Shown here piece after piece: positions 1 to 64,000 of a stretch of DNA of 64,000 nt. Numbering within the stretch: the first letter of the stretch is position 1; each line of letters begins with the position of its first letter. The notes under the pieces were generated by a model. That model saw nothing but the letters and a program-made list of their open reading frames with translations, ran no database searches and was not told the origin of the DNA. Location: NCBI GenBank assembly GCA_965203485.1, contig OZ241892.1, positions 1,024,001-1,088,000 of the forward strand, written 5' to 3'. The translations under genes were made by a program, and so were the position numbers. The stretch comes from Longimicrobiales bacterium. Its GTDB lineage: Bacteria > Gemmatimonadota > Gemmatimonadetes > Longimicrobiales > Gaopeijiaceae.

Positions 1-270
1 CGTCTTGGCCGACACCTCGCTTCCGCAAGAGCGTGGAGCGCCCTCCATCCGTTCCGATGCGGGCTACTGCCCGAATGGGCCAGCGAGGGCAGGATCACGC
101 CCAGCAGCGGCGCTCCAGGCGAGATTGACGGAATTGAAGTCACGGTGTGCAAACTCAGGGGCGAACGGGTGGTTTACTTCGAGACTGACGCCATGGGCAG
201 GGCGACCTTTATCTTTCGATGCGACTACGGTCCCAACTGCAAGCCACGCCCCCACCTGGTGAACATGTAA
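1..270 (+). CDS. Small Cys-rich secreted protein, paralog of 8101-8577 (5' end outside window; apparent 1-nt frameshift)
   Basis: Aligns with 8101-8577: PQERGAPSIRSDAGYCP / EWASEGRITPSSGAPGEIDGIEVTVCKLRGERVVYFETDAMGRATFIFRCDYGPNCKPRPHLVNM*. The C-run at 70-72 is CCC versus CCCC at 8385-8388, so either a real frameshift or a homopolymer error. Stop TAA 268-270 overlaps the next ATG (TAATG). Confidence 0.7.
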   Translation, partial: RLGRHLASARAWSALHPFRCGLLPEWASEGRITPSSGAPGEIDGIEVTVCKLRGERVVYFETDAMGRATFIFRCDYGPNCKPRPHLVNM

Positions 271-1427
271 TGCACGACCGTTCGAAACAAGGCGTGGTGA
301 TGCGCATTGGACGCGGCGTTGTTGTTGCATTGGCGGCTAGTGCGCCGGAGACGGCAGCACAACAGATTCTGGAAGTGGACATGGACGCCGGCCGAGAGCT
401 CGTCGGCGGGATCGAGTACCTGTTCGACTCCAGAACCGCGGCGGTGGACTACGACCGGCGGCTGGTGTTGGTCTCGGAGGCTGCTGATCCACTGGCCGTG
501 ACGGCCTGGTCCTTGGACGATGGTTCGGTGCGGGACGTCTTCGGGGGTGGCCGGCCGGGCGACGGCCCGGGCGAACTCGCAGGGGTGCAAGCGACGGCCG
601 TGGGGCCGGACGGCGTCTTCGTGGCGGGATTCGGCAGGGTGCTTCATTGGAGTTGGTCGGGCGCCCTTCTCCATCAATGGAGGCCGACGGCGCCGGGAGC
701 GCATGCCGTGTGCGCGTTGAACAGCCGTCCGGCGGTCCCGTTGCATCCGAGGGGTCTGGTATTTCGTGGCGACGACGGCGAGAGCGTTGCGTTGGGCGGG
801 GAAGCCAGCGCTCGGTTGGACTGGGACCGGAAGCGGCCTGACGATCTCCTCTCCAGCTATTCCGCCTACAGTTCAACCTTGATGACATGTGCGGACTCTG
901 CCGCATACGTGCTGCACAGCGCTGGCCACACGCTCACGGAATACAAGACGAGAGCGGAGCCGCGCTTGATCGCAATGCCCGCGGAGTTGGCGGAAGCGGC
1001 ACGCAAGAAGATGGAGTCTTCCACGCAGAACGCCTTTTCTTCTGGATACTCCCAACTGTTCTTGGCCGACGACGGTCGGCTCGTCGTCATGACGAAGGCG
1101 TACGGGTTGGCGGGAGCTGTGGTGGACCGGGCGACGGGTTGCTACGCGCTGTTGAAGAACAAGCCCGATCCGCCCGTCTGGAGCTACGTCGGGATGTTTG
1201 CCGACAGCCTCGTGACGCTGGAGGGCAGCCGGCAACCGACGACGATGGTTGTGGACGGGAAGGAACGCCGCGTGTTTGTGGGGGACGAGACGCACATCTT
1301 CGTGCGCCCGGTTCGGCCCGCCTCGGGCGTGCCCTGCGACCCCGGCGGCCTGGCGGCGTTCGTGGAGTTCGGCGATCTGGACGTGCCGGCCGTGGTCGCG
1401 CGCAGGTTGCCGGCCGAAGTGCGGTAG
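270..1427 (+). CDS. Secreted beta-propeller protein (6-bladed/NHL-like, GDGPGE motif), cassette copy 1
   Basis: GRPGDGPGELAG motif, beta-rich, signal-like N-terminus (alternative start ATG 300). Strongly similar to 8579-9625, but the C-terminus is extended by foreign sequence after PASGVPC. Confidence 0.75.
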   Translation: MHDRSKQGVVMRIGRGVVVALAASAPETAAQQILEVDMDAGRELVGGIEYLFDSRTAAVDYDRRLVLVSEAADPLAVTAWSLDDGSVRDVFGGGRPGDGPGELAGVQATAVGPDGVFVAGFGRVLHWSWSGALLHQWRPTAPGAHAVCALNSRPAVPLHPRGLVFRGDDGESVALGGEASARLDWDRKRPDDLLSSYSAYSSTLMTCADSAAYVLHSAGHTLTEYKTRAEPRLIAMPAELAEAARKKMESSTQNAFSSGYSQLFLADDGRLVVMTKAYGLAGAVVDRATGCYALLKNKPDPPVWSYVGMFADSLVTLEGSRQPTTMVVDGKERRVFVGDETHIFVRPVRPASGVPCDPGGLAAFVEFGDLDVPAVVARRLPAEVR

Positions 1428-1984
1428 CGAGCGTGTCGACGGGCGCTCCCCTTGCGTGGGCTCGCCGGTCCGTGGACGCCGTGCGGATCAGGGCCCCGGC
1501 TTTGCGGGCGGTCGGCGTTGCGATCCTCTTGGGCGGCCTTTCGTGGCGACCTTGGCCGTGGCTGGCTCGGCGCTTTGGGGCTGGACGATGCTCTGGTCCT
1601 ACGTGGAGCAGGCCGCGGCCCGTCGGGGTCGCGCGGCCGGCGTCCCCGGTCCCCTCGTCTCTCGCCCGCGAGACGGAGTTCCCGGCCGGGTCGCGCGGCC
1701 CCGCCGGGGGCTCCGCTCGACGGGGCTTTCGGCGGCCCTTCCGGAGCCGCCGCCGCCCGAACGGCGGCCACCGGCGGCGCCGCGGAAGTCGAATCTCGCA
1801 AAAACGCTTGTTCAGCAACGTGAATTGGCGTTTTTCGCCCCCGTGGCGAGGCGTTCTCCGTGCCCCGCAATTTGCCAATTGCGGATCGATTGCTCAACTT
1901 GCTTGGTCCGTGACGGAGAGGTGCGGATCGAGAGTGAAGCGCCGGGGGCGGCCCGCAAGGGACCCGTCGGCAGTCGCGGGAAAG
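1247..1984 (+). repeat. ~740 bp direct duplication, copy 1 (copy 2 at 6031-6771)
   Basis: Near-identical sequence from GGTTGTGGACGGGAAGG to CAGTCGCGGGAAAG at both positions. Copy 2 starts exactly at the IS3 end. Confidence 0.95.
1872..1900 (+). promoter_or_regulatory. sigma70-like promoter TTGCCA-N17-CAACTT (duplicate of 6659-6687)
   Basis: 17-bp spacer. Homologous to TTGCCA-N17-TATAGT at 12921-12949. The same CAACTT -10 occurs upstream of rplU. Confidence 0.5.
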
Positions 1985-2025
1985 AAGACTCGTCCTTTCG
2001 TCTCTCATCGACAGGAACTCACGCC

Positions 2026-2394
2026 ATGAACGACAGACAGCGCCGACCCTCCCAACATGCGTTCGCCAGACTGTCTTCGGCGGCCTTCCACGCTGGCTTT
2101 CGCGGAATGCTCGCCGCCGCCAAGACGCGTCACTTAAGCCGGGTGATGGCCTGGACGAAACGAGTCGTCTTGGGTTGGGCCTTGATCATCATTCTTGGTG
2201 GTACCGGCGTCCTGATTGCAACCGAGAGATTACCTGGCGACCAAAAGGTATGTGCAACTTTTTGTCCCACGGACCCAAGTAGCTTCTGTTTGTTTCTTGG
2301 CCACGGCGCCTCCGGAACTTGCAGTCGCGAGGCCTGCTCAATGGCACCATTTATCTTCCCAACAACCATTACATGCGATCTAGCCTTGCGATAG
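2026..2394 (+). CDS. Secreted 6-Cys peptide precursor (alternative start ATG 2146)
   Basis: RBS-like ACAGGAAC upstream. Hydrophobic signal MAWTKRVVLGWALIIILGGTGVLIA, then KVCATFCPTDPSSFCLFLGHGASGTCSREACSMAPFIFPTTITCDLALR with 6 Cys. The N-terminus from ATG 2026 is homologous to that of 8101-8577. Confidence 0.7.
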   Translation: MNDRQRRPSQHAFARLSSAAFHAGFRGMLAAAKTRHLSRVMAWTKRVVLGWALIIILGGTGVLIATERLPGDQKVCATFCPTDPSSFCLFLGHGASGTCSREACSMAPFIFPTTITCDLALR

Positions 2395-2437
2395 AGCTGC
2401 GCCCGGATTCTCGAATCGGCAACGGTCCAACAGCTTT

Positions 2438-2750
2438 GGCTCTTCGCCTGATGTGGTGGGGAAGGACAGGGGACGGGGACGGAACGGGGATGGCACGGGG
2501 CACGGCGGGTCAGTGCCGGGCGAGGCACAGACAGAGGTCGAGGCCGCCGAGGTGGAAGAGAATGGCCGCGGCGAAGCGGTCCTGGTTGGGAACCCACGAC
2601 TCCGGGCCTGATCGCTTGGATGCGGCTGTTGGCGCCCTCGGCCGGGCCGTTGGTGGCGTTCAGCACGACGGCGTTGACGATGCCCGCAGGTGTGTCCGGA
2701 CCATCGCCGCCGCCTCCTCGACCGGCCCGAGTCCGAAGGCCGACGCCCAT
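2438..2750 (-). mobile_element. ISL3-family remnant (3' end of transposase plus terminal IR)
   Basis: IR GGCTCTTCGCCTGATGTGGTGGG at 2438. The minus strand encodes GIVNAVVLNATNGPAEGANSRIQAI...DRFAAAILFHLGGLDL across a frameshift, the typical ISL3 transposase C-terminus. Confidence 0.8.
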
Positions 2751-2816
2751 TGCAACCCCGTTACTCCTCGCTGGTCGAGACACTGTTCTTTTCATTGCGT
2801 TTTATGAGGTCTGAGA

Positions 2817-4727
2817 TTGTCAGTCACTCGTCTTGAGAATGTCGCTAAATATGCCACTTATGGCTTAATTGCAGTGACATCGCTGCTGGTGCTGGTGCTT
2901 CTCGGGCGTCGACAAGATGTGGTCGTCACTGAATTCGAAGACATGCCTGCGCCAGTTTATATACCTTTTTGGCGAGATATTGCCGATCTTGGTATAGCAA
3001 TGAACGATGACGGTTCTGCAGATGTAACGGTCATCATTTTTTTCGACCCTCAATGTCCGATCTGTCGGTCATTACATCGCCAGACGATTAAGCCTTTGTT
3101 ATCGGAGACGATGTGGGACGATGTGGAATTTGTCTACGTTGGATATCCGCTTGAGTATTATGAACATTCGAATATTGCAGTGCGCTATTCTATATGTGTA
3201 GCATCCCTTGGCGATTTTCCATCGTGGATGGACAATCTCTATGAGAAGCAAGATTATATCGGAAACAGAAATTGGAGATTATTTGCAAAAGATGTGGGAA
3301 TCAAAAATACAGATAAATTGGAGGAATGTATAAAAGAAGAATCTACAACACGGCAAATTCAAGATATGCTAACCTTTGGTGAAAAAATTGACATACATGG
3401 TGTCCCTGCCATAATTATAGATGGTTGGAAATATCAATACACACCATCGGATAGCTCGCTTCGTGAGATTCTTCATGTTGCATTGGGCAACACTGAACGA
3501 AAATCAGAACCGCATCCAACGTCAAGCGATTCTCTCTTTTCGATACCTTTGATACATTCGAAGATGGAACTGCAAATTGGCAACGAACATGACGTCTTAT
3601 GGACATTGCAGACTGTTGAGGATATAGTAATCGGCGATGACGGACGTGTGTTGGTTTCGCAACCGGGGATTCCAGAAATTCGGGTCTTTGGGCATGATGG
3701 CGAGATCATGGCGACCATCGGCCGCATGGGCGATGGACCTGGAGAGTTTGCGAGCATCGACGCCATGACATGGCAAAATGGAAAAATTATTGTAAATGAC
3801 AATCAACTACTGCGCACTAGCGTTTTTGAACAAGACGGCACTTTTCTGGAATCCAAGCAATGGCTCGTCGACCTGACGCCAACTCATCATGGACGGTTTT
3901 CATTTTTCCCCAATTCGCCGCGTGTCGTTTTCCCAGACGGAACCGGCATCGTCAGGCCGAACATCCTAGCTTTGCCGGACAGACCGGCACACGGGATAAA
4001 CCGCGTGGAGGATCGTGTGCCCTTCTTGAAGATTGACGCAGATGGACGCGTTGTCGACACGCTTGCGTGGGAAGAGACCACGGCGACTGTGTTGACAATG
4101 GAACGACGACAGGCAATGCACTCGATCGTGTCTCCTTTTGGCGAGAACAAGCGGACCACGGTGACGAGCAAGGGAGGCATCGTGGAGGCAAGCGTGAGCC
4201 ACGGGCATGATGGAAGACGTGCGATGAACGCCATTCGAATATGGGCACTTGATCCGACGGGCGATACAGCATGGATTCGAGAATACGAATATCGACCTAT
4301 ACCGGCAACACGGGAGCTAGCGAAGTCGCTGGTCCAAGATGCCGTAGTTTTTTCAGGAGATCCTCAGCATCAACCCTCGGCTGAGATCTTTTATGACGAG
4401 CTTGTAAGGAGAGGAGCGATCAGAGACGATCTGCCGGCATTTTCAGATCTCCATGTCGGCCAGGACGACATCATATGGTTGCGGAGAGATGTGAATTTGA
4501 CGTCGGCTGAATACGCCATCTTGGACATGCTCGGAAACGTCAGAGGAACGGTGCAACTTCCCAGGCGACATCGCGTGACGGCGAGCCGCGACGACGTCGT
4601 GTACGCCGTTGCGGAAGGCGCATTGGGCGTTCCCGTGCTGTTCCGGTACAGCATTGAGATGCCTGAAGCCTTCAAGAGCGCGTGGCAGTCAGAACGTGCT
4701 GGAAGATCGACAAGAGAGCGGAATTGA
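2817..4727 (+). CDS. Membrane-anchored DsbA/thioredoxin-fold domain fused to a GDGPGE beta-propeller
   Basis: N-terminal TM helix, FFDPQCPIC (CxxC), cis-Pro loop HGVPAIIIDG, then IGRMGDGPGEF propeller. Visibly more AT-rich than the flanking DNA. Confidence 0.85.
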   Translation: MSVTRLENVAKYATYGLIAVTSLLVLVLLGRRQDVVVTEFEDMPAPVYIPFWRDIADLGIAMNDDGSADVTVIIFFDPQCPICRSLHRQTIKPLLSETMWDDVEFVYVGYPLEYYEHSNIAVRYSICVASLGDFPSWMDNLYEKQDYIGNRNWRLFAKDVGIKNTDKLEECIKEESTTRQIQDMLTFGEKIDIHGVPAIIIDGWKYQYTPSDSSLREILHVALGNTERKSEPHPTSSDSLFSIPLIHSKMELQIGNEHDVLWTLQTVEDIVIGDDGRVLVSQPGIPEIRVFGHDGEIMATIGRMGDGPGEFASIDAMTWQNGKIIVNDNQLLRTSVFEQDGTFLESKQWLVDLTPTHHGRFSFFPNSPRVVFPDGTGIVRPNILALPDRPAHGINRVEDRVPFLKIDADGRVVDTLAWEETTATVLTMERRQAMHSIVSPFGENKRTTVTSKGGIVEASVSHGHDGRRAMNAIRIWALDPTGDTAWIREYEYRPIPATRELAKSLVQDAVVFSGDPQHQPSAEIFYDELVRRGAIRDDLPAFSDLHVGQDDIIWLRRDVNLTSAEYAILDMLGNVRGTVQLPRRHRVTASRDDVVYAVAEGALGVPVLFRYSIEMPEAFKSAWQSERAGRSTRERN

Positions 4728-4886
4728 TCCGATGAGCACGAGCCAAGGAACTGAAACGGTGGAGTTGACCCGGTATGGTGGACGGGCAAGGATCTTGGGT
4801 TCAGGTAGTGCGATGTGAAACATGACTTTGGGAAGGACGGAGGCGCAAGGGCGCCGAACGGCCTCGTGTCGAGGGGGTCGGTGCAC

Positions 4887-5660
4887 CTACGCGACCGCAC
4901 GCTTGCGCTCGAAGCCGGCGGGGATTCGCAGTCGAGCGCCGAGAGTCGGCGCCGCGAGTTGTAGAAGCCTTCGATGAAGGCGAAGACGGCGCGCCGGGCT
5001 TCGGCCGGACTTGTTGAACTGGCAACGGTCGAGCAACTCGCATTCCAACGTGGCGAAGAAGCTCTCGCACATCGCGTTGTCGTAGGCGTCGCCCACCGAG
5101 CCCGTCGAGCGACGCACGCCGGGCTTCCTGCACCGCTCGCCGAACGCCGAGGACGTGTACTGCGACCCCTGATCCGAATGATGGATCACGGTCTCTGGAC
5201 AGCGGTTCTCGACGGCCATGGCGAGCGCGCGCTCGACGAGTTCGCCGCGCAGGTGCGTCTCCATGGCCCAGCCGACGACGCGGCGGCTCCAGGCGTCGAC
5301 GACGACGGCCAGGTAGAGCCATCCGGCCCCGGCCGACACGTGCGTGATGTCGGCGACCCAGAGCTGGTCGGGGCCTTCGGCGCTGAAGTCGCGCTCGACC
5401 AAGTCCGGAGCCGGGCGCGCGTCGGCGTCGCGCACCGTCAGCGCCACCTTGCGGCGCCTGCGGCTCGCGCCCTCGATGCCCTCCTCGCGCATGAGGCGGG
5501 CGACGCGCTTCGAACCGACGCGCTCGCCCCAGGCCGCGAGATCGGCGTGGATGCGCGGCCGACTCGCTTCCCAGCTACGGCGCACCGAGACGCGCAACGC
5601 GTCGTCGCGCAACGCGCTCGCACATCGCGCGCACGGGAAACACGGCCCGGTGCGCTTTCA
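4887..5660 (-). pseudogene. IS3 OrfB DDE transposase, frameshifted/deleted
   Basis: WVADITHV, HHSDQGSQYTS and DNAMCESFF motifs are present. Homology breaks near the N-terminus and after ELLDRCQF. Confidence 0.8.
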
Positions 5661-5972
5661 CGAACTCGAACCCTCTCCGGGAATCGAGCCGCTCTCCCGA
5701 GCGAACCAGGCCGCGGCTTTTTTTAGGATGTCGCGCTCGAGGCGCAACTGCTTGTTCTCCCGCTTCAGGCGGCGCAACTCGTCCCGCTCGCGCGTCGTCG
5801 TCCCGTCGTCGCGACGGCCCTCGTCGAGATCGGCCTGCTCGACCCAGTTGCGGATCGTCGGCGCCGACGGCTCGAACTCACGCGCCAGCGCCTCCGGCGA
5901 CCGGCCCGAACGCGCCAGATCCACCATTCGCCGCCGGTACTCCAGCGGGTACTGCTTGCGTTTCTTCGGCAT
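5658..5972 (-). CDS. IS3 OrfA (HTH)
   Basis: MPKKRKQYPLEYRRRMVDLARSG...LKRENKQLRLERDILKKAAAWF. Confidence 0.85.
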   Translation of the reverse strand: MPKKRKQYPLEYRRRMVDLARSGRSPEALAREFEPSAPTIRNWVEQADLDEGRRDDGTTTRERDELRRLKRENKQLRLERDILKKAAAWFARESGSIPGEGSSS

Positions 5973-6030
5973 CGTGGACTCCTCCTCGTCCCGAAAGATT
6001 GAACGTGTCCACCATGCCGGGGCAACTCCA

Positions 6031-6771
6031 GGTTGTGGACGGGAAGGAACGCCGCGTGTTTGTGGGGGACGAGACGCACATCTTCGTGCGCCCGGTTCGG
6101 CCCGCCTCGGGCGTGCCCTGCGACCCCGGCGGCCTGGCGGCGTTCGTGGAGTTCGGCGATCTGGACGTGCCGGCCGTGGTCGCGCGCAGGTTGCCGGCCG
6201 AAGTGCGGTAGCGAGCGTGTCGACGGGCGCTCCCCTTGCGTGGGCTCGCCGGTCCGTGGACGCCGCGCGGATCAGGGCCCCGGCTTTGCGGGCGGTCGGC
6301 GTTGCGATCCTCTTGGGCGGCCTTTCGTGGCGACCTTGGCCGTGGCTGGCTCGGCGCTTTGGGGCTGGACGATGCTCTGGTCCTACGTGGAGCAGGCCGC
6401 GGCCCGTCGGGGTCGCGCGGCCGGCGTCTCCGGTCCCCTCGTCTCTCGCCCGCGAGACGGAGTTCCCGGCCGGGTCGCGCGGCCCAGCCGGGGGCTCCGC
6501 TCGACGGGGCTTCGGCGGCCCTTCCGGAGCCGCCGCCGCCCGAACGGCGGCCACCGGCGGCGCCGCGGAAGTCACGCGAATCTCGCAAAAACGCTTGTTC
6601 AGCAACGTGAATTGGCGTTTTTCGCCCCCGTGGCGAGGCGTTCTCCGTGCGCCGCAATTTGCCAATTGCGGATCGATTGCTCAACTTGCTTGGTCCGTGA
6701 CGGAGAGGTGCGGATCGAGAGTGAAGCGCCGGGGGCGGCCCGCAAGGGACCCGTCGGCAGTCGCGGGAAAG
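6031..6771 (+). repeat. ~740 bp direct duplication, copy 2 (propeller 3' end, spacer, RNA promoter)
   Basis: Matches 1247-1984. Confidence 0.95.
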
Positions 6772-7164
6772 CCGGAAGCCGGACAGGCTTCGCGCACAAG
6801 GGGAGGGGAGTCCCGTCAGGGACGACCGGCCCTGGACGGCGAGTCTTCCGGAAGTCGGCAGCGCCGGGGAGGCCGGGCGTCGCGTTGCGAGACGCAGGCG
6901 GTGCGGTTCCACGGCGAGCGCGGCATCCCGGTTTCGGCGGGAGCCGCGACGGTTGCAAGGTCGCTGGACGCAACCGGAGTCCCCGGGAACGGGGGACGGC
7001 CCGAGCCGCGGAGAGCGCCGGAGACGGCGAAGGAAGCGGGGAGGGAGAAGAGCACGGAGGACCGTGCCGCTGCACACGGCGGCGCCGAAACGGAGCCCTC
7101 CCGCTCGCCAGCGAGATTGAGCCCCCGGCCGGGTGGTGTGCCTCCCGCCGGGGGCTCTTTTTTT
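6693..7164 (+). ncRNA. Diverged second copy of the putative large structured RNA
   Basis: Colinear with 12955-13421. Same hairpins (CCC-GCAA-GGG, GCGTT-GCGA-GACGC, CCCCG-GGAA-CGGGG, CGCCG-GAGA-CGGCG, GCACGG-AGGA-CCGTGC), promoter at 6659-6687 and terminator at 7119-7164. Confidence 0.55.
7119..7164 (+). terminator. Intrinsic terminator
   Basis: GAGCCCCCGGC...GCCGGGGGCTC stem followed by T7. Confidence 0.85.
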
Positions 7165-7395
7165 GCGTGCGTTGCCCGTCTGGTCGCCGCGCGTTGTCCG
7201 TCCGCCGGCGGGTTACATTAAACGGCTTGGCTCGAGCCGGTCCTTGGAACCGAACGCGGGGCGGTTCCGTAGTGGAGCGTCCGAAAGCGGCGGGCCGCAC
7301 GTCCCCTTCAACCCGGTCTTCCCCGTGCGGGTTCCCAAACGACCGGCAACACTCGGAGCGCCGCCCTCCTCCTGGGACGGCGGCGAGCGCAACCC

Positions 7396-7647
7396 ATGAC
7401 CGAACCAAAGGAATCCGCCGAGGCCGAGGCCGGCCCGGACTCCCAGACCAGACGACGATTCGACCCGAACGACATCTCTCCGGAGTTCGTTCACGACAAC
7501 TACGGCCTTGAAGAGGCGCTTTGGTTCCTCGCCGGTAGCCCCGGCGGCGACGGGCGCGCCGCGGCGTGGTTTCTCGCCTACGTTGCGGCGTGGCTGGGCG
7601 TGGGTGCGGCCGGCATCCGCGCCGTAGCCGAGCGCCGGGCCACGTAG
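7396..7647 (+). pseudogene. Chimeric ORF: first ~37 codons of an rpsA paralog fused to an unrelated hydrophobic fragment
   Basis: RFDPNDISPEFVHDNYG matches S1 N-terminus RFDPDDISPEFVHDTYG (13639). The upstream leader is also homologous. Confidence 0.75.
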
Positions 7648-7675
7648 GTGCTCCTGCCGTCGCCCGAAAGCGGAT

Positions 7676-7704
7676 TTGACACGCAATGACCGATTGATTA
7701 CCTT
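7676..7704 (+). promoter_or_regulatory. Strong sigma70-like promoter TTGACA-N17-TACCTT
   Basis: Consensus -35, 17-bp spacer, TAnnnT -10. Points toward the peptide/propeller cassette at 8101. Confidence 0.6.
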
Positions 7705-7719
7705 GCCGTAAGATATACA

Positions 7720-8066
7720 GGCTCTTCCCCTGTTTCGGTGGGCGTCGTAGGATGGACAGGAGTGGCGGCGTGACTCTGGGAGCGAGGAGAGCGGATGGAG
7801 ATGCGGGAGTGGGTGGAGCGGCTGATGGGTCTGGGGCCGGAGTGGCGGATCGAGCGGGTGGACGAGGATTCGGAGCGGCAGGACGCGCGGGTGGCGCTGG
7901 CGCGCGAGGCGGGTTCGGCGTTGCGGTGTCCGGAGTGCGGGCGGGCGTGTCCGGGTTGCGGCGGGAGTGGCGGGGGCTGGACGCATGGGGATACAAGACG
8001 TTCGTGGTGTACGACGTGCCTCGGGTGGAATGTCCCGAGCACGGGGTGGTGACGACGCGGGTGCCG
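7720..8066 (+). mobile_element. ISL3-family remnant (left IR plus transposase N-terminal zinc finger)
   Basis: IR GGCTCTTCCCCTGTTTCGGTGGGCG. Encodes LRCPECGRACPG / REWRGLDAWGYKTFVVYDVPRVECPEHGVVTTRVP (frameshifted). Confidence 0.85.
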
Positions 8067-8100
8067 TCTCTCATCTCTCCTCGACAGGGAACTCCCGCCC

Positions 8101-8577
8101 ATGAGTGACAGATACCGACTCTCTCAGTTTCTGTTTGCCGGATTGCTTTCGGCGGCTTTCCAGGCTGGCGTTGCCCCGGCGGCAACTGGAGCCCTTCAAT
8201 CCCCCTCTTCGTTCTTCGTAGGCGCGACGGAAGCGTATGGTGACGTAGGACAAGTCGGTGGTGCGGACGATTGGATGGCGGCCACAAAGGACTTCGTCGC
8301 CGGCGAGCAGCGCGCCCGCACCGAAGACGTTGCGCCCCCGCAAGAGTGTGGAGCGCCGTCCATCCGTTCCGATGCCGCCTACTGCCCCGAATGGGCCAGT
8401 AAGAGCAGGATCACGCCCAGTAGCGGCGCTCCAGGCGAGATTGACGGAGTCGAAATCACGGCGTGCAGGCTCAGAGGCCAGAAAGTGGTTTACATCGAAC
8501 ACCTCTGGTTCGATACCTTTGCTGTCTGGGAATGCGACTACGGCCCATGTGGAACCCGCTCTCACATTTCGCACTGA
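8101..8577 (+). CDS. Small secreted Cys-rich protein (158 aa)
   Basis: Signal-like N-terminus (MSDRYRLSQFLFAGLLSAAFQAGVAPA), 5 Cys, C-terminal CDYGPC motif. Paralog of 1-270. The propeller ATG follows 1 nt after the stop. Confidence 0.8.
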   Translation: MSDRYRLSQFLFAGLLSAAFQAGVAPAATGALQSPSSFFVGATEAYGDVGQVGGADDWMAATKDFVAGEQRARTEDVAPPQECGAPSIRSDAAYCPEWASKSRITPSSGAPGEIDGVEITACRLRGQKVVYIEHLWFDTFAVWECDYGPCGTRSHISH

Positions 8578-8578
8578 C

Positions 8579-9625
8579 ATGCGCATTTGGAGTGGCGTTG
8601 CTGTTGCGTTGGCCACTGGCGTGCCGGATGGATCGACGCAACAGATTCTGGAAGTGGACATGGATGCCGGCCGGGAGCTCGTCGGCGGGATCGAGTACCT
8701 GTTCGACTCCAGGACTGCGGTAGTGGACTATGGTCGGCGGCTGGTGATGGTCTCGGAGGCTGCCGATCCATTGGCCGTGACGGCCTACTCGCTGGACGAC
8801 GGTTCGGTGCAAGGCATCTTCGGAGGCGGCCAGCTGGGCGACGGGCCCGGCGAACTCACGCACTTGGAGGCAGTGGCCGTTGGATCAGACGGCGTCTTCG
8901 TGGCCGGAAGAGGCAGGGTGCTCCACTGGAGTTGGTCGGGCGTCCTTCTCCATCGATGGAGGCCGACCGCACCGGGAACGAACGCTCTATGCGCATTGAA
9001 CGGCCGTCCCGCCGTTCCGTTGCAGGACAAGGGGGTGGTGTTCCGTGGCGACGACGGCGAGAGCGTTGCGTTGGGCGGAGAAGCCCGATCCGAATTGGAC
9101 TGGTCCGCGGCCTCTAGGCGCGATGACCTTCTCGATATCTTTACCGCCTACGGTCAAGCCAAGGTGGCATGTGCTGATTCGGCGGCATATGTGCTGGCCG
9201 GCATGAACCATGTGCTCACGGAGTACAAGACGGGAGCGGAGCCGCGCTTGGTCGCGATGCCCGCAGAGTTGGTGGAAGCGGCACGCAAGAGAATGGAAGA
9301 ATCCAGCCAGAACGCCTTTTATCCTGGGTACGAGACCCTGTTCCTGGCCGACGACGGTCGGCTTGTCGTCACGACGTTGGCGTACGGGCTGGCGGGAGCG
9401 GTCGTGGACCGGAAGACGGGCTGTTACGCACTGTTGAAGAACAAGCCCAATCCGCCCGCATGGAGCTACGTCGGGATGTTCGCCGACAGCCTCGTGACGC
9501 TGGAGGGCAGCCGACAACCGACGACGATGGTTTTGGACGGAAAGGAACGTCGCGTGTTTGTATCGGACGAGACGCACATCTTCGTGCGCCCGGTTCGGCC
9601 CGCATCGGGCCAGCCCTGTACGTAG
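8579..9625 (+). CDS. Secreted beta-propeller protein (GDGPGE motif), cassette copy 2
   Basis: MRIWSGVAVALATG...GQLGDGPGEL...RPASGQPCT*. Paralog of 270-1427. Confidence 0.8.
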   Translation: MRIWSGVAVALATGVPDGSTQQILEVDMDAGRELVGGIEYLFDSRTAVVDYGRRLVMVSEAADPLAVTAYSLDDGSVQGIFGGGQLGDGPGELTHLEAVAVGSDGVFVAGRGRVLHWSWSGVLLHRWRPTAPGTNALCALNGRPAVPLQDKGVVFRGDDGESVALGGEARSELDWSAASRRDDLLDIFTAYGQAKVACADSAAYVLAGMNHVLTEYKTGAEPRLVAMPAELVEAARKRMEESSQNAFYPGYETLFLADDGRLVVTTLAYGLAGAVVDRKTGCYALLKNKPNPPAWSYVGMFADSLVTLEGSRQPTTMVLDGKERRVFVSDETHIFVRPVRPASGQPCT

Positions 9626-9724
9626 CGGGACGCTCTTCAACGCGGCGCACCGTTGCGTTGTGAGACTGTCTGGAGGGAGCAAGGTTGCGAAACGTTATGG
9701 AACTCGACGAGTTGCACATGCCAA

Positions 9725-10385
9725 CCGTTCCGTCTGGGAAAGCGACTACGACCCATGTGGAACTCGCCCTCACATTTCGCACTGACATGCGCATTTGGAG
9801 TGGCGTTGCTGTTGCGTTGGCCACTGGCGTGCCGGAGGGAGCGACGCAACAGATTCTGGCAGTGGACATGGATGCCGGGCGAGAGGTCGGCCGCACCGGG
9901 AACGAAGGCTCTTTGCGCATTGAACGGCCGTCTCGCCGTCCCGTTGCAGGAGAATGGGGTGGTGTTCCGTGGCGACGCCGGCGAGAGCGTTGCATTGAGC
10001 GGAGAAGCCCGATCCGAATTGGACTGGTCCGTGGCCTCTAGGCGCTGTGACCTTCTCGATATCTCTATCGTCTACGGTCAAGCCAAGGTGGCATGTGCTG
10101 ATTCGACGGCATATGTGTTGGCCGGCACGGACCACGTGCTCACGGAGTACAAGACGGGAGCGGAGCCGCGCTTGGTCGCGATGCCCGCAGAGTTGGTGGA
10201 AGCCGCGCGCAAGAGAATGGAACAACCCAGCGGGAATGCCTTTTATCCTGGGTACGAGGCCCTTCCTGGCCGACGACGGTCGGCTCGTCATCTTGTACGT
10301 TGGCGTACGGATTGGCCGGAGCGGTCATGGACCGGACCATGGGCTGTTACGCGCTGGACAAGCCCAATTCCGCGCCCGTATGGAG
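9725..10385 (+). pseudogene. Decayed third peptide/propeller cassette
   Basis: Peptide tail VWESDYDPCGTRPHISH* ends at 9785. The propeller starts at ATG 9787 with a large internal deletion near 9885 and later frameshifts. Confidence 0.85.
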
Positions 10386-10561
10386 CCACGGCGCGCGCGT
10401 CCCATTCGGCCATGTACGCGTCCCGGTGGGCGTTGCATCGTTTTGGTAGACAGCGACCGACGCGGTTCCTCTCTGCGATCGGGAGCGACCCGAGCCCGTC
10501 CGTGCGGGGACGCCGGGTGACGATTACGCTGGGCGGAAGGTAGCCCGCTGACACCGGAGGA

Positions 10562-10978
10562 GTGCCGATGAACTTCGAGAATTGGCTTGGGACGCTGACC
10601 ACCGTCGCGATCATGTGCGGCGCGATGCTTGCCTTGGGGCGGTGGCTCCGGACGCAGACGGCGGATCAGATCGCCGTCCTCAAGGTGTCGATGGACCAGC
10701 AGTTTGCCGTGGTGGACCAGCGCTTCGCTGCCGTGGACCAGCGCTTCATTGCCGTGGACCAGCGCTTCGCCTCCATCAAGGAATCCATGGACCGGATGTC
10801 GCGGGAGAACAAGGAGGAGCACGCGGACATCCGGCGGAGCATCCAAGAGGCCACTCGGCAAGTGCTGGGGGTCATGGACCGGCGTTTCGAGGACACTGGC
10901 AAGCGGATGGACGAAATGAGCAAGCGCATCGACGACCTGCGCTCCCACGTCGATGCCGCCGGAGGGAGGGCGGCTTGA
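10562..10978 (+). CDS. Small TM-anchored coiled-coil protein with VDQRFxA heptad repeats
   Basis: GGAGG RBS, N-terminal TM helix, 21-bp tandem repeat GTGGACCAGCGCTTC at ~10690-10770. Confidence 0.75.
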   Translation: MPMNFENWLGTLTTVAIMCGAMLALGRWLRTQTADQIAVLKVSMDQQFAVVDQRFAAVDQRFIAVDQRFASIKESMDRMSRENKEEHADIRRSIQEATRQVLGVMDRRFEDTGKRMDEMSKRIDDLRSHVDAAGGRAA

Positions 10979-11029
10979 GCGCGTCGCCCACGCCGGGCAA
11001 CTCCCCCGGCCGGACGCCGGGACCGCACT

Positions 11030-11247
11030 GACAACTCCGGGCGCGCCTGCACTCCGGCCCCGCAACCCGAACGCGCCTCGGTGCCAGCGCCACCCGCGCT
11101 TCCTGGCGCTCCGAATCCTCGTCCACCCGCGTGATCCGTCACTCCGGCCGTAGCCCCATCATCCGCTCCACCCACTCCCGCATCTCCAAGAGTCACGCCG
11201 TCCCCCCAGTCCGTTCTACGGCGCCCACCGAAACAGGGGTAAGAGCC
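11030..11247 (-). mobile_element. ISL3-family remnant (left IR plus 5' fragment), inverted relative to 7720
   Basis: The reverse complement starts GGCTCTTACCCCTGTTTCGGTGGGCG and aligns with 7720-7950. Confidence 0.85.
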
Positions 11248-11259
11248 GAAGGGCAGGTC

Positions 11260-11610
11260 CTACGGCGCCACGCCGAACAGCACCAGCGGGACCGCCGGCG
11301 TGCTCCTCCCCTGCCGGATCAGGTTGTAGAGCTCCCCTTCGTAGTACCCCGGTCCGGAGGACATCTCCGCCTGGAGTTCCTTCATCGGCAGAATCTCGAC
11401 GCCCACGTCGATCTTGTCGCCGACGAAAAACGCCATGTGCTTGACGAAGATGTCGAACGCCACAAATGCATATTTGCCGAACTGCACTTCGACAGCCACT
11501 CGTTGCTTGACGTAGTCGGTCTGATTGTACGAATAGATCGGTAGTTCGAAGCGATGGACCATCATCCATTCCAGGCCGTTCAGATGGGAGTATCGCTCAA
11601 CAATGCGCAC
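11260..11610 (-). pseudogene. BglII/BstYI-family restriction endonuclease, internally deleted
   Basis: YSHLNGLE N-terminus joined to SYNQTDYVKQRVAVEVQFGKY...EMSSGPGYYEGE. Only 116 aa, shorter than the ~200 aa expected for this family. Confidence 0.75.
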
Positions 11611-11612
11611 GG

Positions 11613-12490
11613 CTAATGGCCCCCTCCGGCCAAGGAGGGATCGTATATCGGTTTGTGCATGGGGCGGGTGCGCAACACGCCGGCGTCCAGGTTACGAACG
11701 CGCTGACGGGCGATCTCGACGTACTCGGCGACCACGTCGCAGCCGAAGGCGGCGCGTCCGTGCTTCCGAGCAGCCACCAACGACGACCCAACGCCCATGT
11801 AGGGGTCAAGGACGGCGTTGCCCTGCTCGGTCATGGACAAGACCAGCCGCTCCACGAGTTCGACGGGAAACTGACACGGATGCATCGTCTTCTCGACGTG
11901 GTTGGCCTTTACGTTCGGGATGTCCGAGACGTCCGAGGGATTCTTTCCCAACGGGTTTCCCGACCGCTTGCCCCTGTTCGGCCCCTTGAAGTACTTCTTG
12001 CCCGGATACTTAGAGGGGATCCGAACGGGATCAACGTCGAAGTAGTAATCGTCCGACGTCGTCAACCACAATATCGTCTCGTATCGCCCGGAAAACCGCT
12101 TTGTGCAGTGCAGTCCATGGCCGAAATGCCAGACAATGCGATTGCGCAGTCGCAACCCATGGGACTTGAACACGTCGTACAGCACAATGTCCAACGGAAC
12201 ACCTCGCGGCCGCGCACGTGGTTGCCCACCTGCCAGCAAAGCGATCCCCGCGAATCAAGAACTCGGACGCATTCGGCGATTGTCGCCGCCTGTTCTTCCA
12301 AGTACCGTTCGAGGCTTGTGCGCGTCTCGTATGATTTTCCGATGTTGTAGGGAGGAGAAGTGACGACTAGATGCATCGAGTCGCTGGGCAACGTTGCGAG
12401 AAAGTCCAAGTTGTCGGCGCATTCGATTCTCACGGCTAGGTCGGGGTTGGGGCCGTTCGCGATGTCGGCGCCGAGCAAGTATTGGGTCAA
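11613..12490 (-). pseudogene. N4/N6 DNA methyltransferase (beta class), frameshifted near 12196
   Basis: TSPPYN motif IV in one frame, HPCQFP and LDPYMGVGS in the next. Split at GTGTTCCGTTG (one C short). TTG start with a GGAGAG RBS. Confidence 0.8.
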
Positions 12491-12920
12491 TCGTGTCTCT
12501 CCGGTTGGAGCGTCTCGAAAACATCGGAAGGAATGCGCGAACGGTACCAAACGGCCAGGGGCGGGTCAAGGCGGCCGGTCGAATGGAGCGGCGAGTCGCC
12601 AAGACGGGCCGGTCTGCGTGCCGGGCGTGCGCGCGGGGGAGGGCAACGCCGGTCCACCACGAGGCGAGCCGCGAAGGGCGCCGTGGGCGGCGATCGTCAA
12701 CGAGCGCGAGGCCAGGCGGGCGCCGTCGTCGGCCAAACGGGAAACCGAGCCCGTGACGCGAGGAGGGCGTGGCAGGCGTTGCGTGGCGGCTGCCGGGACG
12801 CGGCGGGCTCGCGGCCGCCGGCCCGTCGCCTGCCGAATCGCGGGGATGGGGCGAGGCGTCCCTTCATCCAGCGAGCGAGTTCGCGCGGTGGCCCTCGCGC
12901 GGCTGCCCGTCGCCCTGGAT

Positions 12921-12949
12921 TTGCCATCTGCGAATCGATTCGTTATAGT
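12921..12949 (+). promoter_or_regulatory. sigma70 promoter TTGCCA-N17-TATAGT driving the putative ncRNA
   Basis: Near-consensus hexamers with a 17-bp spacer, in an AT-rich patch. Confidence 0.75.
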
Positions 12950-12954
12950 TCCTA

Positions 12955-13421
12955 GCCCGGCGACCGAGGGCGCGGATCGAGAGTGACGCGCCGGGGGCGG
13001 CCCGCGAGGGAAGCCTCGGCAGTCGCCGGACCACGGGAGCCGGAGGGCTTCAGGGAAGGGGGAGGGCGGTCCGAGAGGAACGACCGGCCCCGGAAGGGAG
13101 TCCTTCGGAACTCGGACGCGCCGAGGAGGCCGCGAGCAGCGTTGCGAGACGCGGGGAGCGGGTTCCACGGCGAGCGCGGCGCCCCGATTCGGCGGGAGCC
13201 GCGACGGTTGCAAGGTCGCTGGACGCAACCGGAGTCCCCGGGAACGGGGGCGGCCCGGACCGCGGAGAACGCCGGAGACGGCGGAGGAGGCGGGACGGGA
13301 GAAGAGCACGGAGGACCGTGCCGTCGCACACGGCGGCGCCGAAACGGAACCCTCCCGCTCGCCAGCGAGACGGAGCCCCCGGCCGGGCGGTGTGCCTCCC
13401 GCCGGGGGCTCTTCTTTTTTT
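12955..13421 (+). ncRNA. Putative ~465-nt multi-hairpin structured RNA (unassigned family)
   Basis: Bounded by promoter and terminator, with many GNRA/UUCG-capped stems. Conserved in a diverged paralog that has indels, so no conserved ORF. Lacks RNase P (GAGGAAAGUCC) and tmRNA (T-loop/CCA) signatures. Confidence 0.65.
13373..13421 (+). terminator. Intrinsic terminator
   Basis: GAGCCCCCGGC/GCCGGGGGCTC stem followed by TTCTTTTTTT. Confidence 0.85.
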
Positions 13422-13439
13422 GCGCCTTGTTCGCGCCGT

Positions 13440-13638
13440 CGGGTTACATTTGACGGCTTGCTCGTTGCCGGTCCCTTGGAACCGAAGGCGGGTCGGTTCC
13501 GTAAGTGTCCGAAGGCGCTTGGCCGCACATCCCCCCCCCCCCCCCCCCCTCAACCCGGTCTCCCCCGCGCGGGAATCCAACGGACCGGCGAGAAACACCC
13601 GGAGCGCCGCCCTCCCCGGAAGGCGGCGAGCGCAACCC
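13440..13638 (+). promoter_or_regulatory. rpsA promoter/structured 5' leader containing a C19 tract
   Basis: TACATT -10-like element at 13445-13450. Hairpins GGAACCG/CGGTTCC, CCGGTC/GACCGG and CGCCGCC/GGCGGCG are also found in the paralog at 7210-7395. Confidence 0.55.
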
Positions 13639-15828
13639 ATGACCGAGACAAGGGGTCCCGCTGGGGCCGGCGCGCGCCGGTCCCGGCCCGCACCGCGATT
13701 CGACCCGGACGACATCTCTCCGGAGTTCGTCCACGACACCTACGGCGAGGAAGTCCTCGACATCTCGAGCGACGCCTTCGAGGCGATGCTCGCCGAGCAC
13801 CAGACCGCGCGGGGCGACATCCGCGAAGGGGAGATCGTCAATGCCCGGGTTCTCCGGGTGACCGACGCGACGGTGATCCTCGAGTTCGGCTTCAAGAGCG
13901 AGGGCGCGGTCTCCATCGACGAGTTCAAGGACTCGGACGGCGTGGAGCCGGGCCAGGAAGTCGAAGTTCTGCTGGAGAGCCTGGAAGACGACGACGGCGT
14001 GGTCGTCCTTTCCAAGAAGAAGGCCGACTTCCTGCGCGTCTGGGAGCTGATCCGCGACGCCTACGAGAACGACCGGCCGGTCAGCGGTCTCCTCACCCGC
14101 AAGATCAAGGGCGGCGTGACGGTGGACATCATGGGGGTGGACGCCTTCCTTCCCGGTTCGCAGATCGCCCTTCGGCGGGTGCCCAACATCGAGGACCGCA
14201 TCGGGGAGACCTACGACTTCAAGATCATCAAGCTCAACAAGCGCCGCCGCAACATCGTCGTCTCGCGCCGGGTCATCCTGGAGCAGGAGCGCAAGGCGAA
14301 GCGCTCGACGCTGGTCAAGGAGCTGCTGAAGGGCCAGGTCCGGGAAGGGGTCGTCAAGAACATCACCGACTTCGGCGCCTTCGTGGATCTGGGCGGCCTG
14401 GACGGCCTGCTTCACATCACCGACATGTCGTGGGGCCGCGTGGGCCACCCGTCCGAAGTGGTGGACATCGGTGCGACCCTGGACGTCAAGGTGCTGGACG
14501 TCGACTGGAACCGCGAGCGCATCTCGTTGGGGCTCAAGCAGCTCCTCCCGTATCCGTGGAACGACATCGCCGACCGCTACCCGGTGGGCGCGCGCGTGCG
14601 GGGCAAGGTCGTCTCGATCACGAACTACGGCGCGTTCGTGGAGTTGCAGAGGGGCGTCGAAGGGCTCGTGCACATTTCCGAGATGTCGTGGACGAGGAAC
14701 GTGCGCCATCCCTCCAAGCTGGTGTCGGTGGGCGACGAGATCGAAGCGGTGGTCCTGCGCGTGGACCAGAAGGAAGAGAAGATCTCGCTGGGCATGAAGC
14801 AGACGGAAGAGGACCCGTGGCTCGCCTTGCCGCAGAAGCGCCCGCCGGGCACGCGCCTGTCGGGGACGGTCCGCAACCTCACGACGTACGGCGCGTTCGT
14901 CGAGATCGAGCCGGGGATCGACGGCTTGGTCCACGTGTCCGACATGAGCTGGACGAAGCACGTGGAGCACCCGTCGGAAGTGGTCCGCAAGGGTAGCCAG
15001 ATCGAAGTGATGGTCCTCGAGGTGGACTCGGACAAGAAGCGGGTGTCGCTCGGCGTCAAGCAGCTCGCCGACGATCCGTGGCCCGATCTGGTGGTGCGGT
15101 TCTCGGCCGGGGTGCAGCTGGACGCGACCGTGGTTCGAGTGCGCGACAAGGGCGTGCTCGTCAACTTGGGCGACGACGTGGAGGGCTTCGTGCCGGCCGC
15201 TCGCGCGGGCGTCGACTCGGGCGTGCTCGGCGAGCACTTCCGGGCGGGCGAAACCGTGGCCGTGCGGGTCGTGACGGCCGACGCCGGAGAACGCCGGATC
15301 GACCTTGAAGTCCTCGAGGCCCCGGAGCGGCGCAAGGCCGGTCCCGCTGGGGACGCCGCGGGAGACGACGAGGCGGCGGAGGAGGCCGGGACCGGGAAGA
15401 CGGCGTCCGAGCGCAAGGACGGGGAACCGGAAGAAGCCGTTGCGGGCGGAGAAGGCCGTGAGGGCGACGCGACCGCTCCCGTTCCCGAGGATTCGGAGCC
15501 GGAAGGAGCGGCCGCGGACGGAAAGGGCCGTGAAGACGGCAAGACCGAGTCGGCTCCTGAGGATTCGGAGCCGGAGTCCGAGACCGACGTTGCGCCCGCG
15601 CCCCTGGCCGACGAGCCGGAGTCCGAGGCCGAAGCTGCGGCGGTCCCGGAGGTCGGCGAGCCCGGGAGGCCCGAGACGGACGCCGCGGCCGATCCCCATC
15701 CGCCTGCTCCCGAGGATGCCGAGCCCGGCGGTGGGACCGCCGAAGCCGCCGAGAACTCCCCCGAGGCCGACGACGGCTCCGGTCGGCAGGGAGAGGCCGA
15801 CGCCCCCGCCGGCGAGCGCGGCGGCTAG
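13639..15828 (+). CDS. rpsA: 30S ribosomal protein S1 with long acidic C-terminal tail
   Basis: Repeated S1 domains (FGAFVDLGGLDGLLHITDMSW, YGAFVELQRGVEGLVHISEMSW). Confidence 0.97.
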   Translation: MTETRGPAGAGARRSRPAPRFDPDDISPEFVHDTYGEEVLDISSDAFEAMLAEHQTARGDIREGEIVNARVLRVTDATVILEFGFKSEGAVSIDEFKDSDGVEPGQEVEVLLESLEDDDGVVVLSKKKADFLRVWELIRDAYENDRPVSGLLTRKIKGGVTVDIMGVDAFLPGSQIALRRVPNIEDRIGETYDFKIIKLNKRRRNIVVSRRVILEQERKAKRSTLVKELLKGQVREGVVKNITDFGAFVDLGGLDGLLHITDMSWGRVGHPSEVVDIGATLDVKVLDVDWNRERISLGLKQLLPYPWNDIADRYPVGARVRGKVVSITNYGAFVELQRGVEGLVHISEMSWTRNVRHPSKLVSVGDEIEAVVLRVDQKEEKISLGMKQTEEDPWLALPQKRPPGTRLSGTVRNLTTYGAFVEIEPGIDGLVHVSDMSWTKHVEHPSEVVRKGSQIEVMVLEVDSDKKRVSLGVKQLADDPWPDLVVRFSAGVQLDATVVRVRDKGVLVNLGDDVEGFVPAARAGVDSGVLGEHFRAGETVAVRVVTADAGERRIDLEVLEAPERRKAGPAGDAAGDDEAAEEAGTGKTASERKDGEPEEAVAGGEGREGDATAPVPEDSEPEGAAADGKGREDGKTESAPEDSEPESETDVAPAPLADEPESEAEAAAVPEVGEPGRPETDAAADPHPPAPEDAEPGGGTAEAAENSPEADDGSGRQGEADAPAGERGG

Positions 15829-15838
15829 AGGGGCCGCG

Positions 15839-17788
15839 ATGGGCGGACCGCGCCGCCGGCGCCCGTGGCCGGTCATCGGCGCCGCCGCCGCGACCGACGC
15901 GACCGGCTTCGCCCTCCCGCGCGCGTCGGCCGGGCGTCGGGTTGCGACGGTTCCGCGCCCGTTCAAAGGGGTTCTTGCGGCGGCGCTGTGGGCGGCCTGC
16001 ATCCCGGCGGGCCCAGAGGACGCCTCGGCCCCTTTTCCGATCCCCAGCAGCTATCCGCCGATCGAGTCCGGCGGCTATTCGCCTGCCGACCACGCGAGCG
16101 CGGACCGCCTCCTCGTCGCGGCCCGAGAGGCTCTCGTGGCGCGGCAGTACGCGGCGGCGCTCGCGGCCGCCGTGCAGGTCGAGGACCGTCACGCCACCGT
16201 TCCCGGATCCTCGGAGGCCCTCTGGATCGTCGCCTTCGCGGCCCGCGGCGAGAGCCGCCACGCCGAAGCCGCGGAGACGGCCGGCGCCTTGGCCGACCTG
16301 CTGGGCGAAGACCACCCCGCGTTCCCCGAGGTGCAGGACTTCCGCGCCGGGGCCCTGTTCGACGCGGGCGCCTTCCTGGCGGCGGCCGAGGCGACGCTCC
16401 AGTTGCCCGAACGGGCGTACACCGAGGCCTCGGCCGCCCGCTTGGAGGCGGCGGTGGGCCGTCTGGGCCGCGACGATCTGAGACGCCTGGCCGCCGCCGC
16501 CCCGGACGGCGTCCCCGGCGAGCGCTTCGCCCCGGTGCTGGCCGAGCTGGCGCTCGCGACCGCCTACGCCTACGACGCGGAGGCGGCGCGCGCGTACGCG
16601 GAGCAGGCGCGCCGGGCGGGAGCGTCGGGCAGGGCGGCCCGCATCGCGGCGGCCGTGCTGGACGGCGACGTGTCGGCGCTCGGGGTGGCCGCGCCGCTGA
16701 TCGGTGTTGTGTTGCCGATCACCGGCTCGCCCGCGAACCGGGCGTACGCGGAATCGTTCCTGGAGGGCGTCGAGTTGGCGTCCGCGGCGGCGCGCCGCTC
16801 GGGCGTGCGCGTGGACGTTGCGGTCGAGGACAACCGCGGCACTGCGCGGGGCAGCGCGCGCAGCGTGCGGACGCTGGCGACGAAGGACGCCGTGGCGATC
16901 CTGGGCCCGCTCCGCGACGAGAACGTCTCCGAGGCCGCTCGCGCCAAGCCGGGCCGGGTTCCGCTGTTCTCGCCGACGGCCCAGCGCGTTTCCGCCGCGG
17001 ACGGCGTCTACAGCCTGGGCGCGGCGAGCCCGCTGGCCGCCCGGACGCTCGCTCGCTCGCTGGCCGGGCTCGGACACGCGACGGCGGTCGTGCTGCACGG
17101 GTCCGGCCACGGCGAGGTGCTGGAGGCGCGAGCGTTCGCGGACGCCTTCGCGGAGGCCGGAGGCGTAGTGGAGCGGCACGTCGAGTACCCGAGCGGCGCG
17201 ACGACGTTCCTCGAGCCGCTGGCCGAAGTGGAGCCGCTGGCGCCGGAGCTGCTGGTGGTGCTTTCGTCCCCAACGGACCTGGAGCTGCTCGCGCCGCAGA
17301 TGTCGTTCATGGGGCTGGACACGCTCGGCATCCAAGTCGCGGGCACGTCGGCGTGGACCTCTCCCGAGGTGACGAGTTCGGTGGCCCAACGCCACACGGA
17401 CCGCGTGATCGCCGTGAGTTCCACGCCGCCGGCCGAGCCCGGTGGTTCGAGCGAGCCCGCCGCCGCCTTCCGCGCCGCCTACGAGGATCGCTTCCGCAAG
17501 ACGCTCCAAAGCGGCGTGCCCGCCGTCGCCTTCGACCTGTTCCGGATGGCGCTCGCGGCGCACGGCGAAGGCCGGACGAGACCCGGCGGGGCGGCTGTCG
17601 GCGTCGAGAGCATGAGGCGCTTCCGGGGCGTGACCGGCACGTTCTCGGTCGTGGACGGAAGGCTCGAGCGCGAAGCGTTTCCCGTCCGCATCTTCCAGGG
17701 CGAGTTCCTTGCGGTCGACGCGGAGCTCCCCGAGGACGAGCGGCGCAGAACCCCTCCGCCCCGAACCCGGGTGCGCGGCGAGGCGTGA
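15839..17788 (+). CDS. LppC/LpoA-like lipoprotein with periplasmic-binding-protein domain (start uncertain)
   Basis: Lipobox-like LWAAC, helical TPR-like region, IGVVLPITG...[15 protein letters not shown]. Confidence 0.7.
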
Positions 17789-17822
17789 TCCGCGCGCGGC
17801 CCGAGTCCCGCCGCCGCGTCCG

Positions 17823-19373
17823 TTGACCGGCGCGGGCGCTTTCGAACGGCTGGAAGCCCTCGGGCGCAAGGCGGCTCTGGGCGGCGGCGAGGACCGCAAC
17901 CAAGCGCAGCGCGCCCGGGGCAAGCTGCTGGCGCGCGAGCGGCTGGACCTTCTCCTCGACGAGGGCTCCTTCGTGGAGATGGACCGCTTCGTGACGCACC
18001 GGTCGCGCGACTTCGGACTGGACGCGCGCAAGTTCTTGGGCGACGGCGTGGTCACCGGGTACGGGACGATCCGCGGCCGCCCGGCGTACGTGTTTTCGCA
18101 GGACTTCACGGTGCTGGGCGGGTCGCTGGGCGAAGCGCACGCCCAGAAGATCGTCAAGGTGCAGGAGATGGCGCTCAAGAACGGCGCGCCGCTGATCGGG
18201 CTCAACGACTCGGGCGGAGCTCGCATTCAGGAAGGCGTGGTGTCGCTGGGCGGCTACGCCGACATCTTCCTGCGCAACACGCTGGCGTCGGGCGTGGTCC
18301 CGCAGGTCAGCGTCGTCCTCGGACCCTGCGCCGGCGGCGCCGTGTATTCCCCGGCGATCACCGACTGGGTCTACATGGTGCGCGGCACCAGCTACATGTT
18401 CGTGACCGGCCCCGACGTGGTGAAGGCCGTCACGCACGAGAGCGTGGACATGGAGAGCCTTGGGGGGGCCGACGTTCACGCGGAGCGGTCGGGAGTCGCG
18501 CACTTCGTCCACGACACGGAGGCGGAATGCCTGGCCGCGGTCCGGGGCCTGTTCCGGTTCATTCCGCAGAACAACGCCGAGACGCCTCCGCCGGGCCCCG
18601 GCGCCGACCCGCGCGACCGCCGCGAGGACGCCCTGGCGACCATGGCGCCCGACAACCCCAACCTCCCGTACGACATGCTGGACGTGGTCCGCGCGGTCGT
18701 CGACGACGGCGACTTCTACGAGGTGCACGCTCGCTTCGCGCCCAACCTGGTGACCGGATTCGCGCACCTGGGCGGCCGTTCGGTGGGGGTGGTCGCGAAC
18801 CAGCCGGCGGTGCTGGCGGGCGCGCTCGACATCGACTCGTCCGTCAAGGGCGCCCGCTTCGTCCGCTTCTGCGACGCCTTCAACATTCCCTTGGTCGTGT
18901 TCGAGGACGTGCCCGGCTTCCTGCCCGGCGTGGACCAGGAGCACGGCGGCATCATCCGGCACGGCGCCAAGCTCCTCTACGCCTTCAGCGAGGCCACCGT
19001 GCCCAAGGTCACCGTCATCACCCGCAAGGCGTACGGAGGCGCCTACGACGTGATGAACTCGAAGCACGTCCGCGGCGACGTGAACCTCGCATGGCCGGGC
19101 GCGGAGATCGCGGTGATGGGGCCGAAGGGGGCGGTCGAGGTCCTGTTTCGCAGGGAAATCGCCGGCGCCGACGATCCCGGGGCCGTGGCCGAGGCGAAGA
19201 TGGCCGAGTACCGCGAGGCGTTCGCGCACCCCTACGTGGCCGCGTCCCGAGGATACGTGGACGACGTGATCGACCCTCGCGACACGCGGCCCAGGCTCGC
19301 GAGCGCGCTCGACATGCTCGCCGACAAGCGGGACGCGAATCCCCCCAAGAAGCACGGCAACGTCCCCCTCTGA
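17823..19373 (+). CDS. pccB: Acyl-CoA (propionyl-CoA) carboxylase carboxyltransferase subunit
   Basis: [39 protein letters not shown]. Confidence 0.93.
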
Positions 19374-19568
19374 GTGCGCCGCGAAGGCGGTGCGGGCAAC
19401 CCTCGCGCGTTCTCGGCGCGTCCCATTTCCGAAAGGTCTTTCGGCGGCGGATCTTCCGCCGGAGCGGAGTTCCCGGCGGGGCGAACGGCCGAGACCAGGT
19501 TGCGCCCCGGGCGCCGGCAGCGCTGCTGGGCGAACGACGATTCGGACAACGGGGAAGGGACTGGAAGA

Positions 19569-20522
19569 ATGATCAAGACACCGATGGCACGGCTGGCGCT
19601 GGGGGCGGTCGGACTGGCGATGACGGGTTCGGCTTCGGCGGGCGCGGTCCAGCGCCACCCGCGCCTGCCCGAGATGGACATGCACGTGAAGGCGCCGGCG
19701 ATCCTGGACGCCGTGGGGCACGCGCATTTCGAATTCGGCATCTACGTGGACTGGGGCTGGGACGTCGATGCGCGCATCGACGACGGTGTGCGCATCGCGA
19801 TGGTCGTTGGTGGAGGGCCGGCCGAGGACGCGGGACTGCGCGCAGGCGACGTCGTCGTTTCGGTGGCGGGCCGCGACTTGGCGGAACCGCTGGACGACGA
19901 GACGGAGAGCGAGTTCGAGTCCAATGGGTCGCTGGCCGCGCAGAGGTTCGTGGCCGTATTGGGCGACTTGGAAATCGAAGAGGGAAGCGAATTCGAGTTC
20001 GAGGTGATCCGCGACGGCGAAACGCGAACGTTTCAGGTCGCGCCGCGGAGGCGGACGGCCCTCCTTCGCAGAGACCTTCGCGAGCCCATCGAGCGGTTGC
20101 GGGTTCGTCTGGAGCAGATGCACCACGACGAAGGACGATTTCGCGAGGGCCTCGACCGCCTCAGGGAGGGCTTCGAGCGGATGCGCCTGGACACGGTGGT
20201 GTTGCCGTCCCCGAGCCGGGAGCTCGTCGTGCGATGGGGGGGCAGGTGGAGGACGTGGGACTCCGGCCTCGACTTGGTGGACCTCAACCCGGATCTCGGC
20301 GCCTACTTCGGCGCGTCCACCGGCGTGCTGGTCGCCGAAGCCGACGCCGACTCCTGGACCGGACTGCGCGGAGGAGACGTCGTGACGCACGTGGACGGGC
20401 GGGCGGTGGAAGGCGTCGCCAAGCTGCGCCGGATCCTGCGCTCCTACGACGAGGGCGAGCAGGTCCGCTTCCGCATTCGCCGCGACGGCGAGGAGACCAC
20501 GGTCTCGGCCAACATGAAGTAG
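19569..20522 (+). CDS. Secreted PDZ-domain protein (two PDZ-like domains)
   Basis: Signal peptide, then GGPAEDAGLRAGDVVVSV and GLRGGDVVTHVDGR. Confidence 0.75.
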   Translation: MIKTPMARLALGAVGLAMTGSASAGAVQRHPRLPEMDMHVKAPAILDAVGHAHFEFGIYVDWGWDVDARIDDGVRIAMVVGGGPAEDAGLRAGDVVVSVAGRDLAEPLDDETESEFESNGSLAAQRFVAVLGDLEIEEGSEFEFEVIRDGETRTFQVAPRRRTALLRRDLREPIERLRVRLEQMHHDEGRFREGLDRLREGFERMRLDTVVLPSPSRELVVRWGGRWRTWDSGLDLVDLNPDLGAYFGASTGVLVAEADADSWTGLRGGDVVTHVDGRAVEGVAKLRRILRSYDEGEQVRFRIRRDGEETTVSANMK

Positions 20523-20663
20523 CTTTGCGGAGGGAGGGGCCGTCGTCGCGCTGGGCGGGCCGGACGCTCCCTGCGCGCGGCGGCGGCTTTTCCTGATCCG
20601 GGAGGAGCGGTCGCCGCCTGCACGCTCCGCCAGTCCATCGCCGGCTCCCCGGAGGCGCCGCGC

Positions 20664-22151
20664 TTGATCCAGTCCGTGCTGGTCGCGAACCGGGGCGAGA
20701 TCGCCGTCCGCGTGATCCGAACCGCCCGCGAGCTGGGCATCAAGTCCGTGGCCGTCTTCTCGGAGGCCGACCGCGCGGCTCCGCACGTGGCGCTCGCCGA
20801 CGAGGCGCATGCCATCGGCCCGGCCCCGGCCTCGCAGAGCTATCTCGACGTGCGCCGGGTGATCGCGGCGGCTCGGCGCGCGAAGGTGGACGCGGTCCAT
20901 CCCGGCTACGGCTTCCTGGCCGAGCGGGGCGACTTCGCGGAGGCCGTGGCTCGCGCGGGGATGGCGTTCGTGGGCCCGCGGCCCGACACGATCCGCGCCA
21001 TGGGCGACAAGACGGCTGCCCGCGAGCGCATGAAGGCGGCCGGCGTGCCGGTCGTGCCGGGCACGGCCGAACCGGCCGCCTCGGGTTCGGCGGCGCTGCG
21101 CGCCGCGCGGGCGGTGGGGTTTCCCGTCGTCCTCAAGGCGGCGGCCGGAGGCGGAGGAAGAGGGATGCGGGTCGTGAGCGGCCCCGGCGGCGTGCAGGAC
21201 GCCTTCGCGGCGGCCTCGCGCGAAGCCGAGGCGGCCTTCGGTGACGGACGCGTCTACGTGGAGGCGTTCCTGGAGCGCCCCCGCCACGTCGAGATCCAGG
21301 TGTTCGGCGACGCCCGCGGCTCCGTGGTGCACCTCTTCGAGCGCGAGTGCTCGATCCAGCGCCGCCACCAGAAGCTGGTCGAGGAGGCGCCGTCGCCCGC
21401 GCTCGGCCTCGAGGACCGCGAGCGCATGGGACGCGCCGCCGTCCGCGCCGCTCGGGCCGTGGACTACGTCGGCGCGGGCACGGTCGAGTTCCTCTGGCAC
21501 GAGGGCGCCTTCTACTTTCTCGAAATGAACACGCGCCTCCAGGTCGAGCACCCGGTCACGGAGATGGTGACGGGGATCGACTTGGTCGAGTGGCAGTTTC
21601 GCGTCGCGTCCGGCGAGCCCCTTCCGCTTCGCCAGCAGGAGATTCCGTTGCGCGGGCACGCGATCGAGTGCCGCGTCACGAGCGAATCGCCGTTCGACGG
21701 CCTTCTGCCCGCGGCCGGCGTGGTGGAGGACTTGCAGGCGCCGGGCGGCCCCGGCGTGCGCTGGGACGGCGGCGTCGCGCGCGGCGCCGAAGTCGGCCTC
21801 CACTACGACTCCCTCCTCGGCAAGCTCGTGGTGCATGCCCGCGACCGGACCGGGGCGGCGAGACGCATGAAGCGCGCCCTGCAGGAACTCGAGATCGCGG
21901 GCGTCGCGACGACCGCGCCCTTGCTGGCGCGGATCATGGACGAGCCGGACTTCCTGGCGGGCGCGCTGTCCACCGCGTACCTCGAAGACCATCCCGGCCT
22001 GTTCGATCCGGCCCTGCCGGCCGAGGACGAAGCGGAACTGGCGGCCGCCGCGGCCTTGCTGGAGCACGCAGCGCGGGCCGGAAGCGCGCCCGCCCCCGTT
22101 CGCCGCGAAGACCGGCGGCTCTCGGAGTGGCAAAGAGGGCTTGCGCGATGA
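20664..22151 (+). CDS. accC: Biotin carboxylase subunit
   Basis: VANRGEIA, HPGYGFLAE, RECSIQRRHQK, EMNTRLQVEHPVTE. Confidence 0.93.
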   Translation: MIQSVLVANRGEIAVRVIRTARELGIKSVAVFSEADRAAPHVALADEAHAIGPAPASQSYLDVRRVIAAARRAKVDAVHPGYGFLAERGDFAEAVARAGMAFVGPRPDTIRAMGDKTAARERMKAAGVPVVPGTAEPAASGSAALRAARAVGFPVVLKAAAGGGGRGMRVVSGPGGVQDAFAAASREAEAAFGDGRVYVEAFLERPRHVEIQVFGDARGSVVHLFERECSIQRRHQKLVEEAPSPALGLEDRERMGRAAVRAARAVDYVGAGTVEFLWHEGAFYFLEMNTRLQVEHPVTEMVTGIDLVEWQFRVASGEPLPLRQQEIPLRGHAIECRVTSESPFDGLLPAAGVVEDLQAPGGPGVRWDGGVARGAEVGLHYDSLLGKLVVHARDRTGAARRMKRALQELEIAGVATTAPLLARIMDEPDFLAGALSTAYLEDHPGLFDPALPAEDEAELAAAAALLEHAARAGSAPAPVRREDRRLSEWQRGLAR

Positions 22152-22218
22152 CCGGACGCCGTCGGCCCCGCAGGCGCGAGCCGCCGGTCCTCGTCTTGCC
22201 GCAACCTCGGCCGGGCGC

Positions 22219-22776
22219 GTGACCGCGCGGCCCGCGGTTTCCGCGCGCTACCGGGTCGAGCTCCCCGGCGGCGTCCACGTCGTGGAGGTGGACGAGGGGC
22301 GCGTCCGGGTGGACGGGCGCGAGTTCGCGTGCGACCTCGCGGCGGTCGGCGGAGAGGCGGCCGGAGAGAGCGGGAGGGGCGGCGCGCGGTTCTCGCTCCT
22401 GGTCGACGGGCGGTCGCGCAGGATGACCGCCGCGCGCCGGGCGGACGGCCGCTGGGAACTGCTCTGGTCCGGGCGCGCGGTCGTGGCGGAGGTCTTGGGC
22501 GAGCGCGCCGCCAGGATGCGCGATCTCTCGGCCGCGACCCGGTCGGGCCCGCGCGCGGAGGCGGTCCGCGCGCCGATGCCGGGCCTCGTGGTACAGGTCG
22601 CGGTGAGCGTCGGCGACGAGGTGGCGGCGGGGGACCGGGTGGTCGTCGTGGAGGCCATGAAGATGGAGAACGAGTTGCGCGCCGCGGCCGCCGGGACGGT
22701 GGCGAAGGTGCTGGTCGAGGATGGCGCGGCCGTCGACAAGGGCGACGTCCTGGTCCAGTTCGAGGCGATGCCGTGA
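22219..22776 (+). CDS. Biotin carboxyl carrier protein (start uncertain)
   Basis: APMPG...EAMKMENE biotinylation motif. Confidence 0.88.
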
Positions 22777-24344
22777 GCCGGTCCGGCGGTCCCTCGTCCG
22801 CCGCGGGCCCTCGCCCTCGCGTCGCCCGCGATTGGCCGGAGGGCTTCTCCGTGGCCGAGGACCTGGGAGAACCCGGCGAGTTTCCCTTCACGCGCGGCGT
22901 CTACCCGTCCATGTACCGCGGCCGCGTCTGGACCATGCGGCAGTACGCCGGCTTCGGCACGGCGGACGAGACCAACCGGCGCTACCGCTTCCTGTTGGAG
23001 CGCGGCACGACCGGCTTGTCGGTGGCTTTCGACCTGCCCACCCAAATGGGACTCGACTCCGACGCGCCGCTCGCCGCCGGCGAAGTAGGCCGGGTCGGCG
23101 TCGCGATCGACTCCATCGCCGACATGCGCGCGCTCTTTCGGGACATCGCGCTGGACGCCGTCTCGTGCTCGATGACGATCAACGCCACCGCGCCCGTCCT
23201 GCTGGCCCTGTACGTCGCGCTGGCCGACGAACAGGGCGTCCCGCGCGAACGCCTCGCGGGCACCGTCCAGAACGACATCCTCAAGGAGTACGTGGCGCGC
23301 GGAACCTTCATCTATCCGGTCGGGCCCTCGCTGCGCCTGGCCGGCGACGTCATGGCGTTCTGCGCCCGCGAGCTGCCGCGCTGGAATCCCATATCCGTTT
23401 CCGGCTACCACATCCGCGAAGCGGGCTCGACCGCGGCCCAGGAGATCGGCTTCACCCTCGCCAACGGCCTCGAGTACGTCGGCCGGGCCCTGTCCCGCGG
23501 ACTGCGCGTCGAGGACTTCGCTCCCCGCGTCTCCTTCTTCTTCGCCGCGCACAACGACCTGTTCGAGGAAGTCGCCAAGTTCCGAGCCGCGCGGCGCATC
23601 TGGGCACGTCTCATGCGCGAGCGCTTTCAGGCGCCGGACCCCTGCTGCCGACTCCGCTTCCACGCTCAGACGGGCGGCTCCACGCTGACGGCCCAGCAAC
23701 CCATGAACAACGTCGTGCGCGTAGCCGTCCAGGCCCTCGCCGCCGCGCTCGGGGGCACGCAATCCCTTCATGCCAACGGCTACGACGAGGCCCTCGGGCT
23801 TCCGACCGCCGCCTCGGCCGCGCTGGCGTTGCGCACGCAGCAGATCCTCGCCGAAGAGTCCGGCGTGACCGCTTCGGCCGACCCGCTCGGCGGCAGCTTC
23901 CTCGTCGAGACCCTCACGCACCGTCTCGAAGCCGAAGCGCTCGGCATCATCGAGCGCGTGGCCGGGCTCGGGGGCGCCGCCGCCGCCATCGACCACATGC
24001 GCGACGAGATTCACCGAGCCGCCTACGAGTTCCAGCTCGCGGTAGAGTCCGGCGCGCGCGCGGTCGTCGGCGTGAACCGGCACGTGAGCGAGGACGCGCC
24101 CGACCCGCCGCACCGGCCCGACTATCGAACCATGGAGGCGCGCCAGAAGGCCGCGCTGGCCGCGCACCGGAGCCGCCGCGACGACGCCGCGGCCGCCATG
24201 CGCCTCGATCGGATTCGTCGCACCGCCTCGCGCGACGAGAACCTGCTCCCCGCCATGATCGCAGCAGTCAAGGCCGGAGCCACGCTGGGCGAGATCAGCG
24301 ACGAACTGCGAGCAGTCTGGGGAACGCGCGACGCTCCCGCCTGA
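22773..24344 (+). CDS. Methylmalonyl-CoA mutase, large (substrate-binding) subunit
   Basis: [45 protein letters not shown]. No B12-binding domain in this ORF. Confidence 0.92.
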
Positions 24345-24485
24345 CCCGGCGGCCGACAAAGCGACCCGCTGGGACGCCGTGGCTGGTCCGCGCGGGGAGC
24401 CCCGCGACCTGCGGGACTCCGTGTTATTTTGCGGATTGTCCGAGGTTCGCGTTCGGCCAAGACAGGGGGTCGCCCAAGCGTCGCG

Positions 24486-24989
24486 ATGCCGACCTACGAG
24501 TACCGGTGCTCCGAGTGCGGGCACACTTTCGACGTCTTTCAGAGGATGAGCGACGATCCGCGGGCCGAGTGCGGCGAATGCGGCAGTGCGGCCGAGCGGC
24601 TGATTTCCGGCGGGGGCGGCCTTCTCTTCAAGGGCGAGGGCTTCTACATCACCGACTACCGGTCCGAGAGCTACAAGAAGGCGGAACGCGAGGGGGCCGG
24701 CGAAGCGCCGTCGGCTCGAGGCGAGGCCGAAGCCGGCGGCGGCGCGCAGGCGGGCGGCGACGGAGGCTCGGGCCGAACCGAAGACGGCAAGCCGCGGACG
24801 GCCAAGCCGGACGCCGGGACGGCGCCGGACCCGGCCTCGACCGGATCGGGCGGGCGGGCGCGCGAGTCTCGCGGCCGCTCGCCTGCGCGGACCGGGCATT
24901 CCGGGCGGGCTCGGGAACGGCGCGGCGGCGGGTCCGGCGGCTCGGCCGAGAAGCCGCGGGATGCGAAGCGGGGTAGAGCGGGCAAATGA
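24486..24989 (+). CDS. FmdB-family zinc-ribbon protein
   Basis: MPTYEYRCSECGH...CGECG...FKGEGFYITDY. Confidence 0.88.
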   Translation: MPTYEYRCSECGHTFDVFQRMSDDPRAECGECGSAAERLISGGGGLLFKGEGFYITDYRSESYKKAEREGAGEAPSARGEAEAGGGAQAGGDGGSGRTEDGKPRTAKPDAGTAPDPASTGSGGRARESRGRSPARTGHSGRARERRGGGSGGSAEKPRDAKRGRAGK

Positions 24990-26821
24990 GCGCGGGTCCG
25001 GCCGGGCGCATCGCGGCGGCGCTGGCCGGCGCGGCGGCGGAGCTGGGCGCTCCCGGCGTGCAGGTGCGCATGGAGCGCCCCCGCGACGACGGCCACGGAG
25101 ACTGGGCTTCGAACGTCGCCATGGTCCTGGCGTCGAAGTTGCGGCGTCCACCCCGGCGCCTGGCCGAGGACCTGCTGGCGCGGGCCGGGAAGATCGACGG
25201 CGTGGCCCGCGCGGAGGTGGCCGGACCCGGCTTCGTCAACTTCTTCCTCGACGCCGCGGCGGCGAGCGGCGGGCTGCGCCGGATCATCGAGCTGGACGAC
25301 CGCTACGGGTGCAGCGACGACGGAGGCGGGCACCCGGTCATGGTCGAGTTCGTCTCGGCCAACCCGACCGGCCCCTTGCATCTCGGCCACGGCCGCCAGG
25401 CCGCGCTGGGCGACGCCATCGCCAGGCTCTTCGAGTGGTCGGGCTGGAAGGCGCACCGCGAGTTCTACTTCAACGACGCCGGCCGCCAGATCGAACGCTT
25501 GGCCGAGAGCGTCCGCGCCCGCTACCAGCAGCTCCTGGGCCGGGACGAGCCGGTTCCCGCGGACGGCTACCACGGCGAATACGTGGCCGAGATCGCCCGC
25601 GCCTTCCGCCAGAAGAAAGGGGACCGGGTCCTCGACGACGGGCACGGGGCCGCGCTGGCCGCGATGCGCGCCTTCGCCGTGGCGCGCCTGCGGCGAGAGC
25701 ACGAGACGGGACTGGCCGCCTTCGGCGTGCGCTTCGACGAGTACTATCCCGAGACGAGCCTCTACTCGGCCGGACTCGTGGCCGAGACCATGCAGGCGCT
25801 CGAACGGACCGGCCTCACGTACCGGAAGGACGGAGCCTGCTGGCTCCGCACGACCCGCTTCGGCGACCAGAAGGACCGCGTCATGGTGAAGAGCGACGGA
25901 TCGCCCACCTACTTCCTTCCCGACGTGGCCTACCACATGACGAAGTGGGAGCGGGGCTTTCGCCGCGTGGTGAACGTCCAGGGCGCCGACCACCACAGCA
26001 CCGTGAGCCGCGTGCGCGCCGGCCTGCAGGCGTTGGGCCGTCCCGCCGGATATCCCGAGTACGTGCTGCACCAGATGGTCACGGTCGAGCGCGACGGCGA
26101 GGAGATCCGGTTCTCGAAGCGCGCGGGTTCGTACACCACGCTGGCCGAGCTCGTCGCGGAGGTCGGCGTCTCCGTGGCGCGCTACTTCTTCCTCATGCGG
26201 CGTCCCGAGGCCCACCTGGTCTTCGACCTGGACCTCGCGCTGGACCAGTCCGACAAGAACCCCGTGTACAAGGTTCAGTACGCGCACGCAAGGCTGTGCC
26301 GGTTGCTTGACCTGGGCGAGAACGACGGCCGCGACGTTTCCGGCGCGCGGGCCGACGCGGCGTTGCTGGCGGAACCCGCGGAACGCGACTTGGCGGGCCA
26401 GCTGAACGAGTTTCCGTCCGTCGTGCGCCGCGCCGCCGAGAGCCGCGCTCCCCAAGTCGTGTGCGCCTACTTGGAACGGACCGCCGGCCTCGTCAACTCC
26501 TGGTACCAAGCCGGGCACCCGTCGCGGGACCCCGGCAAGGCGGCGCTGGTCGACGACCCGACGCTCAGCGATGCCCGCCTGATGCTCGCCCGCGCCGCCC
26601 GCATCGTGCTCCGCAACGGACTGGACGTTCTGGGCGTGGAGGCGCCGAAGCGAATGCACCGGGTCGAGCCCGCCGCGACCGTGCTCCGCAACGGACCGGA
26701 CGTTCCGGGCGTGGAGGCCCCGGAGCGAACGCACACGGGAGAGCTCGTCGCGGAAGGATCCCGGCCGGCCCCGGCCGGCGCCGGCATGGCGGGACCCGGC
26801 GCGGCCGCGCCTTCCGGCTGA
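24986..26821 (+). CDS. argS: Arginine--tRNA ligase
   Basis: VEFVSANPTGPLHLGH, FSKRAG, QYAHARL. Confidence 0.95.
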   Translation: MSAGPAGRIAAALAGAAAELGAPGVQVRMERPRDDGHGDWASNVAMVLASKLRRPPRRLAEDLLARAGKIDGVARAEVAGPGFVNFFLDAAAASGGLRRIIELDDRYGCSDDGGGHPVMVEFVSANPTGPLHLGHGRQAALGDAIARLFEWSGWKAHREFYFNDAGRQIERLAESVRARYQQLLGRDEPVPADGYHGEYVAEIARAFRQKKGDRVLDDGHGAALAAMRAFAVARLRREHETGLAAFGVRFDEYYPETSLYSAGLVAETMQALERTGLTYRKDGACWLRTTRFGDQKDRVMVKSDGSPTYFLPDVAYHMTKWERGFRRVVNVQGADHHSTVSRVRAGLQALGRPAGYPEYVLHQMVTVERDGEEIRFSKRAGSYTTLAELVAEVGVSVARYFFLMRRPEAHLVFDLDLALDQSDKNPVYKVQYAHARLCRLLDLGENDGRDVSGARADAALLAEPAERDLAGQLNEFPSVVRRAAESRAPQVVCAYLERTAGLVNSWYQAGHPSRDPGKAALVDDPTLSDARLMLARAARIVLRNGLDVLGVEAPKRMHRVEPAATVLRNGPDVPGVEAPERTHTGELVAEGSRPAPAGAGMAGPGAAAPSG

Positions 26822-26824
26822 GCC

Positions 26825-27802
26825 GTGTCCGTGCTCGTGGTGGGGAGCGTGGCGCTCGACACGGTGGAGACGCCCGCGGACCGGGCCGACCGCGTCGTCG
26901 GCGGATCGGCGGTGTTCTTCGCGTCGTCGGCGTCCTTGCTCGCGGACGTGCGGGTGGTGGGCGTCGTGGGCGAAGACTACCCGCTTGACCGGCTGGCGTT
27001 CCTCGCCGGCCGAGGCGTCTGCCTGCGGGGCGTAGCGCAGGCGCCGGGCGAGAGCTTCTTCTGGGCGGGCCGCTACAGCGCCGGCTTCGCTGCGCGCGAG
27101 AGCCTCGAGACGCGGCTCGGCGTCTTCGCCTCCTTCAGCCCCGACATGCCGGCCGCCTACCAGGACTCGGACGTTGTCTTCCTCGGCAACATCGATCCGG
27201 CGCTCCAGTTGCGCGTGCTCGACCAGATCGACGCGCCGGCGCTGGTCGCCGCCGACACGATGGACTTCTGGATCGAGGGTGCGCGGGACGCGCTCCTCGA
27301 AGTCGTGAGCCGCCTCGACGTGCTGTTCTGCAACGACGAGGAGGTGCGCGCTCTGGCGGGCGAGCCGAATCTCGCCGCTGCGGCCCGCTGGGTGCGGGCG
27401 CGCGGGCCGGACGCCGTCGTGGTCAAGAAGGGCGAGCACGGAGCCGTCGTCTTCTCGGAAGACTGGACGTTCTTCGTCGCCGGCTATCCTCTCGATGCGG
27501 TCGTGGATCCGACGGGCGCGGGCGACGCGTTCGCGGGCGGCTTCCTCGGCCGTCTCGCCGCCGCCGGCATTGGCGACAGAGAGGAATGGAAGCGCGCGGC
27601 CGCCACCGGCTCGGCCATGGGCGCGTTCGCCGCCGAAGCCTTTTCGGTGGACCGGTTTCGCGACCTGCGCCGGGTGGACGTGGATGCGCGGGTGCGTGAA
27701 CTGGCGAGGATGACGGAGTTCGAGCCCTCGCCCGCGCCGGTTCGACGCTGGCGGCGGGGCTGTCCGGACAGGGTTGTTTCTTCTTCGCCGACACCGGCAT
27801 GA
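26825..27802 (+). CDS. PfkB-family carbohydrate kinase
   Basis: VVGSVALD...GGS, DPTGAGDAFAGG. Confidence 0.88.
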   Translation: MSVLVVGSVALDTVETPADRADRVVGGSAVFFASSASLLADVRVVGVVGEDYPLDRLAFLAGRGVCLRGVAQAPGESFFWAGRYSAGFAARESLETRLGVFASFSPDMPAAYQDSDVVFLGNIDPALQLRVLDQIDAPALVAADTMDFWIEGARDALLEVVSRLDVLFCNDEEVRALAGEPNLAAAARWVRARGPDAVVVKKGEHGAVVFSEDWTFFVAGYPLDAVVDPTGAGDAFAGGFLGRLAAAGIGDREEWKRAAATGSAMGAFAAEAFSVDRFRDLRRVDVDARVRELARMTEFEPSPAPVRRWRRGCPDRVVSSSPTPA

Positions 27803-28863
27803 CGCTCGGCGCGCCGCCGGGCCCGGGCCGAGAGGCGCCGGCCTACAAGGCCGCGGGCGTGGACCTCGACGCGGCGGTGCGCGCCAAGCGCTCGTTCTCC
27901 GCGTTGCTGGACTCGACGCGCGACGCCCGCACACTGAGTGGCTTGGGCGCTTTCGGCGGCTGCTACGCTGTGCCCGGCGGCATGGCCGAGCCCGTCTTGG
28001 TGGCCAGCGCGGACGGAGTGGGAACCAAGCTCAAGGTGGCCTTCGCCGCGGGGCGGCACGATTCGGTGGGGCGCGACTTGGTGAACCACTGCGTCAACGA
28101 CGTCCTCGTGCAGGGGGCGCGTCCGCTCTTCTTCCTGGACTACCTGGCCGTCGGCGCGATGGACGAGCGCGTGCCTCGGGCAGTCGTCGAAGGGCTGGCG
28201 CGGGGATGCCGCGAGAACGCCTGCGTGCTGCTCGGCGGAGAGACGGCCGAGATGCCCGGCTTCTACGCCCCCGGCGAGTACGACTTGGCGGGCTTCGTCG
28301 TGGGCGCCGTGGACAGGCGGCAGCTCCTCGACGGCGCGGCCCTGCGCCCGGGCCACCGTCTCGTGGGCTTGGCGTCCGACGGCCTCCACACGAACGGCTA
28401 CACGCTGGCCCGGTCGATCGTGTTCGAGCGCATGGGGCTGGAGGCGGGCGACCCGTTTCCGGGCGAAGGCGGCGCTTCGGTGGCGGACGTGCTGCTGCGC
28501 GTGCACCGGTCCTATCTCGGCGTGGCCGCTCCCTTGCTCGACGCGGGCGCGCTGTCGGCCATGGTCCACGTTACCGGAGGCGGCATCGAAGGGAACCTGC
28601 CGCGGGTGTTGCCGGAGGGTCTCGGCGCCCGCGTGGACTGCGCCTCGTGGCGGGTTCCGGGCGTGTTCGAGACGCTGGCCGACGGCGGACGGGTGCGCGC
28701 GCGCGAGATGTACCGCGTCTTCAACATGGGCGTCGGCATGGTACTGGCCGCGCCGCCGGAGCGGGTGGGCGACGTGCTGGCCGCCGCCCCGGCCGGCGAG
28801 GCTTGGGAGATCGGAGACGTGGTGGAGGGCGAGGGCGTGGAAATGGCGGCCGTGCGGCAATGA
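27799..28863 (+). CDS. purM: AIR synthetase
   Basis: DGVGTK, GGETAEMPG, GLHTNGY, HVTGGG, FNMGVG. Confidence 0.95.
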   Translation: MTLGAPPGPGREAPAYKAAGVDLDAAVRAKRSFSALLDSTRDARTLSGLGAFGGCYAVPGGMAEPVLVASADGVGTKLKVAFAAGRHDSVGRDLVNHCVNDVLVQGARPLFFLDYLAVGAMDERVPRAVVEGLARGCRENACVLLGGETAEMPGFYAPGEYDLAGFVVGAVDRRQLLDGAALRPGHRLVGLASDGLHTNGYTLARSIVFERMGLEAGDPFPGEGGASVADVLLRVHRSYLGVAAPLLDAGALSAMVHVTGGGIEGNLPRVLPEGLGARVDCASWRVPGVFETLADGGRVRAREMYRVFNMGVGMVLAAPPERVGDVLAAAPAGEAWEIGDVVEGEGVEMAAVRQ

Positions 28864-29882
28864 CGGCCGGCGCGGCGCGAGGATCGAGGCGCCGTCGCAA
28901 CGGATCGGCGTTGCGCGCTACGGCGGCCGTCGTCGCGGCGGTCGCGTGCTTCGGCGGGGCGCCGCCGAAGCACGCGACCGCCCAGGGGATGGTCGAACTG
29001 GCGCAAGCGTGCGCCGCGGAGACGCCCGCCGGCGAGGAGGCGTGCCGGGAACTCGCGCTGGCGGCCGCGGCCCTGCAACGCGGCGTCGGGCTGGCGTCGG
29101 CGCTGGGCAGCGACGTGCCCGGTTCGTCCAGCACGATGGGTCGCCGCATCGGGCGAATGCCCAGGATGGGTCTCTCGGTCGCCGCCCTGGGCGTTCGCGT
29201 TGCCGCGCCGCGGCTCACGGGGGGATCCCGCGAATCCCTGCAGGAGGAAGCCACGGGATGGATTACGGGCATGAGGCTCTCCGCCGCCGTCGGCGTGCTC
29301 GAAGGCTTTCAGCTCGGCACGGCGGTCGGCGGCGTGCTCTCGCTGGACGTGCTCGGCGGCTACTCGCTGCTGCGGTTGCCGGCGTCGGCCGGCCTCGACG
29401 GCTGGTCGTCCGGGGGCGGGGCGGGCCTGCGCGTGGGCCTGACGCGCGAGTCGTTCACGCTGCCCGGCGTATCGGTGTCGGCGATGCGGCGCTGGCGGGG
29501 CGACTTCGGGCCGGGGGCGGCGGCCGCGGGCCCGGCGTCGGTCGAGACCGGCGGCTCGACGGTCACGTCGGTGCGCGCCACGGCGGGCAAGAACTGGTTC
29601 GTCGTGGGCCTCCTCGGAGGCGTCGGCTGGGACCGCTACAGCGGACGCGCCCGGCTGTCCGTGCCTGGAGACGCCGAGATGCGCTCGGCCGCCGAGGGCC
29701 GGCTGCGCTCCAGCCGCCGCCTCTACTTCGCCGGAGCGTGGCTCAGCTACCTCGTCACCCGTCTCGCCGTGGAGGCGGGCGTCGCCGAGGGCCTGGCCGA
29801 TCCGTTCACCGGACGCGGCGGAGCGTTCGACCCCGGCGCGCGCACGTGGTTCGCGTCCGCCGCGCTTCGGGTCACGCTTTGA
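28860..29882 (+). CDS. Hypothetical secreted/outer-membrane beta-rich protein
   Basis: Coupled to purM by ATGA, signal-like N-terminus, alternating beta strands at the C-terminus. Confidence 0.6.
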   Translation: MTAGAARGSRRRRNGSALRATAAVVAAVACFGGAPPKHATAQGMVELAQACAAETPAGEEACRELALAAAALQRGVGLASALGSDVPGSSSTMGRRIGRMPRMGLSVAALGVRVAAPRLTGGSRESLQEEATGWITGMRLSAAVGVLEGFQLGTAVGGVLSLDVLGGYSLLRLPASAGLDGWSSGGGAGLRVGLTRESFTLPGVSVSAMRRWRGDFGPGAAAAGPASVETGGSTVTSVRATAGKNWFVVGLLGGVGWDRYSGRARLSVPGDAEMRSAAEGRLRSSRRLYFAGAWLSYLVTRLAVEAGVAEGLADPFTGRGGAFDPGARTWFASAALRVTL

Positions 29883-31243
29883 CGCCCGTTCTCGGCACGG
29901 CTTGCGGCGCTGCGCCCGCGCGTCCGCTCCGGAGCCCAGGTTGCGTCCCCGGCACGCCGCTCGCGGGCTCGCCGCGCCGCGCCGCCGCCCGGAACCGGCC
30001 AGCCCGCTCCGCGCATCGCGAGACGCTTGTCGCCGGGGCGTCCCTGGGCGGCGCGGACCGCCGCCACCTTCTCCGCGCCGTCGAACTCGGCCGCGCCGGC
30101 TGGGGCCGGGTCCACCCGAACCCCATGGTGGGCGCCGTCGTCGTCCGCGCCGGAACGATCTTGGCGGAGGCGTGGCACGACGAGTTCGGGGCGGCCCACG
30201 CCGAGGTCCTGGCGCTCGCGGCCGCCAGCGATGCGCGAGGCTCCACCGTCTACGCCAGCCTGGAGCCGTGCGCCCATGCGGGCAAGACTCCGCCGTGCAC
30301 GGACGCGCTGCTGGCGGCGGGCGTCGCGCGCGTCGTCTACTGGGCCCCGGAACCGGGCCGCCGCGCAGGCGGCGGCGCGGCGCGGCTCCGGGCCTCGGGC
30401 GTGCGGGCGGACGGACCCTTCGGCGCTCCCCCGGACTGGGCCGCCGAGAACCCGTTCTTCTTCCACCGGCGGGCGCGGCCGTACGTGGCGCTCAAGCTGG
30501 CGATCAGCGCGGACGCGCGCATCGCGCCGCCCGGCGGCAGGCGCGCCTGGATCACGGGCCCGGCGGCGCGACGCGAAGGACACCGCATCCGCGCGGGCTT
30601 CGACGCCATCCTTGTCGGAGCGGGCACGTGGAGGGCCGACGATCCCCGCCTGACGGTTCGCGGCCCGGTTGCGCCCCGAATCCCGCCGGCCAGGATCCTG
30701 CTGGACCACGACGGCGAAGTTCCGCTGGCCGCCCGCGCCCTCGAGCGCTCCGGCGGGCCCGCGCTCGTGGCCGTCGCCCCCGAACATGCCACCGCGGCGC
30801 GCGCCCGCCTGGGCCGCCGCGCCGAGATCGTCCCCGTTCCGCCCTCGCCGCCCGCCGGGTCCCGCCTCGCCGTTCCGCGCTCCCCTGCCGGAACGAACCG
30901 CCGCCGTCTGGACGTCGCCGCCCTCTTCGCCAGCCTGCGCGACCGCGGCGTTTCCCGCGTCCTCTGCGAGGGCGGCGGACGCCTGGCCGCGTCCCTGCTC
31001 GCCGCCGACCACGTGGACCGCGCCTACGTCTTCCTTGCGCCCAGGGTCGTGGGCGCCGCCGGCGTCCCTGCCTTCCCCGAACAACCGTCTCCGGACCCGG
31101 CGGACGGCCTGCGCGCATACGTCGAGTCCATGGCGGCCCGCCCGGACGCGGACCCTGGTCCACCGCCGGCGGGATGGCGGGTCTCCAAGGAGCCGGTGCG
31201 CCTCGGACCCGACGCGCTCGTGGTGCTCGACAAGAGCGCTTGA
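29879..31243 (+). CDS. ribD: Riboflavin deaminase/reductase (start uncertain)
   Basis: PNPMVGAV, HAE, LEPCAHAGKTPPC, EGGG. Confidence 0.92.
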   Translation: MTPVLGTACGAAPARPLRSPGCVPGTPLAGSPRRAAARNRPARSAHRETLVAGASLGGADRRHLLRAVELGRAGWGRVHPNPMVGAVVVRAGTILAEAWHDEFGAAHAEVLALAAASDARGSTVYASLEPCAHAGKTPPCTDALLAAGVARVVYWAPEPGRRAGGGAARLRASGVRADGPFGAPPDWAAENPFFFHRRARPYVALKLAISADARIAPPGGRRAWITGPAARREGHRIRAGFDAILVGAGTWRADDPRLTVRGPVAPRIPPARILLDHDGEVPLAARALERSGGPALVAVAPEHATAARARLGRRAEIVPVPPSPPAGSRLAVPRSPAGTNRRRLDVAALFASLRDRGVSRVLCEGGGRLAASLLAADHVDRAYVFLAPRVVGAAGVPAFPEQPSPDPADGLRAYVESMAARPDADPGPPPAGWRVSKEPVRLGPDALVVLDKSA

Positions 31244-31249
31244 TTCCGC

Positions 31250-31873
31250 TTGTTCACCGGCATCGTCGAGGAAGCGGGCCGCGTCGAGGCCGTGCGGACG
31301 GGGGTCGGCGGCGGGCGGCTGCAAGTGGCCGCGTCCTTCGCCGCCCGCCTCGCGCCGGGCCAGTCGGTCGCGGTGGACGGCGCTTGCCTGACCGTGCGCG
31401 CCCGCGACGACGAGACGTTTTCGGCCGACTTGTCGGCCGCGACCTTGGAGCGCACGATCGCCGCGCGCTACGTCCGCGGCGCCCTGGTCAACCTGGAGCG
31501 CGCGGCGACGATCGGCGACCGGCTCGACGGACACCTCGTGCAGGGGCACGTGGACGCGCAAGCCCGCTTGGAGACCGCCAGACAGCAAGGAAACACCCGT
31601 TTCCTGGAATTTCGGTTGCCGCCGGACGCGCTTGCCGATATGGTTCCCCGCGGCTCCGTCGCGCTGAACGGCGTGAGTCTGACGGTGAACCGGCTTGGGG
31701 AATCCGACCTGTGCGAGGTCGCCGTGGTGCCTCGCACGTGGGAGCACACCAACCTCTCGGCCCTGCGACCCGGCGACGCCGTCAACTTGGAGACCGACTT
31801 GATCGGCAAGTACGTGCGCCGGGCGATCGAGGCTCGTTGCCCATCCAGCGAACCCGGCGGCCATGGCGTTTGA
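31250..31873 (+). CDS. ribE: Riboflavin synthase
   Basis: MFTGIVEE, DGACLT, GHLVQGHVD, NLETD. Confidence 0.93.
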   Translation: MFTGIVEEAGRVEAVRTGVGGGRLQVAASFAARLAPGQSVAVDGACLTVRARDDETFSADLSAATLERTIAARYVRGALVNLERAATIGDRLDGHLVQGHVDAQARLETARQQGNTRFLEFRLPPDALADMVPRGSVALNGVSLTVNRLGESDLCEVAVVPRTWEHTNLSALRPGDAVNLETDLIGKYVRRAIEARCPSSEPGGHGV

Positions 31874-33143
31874 CTCGATCCCCGCGGCGCTGGCCGACGT
31901 CGCCGCTGGCAAGCTCGTGATCGTCGCGGACGACGAAGACCGGGAGAACGAGGGCGACTTGGTCTGCGCGGCGGAGAAGATCACGCCCGAACTCGTGAAC
32001 TTCATGACCAAGCGCGGACGGGGGCTCGTGTGCGCCGCGCTCACCGCCGAGCGAGCGGACGCCTTGGACCTGCCGCTGATGACCGAGCGCGGCACCGATC
32101 CGCGGGGCACGGCCTTCACGATATCCGTGGACGCCCACCGGCGGTTCGGAGTCACGACCGGCATATCGGCGCACGACCGGGCCAAGACGATCGAGGTCTT
32201 GGCGGATCCGGGTTCGCGGCCCGCCGACTTGCAGCGTCCCGGCCACGTCTTTCCGCTTCGGGCCAAGCGCGGCGGCGTCCTGCGCCGCGTCGGACAGACC
32301 GAAGCCGCCGTGGACCTGGCGCGGGCCGCGGGGTGCGCTCCCGCCGGCGTCATCTGCGAGATCCTGAACGAGGACGGCACGATGGCCCGGCGAGACGAGC
32401 TGAGGTCGATGGCCGCGGAGCACGGACTCAAGCTGGTGACGGTGGAGCAGCTCGTGGCGCACCGCTTGGCCCGCGAGCGCCTCGTGAAGCGCGTCGTCGA
32501 GGCGCCGCTGCGGACCCCGTGGGGAACCTTTCGCGCGCTCGCGTACCGCACCGACGTCGACGAGCGGGTCCACGTGGCTCTCGTCCTCGGCGCCGTGGAC
32601 GGAAGGGACGGCGTCCTGGTGCGAATGCACGCGGAGAACCCATTGGGCGAGACGTTCGCCTCGCAGGACGAACCGGGCGGCAACCTGCTCGCGGGCGCGA
32701 TGAAGCGGATCGCGGCCGAAGGTCGCGGGGTCGTCGTCTACATCCGCCGCCCCCGGTCCGGCGACTGGCTGGTGAACCGCCTCCGGGACTTGGCCGCGAG
32801 CGTCCCTCCTCCCGGCCGCCGCTCCGCCGCCCTCCAGCCGGTCCCGCCGCCCGCGCCCCCCGTCCATCCCGGCTCCGGCGGCGAGTCCGCGCTGCGCGAC
32901 TACGGGATCGGCGCCCAGATACTCCTGGACCTCGGCCTGGCTTCGATCCGGCTGCTCACCAACAGCCGCCGGCACATCGTGGGCCTGGACGGCTACGCGC
33001 TGGAAGTGCGGGGACGCGTGTCCTTCCAGGGAGCTCCCGCGGCGAGTCGCGCGCCTTCGGGCCTTGCGGACGAGGCTCCGCCGTCCCGCCGCCGGCCGCC
33101 GGCCGCGCCAGCCCAACGGAGCCGCCGTCCATGCCCGGCGTGA
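31863..33143 (+). CDS. ribB: DHBP synthase fused to a degenerate GTP cyclohydrolase II domain (RibBX type)
   Basis: DDEDRENEGD, RPGHVFPL. The RibA half lacks the zinc-binding cysteines. Confidence 0.9.
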   Translation: MAFDSIPAALADVAAGKLVIVADDEDRENEGDLVCAAEKITPELVNFMTKRGRGLVCAALTAERADALDLPLMTERGTDPRGTAFTISVDAHRRFGVTTGISAHDRAKTIEVLADPGSRPADLQRPGHVFPLRAKRGGVLRRVGQTEAAVDLARAAGCAPAGVICEILNEDGTMARRDELRSMAAEHGLKLVTVEQLVAHRLARERLVKRVVEAPLRTPWGTFRALAYRTDVDERVHVALVLGAVDGRDGVLVRMHAENPLGETFASQDEPGGNLLAGAMKRIAAEGRGVVVYIRRPRSGDWLVNRLRDLAASVPPPGRRSAALQPVPPPAPPVHPGSGGESALRDYGIGAQILLDLGLASIRLLTNSRRHIVGLDGYALEVRGRVSFQGAPAASRAPSGLADEAPPSRRRPPAAPAQRSRRPCPA

Positions 33144-33583
33144 ATCCCGTCCGCGAGCCCCGCGTCGCCCTGCTCGCGGCGCGCTTCAACAGCTTGGTGA
33201 CCGAGCAGCTCGTGCTCGGCGCGCGAGCCCGTCTTCTCGCCGAGGGCGTCGCCGAGGACCGCATCTCGGTCGTGCGCGTGCCGGGCGCCTGGGAGCTCCC
33301 GCAGGCCGCGCGGCGCTTGGTTCGGGCGGGGAAGCACGACGCCGTCGTGGCCCTCGGTTGCGTGATTCGGGGCGCCACGGCCCACTTCGACTACGTGGCG
33401 GGCCATGCCAGCGACGGACTCGGGCGGGTGGCGCTGGACGCCGACGTTCCCGTCGTGTTCGGCGTGCTCACCACCGAGAACGCCCAGCAGGCGCGCGAGC
33501 GGGCCGACCCCCACGGCGCCGACAAGGGCGGCGAGGCGGCGAAAGCCGCGCTCGACATGCTGGCCGTCTTCGGAGGCCGCTGA
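33131..33583 (+). CDS. ribH: Lumazine synthase
   Basis: ARFN, VPGAWELP, GCVIRGATAHFDYV. Confidence 0.93.
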   Translation: MPGVNPVREPRVALLAARFNSLVTEQLVLGARARLLAEGVAEDRISVVRVPGAWELPQAARRLVRAGKHDAVVALGCVIRGATAHFDYVAGHASDGLGRVALDADVPVVFGVLTTENAQQARERADPHGADKGGEAAKAALDMLAVFGGR

Positions 33584-33586
33584 CCG

Positions 33587-34030
33587 GTGGCCGGCCGCCT
33601 CCCGGAGCGCGAGCGGCGCGACCGGGTCCAGTCCCGGGCCTGGTTCCTGCAAGTCCACTATCGCTGGGAGACGGACGGCGGACAGGGAGACATGGATGCC
33701 GCCCTCGAAGAGACGCTGGCGCGCCGCCGGGTGTCGCCCGCCCGCACGGCCTACCTGCGACGCTTGGTCCGCGAATTCGGGGCCAACCGGGCCCGCGTCG
33801 ACCGGGCGATCGACGAGACCACCGACAACTGGCGCATCGACCGCCTCGCCGTCATGGACCGCGGCGTCCTTCGCCTGGGTGCGACCGAGCTGCTCTGCAT
33901 GAGCGACGTTCCGGGGAAAGTGGCGGTCTTGGAGTCGGTGCGCCTGGCCGAGCGCTACGGCGGCGCCGAGTCCCCGCGCTTCGTCAACGGCGTGCTGGAC
34001 GCCGTGTACCGTTCGGCGCGAGGCCGGTGA
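33587..34030 (+). CDS. nusB: Transcription antitermination factor NusB
   Basis: NWRIDRLAVMDR, FVNGVLD. Follows ribH. Confidence 0.9.
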   Translation: MAGRLPERERRDRVQSRAWFLQVHYRWETDGGQGDMDAALEETLARRRVSPARTAYLRRLVREFGANRARVDRAIDETTDNWRIDRLAVMDRGVLRLGATELLCMSDVPGKVAVLESVRLAERYGGAESPRFVNGVLDAVYRSARGR

Positions 34031-35271
34031 GCCCGCCACCGCCAAGCGGCCGAGCCCCCGGCCCGGCGGCCGTCGCGCCGCCACCGGCATCCGCCCGCCG
34101 CTTGCGCATCCTCGTGGTCAACTGGCAGGACCGCATGAACCCGAGGGCAGGCGGCGCCGAGGAGCATCTCCACCAGGTCTTCGGACGACTGGCGGCCGCC
34201 GGGCACGAAGTCGTCGTGCTGTGCTCGAACTGGCCGGGCGGGGAGCCGGCGGCCGAAGTGGACGGCATGCGGGTGCACCGGGTCGGCGGGCGCTACACGT
34301 TCAACTTCGCGGCTCCCGCGTACGCCCGCAGGCGCCTGCGCCGCGCCTTCGACGTCGTCGTCGAGGATCTCAACAAGGTGCCGATGTTCGCTCCCCAGTG
34401 GGCGCGGGCGTCGCGCAGCGTCCTGCTCGTCCACCACCTCTTCGGCCCCACTGCGTTTCGCGAGGTCAATCCGTTCCTCGCCGCCGCGACTTGGCTGTTC
34501 GAGCGCGCGATTCCATGGGCGTACCGCAGGTTGCCGTGCATCGCCGTCTCGGAGAGCACGAAGCAGGACTTGGTCCGCCGCGGGCTGGCCGCGTCGCGCA
34601 TCGAGGTGGTGCCGAACGGAGTGACCCTGGCCGAGCTCTGGCCTGCCCGGGAGCGCTACCCGGAGCCGACCGCCGTGTTCCTGGGCCGCCTTCAGCGCTA
34701 CAAGGGCGTGGACTTGGTTCTCCGCGCCGTGGCGGCGCTTCGGGCGCGCGGGTCGGGGCTTCGCTTGATCGTGGCCGGCCGTGGCCGCGACAGGAAGCGC
34801 CTGGAATCGGTCGCCCGCCAGCTGGGCATCGCGGACAGCGTGCGCTTCGCCGGCTTCGTGGGCGCCCCGGAGAAGCGCGAACTGCTCTCGCGCTCGTGGG
34901 TCCACGTCCTCACGTCTCCGAAGGAGGGCTGGGGCATCTCGTCGATCGAAGCGTCGGCTTGCGGCACGGCCACGGTCGCGTCCAACTCGCCGGGGTTGCG
35001 CGACACGGTGCGGCACGGCGAGACCGGCATCCTCGTGCCCCACGGCGAAATCGACGCGCTGGCCGGCGCGATCGCCGAGACGCTGGACCCGGAGCGCAGG
35101 GACGCCATGGGCCGGGCCGCCAGACGGATGGCCGAGCAGTACACTTGGGACGGCGCCGCGGCCGCCTTCGAGAGGATGTTCATGCCGCCGCCGGACGCCG
35201 ACGCGGCGCCGACCGTCCCGCCCGGGGAAGACGCGGCCGCCGCCGGACGCTCCGCCTCGCGCCGGCCGTAG
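34027..35271 (+). CDS. GT4-family glycosyltransferase
   Basis: NWQDRMNPRAGGAE, GRLQRYKG, KEGWGISSIEA. Confidence 0.9.
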   Translation: MSPPPPSGRAPGPAAVAPPPASARRLRILVVNWQDRMNPRAGGAEEHLHQVFGRLAAAGHEVVVLCSNWPGGEPAAEVDGMRVHRVGGRYTFNFAAPAYARRRLRRAFDVVVEDLNKVPMFAPQWARASRSVLLVHHLFGPTAFREVNPFLAAATWLFERAIPWAYRRLPCIAVSESTKQDLVRRGLAASRIEVVPNGVTLAELWPARERYPEPTAVFLGRLQRYKGVDLVLRAVAALRARGSGLRLIVAGRGRDRKRLESVARQLGIADSVRFAGFVGAPEKRELLSRSWVHVLTSPKEGWGISSIEASACGTATVASNSPGLRDTVRHGETGILVPHGEIDALAGAIAETLDPERRDAMGRAARRMAEQYTWDGAAAAFERMFMPPPDADAAPTVPPGEDAAAAGRSASRRP

Positions 35272-35314
35272 CGCCGGCCTCCGCATCCCCCAGCCACGGG
35301 AGACGACCTCGCAG

Positions 35315-35632
35315 ATGCACGCACAGACGACGGGCCAGGGGTGCGAAGTGCCCGCCGCGGACCGCAACCGCGCCGACGCGATCGCCGCCAAGTGGCCGCG
35401 CTTCGATCCGGCCGTGGCCAGCGCGCGCTTTATCTTTCGCATGGAAGGCCGCACTCGCGCAGTCGAAGCGATCGTCCAGCGCCGCCGCCTCGAGCCCGTC
35501 GTCGCCCACGCCCAGGCGCCGGACTTTCGCAGCGCCTTGGACGAACTCGACGAGCGCATGAAGCGCATCCTCAAGAAAGATCGCGAGCGCCGCAAGGCGC
35601 ACCACCGCCTCGACCCAGGCCCCGGCCGCTGA
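35315..35632 (+). CDS. Ribosome hibernation factor HPF/RaiA-like protein
   Basis: ~105 aa, DFRSALDELDERMKRILKKDRER helix pattern. Confidence 0.7.
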   Translation: MHAQTTGQGCEVPAADRNRADAIAAKWPRFDPAVASARFIFRMEGRTRAVEAIVQRRRLEPVVAHAQAPDFRSALDELDERMKRILKKDRERRKAHHRLDPGPGR

Positions 35633-35643
35633 AGGGGGACCCC

Positions 35644-37245
35644 ATGACGACGCGCTCCCCCGCGACGAAGCAGGAGATTCTCGGCCCGCTCGGCATCGAA
35701 GACGTGAACCCGGGCGGCTTCGCCGGCGACTGGATGGGCTCCGGCGCCGAGGCGCCCGTGCATTCGCCGGTCGACGGCTCCCGCATCGCGACCGTCGTGC
35801 AAGTCGCCGAGGACGAGTACGACGCGATCGCCGGCCGCGCGCACCGGGCGTTTCTCGAGTGGCGGCGCGCGCCCGCGCCCCGGCGCGGGGAGGTCGTGCG
35901 GCGGCTGGGCGAGCGGTTGCGCGCCAACAAGGAGGCGCTGGGCGCCCTGGTGACGCTGGAGATGGGCAAGATCAGGACCGAAGGCGAAGGCGAAGTGCAG
36001 GAGATGATCGACGTCTGCGACTTCGCGACGGGGCTTTCCCGCCAGCTCTACGGGCTGACGATGGCCAGCGAGCGGCCCGACCACCACATGCGCGAGCAGT
36101 GGCATCCGCTGGGCGTGGTCGGCGTGGTGAGCGCCTTCAATTTCCCCGTCGCCGTGTGGTCGTGGAACGCCGCCGTGGCGGCCGTGTGCGGCGACGCGAT
36201 CCTGTGGAAGCCCGCGTCGGGCACGCCGCTGACCGCGATCGCCGTGACGAAGATGACCGAGGCGGTCTGCCGCGAGTCCGGAGTCGACCCCGCGGTCTTC
36301 AGCTTGGTGGCGGGCAAGGGCTCGGTGGTCGGCGACAGGATGCTGCGCGACCGCCGCGTTCCCCTCGTGTCGGCCACGGGATCGTGCGCGGTGGGCCGCC
36401 GCGTGGCGCAGGTCGTCGGCGAACGCCTGGGCCGGACGATCCTCGAGCTCGGAGGCAACAACGCGATCGTCGTGACGCCGCACGCCAACCTCGACCTGGC
36501 CGTCCGTTCCATCGTCTTCGGCGCGGTGGGCACGGCGGGCCAGCGTTGCACCAGCACGCGCCGGGTCATCGTCCACCGTTCTCTCGCAGGCGAACTCGCC
36601 GACCGCTTGGTTCGCGCTTACCGCAACGTTCGCATCGGCAACCCGTTGGACGACGGCGTGCTCATGGGCCCGGTCGTGAACCAGCAGGCCGTGGACGACT
36701 TGCTGGCCGCGCGGCGACGCGTGGTCGAGGAAGGCGGCGAGGTTCTCTACGGCGGCGAGCGGCTCGACGGTCCGGCCTTCCCCGGCGGCCTGTACGTGAC
36801 GCCGTGCATCGCGGCGGCCGAGAACCACTACCGCATCGTGCAGGAAGAGACCTTCGCGCCCATCCTCTACCTGATCCCCTACGGCGACCCCGCCACCTCG
36901 CGGCCGGACTCGGTCGGGGAGCTGGACGAAGCCGTCGATCTCCACAACGCCGTCCCCCAAGGGCTCTCGTCGGCGATCTTCACGGACCACTTGCGCGAAG
37001 CCGAGCGCTTCCTGTCCCACCGGGGCAGCGACTGCGGCATCGCCAACGTCAACATCGGCACTTCCGGCGCCGAGATCGGGGGCGCGTTCGGCGGCGAGAA
37101 GGAGACCGGCGGCGGCCGCGAATCCGGCTCCGACTCCTGGAAGGCGTACATGCGCCGCCAAACCAACACCGTCAACTGGAGCACCGACCTCCCGCTGGCC
37201 CAGGGCGTCGAGTTCGCGGACCCCGAACACGGGCGGACCGGTTAG
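35644..37245 (+). CDS. Aldehyde dehydrogenase (ALDH7/antiquitin-like)
   Basis: SAFNFPVAVW, LELGGNNA, GTAGQRCT, GGEKETGGGRESGSDSW. Confidence 0.92.
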   Translation: MTTRSPATKQEILGPLGIEDVNPGGFAGDWMGSGAEAPVHSPVDGSRIATVVQVAEDEYDAIAGRAHRAFLEWRRAPAPRRGEVVRRLGERLRANKEALGALVTLEMGKIRTEGEGEVQEMIDVCDFATGLSRQLYGLTMASERPDHHMREQWHPLGVVGVVSAFNFPVAVWSWNAAVAAVCGDAILWKPASGTPLTAIAVTKMTEAVCRESGVDPAVFSLVAGKGSVVGDRMLRDRRVPLVSATGSCAVGRRVAQVVGERLGRTILELGGNNAIVVTPHANLDLAVRSIVFGAVGTAGQRCTSTRRVIVHRSLAGELADRLVRAYRNVRIGNPLDDGVLMGPVVNQQAVDDLLAARRRVVEEGGEVLYGGERLDGPAFPGGLYVTPCIAAAENHYRIVQEETFAPILYLIPYGDPATSRPDSVGELDEAVDLHNAVPQGLSSAIFTDHLREAERFLSHRGSDCGIANVNIGTSGAEIGGAFGGEKETGGGRESGSDSWKAYMRRQTNTVNWSTDLPLAQGVEFADPEHGRTG

Positions 37246-37287
37246 CGAGCGTGCCGACGGGTGGCGGCGACGGGGAAAACCGGGGGA

Positions 37288-37316
37288 TTGACCTATGCCG
37301 CGCGGCGAACCAACTT
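37288..37316 (+). promoter_or_regulatory. Putative rplU promoter TTGACC-N17-CAACTT
   Basis: 17-bp spacing, upstream of rplU. Confidence 0.55.
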
Positions 37317-37431
37317 TGTCGGGGAATCGACTCATGCCGCAGCTCGAGCCGGGCCCGTGGTTGCGCGCCGGTGCGGCGTCGCACCGTGGCGGTGGACGAT
37401 CAGACTCGCCGAGAGGATGGGATCTTCGACG

Positions 37432-37743
37432 ATGTTCGCAGTCTTCAGGACGGGCGGGAAGCAGTTTCGGGCGGAGCGGGGGACGACGCTCCGCGTGCCG
37501 TCGTTGGACGCGACGCCCGGTTCGACGGTGACGTTCGAGGACGTGCTGTTGGCGTCGGGAGACGGCCGGGTGTCCGTGGGCGCTCCGCTGGTGGAAGGGG
37601 CCGCCGTGAGGGCCGAGGTGCTGGCGCACGACCGGACGAAGAAGACCGTCGTCTTCAAGCGCAAGCGGCGCAAGGGTTGCCGGCGCAAGCGCGGGCACAG
37701 GCAAGGCTTCACCTTGGTTCGCGTTTCCGACATCGCGGTCTGA
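37432..37743 (+). CDS. rplU: 50S ribosomal protein L21
   Basis: [13 protein letters not shown]...KRGHRQ. Confidence 0.95.
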
Positions 37744-37753
37744 AGGAGGCGAG

Positions 37754-38047
37754 ATGGCGCACAAGAAGGGCGTCGGGTCGTCCAGGAACGGCCGGGACAG
37801 CAACCCGAAGCGGCTGGGCGTCAAGCGCTATGGCGGCCAGCGCGTGGTTGCCGGCAACATCCTGGTCCGCCAGCGCGGCACGAAGTTCCACCCTGGAGCC
37901 GGCGTAGGGAAAGGCAAGGACGACACGCTTTTTGCCACGATCGACGGCCTCGTCAAGTTCGAGAACCTGCGTCGCCGCCGCGTGGTATCCGTGTACGCGG
38001 AGACCCGCCCTGCAGGCGAGGCGCTGGGTCTCCCAGCCGACGTATGA
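37754..38047 (+). CDS. rpmA: 50S ribosomal protein L27
   Basis: [24 protein letters not shown]. Confidence 0.97.
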
Positions 38048-38049
38048 TT

Positions 38050-38071
38050 CCCCCCCCCCCCCCCTTTTTTT
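38050..38071 (+). repeat. C15-T7 homopolymer tract
   Basis: Direct count, between the rpmA stop and the giant gene. Confidence 0.9.
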
Positions 38072-38280
38072 CGTTTGACCACCGGCTCCCACCCGATGGG
38101 AGGCAGGAAGGGCCGCGCGGCCAAACGCTCGCCCTTCCGGGCGCCCACGGCGTCAGCTTCCCGCCAAGTCGCTTCACGTCTGCGTAGCGCGCGCAGGATT
38201 CCGTGGCGGCGGGCGCTCGCCGTCGTGGGACGAGCCATGCCCGAACCGCCTCGGCGTTCGAGACATTTCTGGCCCACGCG

Positions 38281-41200
38281 ATGCCGGTAGCCAGAACCGC
38301 GCTCGCGGCGCTCGGCCTGCTGGCGGCGGTTGGGACTACGGCGCCGTCGTCGCTGAGCGCGCAAACAGTAACGGTGGACAGTTTGAGGATGGCCAGCTCG
38401 GCGGGTAATGACAGCACGTACGCGCGGGGCGACACCATAGACGTGAGGGTGTACTTCAGCAGCAACACAGACGTCAACAGCCTCCCGGCGCGGCTTTACC
38501 TGGAGATCGGGACGGAGACCCGGACAGCCACTTGGACCGGCCCCTCGAATCCCTGCGATTGCGGGTCCGGCGGGGCTACTTGGTTCGGGTTTCTGTACGT
38601 TGTGCAGGCGGGGGACTACGACGCGAACGGGATCACTACCACGTCGTTGTCGAATCGGGACATAACCGCTGCAAACGGCAGCTCAATCAGCAACACGGCC
38701 TTGACCGGCATCGCAATCACGAACGCGGCGGCCCACAAGGTGGACGGCGCGCTGGGGTATCCGAAGGTGACGGGGGTGACGATATCCAGCAGCGCGGGCG
38801 CCGACAACACGTACAATGTTGACGACACGATAGCGGTGACGGTGGCGTTCGACTCGACCGTGGCGGTGACGGGCACGCCGCAGCTGGCGCTGGGGATCGG
38901 GAGCGCGACGAAGCAGGCGAACTACGCGAGCGGGACGAGCACGGCGTCGCTGGTGTTCCGGTACGTGGTGGTGGCGGGGGACTTGGACACGGACGGGATC
39001 AGCATCGGCGCGAGCGCGCTGTCGCTGAACGGCGGCACGATCAGGCTCGGCACGAAGGACGCGGTCCTCCAGAGCCTGAGCAGCCACGCGATCACGAACG
39101 CCGCGGCGCACAAGGTGGACACCCCGCCGGGGGTGACGGACGTCGTGTTCCCGAACTCTCCGGCAGAGGGGGATTCGCTTTGGCGCAGGCTCGAACATAT
39201 GCGAGTTTCGGTCCATTTCAGCAAGTTGGTTTGGGTGACGGGCTCGCCGCGGCTGGCCCTGACGATCGGCGCGAACACCCGGCAGGCGAGCTACGAGTTG
39301 GGCAGCGGATCGGATTCGCTGGTGTTCCGCTACCGGATCGAGGACACGGACGAGGACACGGACGGCGTGAGCATTGGGGCGAGCGCGCTGACGCTGAACA
39401 GCGGGACGATCAAGGCCTCGAGCGACTCGACGGACGCCGCCTTGTCGCTTGGCTCGCACGCCGTCAGCAACGCCGCGGCCCACAAGGTGGACGGCATCAC
39501 GCGCTTCGCTGGCCCAGTGTCTTTTGAGGACAACCCGGGTGCTGATTCGACGTTCGGCTTCGGCGACCGAATCAGGATAGTGATCTACTTCAACAACTTG
39601 ATCAACCCGCCTGGGGGAGGTTCTGTAACGCTTAACGTCCAGATCGGCACGAGGACGGTACCCTTCGCTTATACTGGCGTCGGCCCGAATCTTCTGTCGT
39701 TCACGCACTACGTTACGACCGACGACATCGACGCGGATGGCCTAAGCCTTCCCGAGAACGCGTTGAGCGGCAGCGTAAGTGGTGGGGGCAGGGCTGCGTT
39801 CACCGGGCTTCGTGGGCGTGCCATCACGAACGACCCCACCTTGAAGGTCAATGGCCTGCTGGGCTTGCCGGACGTTCAGCGGGCGTCGATCACCAGCAAC
39901 GCGGGCACGGACAGCACGTACGTGCGGGGCGACGTGATCGAGATCGGGGTGGTCTTCGACGAGAACGTGACGGTGACGGGCACGCCGTCGCTGGCGTTGA
40001 CGATCGGCGCGAACACGCGGCAGGCGAGATACATCTCCGGCAGCGGGGGGGATTCGCTGACGTTCCGCTACGCCACGCGGACGACGGACGCGGACGCCAA
40101 CGGGATCAGCTATTCGGCGAACGCGCTGGCTCTGAACGGGGGGACGATCAAGGGGCGGGTCGTGTATGGGGACAGCACGCGAAACGCGCACCTGGACTTG
40201 AAGACCCACGTCGTCGCCAACGGGGCGGCGCACAAGGTGGACGGTTCGCAGGGGCCGCCGGTGGTGGCGGGCGTGGCGATCGCGAGCGACGCGGGGGCGG
40301 ACAACGCCTACGTGGTGGATGACACGATCGAGGTCGGCGTGGTGTTCGTCGAGAACGTGGACGTGACGGGCACGCCGCAGCTGGCGCTGACGATCGGTTC
40401 GCGGACGGGACAGGCGAGCTACGCGTCGGGGACGGGCGGCGATTCGCTGACGTTCCGCTACGTGGCGGTGGCGGGAGACGTCGACACGGACGGGCTGAGC
40501 ATTGGCGAGAGCGCGCTGACGCTGAACGGCGGGACGATCAGGCGGGCGGGCAGCGCGACGGTGGACGCGAACTTGGGGTTGAGCATCTACGCAGTGACGA
40601 ACGCGGCGGCGCACAAGGTGTTGGCCGTGCAGGGGTTGCCGCACGTGACGGGCACGGCGATCGCGAGCGATCCGGGCACGGACAGCATCTACGCGGCGGG
40701 CGACACGATCGAGGTAGCCGTGGTGTTCAACGAGAACGTGAACGTGACGGGGACGCCGCAGGTGGCGTTGGAGATCGGCGCGGCGACGCGGCAGGCGAAC
40801 TACGTTTTGGGTACGGGCGGGGATTCGCTGACGTTCCGCTACGTCACGGTGGCGGCGGACACGGACACGACCGGGATCAGCTATTCGGCGGACGCGCTGA
40901 CGCTGAACGGCGGGACGATCAGGCGGGTGGCCACGACGCTGGACGCGGTCGTCAGCTTGCTGACCCACGTGATCACGAACGCTGCGGCGCACAAGGTGCT
41001 TCCCACGAGCAACAAGGTGACAGGGTTGTCGGTCAACTCGGCGGGCACGGACTCGACGTTCGTCAGAGGCGACACGATGAAGGTGACGCTGGCTTTCAGG
41101 GAGACGACGGTCGTGACGGGCACGCCGCGGATCAGGATGTGGCTTGGGGCGGTGAGCCGGTGGGCGACCTACCACTCTGGGTCGGGCACGAGCGAGTTGG

Positions 41201-44200
41201 AGTTCCGCTACGTGGTGGAGGCGGGGATCGACGACGGAAACGGTGTTGGGATACTCGCCGACGCCGTCGACCTGAACGGCGGTATGGTCAGGGCCGCCAA
41301 CCAGGTCGACGTGAGTGTATGGATAGCGTCATCGTTGACGATAGTGGACGGCCCGGCATGGAAGGTGGCGGGTTCGGCGCGCATAACGAGCGCTTCGGTG
41401 GGGCGGCCGCCGACGGGCAACGTGTTCGAGCGGGGCGACACGATCGTGGTGACGATGGTCTACTCGGACTCGGTGGACGTGACGGGCGTGCCGACGGCGT
41501 GGCTGAACTTCGCGTCGGCTTCGCACAATCCGGCGCTGTACGTGTCGGGCACGGGCACGGACACTCTGAAGTTCCGCTACGTGGTGCAGGCGGCGGACTC
41601 CGACCCCGACGGCCTGAGCCTCTACGGCAACGCGATTCAGTTGACGGGGGGCTCGACGATCAGAGAGGCGGGCACCGCCACGAACGCGTTCCACCACACG
41701 CCCTGGCCTTATCTGGGCCAGAACGCGCTCACGAACAGCGCGGACCACATAGTGGCGGGCGCGGAGCGCATCACGAGCGTTTCGCTGGGGCCGCCGCCGG
41801 TGGGCGACACGTTCGAGCGCGGCGACACGATCAAGGTGATCGTCGTCTACAGCGGTTCGGTGGACGTGACGGGCGTGCCGACGGTGTGGATGAACATCGG
41901 GACGAACAACTACGCGGGGGCGACGTACGCTTCGGGCACGGGCACGGACACTTTGGAGTTCCACCGCGTGGTGGAGGCGACGGACGTGGACGGCGACGGC
42001 ATCAGCATCGGCGGCAACGCGTTGCAGCTGACGGGAACCCCGGCCTCGACGATCACGGATGCGGGCACCAACGTGGCCGTGCTTGGCGGAACGCCCTGGG
42101 GGACGGCGTCGAACGCGATCACGAACAGCGGGGGTCACAAGGTGCAGGGCGGGACGTTCACGGCGGCGGCGGTGAGCGGGGTGGCGGTCACGAGTAGCCC
42201 GTCGAGCGGGGACACGTACGAGCTGGGCGAGCGGATCGAGGTCGGGGTGTCGTTCAACCGCGGCGTGGCAGTGACGGGGACGCCGCAGTTGGCGCTTGAG
42301 ATCGGGAGCGACACGGTGCAGGCGTCCTACGCGAGCGGGAGCGGCACGAAGACGCTGGCGTTCCGGTACACGGTGACGGCTGCGGACGCGGACGCGAACG
42401 GGATCAGCATCGGCGCGAGCGCTTTGGCTCTGAACGGCGGGACGATTGGCGACGGTCGGGACACTACGGTGGCGGCGAGCCTGGGTCTGGGTTCGAACGC
42501 GATTGCGGACGCGACCGCGCACAAGGTGGACGGCGCGCAGGGGCCGCCGGGCGTGGCGGGGTTGTCGATCGGTTCGCCGCAGGTGGGCGACACGTTCGAG
42601 CGCGGCGAGACGATCGAGGTGTCGGTGGCGTTCAACAAGTCGGTGGACGTGACGGGCACGCCGCAGCTCGCGCTGACGATCGGGAGCGCGACGAAGCAGG
42701 CGGGCTACGCTGCGGGCACGGGCACGGACACGCTGGTGTTCCGGTACGTGGTGGTGACGGCGGACGTGGACGCGGACGGATTGAGCATCGGGTCGAGCGC
42801 TTTGGCGCTGAACGGCGGGACGATCCGTGTGGCGGGCGGGACGACGGACGCGGTGCTGGGGCTGGGCGCGCACGCGGTGACGAACAGCACGGGCCACAAG
42901 GTGGCGGGCGGCACGTTCACGGCGTCGGCGCCGAGCGGCGTGACGATCACGAGCGCGCCGTCGAGCGACAGCACATACGGTCGGACGGAGCGGATCGAGG
43001 TCGAGGTGACGTTTACGCGTCCGGTGGACGTGACGGGGACGCCGCAGCTGGCGCTGACGATCGATACGCTGACGCGGCAGGCGTCGTACGCGAGCGGGAG
43101 CGGCACGGCGACGCTGGTGTTCCGCTACACGGTGGTTGCGGCGGACGCGGACTCGACGGGGATCAGCATCGGCGCGACTGCGCTGGCGCTGAACGGCGGT
43201 ACGATCGCCGACGCTCGGGACGGTTCGACGGCGGCGGGCCTGGGGTTGGGATCGGCCGCGATAGCGAACGATGCGGCGCACAAGGTGGACGGGAACTTGG
43301 GACCGCCGAGCGTGACCGGCGTGTCGTTCGAGTACGAGCCGCACAACGGGACTTACGAGCGTGGCGAGCAGATCGGGGTCCGCGTCCAGTTCCATCGCGC
43401 GGTGGACGTGACGGGGACGCCGCGGCTGGCGCTGACGATTGGAAGCGCGACGCGGCAGGCGAGCTACGTGAATGGGACGGGCACGACGACGCTCCTGTTC
43501 CGCTACACGGTGGTGCAGTCGGACGACGACGGGAACGGGATCAGCATCGGCGCGAGCGCGCTGACGCTGAACGGCGGCACGATCCGGCTTTCGGGCGCGA
43601 TGGTGGACGCGCTTCTGGATTTGGGTTCGCACGCGGTCGCGAACGACGGCTTCCAAAGGGTGGACGGTTCGCAGTTCACGACGCCGTACGCGGTCGGCAT
43701 GGCCGTCCGCAGCTCGCCGGCGAGCGCGAGCACATACCAGCTGGCCGAGCGGATCGATGTGCTGGTGACGTTTTCGACCCCGGTGACGGTGACGGGCACG
43801 CCCCGGGTGGCGTTGGGGATCGGGAGCGCGACGCGGCATGCGGAGTACGCGAGGGGCACGGGCACGCGGGACGTGTGGTTCCACTACACGGTAGCGGCGA
43901 CGGATGTGGACGCGGACGGGATCAGCATTGGCGGGAGCGCGCTGGCGCTGAACGGCGGCACGATCAACGACGCGCGGGCGGGCGGGTCGGCGGCGTTGCT
44001 GACCTTGGCGGGCGAAGCGTTCAGCAACGACGGGGACCACAAGGTGAACGGCGGCCTGGGCGCGCCGAGCGTGGTCGGCGTGTCGATCGGCGATGCGCCG
44101 GCGGACAGCACGTTCGAGTTGAGCGACGTGATGGTCGTGACGGTGGAGTTCAACGCGGCGGTGACGGTGGCGCCCACGACGGGCGCAAGCAGGCCGCGTG

Positions 44201-47200
44201 TGCGTGTCGGGGTCGGGTCGGGCTTGAAGAACGCGTTTTACGCGAGGGGTTCGGGTACGACGGCGTTGGAGTTCGAGTACACGGTGTTCCAGGCGGACGC
44301 GGACGCGGACGGGATCAGCATCGGGGCGAGCGCACTGGAGACCCCGTCCGGGAGCACGATTCGGCGGATGGGGACGACGACGGACGCGGTGTTGGGCCTG
44401 GGCGTTCACGCGATAACGAACAGCGCGGCGCACAAGGTGGCGGGCAACACGCGGACGGCGCCTGTGGTGAAGGGGTTGAGGGTCACGAGCAGTCCTGTGG
44501 TTGGGGACACGTACTTGGCGGGCGAGGCGATCGAGGTGGAGGTGGCGTTCGTGCGGGGGGTGTACGTGGCGGGCACGCCGCGTCTGGCTTTGGAGGTCGG
44601 CGACTCGACGCGGCAGGCGGAGTACAACCGCAGGGACGCGACGTTCACGCGGGTGACGTTCCGGTACGTGGTGCAGGCGACGGACATGGACGCGGACGGG
44701 ATCAGCGTGGGCGCGGGCGCTTTGGCGGCGAGCGCGTCGGACACGATCGCGGACGGTCGGTTGTGGTCGGACGCGGCGGACTTGGCGTTGGGGTCGCACG
44801 TGTTCACGAATGCTGGGGCGCACAAGGTTTCGGGCGCCGTTCCGTACGTGACGAGCGTGTTCTTCGTGTCGGCGTCGAACACGGGGATTTCGTACGCGAG
44901 CACGGACAGCGTGTTCGGACTTGGGGACGAGATACGTGTGGGGGTGGGGTTCAGCGCGGGGGTGACGGTGGCGGGGACGCCGCGCCTGGCTTTGGGGATC
45001 GGTTCGCAGACGCGGAGCGCTGCGCAGTGCGACGCGGTAACGAGCGGCAACATCGTGGTGTTCTGCTACACGGTGGTTGCGGCGGACGCGGACACGACGG
45101 GAATCAGCATCGGAGCGAACGCTTTGACGTTGCCGGGCGGCGCGACGATTCGAGCGGCGGGGGCGGCGACGGACGCTCGGCTGTCGTTGGCGCAGTGGAG
45201 CTTCGCGGACGCGGTGGAGTACCAGGTGGACGGGACGAAGGAGGTGGCGCCTGGCGTGGCGGGGGTGGCGATCACGAGCGCGCCGGCGAGCGACAGCACG
45301 TACGGACGCACGGAGGCGATCGAGGTGGAGGTGGAGTTCGAGCGTGCGGTGGCGGTGACGGGCACGCCGCAGCTGGCGCTGGGGATCGACACGCTGACGC
45401 GTCAGGCGGGCTACGCGAGCGGGAGCGGTACGCGGACGCTGGTGTTCCGTTACGTGGTGGCGGCGGCTGACGCGGACACGAGCGGGATCAGCGTCGCAGC
45501 GAGCGCGTTGGCGTTGAACGGCGGCACGATTGTGCTTTCGGGCGGCACGGCGGCGGCGGCGTTGGGTTTGGGCAGCCATGCGGTCGCGAACGCTCGTTCG
45601 CACAAGGTGGACGGGAGCCTGGGATCGCCGGGCGTGACGGGGTTGTCGATCGGTTCGCCTGCGGTGGGCGACGTGTTCGAGCGCGGCGAGACGATCGAGG
45701 TGTCGGTGGTGTTCCACCGCGCGGTGGACGTGGGGGGCACGCCGCAACTGGCGCTGGGCATCGGGAGCGCGACCAGGCAGGCGGAGTACGCGAGCGGGAC
45801 GGGGACGGACACGCTGGTGTTCGGGTACGTGGTGGCGGTCGGCGACGCTGACGCGGACGGGTTGAGCATTGCGGCGGGCGCGTTGACGTTGAACGGCGGG
45901 ACGATCCGGCTGGCCGGCGGGACGCTGGACGCAGTGTTGGACTTGGGGTCGCACGCGGTTGCGAACAGCGCGGGGCACAAGGTGACGGGCGCGTTCGTGG
46001 CGTCGGCGGTGAGCGGCGTGACGGTGTCGAGCGCGCCAGCGAGCGCGAGCACGTACGAGCTGGGCGAGTCTATCGAGGTGAAGGTGGCGTTCACGCGCGA
46101 CGTGGCGGTGACGGGGACGCCGCGACTGGCCTTGGGGATCGGTACGGTCACGCGCCAAGCGGACTACGATTCGGGTTCGAGCAGTGCGGACACGCTGGTG
46201 TTCGGGTACGCGGTCCGGCCTGCGGACGCGGACGCGGACGGATTGAGCATTGCGGCGGGCGCGCTGGGGTTGAACGGCGGTACGATCGACGACGCTCGTC
46301 CGGGCATCGGCGCTGCGAGCCTGGATTTGGGGTCGAACGCGATAGCGAACGCTGCGGCGCACAAGGTGAACGGCGGGTTGGGCCCGCCTGGGGTGACGGG
46401 GTTGGCGGTGGCGCCGCCGCCGGCGGGCGCGGTGTTCGAGCGCGGCGACACGATTGTTGCGACGGTGCGGTTCAACAAGGCGGTGGACGTGACGGGCACG
46501 CCGCAGCTGGCGCTGGGGATCGGGGCGCAGACGCGGCAGGCGGCGTATGCGAGCGGGACGGGCACGGCGGCGCTGGTGTTCCGGTACGTGGTGGCGACGG
46601 CGGACGTGGACGTGGACGGGTTGAGCGTTGGCGCGAGCGCACTGGCGCTGAACAGCGGCACGATCGACGTGTCGGGCGGGACGACGGACGCGTTGCTGAG
46701 CTTGGAGCGCCATGCGTTCGAGAACTTCCTGGTGGTGAACGGCGGGCTGTTCACGGCGTCGTCGGCGAGCGGCGTGTCGATATCGAGCAGTCCAGCGAGC
46801 GACAGCACGTACGGTCGCACGGAGCGGATCGAGGTCGAGGTGACGTTCGCCCGCGCGGTGACGGTGACGGGCACGCCGCAGCTGGCGTTGACGATCGGCG
46901 ACTCGACGCGCCAGGCGAGCTACGCGAGCGGGAGCGGCACGAAGACGCTGGCGTTCGGCTACGTGGTGGTGGCTGCGGACGCGGACGCGAACGGTTTGAG
47001 CATCGGGCCGGCCGCGCTGGCGTTGAACGGCGGTGCGATCGACGACGCGCGCGACGCGAGCGAGGCTGCGGGCCTGGGTCTGGGGAGCCATGCGATATCG
47101 AACGCTTTGGCGCACAAGGTGAACGGGAGCCTGGGCCCGCCCGGCGTGACGGGCGTGACGCTCGGCTCGCCGCCGGTGGGCACGACGTTCGAGCGGGGCG

Positions 47201-50200
47201 ACACGATCGTGGCGACGCTGGCGTTCAACCGGGCGGTGGCGGTGACGGGCGCGCCGCAGCTGGCGCTGGGGATCGGGAGCGCGACGAAGCAGGCGGTCTA
47301 CGCGAGCGGGAGCGGCACGTCGTCGCTCGAGTTCCGGTACGTGGTGGTGACGGCGGACGTGGACGCCGACGGGTTGAGCGTCGCGACGACGGCGCTGGGA
47401 TTGAACGGCGGTACGGTTCGGCTGGCGGGCGGGACGCTGGACGCGACGCTGGGGTTGGGCACGCACGCGATATCGAACAGCGCGGGCCACAAGGTTGCGG
47501 GCGGGACGTTCACGGCGTCGGGCGTGACGGGGGTGGCGGTCGCGAGCAGTCCTGCGAGCGGCGCGACGTACGGGTTGGGCGAGCGGATCGAGGTTCGGGT
47601 GACGTTTGCGCGCGCTGTGGCGGTGACGGGCACGCCGCAGCTGGCGCTGTCGTTCGGCGCTGCGACGCGGCAGGCGGACTACGCGGGCGGCACGGGCACG
47701 CCGCAGCTGGCGTTCGGCTACGTGGTCGTCGCGGGCGACGCCGACTCCGACGGGCTCAGCATCGGCGCGAGCGCTTTGGCGCTGAACGGCGGCGGGATCG
47801 CGGACGGTCGCGACGGTTCGACGGCGGCGGCGCTGGGCCTGGGTTCGAGCGCGGTCACGGACGCTGGGGGCCACCGCGTGGACGCGACGCGCGGCCCGCC
47901 GGGGGTGATGGGCGTGACGATCGGGTCGCCGCAGGTGGGCGACACGTTCGAGCGCGGCGACACGGTCGAGGTCGAGGTCGAGTTCAACAAGCCGGTGGCG
48001 GTGACGGGCGCGCCGCAGCTGGCGCTGGGCATCGGCGCGGCGACGAAGCAGGCGGGCTACGCGGGCGGGAGCGGGACGGCTGCGCTGGCGTTCCGGTACG
48101 TGGTCGTGTCCGCCGACGCGGACGCCGACGGGCTCAGCGTCGCGGCGGGCGCTTTGGCGCTGAACGGCGGGACGATCAAGGTGTCGGGCGGCACGGCCGA
48201 CGCTTTGCTGGGCCTGGGCGCGCACGCGGTGGCGAACAGCGGGGGCCACAAGGTTGCGGGCGGGACGTTCACGGCGTCGTCGCCGAGCGCGGCGTCGGTG
48301 ACGAGCGCGCCGGCGAGCGGCGACACGTACGGGTTGGGCGAGCGCATCGAGGTACGGGTGACGTTCGCTCGCCCGGTCGTCGTGACGGGCGCGCCGCAGC
48401 TGGCGCTGGGCATCGGCGCGGCGACGAAGCAGGCGGGCTACGCGGGCGGCAGCGGGACGCGCGCGCTGGTGTTCGGCTACGTGGTCGCGTCTGCGGACGC
48501 GGACGCCGACGGGATCAGCGTGGGCGCGAGCGCGCTGTCGTTGAACGGCGGCGCGATAGCCGACGCGCGCGACGGGTCGACGGCTGCCGGGCTGGGCCTG
48601 GGCTCGAGCGCGATTGCGAACGCTGGCGCGCACAAGGTGGACGGCAGCGTCGAGGGCGCGCCGGCGGTTGCGGGCGCTCGGCTGGCGAGCGCGCCGTCGG
48701 GCGGCGGGTCGTACGGACTGGGCGAGGAGATACGGGTGGCGGTGCGCTTCGACCGCGCGGTGGCGGTGACGGGCACGCCCGAGCTGGCGCTGGGCATCGG
48801 CGCCGCGACGCGGCAGGCGGGCTACGCGAGCGGGAGCGGCACGTCCGAGCTCGAGTTCGCGTACGTGGTTCAGGCGGCGGACGCCGACAGGGACGGGATC
48901 AGCGTTGGCGCGGGCGCGTTGTCGCTGAGCGGCGGGACGCTGGTGGTCGCGGGCGGCACGGCGGCGGCGGTTCTGTCGCTGGGGAGCCACGCGATAGTGA
49001 ACGCGAGCGGCCACGCCGTCGCCGGCACGCTCGAGGCGGCGCCGGTCGTGACGGGCGCGCGGCTGGTATCGTCGCCTGCGAACGGGAGCGCTTACGGGTT
49101 GAGCGAGCGGATCGCCGTCGCGCTGGCGTTCAGCCGTCCGGTCGACGTTGCGGGCGCGCCGCAGCTGGCGCTGGGCATCGGGAGCGCGACGCGGCAGGCG
49201 GGCTACGCGAGCGGGAGCGGCACGGCCGAGCTGGTGTTCGGCTACGTCGTCGCGGGCGGCGACGCCGACGCCGACGGCGTGAGCGTCGCGGCGGGCGCGC
49301 TGGCCTTGAACGGCGGGACGATCGTGATCGCGGGCGGGCGCGTGGCGGCGGTGCTGTCGCTGGGCACGCACGCGCTGTCGAACGTCGCGGGCCACCTGGT
49401 GGACGGGAGCGTCGAGACGGCGCCTGCCGTGGCGGGCGTGACGCTGGCGAGCGCGCCGATCGGCGGCGGCCGCTACGAGCTGGGCGAGGAGATCCGCGTG
49501 CACGTGCGCTTCGACCGCGCCGTCGCCGTGACGGGCTCGCCGCAGCTGGCGCTGACGATCGGCGCGCAGACGCGCACGGCGCGCTTCGTGCGCGTCGTCG
49601 GCTACGGCGCCGCCGCGCGCGCGGGCTGGGCCGGCGTCGCGGCGGGCTATGCAGGCGCGGGCTGGGCCGGCGGGTCGGCGGGCGGCGCAGGCGGTTCCGC
49701 CGGCGCGTTGGGCGCGACGCAGGGCGCGGCGCTCGAGTTCGCGTACGCCGTTCAGGCGTCGGACGCCGACGCGGACGGGATCAGCGTGGGCGCGGGCGCG
49801 CTGTCGCTGAACGGCGGCGCGATCACGCTGCTGGGCGGCACGGCGGCGGCTGGACTGTCGCTGGGCGGCCACGCGCTGACGAACGTCGGCGGCCACTTGG
49901 TGGACGGCAGCGTCGTGTCGCCGCCTGCGGTCGCGGGCGTCGAGGCGAGCCGTCCGCCGTCGGGCGGCCGGTGGCGCGCCGGCCAGACGATCGAGATCGC
50001 CGTCGTGTTCGACCGGCCGGTGAGCGTGACGGGCGGCCCGCGCTTGGCGCTGGCGATGGGCACGCGCACGGTGCACGCCGCGCTGGCGTCGGCGAGCGGG
50101 CGGCGCGTCGAGTTCGCGTACGAGGTGCGTCCTCACGACCGCGCGCCGAACGGGATCGCGCTGGCCGCCGGCGCGCTGGACGCGAGCGGCGCGGCGATCG

Positions 50201-53200
50201 TGTCGGCCGCCGACGGTTCGACGCCGGCCGCGCTGTCGCTGGGCAGCCATGCGTTCGCAAGCGATCCGACGCGCAGGGTCGAGGGCGGCGGCGGCGAGCC
50301 GGAGCCTGGGCGGCCGCCGAAGTTCTCGGCCGAGTCGTACGCGTTCGAGCTGGCCGAGAACGTCGCGGGCGCCGTCGTCGTGGGCGCCGTGAGCGCCGTG
50401 GACCCGGACGAGGGCGACGAGGTGCGCTACCGGCTGCGCGAGGGCGGCGGCGGGCTGTTCGAGGTGGACGAGACGAGCGGCGAGGTCAGCTACGTCGGCG
50501 CGGGCGAGGACTACGAGGCCGGCCCGCGCGAGCACGCGCTCGTCGTGTCGGCCGCCGACGTCGGCGGCCTGGCGTCGACCGTCCGCGTGACGGTGAAGGT
50601 GACGAACGCGAACGAGGCGCCGGCGTTCGAGCGGGCGAGCTGGACGTTCGAGCTGGCCGAGAACGCGGCCGGGCCCATAGTGCTGGGCACGGTCAGCGCG
50701 ACCGACCCGGACGAGGGCGAGGCGCTGTCGTACAGCCTGGTCTCGGGCGGCGGCGGGCTGTTCGAGCTGGACGCTGCGAGCGGCGCCGTGCGCTACGTCG
50801 GCGCCGGCGAAGACTACGAGACGGGCCCGCGCGAGCACGCGCTGGCCGTCGCCGTCGCCGACGCGGGCGGGCTGCGCGCGGCGGCCGGCGTCGTGATAGC
50901 CGTCGCCGACGCCGACGAGGCGCCCGTGTTCGAGCGGGCGAGCTGGACGTTCGAGCTGGCCGAGAACGCGGCCGGGCCCATAGTGCTGGGCACGGTCAGC
51001 GCGACCGACCCGGACGAGGGCGAGGCGCTGTCGTACAGCCTGGTCTCGGGCGGCGGCGGCCTGTTCGAGCTGGACGCTGCGAGCGGCGCGATCAGCTACG
51101 TGGGCGCCGGCGAGGACTACGAGACGGGCCCGCGCGAGCACGCGCTCGTCGTCGCCGCGACGGGCGCCGACGGCCTCGCCGCGCGGGCGGCCGTCGTCGT
51201 CGCCGTCGCCGACGTGAACGAGGCGCCCGTGTTCGAGCAGGCGAGCTGGACGTTCGAGCTGGCCGAGAACGCGGCCGGCCCGCTCGCCGTCGGCGCCGTC
51301 GCCGCCGCCGACGAGGACGAGGGCGACGTGCTGTCGTACAGCCTGGTCTCGGGCGGCGGCGGCCTGTTCGAGCTGGACGCTGCGAGCGGCGCCGTGCGCT
51401 ACGTCGGCGCCGGCGAGGACTACGAGACGGGTCCGCGCGAGCACGCGCTCGTCGTCGCCGCGACGGACAGGGGCGGCCTGGCGGCGACGGCGAACGCGAC
51501 CGTCGTCGTGACCGACGTCAACGAGGCGCCCGAAGCGACCGCGCAGATCGCCGTGGCGGCGCTCGACGCGCACGGCGCGGCCGTGCAGGAGACGCTGGAC
51601 GCGTACTTCCGGGACCCGGACGGCGACGCGCTCGCGTACGCCGCCGAGTCGTCCGACACGGCGGTGGCGGCGGCGAGCGTTGCGGGCGGCGTGCTGACCA
51701 TCCAGCCGTTCGCTATCGGCACGGCGAGCGTGACCGTGACGGCGACCGATCCCGGCGGGCTGGCCGCCGAGCAGACCGTCGCCGTCGTCGTCGAGGCGTC
51801 GCGCTCCGAGCGAGCGCGCGTGCTCGAGGGCGCGCTGGCCGCGTTCGGGCGCTCGCTCGGCGCCGAGGCCGTCGACGTGATCGGCGGCCGGCTCGGGCTC
51901 GAGTCGGCCGGCGGACTCGGACGCTCGCACCTCCAGCTCGGCGGACGCTCGATCGCCTGCGGCGACGGCGCCGGAGCGGGTGCAGGCGACGGGTGCGGCT
52001 GGCGGGCGCTGGCGCGCACGGCGTCCGGCCTGCTCGGCGTCCAAGTCGCGTTGCCGACCGTCGGCGGTCCGGGCGGCGCGCAGTCCCCCGGCGCGCTCAA
52101 TCCGGCCGCGCTGCTGCTCGGCGGCCCGGACGCGGGCGCTGGCGCGCACGGCGGATTCGGCGTGCAGGCAGGCGGCGGCCTCGGCATGGGCGGCGACTAC
52201 CGGGGCCAGCAGGAGCCGGCGGCGGCCACGCCGGGCGGCGTGACGTTCAATCCGCTGTCGGGCGGCGACCTGCTCGAGCGCAGCTCGTTCCAGCTCTCGC
52301 TCGGCGGCGGCGCGGCCAGCGACTCGGGCGCGTTCGGCGCGCAGGACGCCGCCGGCCTGCGTCCCGGCTGGACCGTCTGGGGCCGCGCGGGCATGGGCGG
52401 CTACGAGGGCCGCCCGGCCGACGGCCTGCACTTCGACGGCGGGCGCGCGCGCTCGGCGCACCTCGGCGCCGACTACCGCTTCGCGTCCGGCCTGCTCGTC
52501 GGCGTCGCCGGCGCGCGCAGCAGCTTCGAGACCGAGTTCGAGAGCGCCGTCAACGGCGCGGGCTCCGTCGCCGCGAGCCTGACCAGCGTGCATCCCTACG
52601 TGCACTGGTCGCCCACCGGCGGGCTCGGCCTCTGGGCCCTCGCAGGCGCCGGAACCGGCGACGCGACGCTCGACGAAGCCGCCGGCGGCCGGTTCGGCGC
52701 CGACATCGCGATGCTGATGGGCGCGCTCGGCGCGCGCCGCGAGCTGGCGGGCGGCATCGCGCTCAAGGCCGACGCGTTCTCCGTGCGCGTCCGCTCCGAC
52801 GACGCGGCCGACCTGGCAGGCGTGACCGCGCGCGCGCACCGCGTCCGGCTCGCGCCCGAAGTCGCGAAGACCTGGGCGCTCGGCGGCGAAGCGTCGCTGC
52901 GCACGCGGCTCGAGCTCGGTGCGCGCCTCGACGCCGGCGACGCCGAGACCGGCCTCGGCGCCGAGGCCGGCGGCGAAGCGTCGTTCGACCACGCGCCCAC
53001 CGGCCTGTCCGTCGCGATGCGCGGGCGCGCGCTGCTCGCGCACCAGGCCGAGGGGTTGCGCGAATGGGGCGCCGGCGTCTCGCTCCGGCTCCAGCCCGGC
53101 GGGACCGCCGAGACCGGCCTCTCGCTCTCCGTCGAGCCGGCATGGGGTGCCGCCACCGGCGCCACCGGCGAACTCTGGCGCCAAGGCCCCGCCGCCATCG

Positions 53201-53559
53201 GCCCCGCCGCCCAGGCGGCGCACCCGGTTGCGCACCAGGCCGCGCCGTCCGGCTGGGTGCCCGGACGCATGGCCATGGAACTCGGCTGGGGCGTCGCGCT
53301 CGACAACGGCGCCACGATCACGCCCTTCGGACGCTGGAGCCAGGACGCCGGCGCCGGCCAGCGCTTCAACGCCGGCGCGCGCTTCTCGCTGCTCGGCCAG
53401 TCCGTCCAGTCCGGCACGCGCGCCGCCACGGACGCCTCCTCGCCCGCCGCCGAGAGCCTGCGCTTCCTCCTCCACCTCTACGGCGAGCACGCCTCCTCGC
53501 CGCTCGAACCCCCGCAACGCCGCCTCGGCCTAGCAGGCGTCGTCCAGCTCAGGCAGTAG
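38281..53559 (+). CDS. Giant (~5,090 aa) repeat surface protein/adhesin with cadherin repeats and autotransporter-like C-terminal barrel
   Basis: Signal peptide. ~31 copies of a ~128-aa beta repeat (VTGTPQLAL...YASGSGT..LVFRY..DxDxDG...AHKVDG) at ~38365-50290. 4 cadherin repeats (FELAEN...DPD...DYE...DVNEAP) at ~50310-51530. One Ig-like domain (YFRDPDGD). Barrel-like C-terminus (WGRAG...GADY...HPY...). Confidence 0.9.
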
Positions 53560-53618
53560 CGCCCAACGCAACCGCGCCGCTTCGAGACTCGCGGCAACGG
53601 GTGGGGGGCGTAGGCGCC

Positions 53619-54233
53619 CTACGGGTCGCTGCAGTCTCGCTGGAAGCCGCAGTTGAGACAGGTGATCTTGCAGTGGTGCTCCATGACGGGGCCGCCGCAC
53701 AAGTCGCAACGCGGTTCGGCCGCCAGGTAGCGGCGGCTCAGTTCCACGTAGTGCGCGGAACTCCGCTCGACCCAGGATGCAGCGGCGGCACTCAGCGGCA
53801 GGACGCGACCCGGCACGCCCGCCACCAGACGGCCCGGCGGCACTGTCGTTCCCTCCTTCACGAGCGCGCCCGCGGCCACGAGGCAACCCTCGCCGAGTTC
53901 GGCCCGCTGGAGCAGCACGGCGTTCATGCCGACGACCGTGCCGCGTCCGATCCGGCAACTCTCCAGGACCGCGCCGTGGCCGACGGTCACCTCGTCCCCG
54001 ACCACCGTCGGTCCCTGGTCGCTCACGTGCACCACCGCATTGTCCTGCACGTTGGCGCGCGCGCCGACGGCGATCGCGTTGCGGGGATCGTCGCCCCTCA
54101 GCACGGCCCCATACCAGACGCTGGCTTCCTCGCCGATTTCCACGTTGCCGACCACGACCACGCCGGGCGCCAGGAACGCGCTGGCCGCCACCCGCGGCCG
54201 CCGCCCCTCGAACTCCACGATGCGCGCCGTCAC
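53619..54233 (-). CDS. Gamma-carbonic-anhydrase/YrdA-family protein with C-terminal zinc-finger extension
   Basis: Hexapeptide repeats (SVWYGAVLRGD, NVQDNAVVH, TVGHGAVL). Tail CDLCGGPVMEHHCKITCLNCGFQRDCSDP. Confidence 0.88.
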   Translation of the reverse strand: MTARIVEFEGRRPRVAASAFLAPGVVVVGNVEIGEEASVWYGAVLRGDDPRNAIAVGARANVQDNAVVHVSDQGPTVVGDEVTVGHGAVLESCRIGRGTVVGMNAVLLQRAELGEGCLVAAGALVKEGTTVPPGRLVAGVPGRVLPLSAAAASWVERSSAHYVELSRRYLAAEPRCDLCGGPVMEHHCKITCLNCGFQRDCSDP

Positions 54234-54267
54234 GACCGGAACTCCACGCGGTCGGCCCGGCGCCCGC

Positions 54268-55551
54268 TCACGATTCGGCGTTCGCGCCGGGCAACCGCCG
54301 CAACCGCGCCCGCAACACCTGCGTCTCCGACGCCTCCAGCACCTCGACGCGCGCGCCGCCCGCCTCGAACGCGGCGCCCTGGCCCGGCACGTGCCCCATT
54401 TCCTCGAGGATGAAGCCGTTGAGTGACCGGTTCTCGCCGACCGGCAGCACGAAGCCGAAGCGCTCGTTGATCTCCCGCAGATCGGCGGTCCCCGCCGCCA
54501 CGATCTCGTCGTCCGACGTCCGGGCGATCGGGTCCTCTTCCTGGTCGGTCTCGTCCACGATCTCGCCCACCAGCTCTTCGAGCACGTCCTCGAGCGTGAT
54601 GAGTCCGTCGGTGCCGCCGAACTCGTCGGCCACGATGCCCATGTGGGTCCGGCGCGCCCTGAAGTCGGCCAGGAGCTTCGCCAGCGACAGCGACCCGGGC
54701 ACGAACATCGCCGGCCGCGCCAGCTCCGAGAGCGCAACGGCGCCGCGGCCCGCTACGAGGGCTCGGTAGGCGTCGCGGACGTGCAAGATGCCCGTCACGT
54801 CGTCGATGCTGTCGCCGTAGACGGGGACCCGCGAGTACGGCGCCGAGCCCAGTTCGGCCTCCACGTCGCCCACGCGGAGCGACTGGCGCCAAGCAAAGAC
54901 CTCCACGCGCGGCGTCATCGCGTCCCATGCGGACAGCTCGTCCAGCTTGAACGCGCGCTCGACCAAGCGGTGCTCGTCCGCCTCGACGATGCCGGCGCCG
55001 GCGCCAATGTCGAGCGCCTCGCGCACTTGGAGCTCGTCGTCCGACGCCCCGACGCCCCGCCTGTCCCCCGCAAGCGACCGTTCCAGCAAGCGGAAGGGCG
55101 ACAGGACGCGCCCGAAGAACCCGGACCCCCACCGGAGCAACGGCGCGGCGGCCAGGGCGAGCCGCACCGGCCGCCGCCCCGCCAACCCGCGCGCCACCAC
55201 GTCGCCCGCGGCGAAGACGGCCAGCGCCACGGCCAGCCCCCCGCCCATCGCCGCCCACGGCCGCCCCCCGGAGCCCGCGTGCACCGCAACCGTGCCCGTC
55301 GCCACCGATCCCAGCGCACACAGCCTCTGGAGCACTCCGAGCGGCGACCCCGCTACCGATCCCGCTCGCACCGCCGCCAACGCCTCCGCGCCCGCGAATC
55401 CCTCGTCAGCCAGCACGCGCGCCCCGGAATCGCCGATCTTGAGCACGGCCGCCCGCGCCGCCGCCAACCCCGCCGACAGCAACAGCAGCACGACCGCCGC
55501 CAGCGCCGCCGTCAACGCCACGACCGTGCTCCCGCCCCTGCCATGCTCCAA
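54268..55551 (-). CDS. Hemolysin-family/CNNM-CBS-CorC membrane protein
   Basis: TM N-terminus, MTPR, YSRVPVY, DEFGGTDGLITLEDVLEELVGEI. Confidence 0.9.
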   Translation of the reverse strand: MEHGRGGSTVVALTAALAAVVLLLLSAGLAAARAAVLKIGDSGARVLADEGFAGAEALAAVRAGSVAGSPLGVLQRLCALGSVATGTVAVHAGSGGRPWAAMGGGLAVALAVFAAGDVVARGLAGRRPVRLALAAAPLLRWGSGFFGRVLSPFRLLERSLAGDRRGVGASDDELQVREALDIGAGAGIVEADEHRLVERAFKLDELSAWDAMTPRVEVFAWRQSLRVGDVEAELGSAPYSRVPVYGDSIDDVTGILHVRDAYRALVAGRGAVALSELARPAMFVPGSLSLAKLLADFRARRTHMGIVADEFGGTDGLITLEDVLEELVGEIVDETDQEEDPIARTSDDEIVAAGTADLREINERFGFVLPVGENRSLNGFILEEMGHVPGQGAAFEAGGARVEVLEASETQVLRARLRRLPGANAES

Positions 55552-55720
55552 GTCCCGTCTCGGGCCGCTCTCGGCGCCCGCTCGACAAGCCGGGCCGAGC
55601 CGGTGTCCCGCAACGGCCGCCCGCGCCGCCCGGGCAAGCCGCTCGTCCCCGTCGCCCCGCCAGGCGGCCGGGCCGAGACTCGCTCAAGACTTGGAGGCTG
55701 GTCCTCGACTTCCGGCGGCT

Positions 55721-56773
<1,053 letters not shown>

Positions 56774-57049
56774 GGCGATGCGAATCCGGAACGTGCGGGG
56801 GGAGTCGCCAAGAATAGACAAGGGCTGCCGCCGCCGGTCAAGCCTCGTCGCGCGCGACGGAGGAGATCGGGCGCTGCGTTCTCGATGTCGGGGGCATGGG
56901 CAAGGCGTTTGACCACGCCACCGGCTGTTTTCAGGTCGTTCGTGCCCGTCGGCGACGAGACTTGGCGGCCGTCGTGATCGTGGATCCCCGCCCCGAGTCG
57001 GGGGGCGCCTGCCCGGCCCAGGCTCGCCGCCTTGCGGTCGCGTGCCGGC

Positions 57050-58200
57050 CTGTTCGCGGGCTTCGGCGTCTCCTTCGGACGCGCGTGGATTGCGGCTCGT
57101 GCCTCTCGGAGCCCTAACCTCGTCTCCAGGTCGTGCGCAAGCGCGCCACGACCGAGTTTCCGGTCGCCGGATCCTTCCGTGTCGCCAGGATGGCGCCACG
57201 CTCTCGGCCACGAGAACTACCTCCTCTTCCGTCGCCGGGCCGACATTGAAGAGTTGCCACAACGTCGCTCCGTCGTCCGCGATCCGAACTACGTTCAAGA
57301 TCAGGCCGTCCGCCATGTCGAAGACCGCCACCGACTGCGGATAGGTCACGTTGAAGCGGCGCCAGGGGACCCCGTCCTCCACCGTTTCGACGACGACGGC
57401 GTCCCCGGGCGCCTCGAGGAGGCCGGGCAAGGCCGCAACTCGTTCCCCGTCCGCGCCGCTTTCGTGGACCTGCGCATCATAGCGCGCGATGAGGTGCGGG
57501 GCGCCCTGGGAGTAGAGGAAGTTCCCCCCGGACAACGCATGCACGGCGCCGCCGGTTCCGATCATTCGGGCTTGGTAGTCCCTTGCGTCCGCCGGGGCGC
57601 CCCAGCTTCGGCGCAACCCTCCGCGCGGTCCGAAATAGTGCACCGCGAAGTCGATCCCCTGAATCGCGCCGCTCAGCACGAAGCCGCCCGACGGCAGCAC
57701 GTCGAAGCCCTTCGTCCAGTCCACGCGGACCGGAAAGCGAACTCTGCCGCGCGGTTCGCCGTCCGGCGAGTACGTCTCGACCCCGCCTCTGCCGCTGTCG
57801 TACACCACGACGTCTCCGTTGGGTGCGACCGAAATGCGGTTGGGCCGCAACACCTCGCCGGGTCCGTCGCCGATCCGCGCGACTACGCGAGTGGTTCCCG
57901 GCGGCAGGGCTCCCGGTGCACCAAGACGCGGCCGGGGCCGCCGGCGACGATGTCGGCGATCCAGAGCGCGTCGTCGGCGGTCTCGGCAAGGCCGGCAACA
58001 TGCGAGAGCCCTCCAGCCATGTCGAAGCCCTCCGAACTCCACACCTCCTCGACCGCTAGGGACAGGCGAACGGACGGCGTCGCCGACCGAGCTCGCAACT
58101 GGACGGCCGAGAACGAGGGCGGAGCCTGCACCCAAAGCAGGCCGCCTGCCAAGATCGACCACAGCAGGCGGAACGGGTCCGTCCGGCGAGCCGACGGGCA
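57050..58200 (-). pseudogene. GDGPGE beta-propeller protein, frameshifted near 57920 and degenerate at the 3' end
   Basis: Signal and first blades (LLWSILAGGLLW...LWIAD) are in one frame. RIGDGPGEV and the later blades are in another. Confidence 0.65.
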
Positions 58201-58273
58201 CGTCGTCTCGGTGGGCGGATGGACGGCGGCGTGGGTGGAGCGGCTGCATGTCGGAGCCGCGCTTCCTCCGATC

Positions 58274-58301
58274 TTGCGAATTTTTTCACAAGCACTAGCT
58301 T
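58274..58301 (+). promoter_or_regulatory. Putative atp operon promoter TTGCGA-N16-TAGCTT
   Basis: AT-rich patch upstream of the operon. Confidence 0.45.
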
Positions 58302-58389
58302 TTGTCGTCTGGCGGCATCCGCCGGGGGCGCTCCGACGCGCCTGTTTGCGAGCCCGCAGGAAGCTAACGCCGAGAGAGCCGGGGAACCC

Positions 58390-58662
58390 ATGAACGCGTC
58401 CTCGGAGAACCGTCCTGGCGCCGGCGAGCGCGCGTCGTTCGGGCTGGGCGGCTTGGAACGCTACGCGGGGTACGGGCTGGCCTTGGCCTTGGCCGTGGTC
58501 GTCGGCGGCTGGGCCGGGCTGGCGCTCGACCGTTGGCTGGGGACGGCTCCCCTGCTGACGTTGCTCGGAGGCTTCGCTGGCGCCGGCGCGGGCACGTACA
58601 CCGTCTACCAGCGGCTGGTCGCGGCGTTGCGCCGGCGCCCGGAGCAAGAGGAAGCGCCGTGA
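58390..58662 (+). CDS. AtpZ/AtpI-family small membrane protein
   Basis: GLALDRWLGTAP motif, first gene of the atp operon. Confidence 0.8.
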   Translation: MNASSENRPGAGERASFGLGGLERYAGYGLALALAVVVGGWAGLALDRWLGTAPLLTLLGGFAGAGAGTYTVYQRLVAALRRRPEQEEAP

Positions 58663-59081
58663 CCCGGTCTCAGCGGTTCGTCGCCACCGCCTTCGCAACA
58701 GTGTTCGCGGGCGTCCTCGCGGGCTGGATGGTCCTGAGTCCCGAGGCTCGGACGGCCGTGGCAGGGGCGGGCGCCGCCGCCTTGGCGGTGCAGTCGGCGC
58801 TGCACTTCGGGTTGAGGGGCTGGCGCGGCCGCAACGACCGCTTCTACAGGGCCATCGCGGTCGCCGCCCTGTCTCGCGCCGCGACGGTGGGCGCCGCGGT
58901 GGTCCTCCTCGCCGTTGCGCCGGAACTCGTGGCGCCCCTGCCGTTCCTCCTTGCGCTGGGCGTCTTCATGGTCGTCGTGTCGTTCCTCGAGCCGGTGATC
59001 GAGTCCGGGTTGCCCACGCGCGGGCGCGGAGCCCGCAGAACCGGCAACGCTCGCAACGCGCCCGGAGCTTCCCGCGCATGA
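58659..59081 (+). CDS. ATP synthase I-like membrane protein
   Basis: Four hydrophobic helices, coupled to both neighbours. Confidence 0.6.
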   Translation: MTRSQRFVATAFATVFAGVLAGWMVLSPEARTAVAGAGAAALAVQSALHFGLRGWRGRNDRFYRAIAVAALSRAATVGAAVVLLAVAPELVAPLPFLLALGVFMVVVSFLEPVIESGLPTRGRGARRTGNARNAPGASRA

Positions 59082-60007
59082 GTCGGCTCCCCGCGCGGCT
59101 GCGGCCGGGCGCCACCCTGCAGGACGATGCGGCGGCCGCCCAAGCGCACGGCTCGCCGGGCGCGGCCGCCGCCCAGGAGTTCGACCTGGGCCGCGACGTG
59201 CTGGCCGACCACATCCTCAACTCGCCCGAATACCACGGCCTCTTCGGCGTCCATTTCGGATTCCCGCGCTGGACGCCGTTCGGCATCGACCTCTCCATCG
59301 ACAAGCACACGTTCCTGCTGCTGGTCGCCGCGATCCTCGCCACGGTCGTGGTCGTCCGGGCGGCCCGCGCCGTCGCGGGACTCGGACGCGAGCGCGCCCC
59401 CTCCGGGCTCGCCAACGCCGTCGAGGCGATCTTCGTCTTCTTCCGCGACGACGTCTGCAAGTCGAACATCGGCCCGGGCTACGAGCGCTTCCTGCCCTTC
59501 GTCCTCACCCTCTTCTTCTTCATCCTGTCGATGAACCTGCTGGGCCTCGTGCCCTGGGGCGGCTCCGCTACCGGAAACCTCTCGGTCACGGCCGCGCTCG
59601 CAGTCCTCACCTTCTTGGTGACCGAGGTGGCTGGACTCCTCAAGCTGGGCCCGCGCGGCTACATGCGGACCATCTTCTTCGTGCCCGAGGGCGTGGGCGG
59701 CGTCGGCAAGGTGTTCGTGCTGGCCCTCATGGCGCCGATCGAGCTGCTCGGCAAGGTCACCAAGCCCCTTGCGCTCGCCATCCGGCTCTTCGCCAACATG
59801 ACGGCGGGCCACATGTTGATCTTCACGGTTCTGGGCTTGGTCTTCGTCTTCGCCGAGTGGGCGGGCGTCCGCTGGTTCGTCGCGGGCGCTTCCTTCGGGA
59901 TGGTCGTGGCCTTCCTCCTCATGGAACTCTTGATCGCGGTCATCCAGGCGTACGTCTTCGCCATGTTGTCCGCCGTCTTCATCGGCATGATGCAGCACGA
60001 GCACTAA
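59078..60007 (+). CDS. atpB: ATP synthase F0 subunit a
   Basis: LAIRLFANMTAGH, IQAYVF. Confidence 0.95.
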   Translation: MSRLPARLRPGATLQDDAAAAQAHGSPGAAAAQEFDLGRDVLADHILNSPEYHGLFGVHFGFPRWTPFGIDLSIDKHTFLLLVAAILATVVVVRAARAVAGLGRERAPSGLANAVEAIFVFFRDDVCKSNIGPGYERFLPFVLTLFFFILSMNLLGLVPWGGSATGNLSVTAALAVLTFLVTEVAGLLKLGPRGYMRTIFFVPEGVGGVGKVFVLALMAPIELLGKVTKPLALAIRLFANMTAGHMLIFTVLGLVFVFAEWAGVRWFVAGASFGMVVAFLLMELLIAVIQAYVFAMLSAVFIGMMQHEH

Positions 60008-60902
<895 letters not shown>

Positions 60903-60906
<4 letters not shown>

Positions 60907-61466
60907 CGGCCGGCCGGAGCAGGCACGACGCCGTCGTGCGCAACTACGCCGAGACCGCCTTCGAGCTGGCCGGGCGCCACGAGGGCCCGGAGGCCTTCGG
61001 CGAGGCGCTGGTCGCCGTGGCGAAGCTGTGGGAAGATCCGGCCGTCCGCCGCTTCTTCGCGACCCCGCGCGTGCCGGCCGCGGCCAAGAAGAAGGCGCTG
61101 GACGAGGCGTGCGCCGGCCTTCCCGCCATGCTGGTGCGGTTTCTCAAGGTCCTGGTCGACAAGCGCCGCCAGGACCGCGTGCCCGCCGTGGCGGCCCACT
61201 ACGCGGCGCTCCTGGACCGGCGGATGGGACGCAGGCACATGGACGTGACGCTTGCCCGCCCGCTGGGCGATGCCGCGTCGCAAGAAGTGGAGGCTCGGCT
61301 GTCGAGCGCGGTCGGCGCCGACGTGACGGCCCGCTTCCTGGTGGACCCGTCGATCCTTGGAGGCGTCGTGATCCGCGAGGGAGACATGGTGTACGACGGC
61401 TCCGTCAAGCGCCGCCTGGACGGCCTGCGCCGAGCGCTCCTGCACGGCCCCGGCTTCCACGCCTAG
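60903..61466 (+). CDS. atpH: ATP synthase F1 subunit delta
   Basis: RNYAETAF, VDPSILGG...YDGSV. Confidence 0.92.
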
Positions 61467-61496
61467 CAGACCAAGACGAGAAACCGAGAGAGATTC

Positions 61497-63167
<1,671 letters not shown>

Positions 63168-63170
63168 CAC

Positions 63171-64000
63171 GTGGCCGGCTCCCGCGACGTCCTTCGGCGG
63201 ATCAAGTCCGTCCGCAGCACGCGCAAGATCACCCGCACCATGGAACTGGTGGCCACGTCGAAGCTCAAGCGCGCGATGGACCGGGTTGCGGCCGCGCGCC
63301 CGTACGCCGAAGCGGCCCAGGACCTGGTGCGCGCCCTCCACTCGCCGGCGCTCGCCCAGGATCACGCCGCGCTGCGCCAGCCTTCCGAGATCCGGCGGGC
63401 CGCCGTCCTGCTGCTCACCGCCAACCGCGGCTTCTGCGGCGCGTTCAACGCCAACCTCATCCGCGAGGCCCAGGACCGCTTGGCCGAGCTGGAGGACGCC
63501 GGCACGGAGACCGAACTCCACGTTGCCGGCAAGAAGGGCCTGGCCTACTTCCGCTTCCGCGGCAGGGCCGTCGCGTCTGCCACCACGTCGATCGGCGACG
63601 ACCCCACGCCGCGCGACGCGGAGGCCCTCGTCGGTCCTCTCCGCGAGCGCTTCGCCGCCGGCGAGCTGGACGCCGTCGTGGTCGTGTCGGCCCAGTTCCG
63701 CTCGGCGATGTCCACGCCGCCCAAGGCCACGCGCGTCCTCCCCGTGGCGCCGCCGCCCAGTGCCCACTCCCGTACGCCCGGTCCCGCCGGCCCAACGGAT
63801 TCGCGCGTCCCGCCCGCCGCCGCCCCGCCGCCCCGCCGCCGAACCGGCGACGCCTTCATCCTCTCGCCCTCGGCAGGCGAGATCGTGACCCGCTTGCTTC
63901 CCGCCTACGTCCGCGCCACCGTCTACGGCGCGCTGGCCGAGAACGCGGCAGGCGAGCAGGGCGCCCGCCGCGCCGCCATGAAGAGCGCCACCGACAACGC
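63171..64000 (+). CDS. atpG: ATP synthase F1 subunit gamma (runs off window)
   Basis: GTG start, RRIKSVRSTRKITRTMELVA, NRGFCGAFN, EQGARRAAMKSATDNA. Not in the ORF track because no stop lies inside the window. Confidence 0.93.
   Translation, partial: MAGSRDVLRRIKSVRSTRKITRTMELVATSKLKRAMDRVAAARPYAEAAQDLVRALHSPALAQDHAALRQPSEIRRAAVLLLTANRGFCGAFNANLIREAQDRLAELEDAGTETELHVAGKKGLAYFRFRGRAVASATTSIGDDPTPRDAEALVGPLRERFAAGELDAVVVVSAQFRSAMSTPPKATRVLPVAPPPSAHSRTPGPAGPTDSRVPPAAAPPPRRRTGDAFILSPSAGEIVTRLLPAYVRATVYGALAENAAGEQGARRAAMKSATDN

Follow-up and report, generated by a model that had tools for sequence, protein, structure and literature searches.

A repeated gene pair encoding a small exported five-cysteine protein and an NHL-type propeller in marine Gemmatimonadota: a possible antagonist with its immunity protein

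What is the function of a small exported Cys-rich protein whose gene directly precedes that of a beta-propeller, in a unit repeated at the beginning of the window (the whole stretch of 64,000 nucleotides analysed here)? The question extends beyond this locus, as Gemmatimonadota genomes very often encode exported NHL propellers beside tiny Cys-rich proteins, and no published function was found for them. Both proteins of the pair fall outside any curated family and constitute an undescribed gene pair of marine Gemmatimonadota. No description of a five-Cys/propeller pair was found among the papers listed from the open literature; a propeller is named in one table row of PMC10434189. The answer that we tentatively favour, at somewhat less than an even chance, is that the pair consists of a secreted antagonist and its immunity protein, with orphan immunity copies.

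A sequence-only reading of this DNA had proposed that the two-gene unit occurs three times. Three copies are present about where it had placed them, but copy 2 (8101-9625) is the only whole pair in the window (Table 1). The gene junctions are as it described (stop/start overlap at 268-272 in copy 1, gaps of 1 nt at 8578 and 9786), and so are the quoted loop and patch sequences (e.g., FSSGYSQ versus FYPGYET), the decay of copy 3 and the presence of a fourth unit pairing a six-Cys peptide with a DsbA-propeller fusion. However, the small protein of copy 1, which it had counted among the fuller ones, joins two frames, its YCP motif being out of frame with CxL/CDYGP/C, and the scaffold comprises five Cys and not four. 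This small gene starts 246 nt upstream of the window, with one frameshift near position 70 and the other upstream. Since a contig from a different sample within the same study (run X3) carries positions 1-425 in identical, gap-free form, which rules out sequencing error as the cause of the frameshift near 70, and since a sister strain carries an intact allele of 172 aa (P0055), it is a real pseudogene. In copy 1 the small gene is thus dead, whereas the propeller has been retained and has a 28-aa tail common to other propeller types of the same genome; copy 3 is debris. The region was scrambled by IS elements, and a fourth propeller fragment (6031-6211), within the duplicated segment, adjoins the IS3 element. 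A promoter scan of 7500-10600 gave no site, and PADLOC matched none of four proteins.

Table 1. Features of the repeated unit and of the surrounding DNA (positions in the window).
Feature	Position	Strand	Remarks
Copy 1 small five-Cys gene, 3' part	1..270	+	Pseudogene, two frameshifts
Copy 1 propeller, intact, 385 aa	270..1427	+	Start overlaps the stop of the small gene
Unit 4 six-Cys peptide gene	2026..2394	+	Degenerate family leader, hydrophobic segment, different Cys domain
ISL3-like element, remnant of one end	2435..2757	.	blastn: same 1.4-kb repeat as 7720-8067
DsbA (CPIC)-DUF5128-like propeller fusion	2817..4727	+	Start uncertain: 2817 or 2943
IS3-family element, frameshifted	4760..6030	-	8 more genome copies at 92%
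98.8% duplicate of 1247-1984	6031..6771	+	Propeller 3' end and downstream DNA
ISL3-like 5' remnant	7720..8067	+	Immediately precedes copy 2; Zn_ribbon_ISL3 (E 5e-5) narrowly misses its cut-off
Copy 2 small protein, intact, 158 aa	8101..8577	+	
Short, interrupted C-run behind signal peptide of copy 2	8201..8205	+	
Hypervariable beta-hairpin between Cys3 and Cys4	8467..8532	+	22 residues in copy 2
Copy 2 propeller, intact, 348 aa	8579..9625	+	No lipobox in the signal peptide; four conserved Cys
Copy 3 small gene, 3' stub, ~18 codons	9729..9785	+	Cys4 lost
Copy 3 propeller pseudogene	9787..10393	+	Internal deletion, frameshifts, truncated

Concerning the propeller, the model of copy 2 predicts six four-stranded blades of the NHL type (pLDDT 88). 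Its closest fold is the NHL domain of Brat (1q7f; Z 21.0, rmsd 3.7, 261 aligned); further matches include the PknD sensor (1rwi, Z 17.4), BVU_1028 of DUF4221 (3s9j, Z 17.0), PAL (3fw0; Z 17.2, rmsd 4.2, 263 aligned) and the thioredoxin-NHL fusions NHLRC2/SOQ1 (6gc1, 7djk), and an atlas search with the propeller gave NHL/DUF5128 clusters at 0.93. The family shares with NHL-repeat propellers this predicted six-bladed binding-module fold with one GxGPGE-type blade, but differs by two helical insertions, four conserved Cys and identities of only 8-17%. Neither the window copies nor 39 scanned members matched Pfam NHL (PF01436) or DUF5128 (PF17170) at the curated cut-off, and none of 85 propellers matched NCBIfam. 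As initially noticed, the propeller copies are alike (78% identical) except for patches: the 67 differences in 327 positions are clustered (permutation p=0.0008), with 13 in one 20-residue window. These patches correspond to inter-blade insertions that vary family-wide. At least 31 ORFs of this genome encode NHL-type propellers, and for 26 of them no Cys neighbour was detected, so lone propellers are normal in it.

The small protein of copy 2 has a signal peptide, an acidic linker, five Cys and a predicted all-beta core; it probably forms two internal disulfide bonds and leaves one Cys spare. Sec export is predicted for both partners. Across the family, small proteins have 110-210 aa and their hairpin 17-45 residues. 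They diverge faster than the propellers (core identity 47-81% where propellers share 72-92%). Scaffold dN/dS is ~0.3 in both genes of the pair. On the variable part, hairpin dN/dS is ~1.2 over only 16-18 codons, too few for this value to prove positive selection, which we rejected as demonstrated. No toxin domain or fold was found for the small protein by family, sequence or fold searches: Pfam and NCBIfam gave no match, the protein atlas no usable match, PDB sequence searches only matches at E above 0.1, and fold searches with the model of the window protein no Foldseek match at E 0.001, the best Z being 3.3. This absence of match to a predicted model does not show that the fold is new. In aerolysin-type beta-pore formers, a beta-sandwich bears an amphipathic insertion hairpin flanked by Ser/Thr; hairpins that might be of this kind are seen in four members (L086, L088, L089 and L109), two of which gave no sequence match. 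Hairpin tips are chemically mixed (hydrophobic in 15 and acidic in 11 of 42 rows, one row being probably spurious); a single membrane-pore mechanism for all members is therefore unlikely, and was rejected. Typical bacteriocins are cationic; unlike them, the mature small proteins are acidic in 30 of 31 cases, an observation that counts against a role as antagonist.

The family is present in 40 of the 401 genomes of the order. The small gene lies directly upstream of a propeller in 33 of 35 matches of the small-gene profile (gene order only), as do all six full-length small genes found outside the profile, and the pairing recurs in a second family (G625, G588). When 400 long ORFs were drawn at random from this genome, only 9 had an ORF with a signal and four Cys before them, so the coupling is not due to chance. 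The proposed genetic coupling of exported Cys mini-proteins with propellers is thus conserved across genera and in the second family. The co-diversification that had also been proposed agrees with the patchy variation and with correlated divergence of the partners (Mantel 0.39, 0 of 2000 permutations; both partners have the same nearest neighbour in 16 of 29 pairs), but linkage alone predicts such a correlation, which was therefore rejected as proof of co-evolution. This profile is a weak one; stubs in G002 and G196 escaped it and the genes of G625 and G588 hardly score, so some genomes with lone propellers may hide divergent partners. One of its matches (G251) was spurious, and a metagenome scan gave 88 pattern matches, none confirmed.

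Besides these pairs, 76 of the 124 propeller loci have no small gene upstream, which tells partly against the earlier proposal of cognate partners. Among these 76 loci, 18 are broken and 55 of the 124 are intact lone propellers, most loci having been gathered by best propeller scores, which biases the set toward intact propellers. With small-gene status set by eye, an intact propeller follows a broken small gene at 12 of 124 loci and the reverse occurs at one. In three single-contig genomes of this genus, in which all candidate loci were scored, the ratio is 6 to 0; the propeller gene is ~2.5 times longer than the small gene, yet the small gene is the one broken. The lone state requires 25 changes on a quick tree of 97 rows, at least 20 of them forced by supported branches, and one clade of ~13 rows is entirely lone. 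Lone-lone sister pairs show dN/dS of 0.21-0.49 (13 pairs) and paired ones 0.21-0.38 (7 pairs). Lone propellers have arisen many times and remain under purifying selection, at a level similar to that of paired ones. Furthermore, no match to a small gene came from 8 of the 10 near-complete genomes that carry propellers.

The lone loci speak against an obligate pair, whether of ligand and receptor or of client and chaperone, and favour a toxin with its immunity protein; one-sided loss of the small gene with retention of the propeller likely marks toxin and antidote. In addition, tandem propeller runs and 3' small-gene stubs in the family, together with one leader carried by three different Cys domains in G000 (a pattern seen only in this genus), recall polymorphic toxin loci. 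We infer binding, toxicity, protection and C-run switching in the five-Cys pair as follows. The small protein with its hypervariable hairpin would act as an exported antagonist against related bacteria, and the propeller encoded directly behind would bind and neutralise it in the cell envelope. Propellers would be kept or collected after loss of the small gene and would still protect against the variants of neighbours. Slippage in C-runs would switch the small gene on and off. Runs of C17, C23 and C14 follow three related leaders, all out of frame as assembled, and a long C-run lies behind the signal peptide in two five-Cys genes; a long homopolymer in the 5' coding region, as in phase-variable contingency genes, is present in them. 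Genome-wide, 42 C/G runs have 14-30 nt and none 12-13. Long C-runs, whose lengths may be misread, are rare in the family: only 1-2 of 125 propeller loci were seen to have one upstream, and the window copies lack them.

The propeller could instead be a stand-alone exported binding or adhesion protein (e.g., for host or matrix), the small protein being an optional, losable cap, modulator or specificity subunit. We consider this rather unlikely, although the selected intact lone propellers and their all-lone clade, the many propellers without Cys neighbour in this genome and the NHL binding modules found as nearest folds are all in its favour; it leaves unexplained both the faster divergence of the small protein and the pairing kept across two families. 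Alternatively, the small protein would serve as a signal or identity tag particular to the strain, with the propeller as its receptor, lone propellers listening to neighbours. One-sided loss is equally expected in that case, the correlated divergence of the pair fits it, and mixed hairpin chemistry suits recognition. One family propeller (P0117) carries a fused BlaR1/M56 domain, in keeping with binding of a ligand, here as in the antagonist reading. However, nearly all propellers have a plain signal peptide (lipobox-like signal in 3 of 100) and no output domain, and no conserved transducer was seen beside pairs in an unsystematic look at their neighbourhoods; a signal and its receptor are thus improbable.

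Slightly less probable still is that the propeller serves solely to fold, modify or assemble the small protein, which would be a RiPP-like precursor or a fibre subunit disulfide-linked through its spare Cys. The conserved leader with a variable core, the odd number of Cys, the enzyme propellers such as PAL among the fold matches and the DsbA of unit 4 point in this direction. However, a factor of this kind would be expected to decay once its client is lost, whereas selection persists on lone propellers, including in genomes without small-gene match, and no protease or modifying enzyme was seen beside pairs. Moreover, enzyme propellers such as PAL and the Vgb lyase have a conserved catalytic or metal-binding His, whereas among 85 family propellers no His position reaches 60% conservation. 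Finally, neutral debris of IS-driven duplication holds for much of the window (an IS3 element, two remnants of ISL3 type, the duplicated 741 nt and the breakage in copies 1 and 3) but is contradicted for the family by the intact copy 2, the constrained scaffolds of both genes and the occurrence in 40 genomes, and as a general explanation is very improbable.

In some Bacteroidota neighbourhoods, a small exported Cys-rich gene of the NVEALA type (PF14055) directly precedes a six-bladed DUF5128 propeller, an arrangement of which the present pair had been thought reminiscent. The likeness is limited to this layout: the main pair has no NVEALA or DUF5128 match, PF14055 matched none of 33 small-protein members, the small protein has five Cys and a long hairpin, and the propeller mostly lacks a lipobox. 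Unlike Cys-peptide/propeller/thioredoxin cassettes, no thioredoxin gene was seen beside the main pair. A search of the open literature for NVEALA or DUF5128 as terms retrieved nothing. Turning back to the antagonist and its immunity protein, polymorphic toxin systems, as presented in two papers (PMC4436062, PMC3482391), include orphan modules and polyimmunity loci and share with this family an exported gene with its partner at once downstream, one N-terminal region on distinct C-terminal domains, 3' stubs with partner genes and tandem partner-gene runs. This likeness concerns the genes, and the family differs by its small disulfide-type protein without known toxin domain and by its partner, an exported propeller of ~350 aa, whereas immunity proteins are usually small according to PMC4436062. 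Furthermore, family stubs with propellers (copy 3, L007, L021, L093, L098) mostly lack the variable hairpin and are decay-like.

That these genes define a new class, i.e., small disulfide-framed beta-hairpin bacteriocins, some of them C-run-switched, with exported NHL propellers spreading as orphan immunity genes to neutralise them, is possible but doubtful. If true, such a class would be a driver of conflict between strains of uncultured marine Gemmatimonadota. It would also offer a first function for the NHL propellers and Cys mini-proteins whose large expansion in these genomes is unexplained. As it provides natural cognate pairs by the dozen, and lone propellers that can act as controls, the family lends itself to a cheap and concrete test of the antagonist reading, and a disulfide frame tolerating hairpins of such lengths and of any chemistry would be a natural binding scaffold.

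The fourth unit is a different module of the thioredoxin-linked type, itself conserved. Its peptide had been called unrelated to the five-Cys proteins, but shares leader DNA with them (82% over 1984-2100), and an IS remnant separates it from the fusion. The latter matches Thioredoxin_4 (E 4e-18) and, just under its cut-off, DUF5128 (E 8e-5); its propeller is of another type than that of the main pair. It resembles NHLRC2/SOQ1 in having a thioredoxin-fold domain fused to a six-bladed propeller, but this domain is of the DsbA type, the protein is bacterial and a six-Cys peptide is encoded upstream. A homolog of this peptide (31% identity, E 6e-14) also precedes a DsbA-propeller fusion in G083. 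The first half of the fusion gene has a low GC content.

This analysis revealed that the coupling between the small gene, encoding an exported five-Cys protein with a hypervariable hairpin, and the propeller gene behind it is one-sided. Among 35 small-gene matches, most of which had gone into building the profile, 33 have a family propeller, or a fragment of one, immediately behind them, the two others being an IS-cut stub and a spurious match; all the newly found full-length small genes (6/6) are paired with a propeller. The propeller-side census covered 124 loci, obtained from 125 rows once a duplicate piece had been removed; most of the loci were chosen by best propeller score, and small-gene status was judged by eye. 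An intact small gene precedes an intact propeller at 28 loci, a broken one at one locus and one lying at a contig edge at another. A broken small gene precedes an intact propeller at 12 loci, and both genes are broken at four. Lone propellers, devoid of any small gene upstream, are intact at 55 loci, broken at 18 and at an edge at three, the upstream DNA of the remaining two of the 124 loci being unknown. A small gene also lies upstream of six of a further 20 propeller N-termini. In the three single-contig genomes of the genus, in which every candidate was scored, broken small genes with intact propellers were found six times and the reverse never. The lone state is scattered over a quick tree of the propellers (25 changes, at least 20 forced), and purifying selection acts on lone propellers, with dN/dS values of 0.21-0.49 across 13 sister pairs (in two pairs, the upstream DNA of one member is unknown). 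Eight of 10 near-complete genomes picked for their lone propellers gave no match to the small-gene profile, which misses stubs and distant members.

The propeller matches no Pfam or NCBIfam family. Its structure model, built from a 41-row alignment (pLDDT 88), resembles NHL six-bladed propellers, 1q7f being the best match (Z 21.0, rmsd 3.7, 261 aligned). The profile search retrieved 155 representatives at E 0.001 and 48 at 1e-30, its weak tail consisting of ordinary NHL proteins. Across 85 sequences, four cysteines are conserved and no histidine reaches 60% conservation; lipoprotein-like N-termini occur in three of 100 propellers. With five candidates scored per genome, the propeller was found in 40 of the 401 genomes sampled from the order, one other genus accounting for 35 of these (out of its 51 genomes); across the phylum, Gemmatimonadota, it was found in 19 of 301 genomes, three of the 19 belonging to another family. 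One member (P0117, at locus L119 of genome G304) is fused behind a BlaR1/M56 peptidase domain, and a second, lone propeller follows this fusion.

The small-protein family was gathered by reading upstream of propellers (alignment A5, 33 rows). Its members display a signal peptide, an acidic linker, C1, C2, C3-x-L, the hairpin and C4-x-Y-G-x-C5. Of 31 rows, 25 have exactly five mature cysteines; the remaining six comprise stubs, sequences with a wrong start and a single member with seven cysteines. The all-beta model (pLDDT 83, pTM 0.60), whose hairpin comprises strands 55-62 and 68-75, had no match in fold searches. Hairpins range from 17 to 45 residues, their tips being hydrophobic in 15 of 42 cases and acidic in 11. 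Since this chemistry is mixed and the charge acidic, a single simple pore mechanism is disfavoured.

Our preferred reading, put forward tentatively, is that the pair comprises a secreted antagonist and its immunity propeller. A partner that persists alone, is gathered in tandem and is encoded behind a fast-changing exported gene fits an immunity protein as presented in the polymorphic toxin literature (PMC4436062, PMC3482391). The pair resembles polymorphic toxin/immunity loci in its gene organisation but its parts are new: it belongs to none of the curated families tested, and literature searches found no description of the pair. The same one-sided loss is predicted if the propeller is autonomous and the small protein an optional cap, which we consider rather unlikely, and also if the small protein is a signal and the propeller its receptor, which seems less probable still. 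A dedicated chaperone or modifying enzyme would be expected to decay without its client, whereas lone propellers do not decay.

In the window, the pair is real and partly decayed. The sequence-only reading had correctly placed three copies of a two-gene unit, with their junctions, loops and patches; all three are present but only copy 2 is a whole pair. The small gene of copy 1, whose start lies 246 nt upstream of the window, is now distributed over three frames; the four cysteines formerly listed for it therefore join two of these frames. This break is biological, since a contig from public sequencing run X3 matches positions 1-425 with zero differences and zero gaps and since P0055 is an intact sister allele; two runs from another study carry one gap within this region. 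The public runs containing the window DNA derive from one coded organism and marine metagenomes. The propeller of copy 1 is intact. Copy 3 retains an 18-codon stub of the small gene and a propeller with a deletion and frameshifts. Between the copies lie one IS3, two ISL3-like remnants and one 741-nt duplicate. The chimeric join at 6657-7647 hints at either DNA of foreign origin or an ancient duplication.

Coordinates of the copies and other features (window positions, or contig C1 of the window's own genome, G000, in which the window spans C1:1024001-1088000)
Feature	Position	Description
Copy 2 small gene	8101-8577	158 aa, whole
Copy 2 propeller partner	8579-9625	348 aa, whole
Duplicate of copy 1 region	C1:2814418-2818619	4-kb segmental; small gene with own frameshift, propeller cut after 65 codons
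Chimeric join	6657-7647	79% copy of DNA upstream of S1 gene (12919-13746), joined to copy of ABC permease 3' end; 83-codon chimeric ORF
Coiled-coil protein	10568-10978	small, membrane-anchored; short internal repeats; paralogs elsewhere in genome; no family match above cut-off
Restriction-modification genes	11260-12550	BglII-type endonuclease and N4/N6 methylase, both seemingly divided between two frames
19-C run	13531	just upstream of ribosomal protein S1 gene
15-C run	38050	
Second DsbA-propeller fusion	C1:460200-462100	preceded by small exported peptide with C-C-CC-C-C spacing, a knottin-like pattern
Third DsbA-propeller fusion	C1:140678	
Island just upstream of window (L207)	C1:1016389-1022700	leader-plus-C17 gene with another Cys domain, plus a propeller; four-Cys helical peptide with propeller and ABC ATPase/permease pair; IS-cut duplicate of unit 4 peptide
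Broken family propeller (L022)	C1:2324059-2324980	immediately behind a gene with a sulfotransferase-like motif
Eight-Cys and four-Cys genes	near C1:139000, 187000, 1217000	small, exported; precede NHL-type propellers

Between copies 1 and 2, dN/dS of the small gene is ~0.3 for scaffold codons and ~1.2 for the 16 codons of the hairpin; that of the propeller is 0.33 overall and 0.62 in patch 171-197. The G001 copy has a copy-2-like linker with a copy-1-like hairpin and propeller, a mixed make-up showing that linkers are shuffled while hairpin and propeller move together, for which adjacency alone would suffice as a cause.

The genome (3.56 Mb, 69% GC, one contig) has six full copies that share the DNA ahead of the gene as well as the signal peptide; their Cys domains are of three different kinds. 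Runs of 17 and 23 C (two of these genes) and 14 C (the G001 copy) lie directly behind the signal peptide; in the assemblies, all three genes, only two of which are five-Cys members, are out of frame. Copy 2 has a short, interrupted run at this place. From these sequences, we infer that the leader C-runs, a feature confined to this genus, may mediate on/off switching. The genome contains 42 C/G runs of 14-30 nt, including those at 13531 and 38050, and none of 12-13 nt, counts dropping steeply from the 892 runs that measure 6 nt. Genomes G001 and G002 likewise contain many long runs. The 42 runs could possibly form a genome-wide set of slippage switches.

Unit 4, a six-Cys peptide (2026-2394) followed by a DsbA-propeller fusion (2817-4727), is a separate module, of a thioredoxin-linked type of Cys-peptide/propeller cassette. 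Genome G083 carries a homologous peptide followed by a homologous fusion, and the window's genome holds two further DsbA-propeller fusions. In one run, an allele of unit 4 skips 2938-3518 in frame, and the DsbA part is gone.

What the first reader, a model, noticed from the sequence alone, without database searches (positions are those of the whole stretch)
12921..13421. Unassigned ~465-nt highly structured non-coding RNA with its own promoter and terminator, upstream of rpsA
Seen: TTGCCA-N17-TATAGT promoter, then a dense run of stems: CCC-GCGA-GGG, TCC-GAGA-GGA, C-TTCG-G, GCGTT-GCGA-GACGC, CGCGGC/GCCGCG, GGTTGC/GCAACC, CCCCG-GGAA-CGGGG, CGCCG-GAGA-CGGCG and GCACGG-AGGA-CCGTGC. A long-range GCGGGA/TCCCGC pairing and a strong terminator follow. 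The paralog at 6693-7164 keeps most stems, keeps a GNRA loop while changing it (GCAA vs GCGA), shows a compensatory swap (CCG-TGA-CGG 6695-6703 vs CGG-CGA-CCG 12958-12966) and has G-U-tolerant changes. Its indels destroy any shared reading frame. It lacks the signatures I know for RNase P, tmRNA, SRP and group II introns, and it is too long for 6S. Inference: a standalone large ncRNA in the size and style of OLE/MISL/ROOL-type RNAs, possibly a new lineage-specific class at a conserved ribosomal locus.
Basis: partly seen in the sequence, partly recalled or inferred. Interest (0 to 1): 0.85.

Follow-up and report, generated by a model that had tools for sequence, protein, structure and literature searches.

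The report
New large structured RNA of Gemmatimonadota
This is a real, free-standing gene for a large, intricately folded non-coding RNA that belongs to a previously undescribed RNA family found only in Gemmatimonadota bacteria; what it does is still unknown.

Summary
Window 12921-13421 (+) carries a sigma-70-like promoter (TTGCCA-N17-TATAGT), a ~466-nt GC-rich structured region and a strong intrinsic terminator. A second full copy lies at ~6694-7164, 85% identical.

It is not a curiosity of one genus. Covariance models built from it find full-length matches in 80 of 151 genomes of the same order and in a second order of the class. All 11 confirmed hits in named public records are Gemmatimonadota MAGs.

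The conserved ~250-nt 3' core shows strong covariation. Two tertiary pairings, both with compensatory changes, lock the fold: the P3 loop pairs with the 3' tail, and a hairpin loop pairs with the terminator loop.

Rfam 15 gives no hit. RNase P, tmRNA and a likely SRP RNA (below Rfam's cut-off) lie elsewhere in the genome. The rpsA neighbourhood is specific to this genus; elsewhere the commonest setting is lipB -> RNA -> <- rnhA, so it is a stand-alone trans-acting RNA and not an rpsA leader.

Function is unknown and no expression data were available. The duplication looks like replacement of the RNA-rpsA 5' segment by a foreign allele carried on a ~6-kb island.

The parts
12921..12949 (+). Promoter of copy B: -35 TTGCCA (12921-12926), 17-nt spacer, -10 TATAGT (12944-12949). 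Predicted start about 12956.
   Evidence: only promoter-like site in 6400-13800, 10 of 12 matches. Relatives have CTTGAC-N17-nAnAnT or TTGCGn-N17-TATTAA at the matching distance. The start site is inferred, not measured.
12956..13421 (+). Predicted RNA, copy B (~466 nt).
   Evidence: Bounded by the promoter and the terminator. Fold z = -3.7.
12956..13169 (+). Variable 5' domain. It includes the hairpin CCC-GCGA-GGG (13002-13011) and genus-specific insertions.
   Evidence: Alignable only with genus g1 and g70 sequences. CC-GNRA-GG is conserved with GCGA, GCAA and GAAA loops. The lipB-group relatives have a shorter (~95 nt), different 5' domain.
13170..13372 (+). Conserved core matched by covariance models R1 and R2.
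   Evidence: 196.3 bits with R1 and 127.1 bits with R2. Covariation.
13175..13203 (+). P2 hairpin: CGCGGC (13175-13180) pairs with GCCGCG (13198-13203). The loop holds a T-loop-like GUUCGG-type motif.
   Evidence: In 70 of 78 family sequences the MFE fold of the segment before P3 is paired from near its 5' end to its 3' end; in most it is a single hairpin, with different stem sequences.
13205..13231 (+). P3 hairpin: stem 13205-13211 with 13225-13231. The loop AAGGUCGCUGGAC (13212-13224) is nearly invariant.
   Evidence: 7 of 7 pairs change on both sides; 95% of cells paired.
13236..13249 (+). P4 hairpin CCCCG-GGAA-CGGGG.
   Evidence: Helix 5: 6 of 6 pairs change on both sides; 90% paired.
13254..13299 (+). 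P5: CCC (13254-13256) with GGG (13297-13299); CCGC (13260-13263) with GCGG (13290-13293). The inner hairpin CGCCG-GAGA-CGGCG (13270-13283) is specific to this genus.
   Evidence: Helices 6 and 7: 3 of 3 and 4 of 4 pairs change on both sides; 95-97% paired. Helix 8 is present in 4 sequences only and is uninformative.
13304..13360 (+). P6: GAGC (13304-13307) with GCUC (13357-13360); GGAGG (13310-13314) with CCUCC (13351-13355); CCGU (13316-13319) with ACGG (13344-13347). Terminal hairpin 13320-13337 with loop GCACAC (13326-13331).
   Evidence: Helices 9-12: 4 of 4, 5 of 5, 4 of 4 and 6 of 7 pairs change on both sides. The hairpin stem has 6 of 6.
13362..13367 (+). 3' tail CCAGCG, which pairs with the P3 loop CGCUGG (13217-13222). 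This is pseudoknot PK1.
   Evidence: 99.3% of cells paired in 46 sequences; 3 of 6 pairs change on both sides. Examples: L089 UGCCGG:CCGGCA, L257 U:A, L259 and L092 U.G (both in the 46-sequence alignment; L263 likewise).
13373..13421 (+). Terminator hairpin (13373-13411) and U-tract (to 13421). Loop bases UGUGC (13391-13395) pair with GCACA (13326-13330). This is kissing interaction PK2.
   Evidence: 92.2% of cells paired; 5 of 5 pairs change on both sides. Variants seen: GCACG:CGUGC, GCACA:UGUGC, ACACG:CGUGU, UCACG:CGUGA, UCAAG:CUUGA.
13422..13638 (+). rpsA leader. Not part of the RNA. Holds a conserved hairpin at 13478-13500 and a 19-nt C run at 13531-13549.
   Evidence: Conserved with copy A, G001 and G002. 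G002 keeps this leader but has lost most of the RNA.
13639..15828 (+). rpsA (ribosomal protein S1, 729 aa, with an acidic C-terminal tail).
   Evidence: 5 S1 domains, E = 3e-89.
6659..7164 (+). Copy A: TTGCCA (6659-6664), N17, CAACTT (6682-6687). RNA about 6694-7164; core 6914-7118.
   Evidence: 224.1 bits with R1. 98.1% identical to the rpsA-adjacent copy of sister genome G001, versus 84.9% to copy B.
7165..7506 (+). Copy of the rpsA leader plus the first ~36 codons of rpsA (ATG at 7397), then a break. This is a stranded rpsA 5' fragment.
1870..1984 (+). Partial copy C: promoter and first ~110 nt of the RNA. It lies inside a 98.8% repeat, 1247-1984 = 6031-6771.

Best explanation
Window 12956-13421 (+) is a stand-alone gene for a stable, compactly folded non-coding RNA. 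Copy A at ~6694-7164 is a second such gene. Both belong to a family not in Rfam 15 and so far seen only in Gemmatimonadota.

Shown:
- It has its own sigma-70-type promoter and an intrinsic terminator.
- The conserved ~250-nt 3' part folds into hairpins P2-P4 and two multi-helix arms, P5 and P6.
- PK1 pairs the nearly invariant P3 loop with the tail just 3' of P6.
- PK2 is a 5-bp kissing interaction between the P6 terminal loop and the loop of the terminator hairpin, so the terminator is part of the fold.
- The 5' part varies between lineages, from ~95 to ~215 nt.

Inferred: the RNA acts in trans through its three-dimensional shape. It would bind a protein, a small ligand or another copy of itself, or catalyse a reaction. 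It is probably not essential, since closely related complete genomes lack an intact copy.
For: Promoter and terminator.

Homologs:
- R1 finds a single full-length match per genome in 38 of 150 other genomes of the family, and 2 in G000.
- R2 finds matches in 80 of 151 genomes of the order: f1 32/50, f2 5/50, f3 42/50.
- R2 finds matches in 20 of 151 genomes sampled across the phylum: f5 8/31 and f4 1/71 in other orders of the class, 0/29 in f6-f12.
- All 11 pattern hits that the model confirms in named public genomes are Gemmatimonadota MAGs. The other 69 of 80 fetched loci are not confirmed.

Structure:
- 48 of 58 model pairs change on both sides. 89.4% of cells are paired, against 39-49% when partners are slid, and 0 of 500 shuffles reach this.
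- On a structure-blind MAFFT alignment of 46 sequences, P3, the P6 hairpin, PK1 and PK2 give 94.3% paired against 22-60% slid. 21 of 24 pairs change on both sides.

Stand-alone status:
- The flanking genes differ between lineages.
- The commonest setting is E2/lipB -> RNA -> <- rnhA, carA. 18 of 56 loci carry at least one of these markers and 14 of 56 carry at least two.
- rpsA adjacency occurs only in genus g1.

Not a known RNA.

Non-essential:
- G002 (one contig, 95% complete) keeps only a ~100-nt remnant at rpsA plus a weak 31-bit divergent match.
- G007 (100% complete) and G079 (98%) have none at E <= 0.1.
Against: - No transcript evidence of any kind. No RNA run was listed, so the start, the end and even expression are inferred from sequence.
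- The alignments behind one search were fitted to the model, which favours its structure. One model helix (helix 1) proved wrong on inspection.
- Covariation cannot tell intramolecular pairing from pairing between two copies.
- The distribution is patchy and the searches used strict filters, so absences are soft.
- The 5' 215 nt of this copy have little comparative support.
- The -10 element of copy A and of G001 (CAACTT / TAACTT) is poor, so copy A may be weakly expressed or use another promoter.
- Nothing points to a specific partner or activity.
Confidence: 0.8

Rival explanations
1. It is a long 5' leader or attenuator of rpsA. The structured region would sense S1 or translation status, and its terminator would control read-through into rpsA.
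For: - In G000 and G001 it lies ~215 nt upstream of rpsA on the same strand.
- The terminator loop takes part in a tertiary contact, as in some riboswitch expression platforms.
- From recall, not a call: S1 is known to bind pseudoknotted RNAs and to autoregulate its own mRNA.
Against: - Of 56 loci from other genomes, only the two from genus g1 (G001 and the G002 remnant) have S1-domain genes next to the RNA; none from another genus does.
- nhmmer with the RNA-plus-leader profile finds nothing upstream of rpsA in the 27 other genomes whose rpsA loci were fetched.
- The downstream gene is usually convergent (rnhA, chorismate mutase, DUF1028).
- G002 has lost most of the RNA but keeps the proximal rpsA leader.
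- Copy A sits in front of a truncated rpsA yet is intact.
Confidence: 0.04
2. It is the functional stand-in for 6S RNA, like Ms1 of mycobacteria. It would be an abundant RNA that binds RNA polymerase and tunes transcription in stationary phase.
For: - The Rfam 6S model finds nothing in G000 at E <= 1.
- It finds only one sub-threshold hit (34 bits, in unpublished G037) in 41 genomes of the order.
- The RNA is usually single-copy, has a near-consensus promoter in many genera and looks dispensable, as 6S is.
Against: - The fold is a string of hairpins with two tertiary pairings. It is not the long irregular duplex with a central open bubble that defines 6S and Ms1.
- RF00013 also misses 9 of the 14 control genomes, so its silence says little.
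- The distribution within genera is patchy.
Confidence: 0.08
3. It is a self-assembling or catalytic RNA. 'PK1' and/or 'PK2' would form between molecules, giving dimers or larger RNA-only particles as reported for OLE, ROOL and GOLLD. Alternatively the locked core is a ribozyme.
For: - Loop-loop pairings with covariation fit pairing in cis or in trans equally well.
- The core has many invariant junction nucleotides.
- Family f3 has tandem gene copies: 29 of 42 positive genomes have 2-5 matches, some 395-1600 nt apart.
- The abstract of PMC12286853 (seen in the listing) reports homo-oligomers for GOLLD, ROOL and OLE.
Against: - No experimental data.
- At 310-470 nt it is smaller than those RNAs.
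- The two partners of each pairing are close enough in the secondary structure for an intramolecular contact.
- No cleavage-site signature was recognised.
Confidence: 0.12
4. It is not a functional RNA gene. It would be a repeated or mobile DNA element, an integration site carried along with genomic islands, or a mis-read coding region.
For: - Two and a half copies in this window border a low-GC island with an IS3 transposase and a restriction-modification system.
- Frame 12949-15828 is free of stop codons through the RNA into rpsA.
Against: - One syntenic copy per genome across many genera.
- The substitution pattern is that of paired RNA.
- The paralogs differ by 1-, 2- and 3-nt indels.
- The open frame crosses a terminator and a 19-nt C run, and rpsA homology starts only at 13639.
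- 0 of 80 pattern loci from viral contigs are confirmed by the model.
Confidence: 0.02

Closest known systems
Orphan large 'ornate' bacterial ncRNAs (OLE, ROOL, GOLLD, raiA motif RNA)
   Same: - A stand-alone gene hundreds of nucleotides long, with many covarying helices.
- Highly conserved junction and loop nucleotides.
- Long-range loop contacts.
- A restricted phylogenetic range and no obvious function from sequence.
   Different: - No sequence or structure match to any Rfam 15 model, in the window or in 20 diverse family members. That those four classes are among the 4227 Rfam models is from recall.
- A different phylum.
- Smaller than OLE, ROOL and GOLLD (sizes from recall and from abstracts listed).
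- No conserved protein-gene neighbour like the OLE-associated proteins.
- No phage association found.
6S RNA / Ms1 RNA (RNA-polymerase-binding RNAs)
   Same: - Usually one chromosomal copy.
- Its own strong promoter and terminator.
- Dispensable.
- A canonical 6S RNA is not detectable in this order.
   Different: The architecture is a chain of hairpins locked by two tertiary pairings. It is not an extended duplex with a central bubble. There is no Rfam 6S match.
RNase P RNA and tmRNA (housekeeping RNAs of 350-400 nt with pseudoknots)
   Same: Similar size, GNRA loops, pseudoknots and a usual count of one copy per genome.
   Different: Both are present elsewhere in this genome: RNase P at C1:3538541-3538930 (256.5 bits) and tmRNA at C1:1797355-1797716 (156.5 bits). 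ARAGORN finds no tmRNA or tRNA-like gene in window 1-16000. The new RNA is not universal even within genera.
Multi-copy protein-sponge RNAs (CsrB/RsmX-Z, CrcZ)
   Same: - Stand-alone transcripts of several hundred nucleotides made of many hairpins.
- Tandem paralogs in some genomes (family f3).
   Different: - No repeated short binding motif displayed in loops; the conserved loops pair with each other.
- No CsrA gene in G000.
Ribosomal-protein leaders and riboswitch-type cis regulators with a terminator platform
   Same: In this genus it lies upstream of rpsA and ends in a terminator whose loop joins the fold.
   Different: No conserved downstream gene; usually convergent with the next gene.

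Membership tests
Any Rfam 15 family (4227 models; from recall these include OLE, ROOL, GOLLD, HEARO, raiA, 6S, SRP, RNase P, tmRNA, riboswitches and r-protein leaders) | A covariance-model score at or above the family's gathering score. | tested here: not met
   0 matches at gathering score in the whole window. At E <= 10 in 6000-14500 there are only terminator-like matches of 16-21 bits. In 20 diverse family members at E <= 5 there are 3 unrelated sub-threshold matches and none recurs.
RNase P RNA (RF00010) | It is the genome's RNase P RNA. | tested here: not met
   The genome's RNase P RNA is at G000:C1:3538541-3538930, 256.5 bits.
tmRNA (RF00023) | tRNA-like ends and a tag reading frame; it is the genome's tmRNA. 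| tested here: not met
   tmRNA is at C1:1797355-1797716, 156.5 bits. ARAGORN finds none in window 1-16000.
6S RNA (RF00013) | A model match and an extended duplex with a central bubble. | tested here: not met
   No match at E <= 1 in G000. The covariation-supported fold is multi-hairpin with pseudoknots. Functional analogy is not excluded.
SRP RNA (RF00169) | It is the genome's 4.5S/SRP RNA. | tested here: not met
   The best SRP candidate is elsewhere, at C1:1369998-1370090, 35.1 bits, below the cut-off of 40. Nothing in the window.
Ribosomal protein S1 (rpsA) leader | It sits in the rpsA 5' UTR across species that have it. | tested here: not met
   Adjacent to rpsA only in G000 and G001, with a remnant in G002. 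It is absent from the rpsA upstream regions of 27 other genomes. Other family members lie at unrelated loci.
Riboswitch / cis-acting attenuator | A same-strand downstream gene, or a coherent gene set, under its control. | tested here: not met
   The downstream gene is usually on the opposite strand (rnhA, CM_2, DUF1028) and varies between lineages.
Bacterial Y RNA (Rsr/Ro60 partner) | A Ro60 (TROVE) protein encoded in the genome. | tested here: not met
   No TROVE domain in G000. One family member lies upstream of rtcB (L081); this occurs only once.
CsrA/RsmA sponge RNA | A CsrA protein in the genome and repeated GGA loops. | tested here: not met
   No CsrA in G000. The conserved loops are engaged in PK1 and PK2.
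New family proposed here (Gemmatimonadota structured RNA) | P3 hairpin with loop RRGGUCGCUGG; 3' tail CCAGCG that pairs with it; P6 hairpin loop (G/A/U)CAC(G/A) complementary to the terminator loop; its own promoter and terminator. | tested here: met
   Copy B has all of these at 13212-13224, 13362-13367, 13326-13331 and 13391-13395. Copy A likewise.

The most novel reading that the evidence does not exclude
A new class of large structured RNA, restricted to one bacterial class, whose double-locked core is a functional machine rather than a regulator. Two forms of this reading remain open. In one, it is an RNA-only assembly: the covarying loop-loop and loop-tail pairings could form between copies, as in the ROOL, GOLLD and OLE particles. 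In the other, it is a ribozyme or the RNA subunit of an unknown ribonucleoprotein. It might also fill the gap left by the undetectable 6S RNA in this order. The evidence excludes none of these.
Probability: 0.25. Interest if true: 0.9.

Novelty: categorically new. Interest (0 to 1): 0.8.

Why it matters
Large RNAs with many covarying helices and tertiary locks are rare. The known ones are ribozymes, RNP cores or, as recently shown, self-assembling particles. Here is a well-supported new class in a widespread soil and water phylum for which my searches of the open-access library held here found no lineage-specific RNA described (subscription journals and supplements were not searched).

The class comes with a ready alignment, two testable pseudoknots, natural loss variants and cultivable relatives that carry it. 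That makes its function directly testable. It would also improve annotation of Gemmatimonadota genomes: a 300-470-nt gene is currently left blank or covered by spurious ORFs.

Tried and rejected
- **Expression:** The look-up of sequencing runs listed 4 DNA-type holders from one study and no RNA holder. Expression is therefore untested and read laying was not used.
- **Earlier findings of this scan:** nothing similar on record.
- **CsrA-sponge idea:** dropped, because G000 has no CsrA.
- **Y-RNA idea:** prompted by one rtcB neighbour. Dropped, because G000 has no TROVE protein.
- **Phage or viral carriage:** 0 of 80 fetched pattern loci from viral contigs are confirmed by the model.
- **Model 'helix 1' (5' CGCGGC with 3' GCCAGCG), taken from RNAalifold:** rejected.
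  - Its 5' strand belongs to the local P2 hairpin; the MFE of the pre-P3 segment is paired end to end in 70 of 78 sequences.
  - Its 3' strand pairs with the P3 loop; the L089 double change fits PK1 only.
- **A closing helix GCGAG:CUCGC for the core:** fits genera g1 and g70 only and clashes with covarying helix 9. Rejected by inspection.
- **A third contact, GGUC (P3 loop) with GACC (P5b loop):** the G-to-A change in L078, L088 and L089 is not compensated. Not supported.
- **Hammerhead-like reading of CUGA...GA around P5b:** the core does not fit the consensus as I recall it. Rejected.
- **ykkC-like GGUCCGAGAG in the 5' domain of copy B:** not conserved in copy A, and Rfam is silent. Chance.
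- **An integrase in the island:** searched with Pfam and NCBIfam. Only an IS3 transposase was found.
- **Literature:** six searches found no paper describing a Gemmatimonadota-specific structured RNA. In PMC6704655 I read three passages and they were irrelevant.
- **Not done:** Complex prediction, structure prediction and protein homology searches were not needed.
Full report
**1. What is in the window.**

The finding's coordinates are accurate.
- A sigma-70-like promoter lies at 12921-12949: TTGCCA, 17 nt, TATAGT. It is the only such site the consensus scan reports between 6400 and 13800.
- A long GC-rich hairpin (13373-13411) is followed by a U-tract to 13421.
- The ~466 nt between them fold better than all 100 dinucleotide shuffles on the plus strand (z = -3.7). 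The minus strand gives z = -2.4.
- rpsA starts at 13639 with ATG and encodes 729 aa with five S1 domains.
- One reading frame is free of stops from 12949 into rpsA. However, it crosses the terminator and a 19-nt C run, and similarity to other S1 proteins starts only at 13639.

**2. The paralogs, and why there are two.**

- 6657-7506 matches 12919-13746 at 79%.
- This stretch covers the promoter, the RNA, the rpsA leader and the first ~36 codons of rpsA. Copy A is therefore followed by a stranded rpsA 5' fragment.
- In the RNA part, A and B are 84.9% identical and differ by indels of 1-3 nt. A is 98.1% identical to the rpsA-adjacent copy of the sister genome G001, whereas B is only 84.5% identical to it.
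- A third, partial copy (1870-1984) lies inside a 98.8% repeat, 1247-1984 = 6031-6771.
- Between and around the copies lie low-GC DNA, an IS3 transposase, a BglII-type restriction-modification pair and paralogous genes with no family match.

My reading is an inference. The genus-typical allele A was displaced when a ~6-kb foreign segment (7507-13746) entered the 5' end of rpsA. That segment carried its own RNA gene, rpsA leader and first codons, which together make up allele B. No recombinase was found.

**3. It is a family, not a local oddity.**

BLAST found only G001 at full length, plus a collinear partial match in another genus (G009). I built covariance model R1 from the conserved 3' 205 nt of B, A, G001 and G009.

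| Search | Model | Result |
|---|---|---|
| Family f1, 150 other genomes | R1 | Exactly one full-length match in 38; two in G000 |
| Order, 151 genomes | R2 | Matches in 80: f1 32/50, f2 5/50, f3 42/50 |
| Phylum-wide sample, 151 genomes | R2 | Matches in 20: also f5 8/31 and f4 1/71 (same class, other orders); 0/29 in families f6-f12 |

R2 was rebuilt from the 31 aligned matches to R1.
- In f3, 29 of the 42 positive genomes have 2-5 matches, some in tandem 395-1600 nt apart.
- These searches used strict filters and rough E-values, so 'not found' is soft.
- The phylum name comes from public record titles. Of the 80 loci fetched, the model confirms 11 (41-111 bits). All 11 are labelled Gemmatimonadaceae, Gemmatimonadetes, Gemmatimonadota or Longimicrobiales. 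The other 69, from many phyla, score E > 0.08 or nothing.

Counts include the unpublished genomes G037, G056, G217 and G270. Four items rest on them:
- the closest-spaced tandem example (395 nt, G056);
- three rows of alignments A7 and A9 (L129, L118, L130);
- one of the f3 synteny examples (L130);
- the single sub-threshold 6S hit (G037).

**4. Structure.**

On the model-fitted alignment of 31 sequences:
- 48 of 58 pairs change on both sides.
- 89.4% of cells are standard pairs, against 39-49% when partners are slid by 1-3 columns.
- No shuffle out of 500 reaches the observed values.

That alignment leans towards the model. I therefore checked the key elements on a plain MAFFT alignment of 46 sequences from four families. 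These were chosen from 76 candidate stretches (out of 81 distinct sequences in hand) for having clean ends. The dropped rows include truncated ones (L093, L096) and ones with mis-set ends (L083, L177, L200, L256, L258).

| Element | Pairs changing on both sides | Cells paired |
|---|---|---|
| P3 stem | 7 of 7 | 95.0% |
| P6 hairpin stem | 6 of 6 | 90.3% |
| PK1 | 3 of 6 | 99.3% |
| PK2 | 5 of 5 | 92.2% |

Slid controls give 22-60% paired.

**PK1** joins CGCUGG in the nearly invariant P3 loop to CCAGCG just 3' of P6.
- In L089 both sides change together (UGCCGG with CCGGCA).
- L257 changes C-G to U-A.
- L259, L263 and L092 change G-C to U.G.

**PK2** joins the P6 hairpin loop to the loop of the terminator hairpin. 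The variants are:
- GCACG:CGUGC in most sequences;
- GCACA:UGUGC in genera g1 and g70;
- ACACG:CGUGU;
- UCACG:CGUGA;
- UCAAG:CUUGA in L085.

In the f5 family, two sequences (L254, L262) appear to use a different complementary pair (CAUCG:CGAUG and AUCGC:GCGAU). L257, L133 and L266 show no obvious PK2 (by eye).

One model helix was wrong. The 5' strand of 'helix 1' belongs to P2: the minimum-energy fold of the segment before P3 is paired from near its 5' end to its 3' end in 70 of 78 sequences, as a single hairpin in most, with unrelated stem sequences. Its 3' strand is the PK1 tail.

The 5' domain is variable.
- It is about 95 nt in the lipB-group genera, giving a predicted RNA of 308-342 nt.
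- It is longer in g70 and longest in g1, which has two extra insertions.
- Only CC-GNRA-GG is clearly shared between g1 and g70.

**5.

- Supported by family covariation: CGCGGC/GCCGCG (P2), GGTTGC/GCAACC (P3) and CCCCG-GGAA-CGGGG (P4).
- Supported by conservation with loop variation: CCC-GCGA-GGG.
- Present only in this genus, so untestable: TCC-GAGA-GGA, the TTCG hairpin, GCGTT-GCGA-GACGC and CGCCG-GAGA-CGGCG.
- Not supported: GCACGG-AGGA-CCGTGC and GCGGGA/TCCCGC. Those bases form GGAGG:CCUCC, CCGU:ACGG, GAGC:GCUC, CCGC:GCGG and CCC:GGG, all of which covary.

**6. Stand-alone and trans-acting.**

I scanned ORFs around 56 family loci against Pfam (29 loci, 27).
- 18 loci carry at least one of 2-oxoacid dehydrogenase E2, LipB, RNase H or CarA next to the RNA, and 14 carry at least two. 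This holds in families f1 and f3, with RNase H convergent on the RNA.
- The other loci differ: Pol X-like, RtcB, chorismate mutase, M28 peptidase, HEAT-repeat proteins and more.
- S1 is the neighbour only in genus g1.
- A profile of the RNA plus leader finds nothing upstream of rpsA in the other 27 genomes whose rpsA loci were fetched.
- In G000 itself the ancestral neighbourhood is broken up: lipB is at C1:1.141 Mb, carA at 1.146 Mb and rnhA at 1.394 Mb.
- G002, of the same genus, keeps the rpsA leader but only ~100 nt of the RNA. Its only other match is a weak 31-bit one that lacks the PK1 tail.
- G007 (100% complete, in a genus where 9 of 10 sampled genomes have the RNA) and G079 have no match at E <= 0.1.

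So the RNA is not an rpsA leader and is probably dispensable.

**7. Comparison with known RNAs.**

- No Rfam 15 family reaches threshold in the window.
- Permissive scans of the locus and of 20 diverse members give nothing recurrent.
- RNase P RNA, tmRNA and a likely SRP RNA (35.1 bits, below the Rfam cut-off of 40) are elsewhere in the genome.
- ARAGORN finds nothing in window 1-16000.
- The Rfam 6S model finds nothing in G000 and one sub-threshold hit in 41 genomes of the order. That model also misses 9 of 14 control genomes.
- Six full-text searches found no description of such an RNA. Subscription-only papers and supplements were not covered.

**8. What it most likely does.**

Shown: a conserved, promoter-to-terminator unit whose invariant loop bases are spent on two tertiary pairings, with variable neighbours.

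Inferred: a stable RNA that acts in trans through its shape. I put about 0.8 on 'real stand-alone structured RNA of a new family acting in trans'. Within that, the mode of action is open. My rough odds are:
- protein-binding RNP core or scaffold, about 0.45;
- self-assembly or catalysis, about 0.12;
- RNA-polymerase binding like 6S or Ms1, about 0.08;
- the rest unknown.

The CsrA-sponge and Y-RNA ideas were tested and dropped. No viral copies were found in a limited test.

**9. Limits.**

- No expression data.
- Transcript ends are predicted, not measured.
- Model E-values are rough.
- Related genomes are not independent.
- The taxonomic label of G000 is inferred from named homolog-bearing MAGs.
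- The 5' third of this particular copy has little comparative support.

Noticed in passing
window 6657-7506 versus 12919-13746; island 7507-12918: The RNA gene, the rpsA leader and the first ~36 rpsA codons are duplicated. The upstream copy (A) is 98% identical to the sister genome's allele; the rpsA-linked copy (B) is only ~85% identical. This looks like a foreign ~6-kb segment that replaced the 5' end of rpsA and displaced the native allele. No integrase was found.
   Followed up: partly
window 1247-1984 and 6031-6771: A 740-bp direct repeat, 98.8% identical, flanks a ~4-kb low-GC (52%) segment. That segment holds a thioredoxin-like ORF (2808-4724) and an IS3-family transposase in two frames (4890-5657 and 5661-6680, minus strand).
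   Followed up: partly
window 11263-12565 (-): A BglII-type restriction endonuclease ORF lies next to an N6/N4 DNA methyltransferase. The methyltransferase is split over two overlapping frames (11616-12254 and 12065-12565), so it is a possible frameshift or pseudogene.
   Followed up: no
window 23-1336, 8338-9618, 9883-10393: Three paralogous copies (73-79% identical) of a ~450-aa ORF with no Pfam or NCBIfam match, inside the island region.
   Followed up: partly
window 1661-1713 and 6445-6497; G001:C1:2308206-2308262: 53-nt fragments resembling the RNA's 3' end and terminator (81-83% identical) lie ~210 nt upstream of copies C and A, and upstream of G001's copy. They may be relics of an older tandem copy.
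   Followed up: no
window 13422-13638: The rpsA leader is conserved in copy A, G001 and G002. It holds a hairpin GGAACCG...CGGTTCC (13478-13500) and a C run that is 19 nt here (13531-13549) but much shorter in the other copies. This may be a slippage-prone tract or an S1-binding pyrimidine tract.
   Followed up: no
window 38589-50158: At least 29 tandem repeats of about 375-390 nt (~126 aa, with a recurring D-x-D-x-D-G-I motif). They appear to belong to one giant repeat protein on the plus strand.
   Followed up: no
loci L076, L079, L083, L086, L087, L090, L092, L094 (about 100-250 nt upstream of the RNA promoter): In the lipB-group genera two further conserved blocks precede the RNA promoter: AT(C/T)TGTTTAC(A) and GTAA...TTACGGCATAA. 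They may be a regulator binding site or a second promoter.
   Followed up: no
G000 and 40 other genomes of the order: The Rfam 6S RNA model finds no match over threshold in any of 41 genomes. There is one 34-bit hit, in unpublished G037. The order's 6S RNA, if any, is undescribed.
   Followed up: partly
window 13639-15828: The S1 protein is 729 aa. It has an N-terminal extension that differs between alleles A and B and a ~170-aa acidic, low-complexity C-terminal tail.
   Followed up: no
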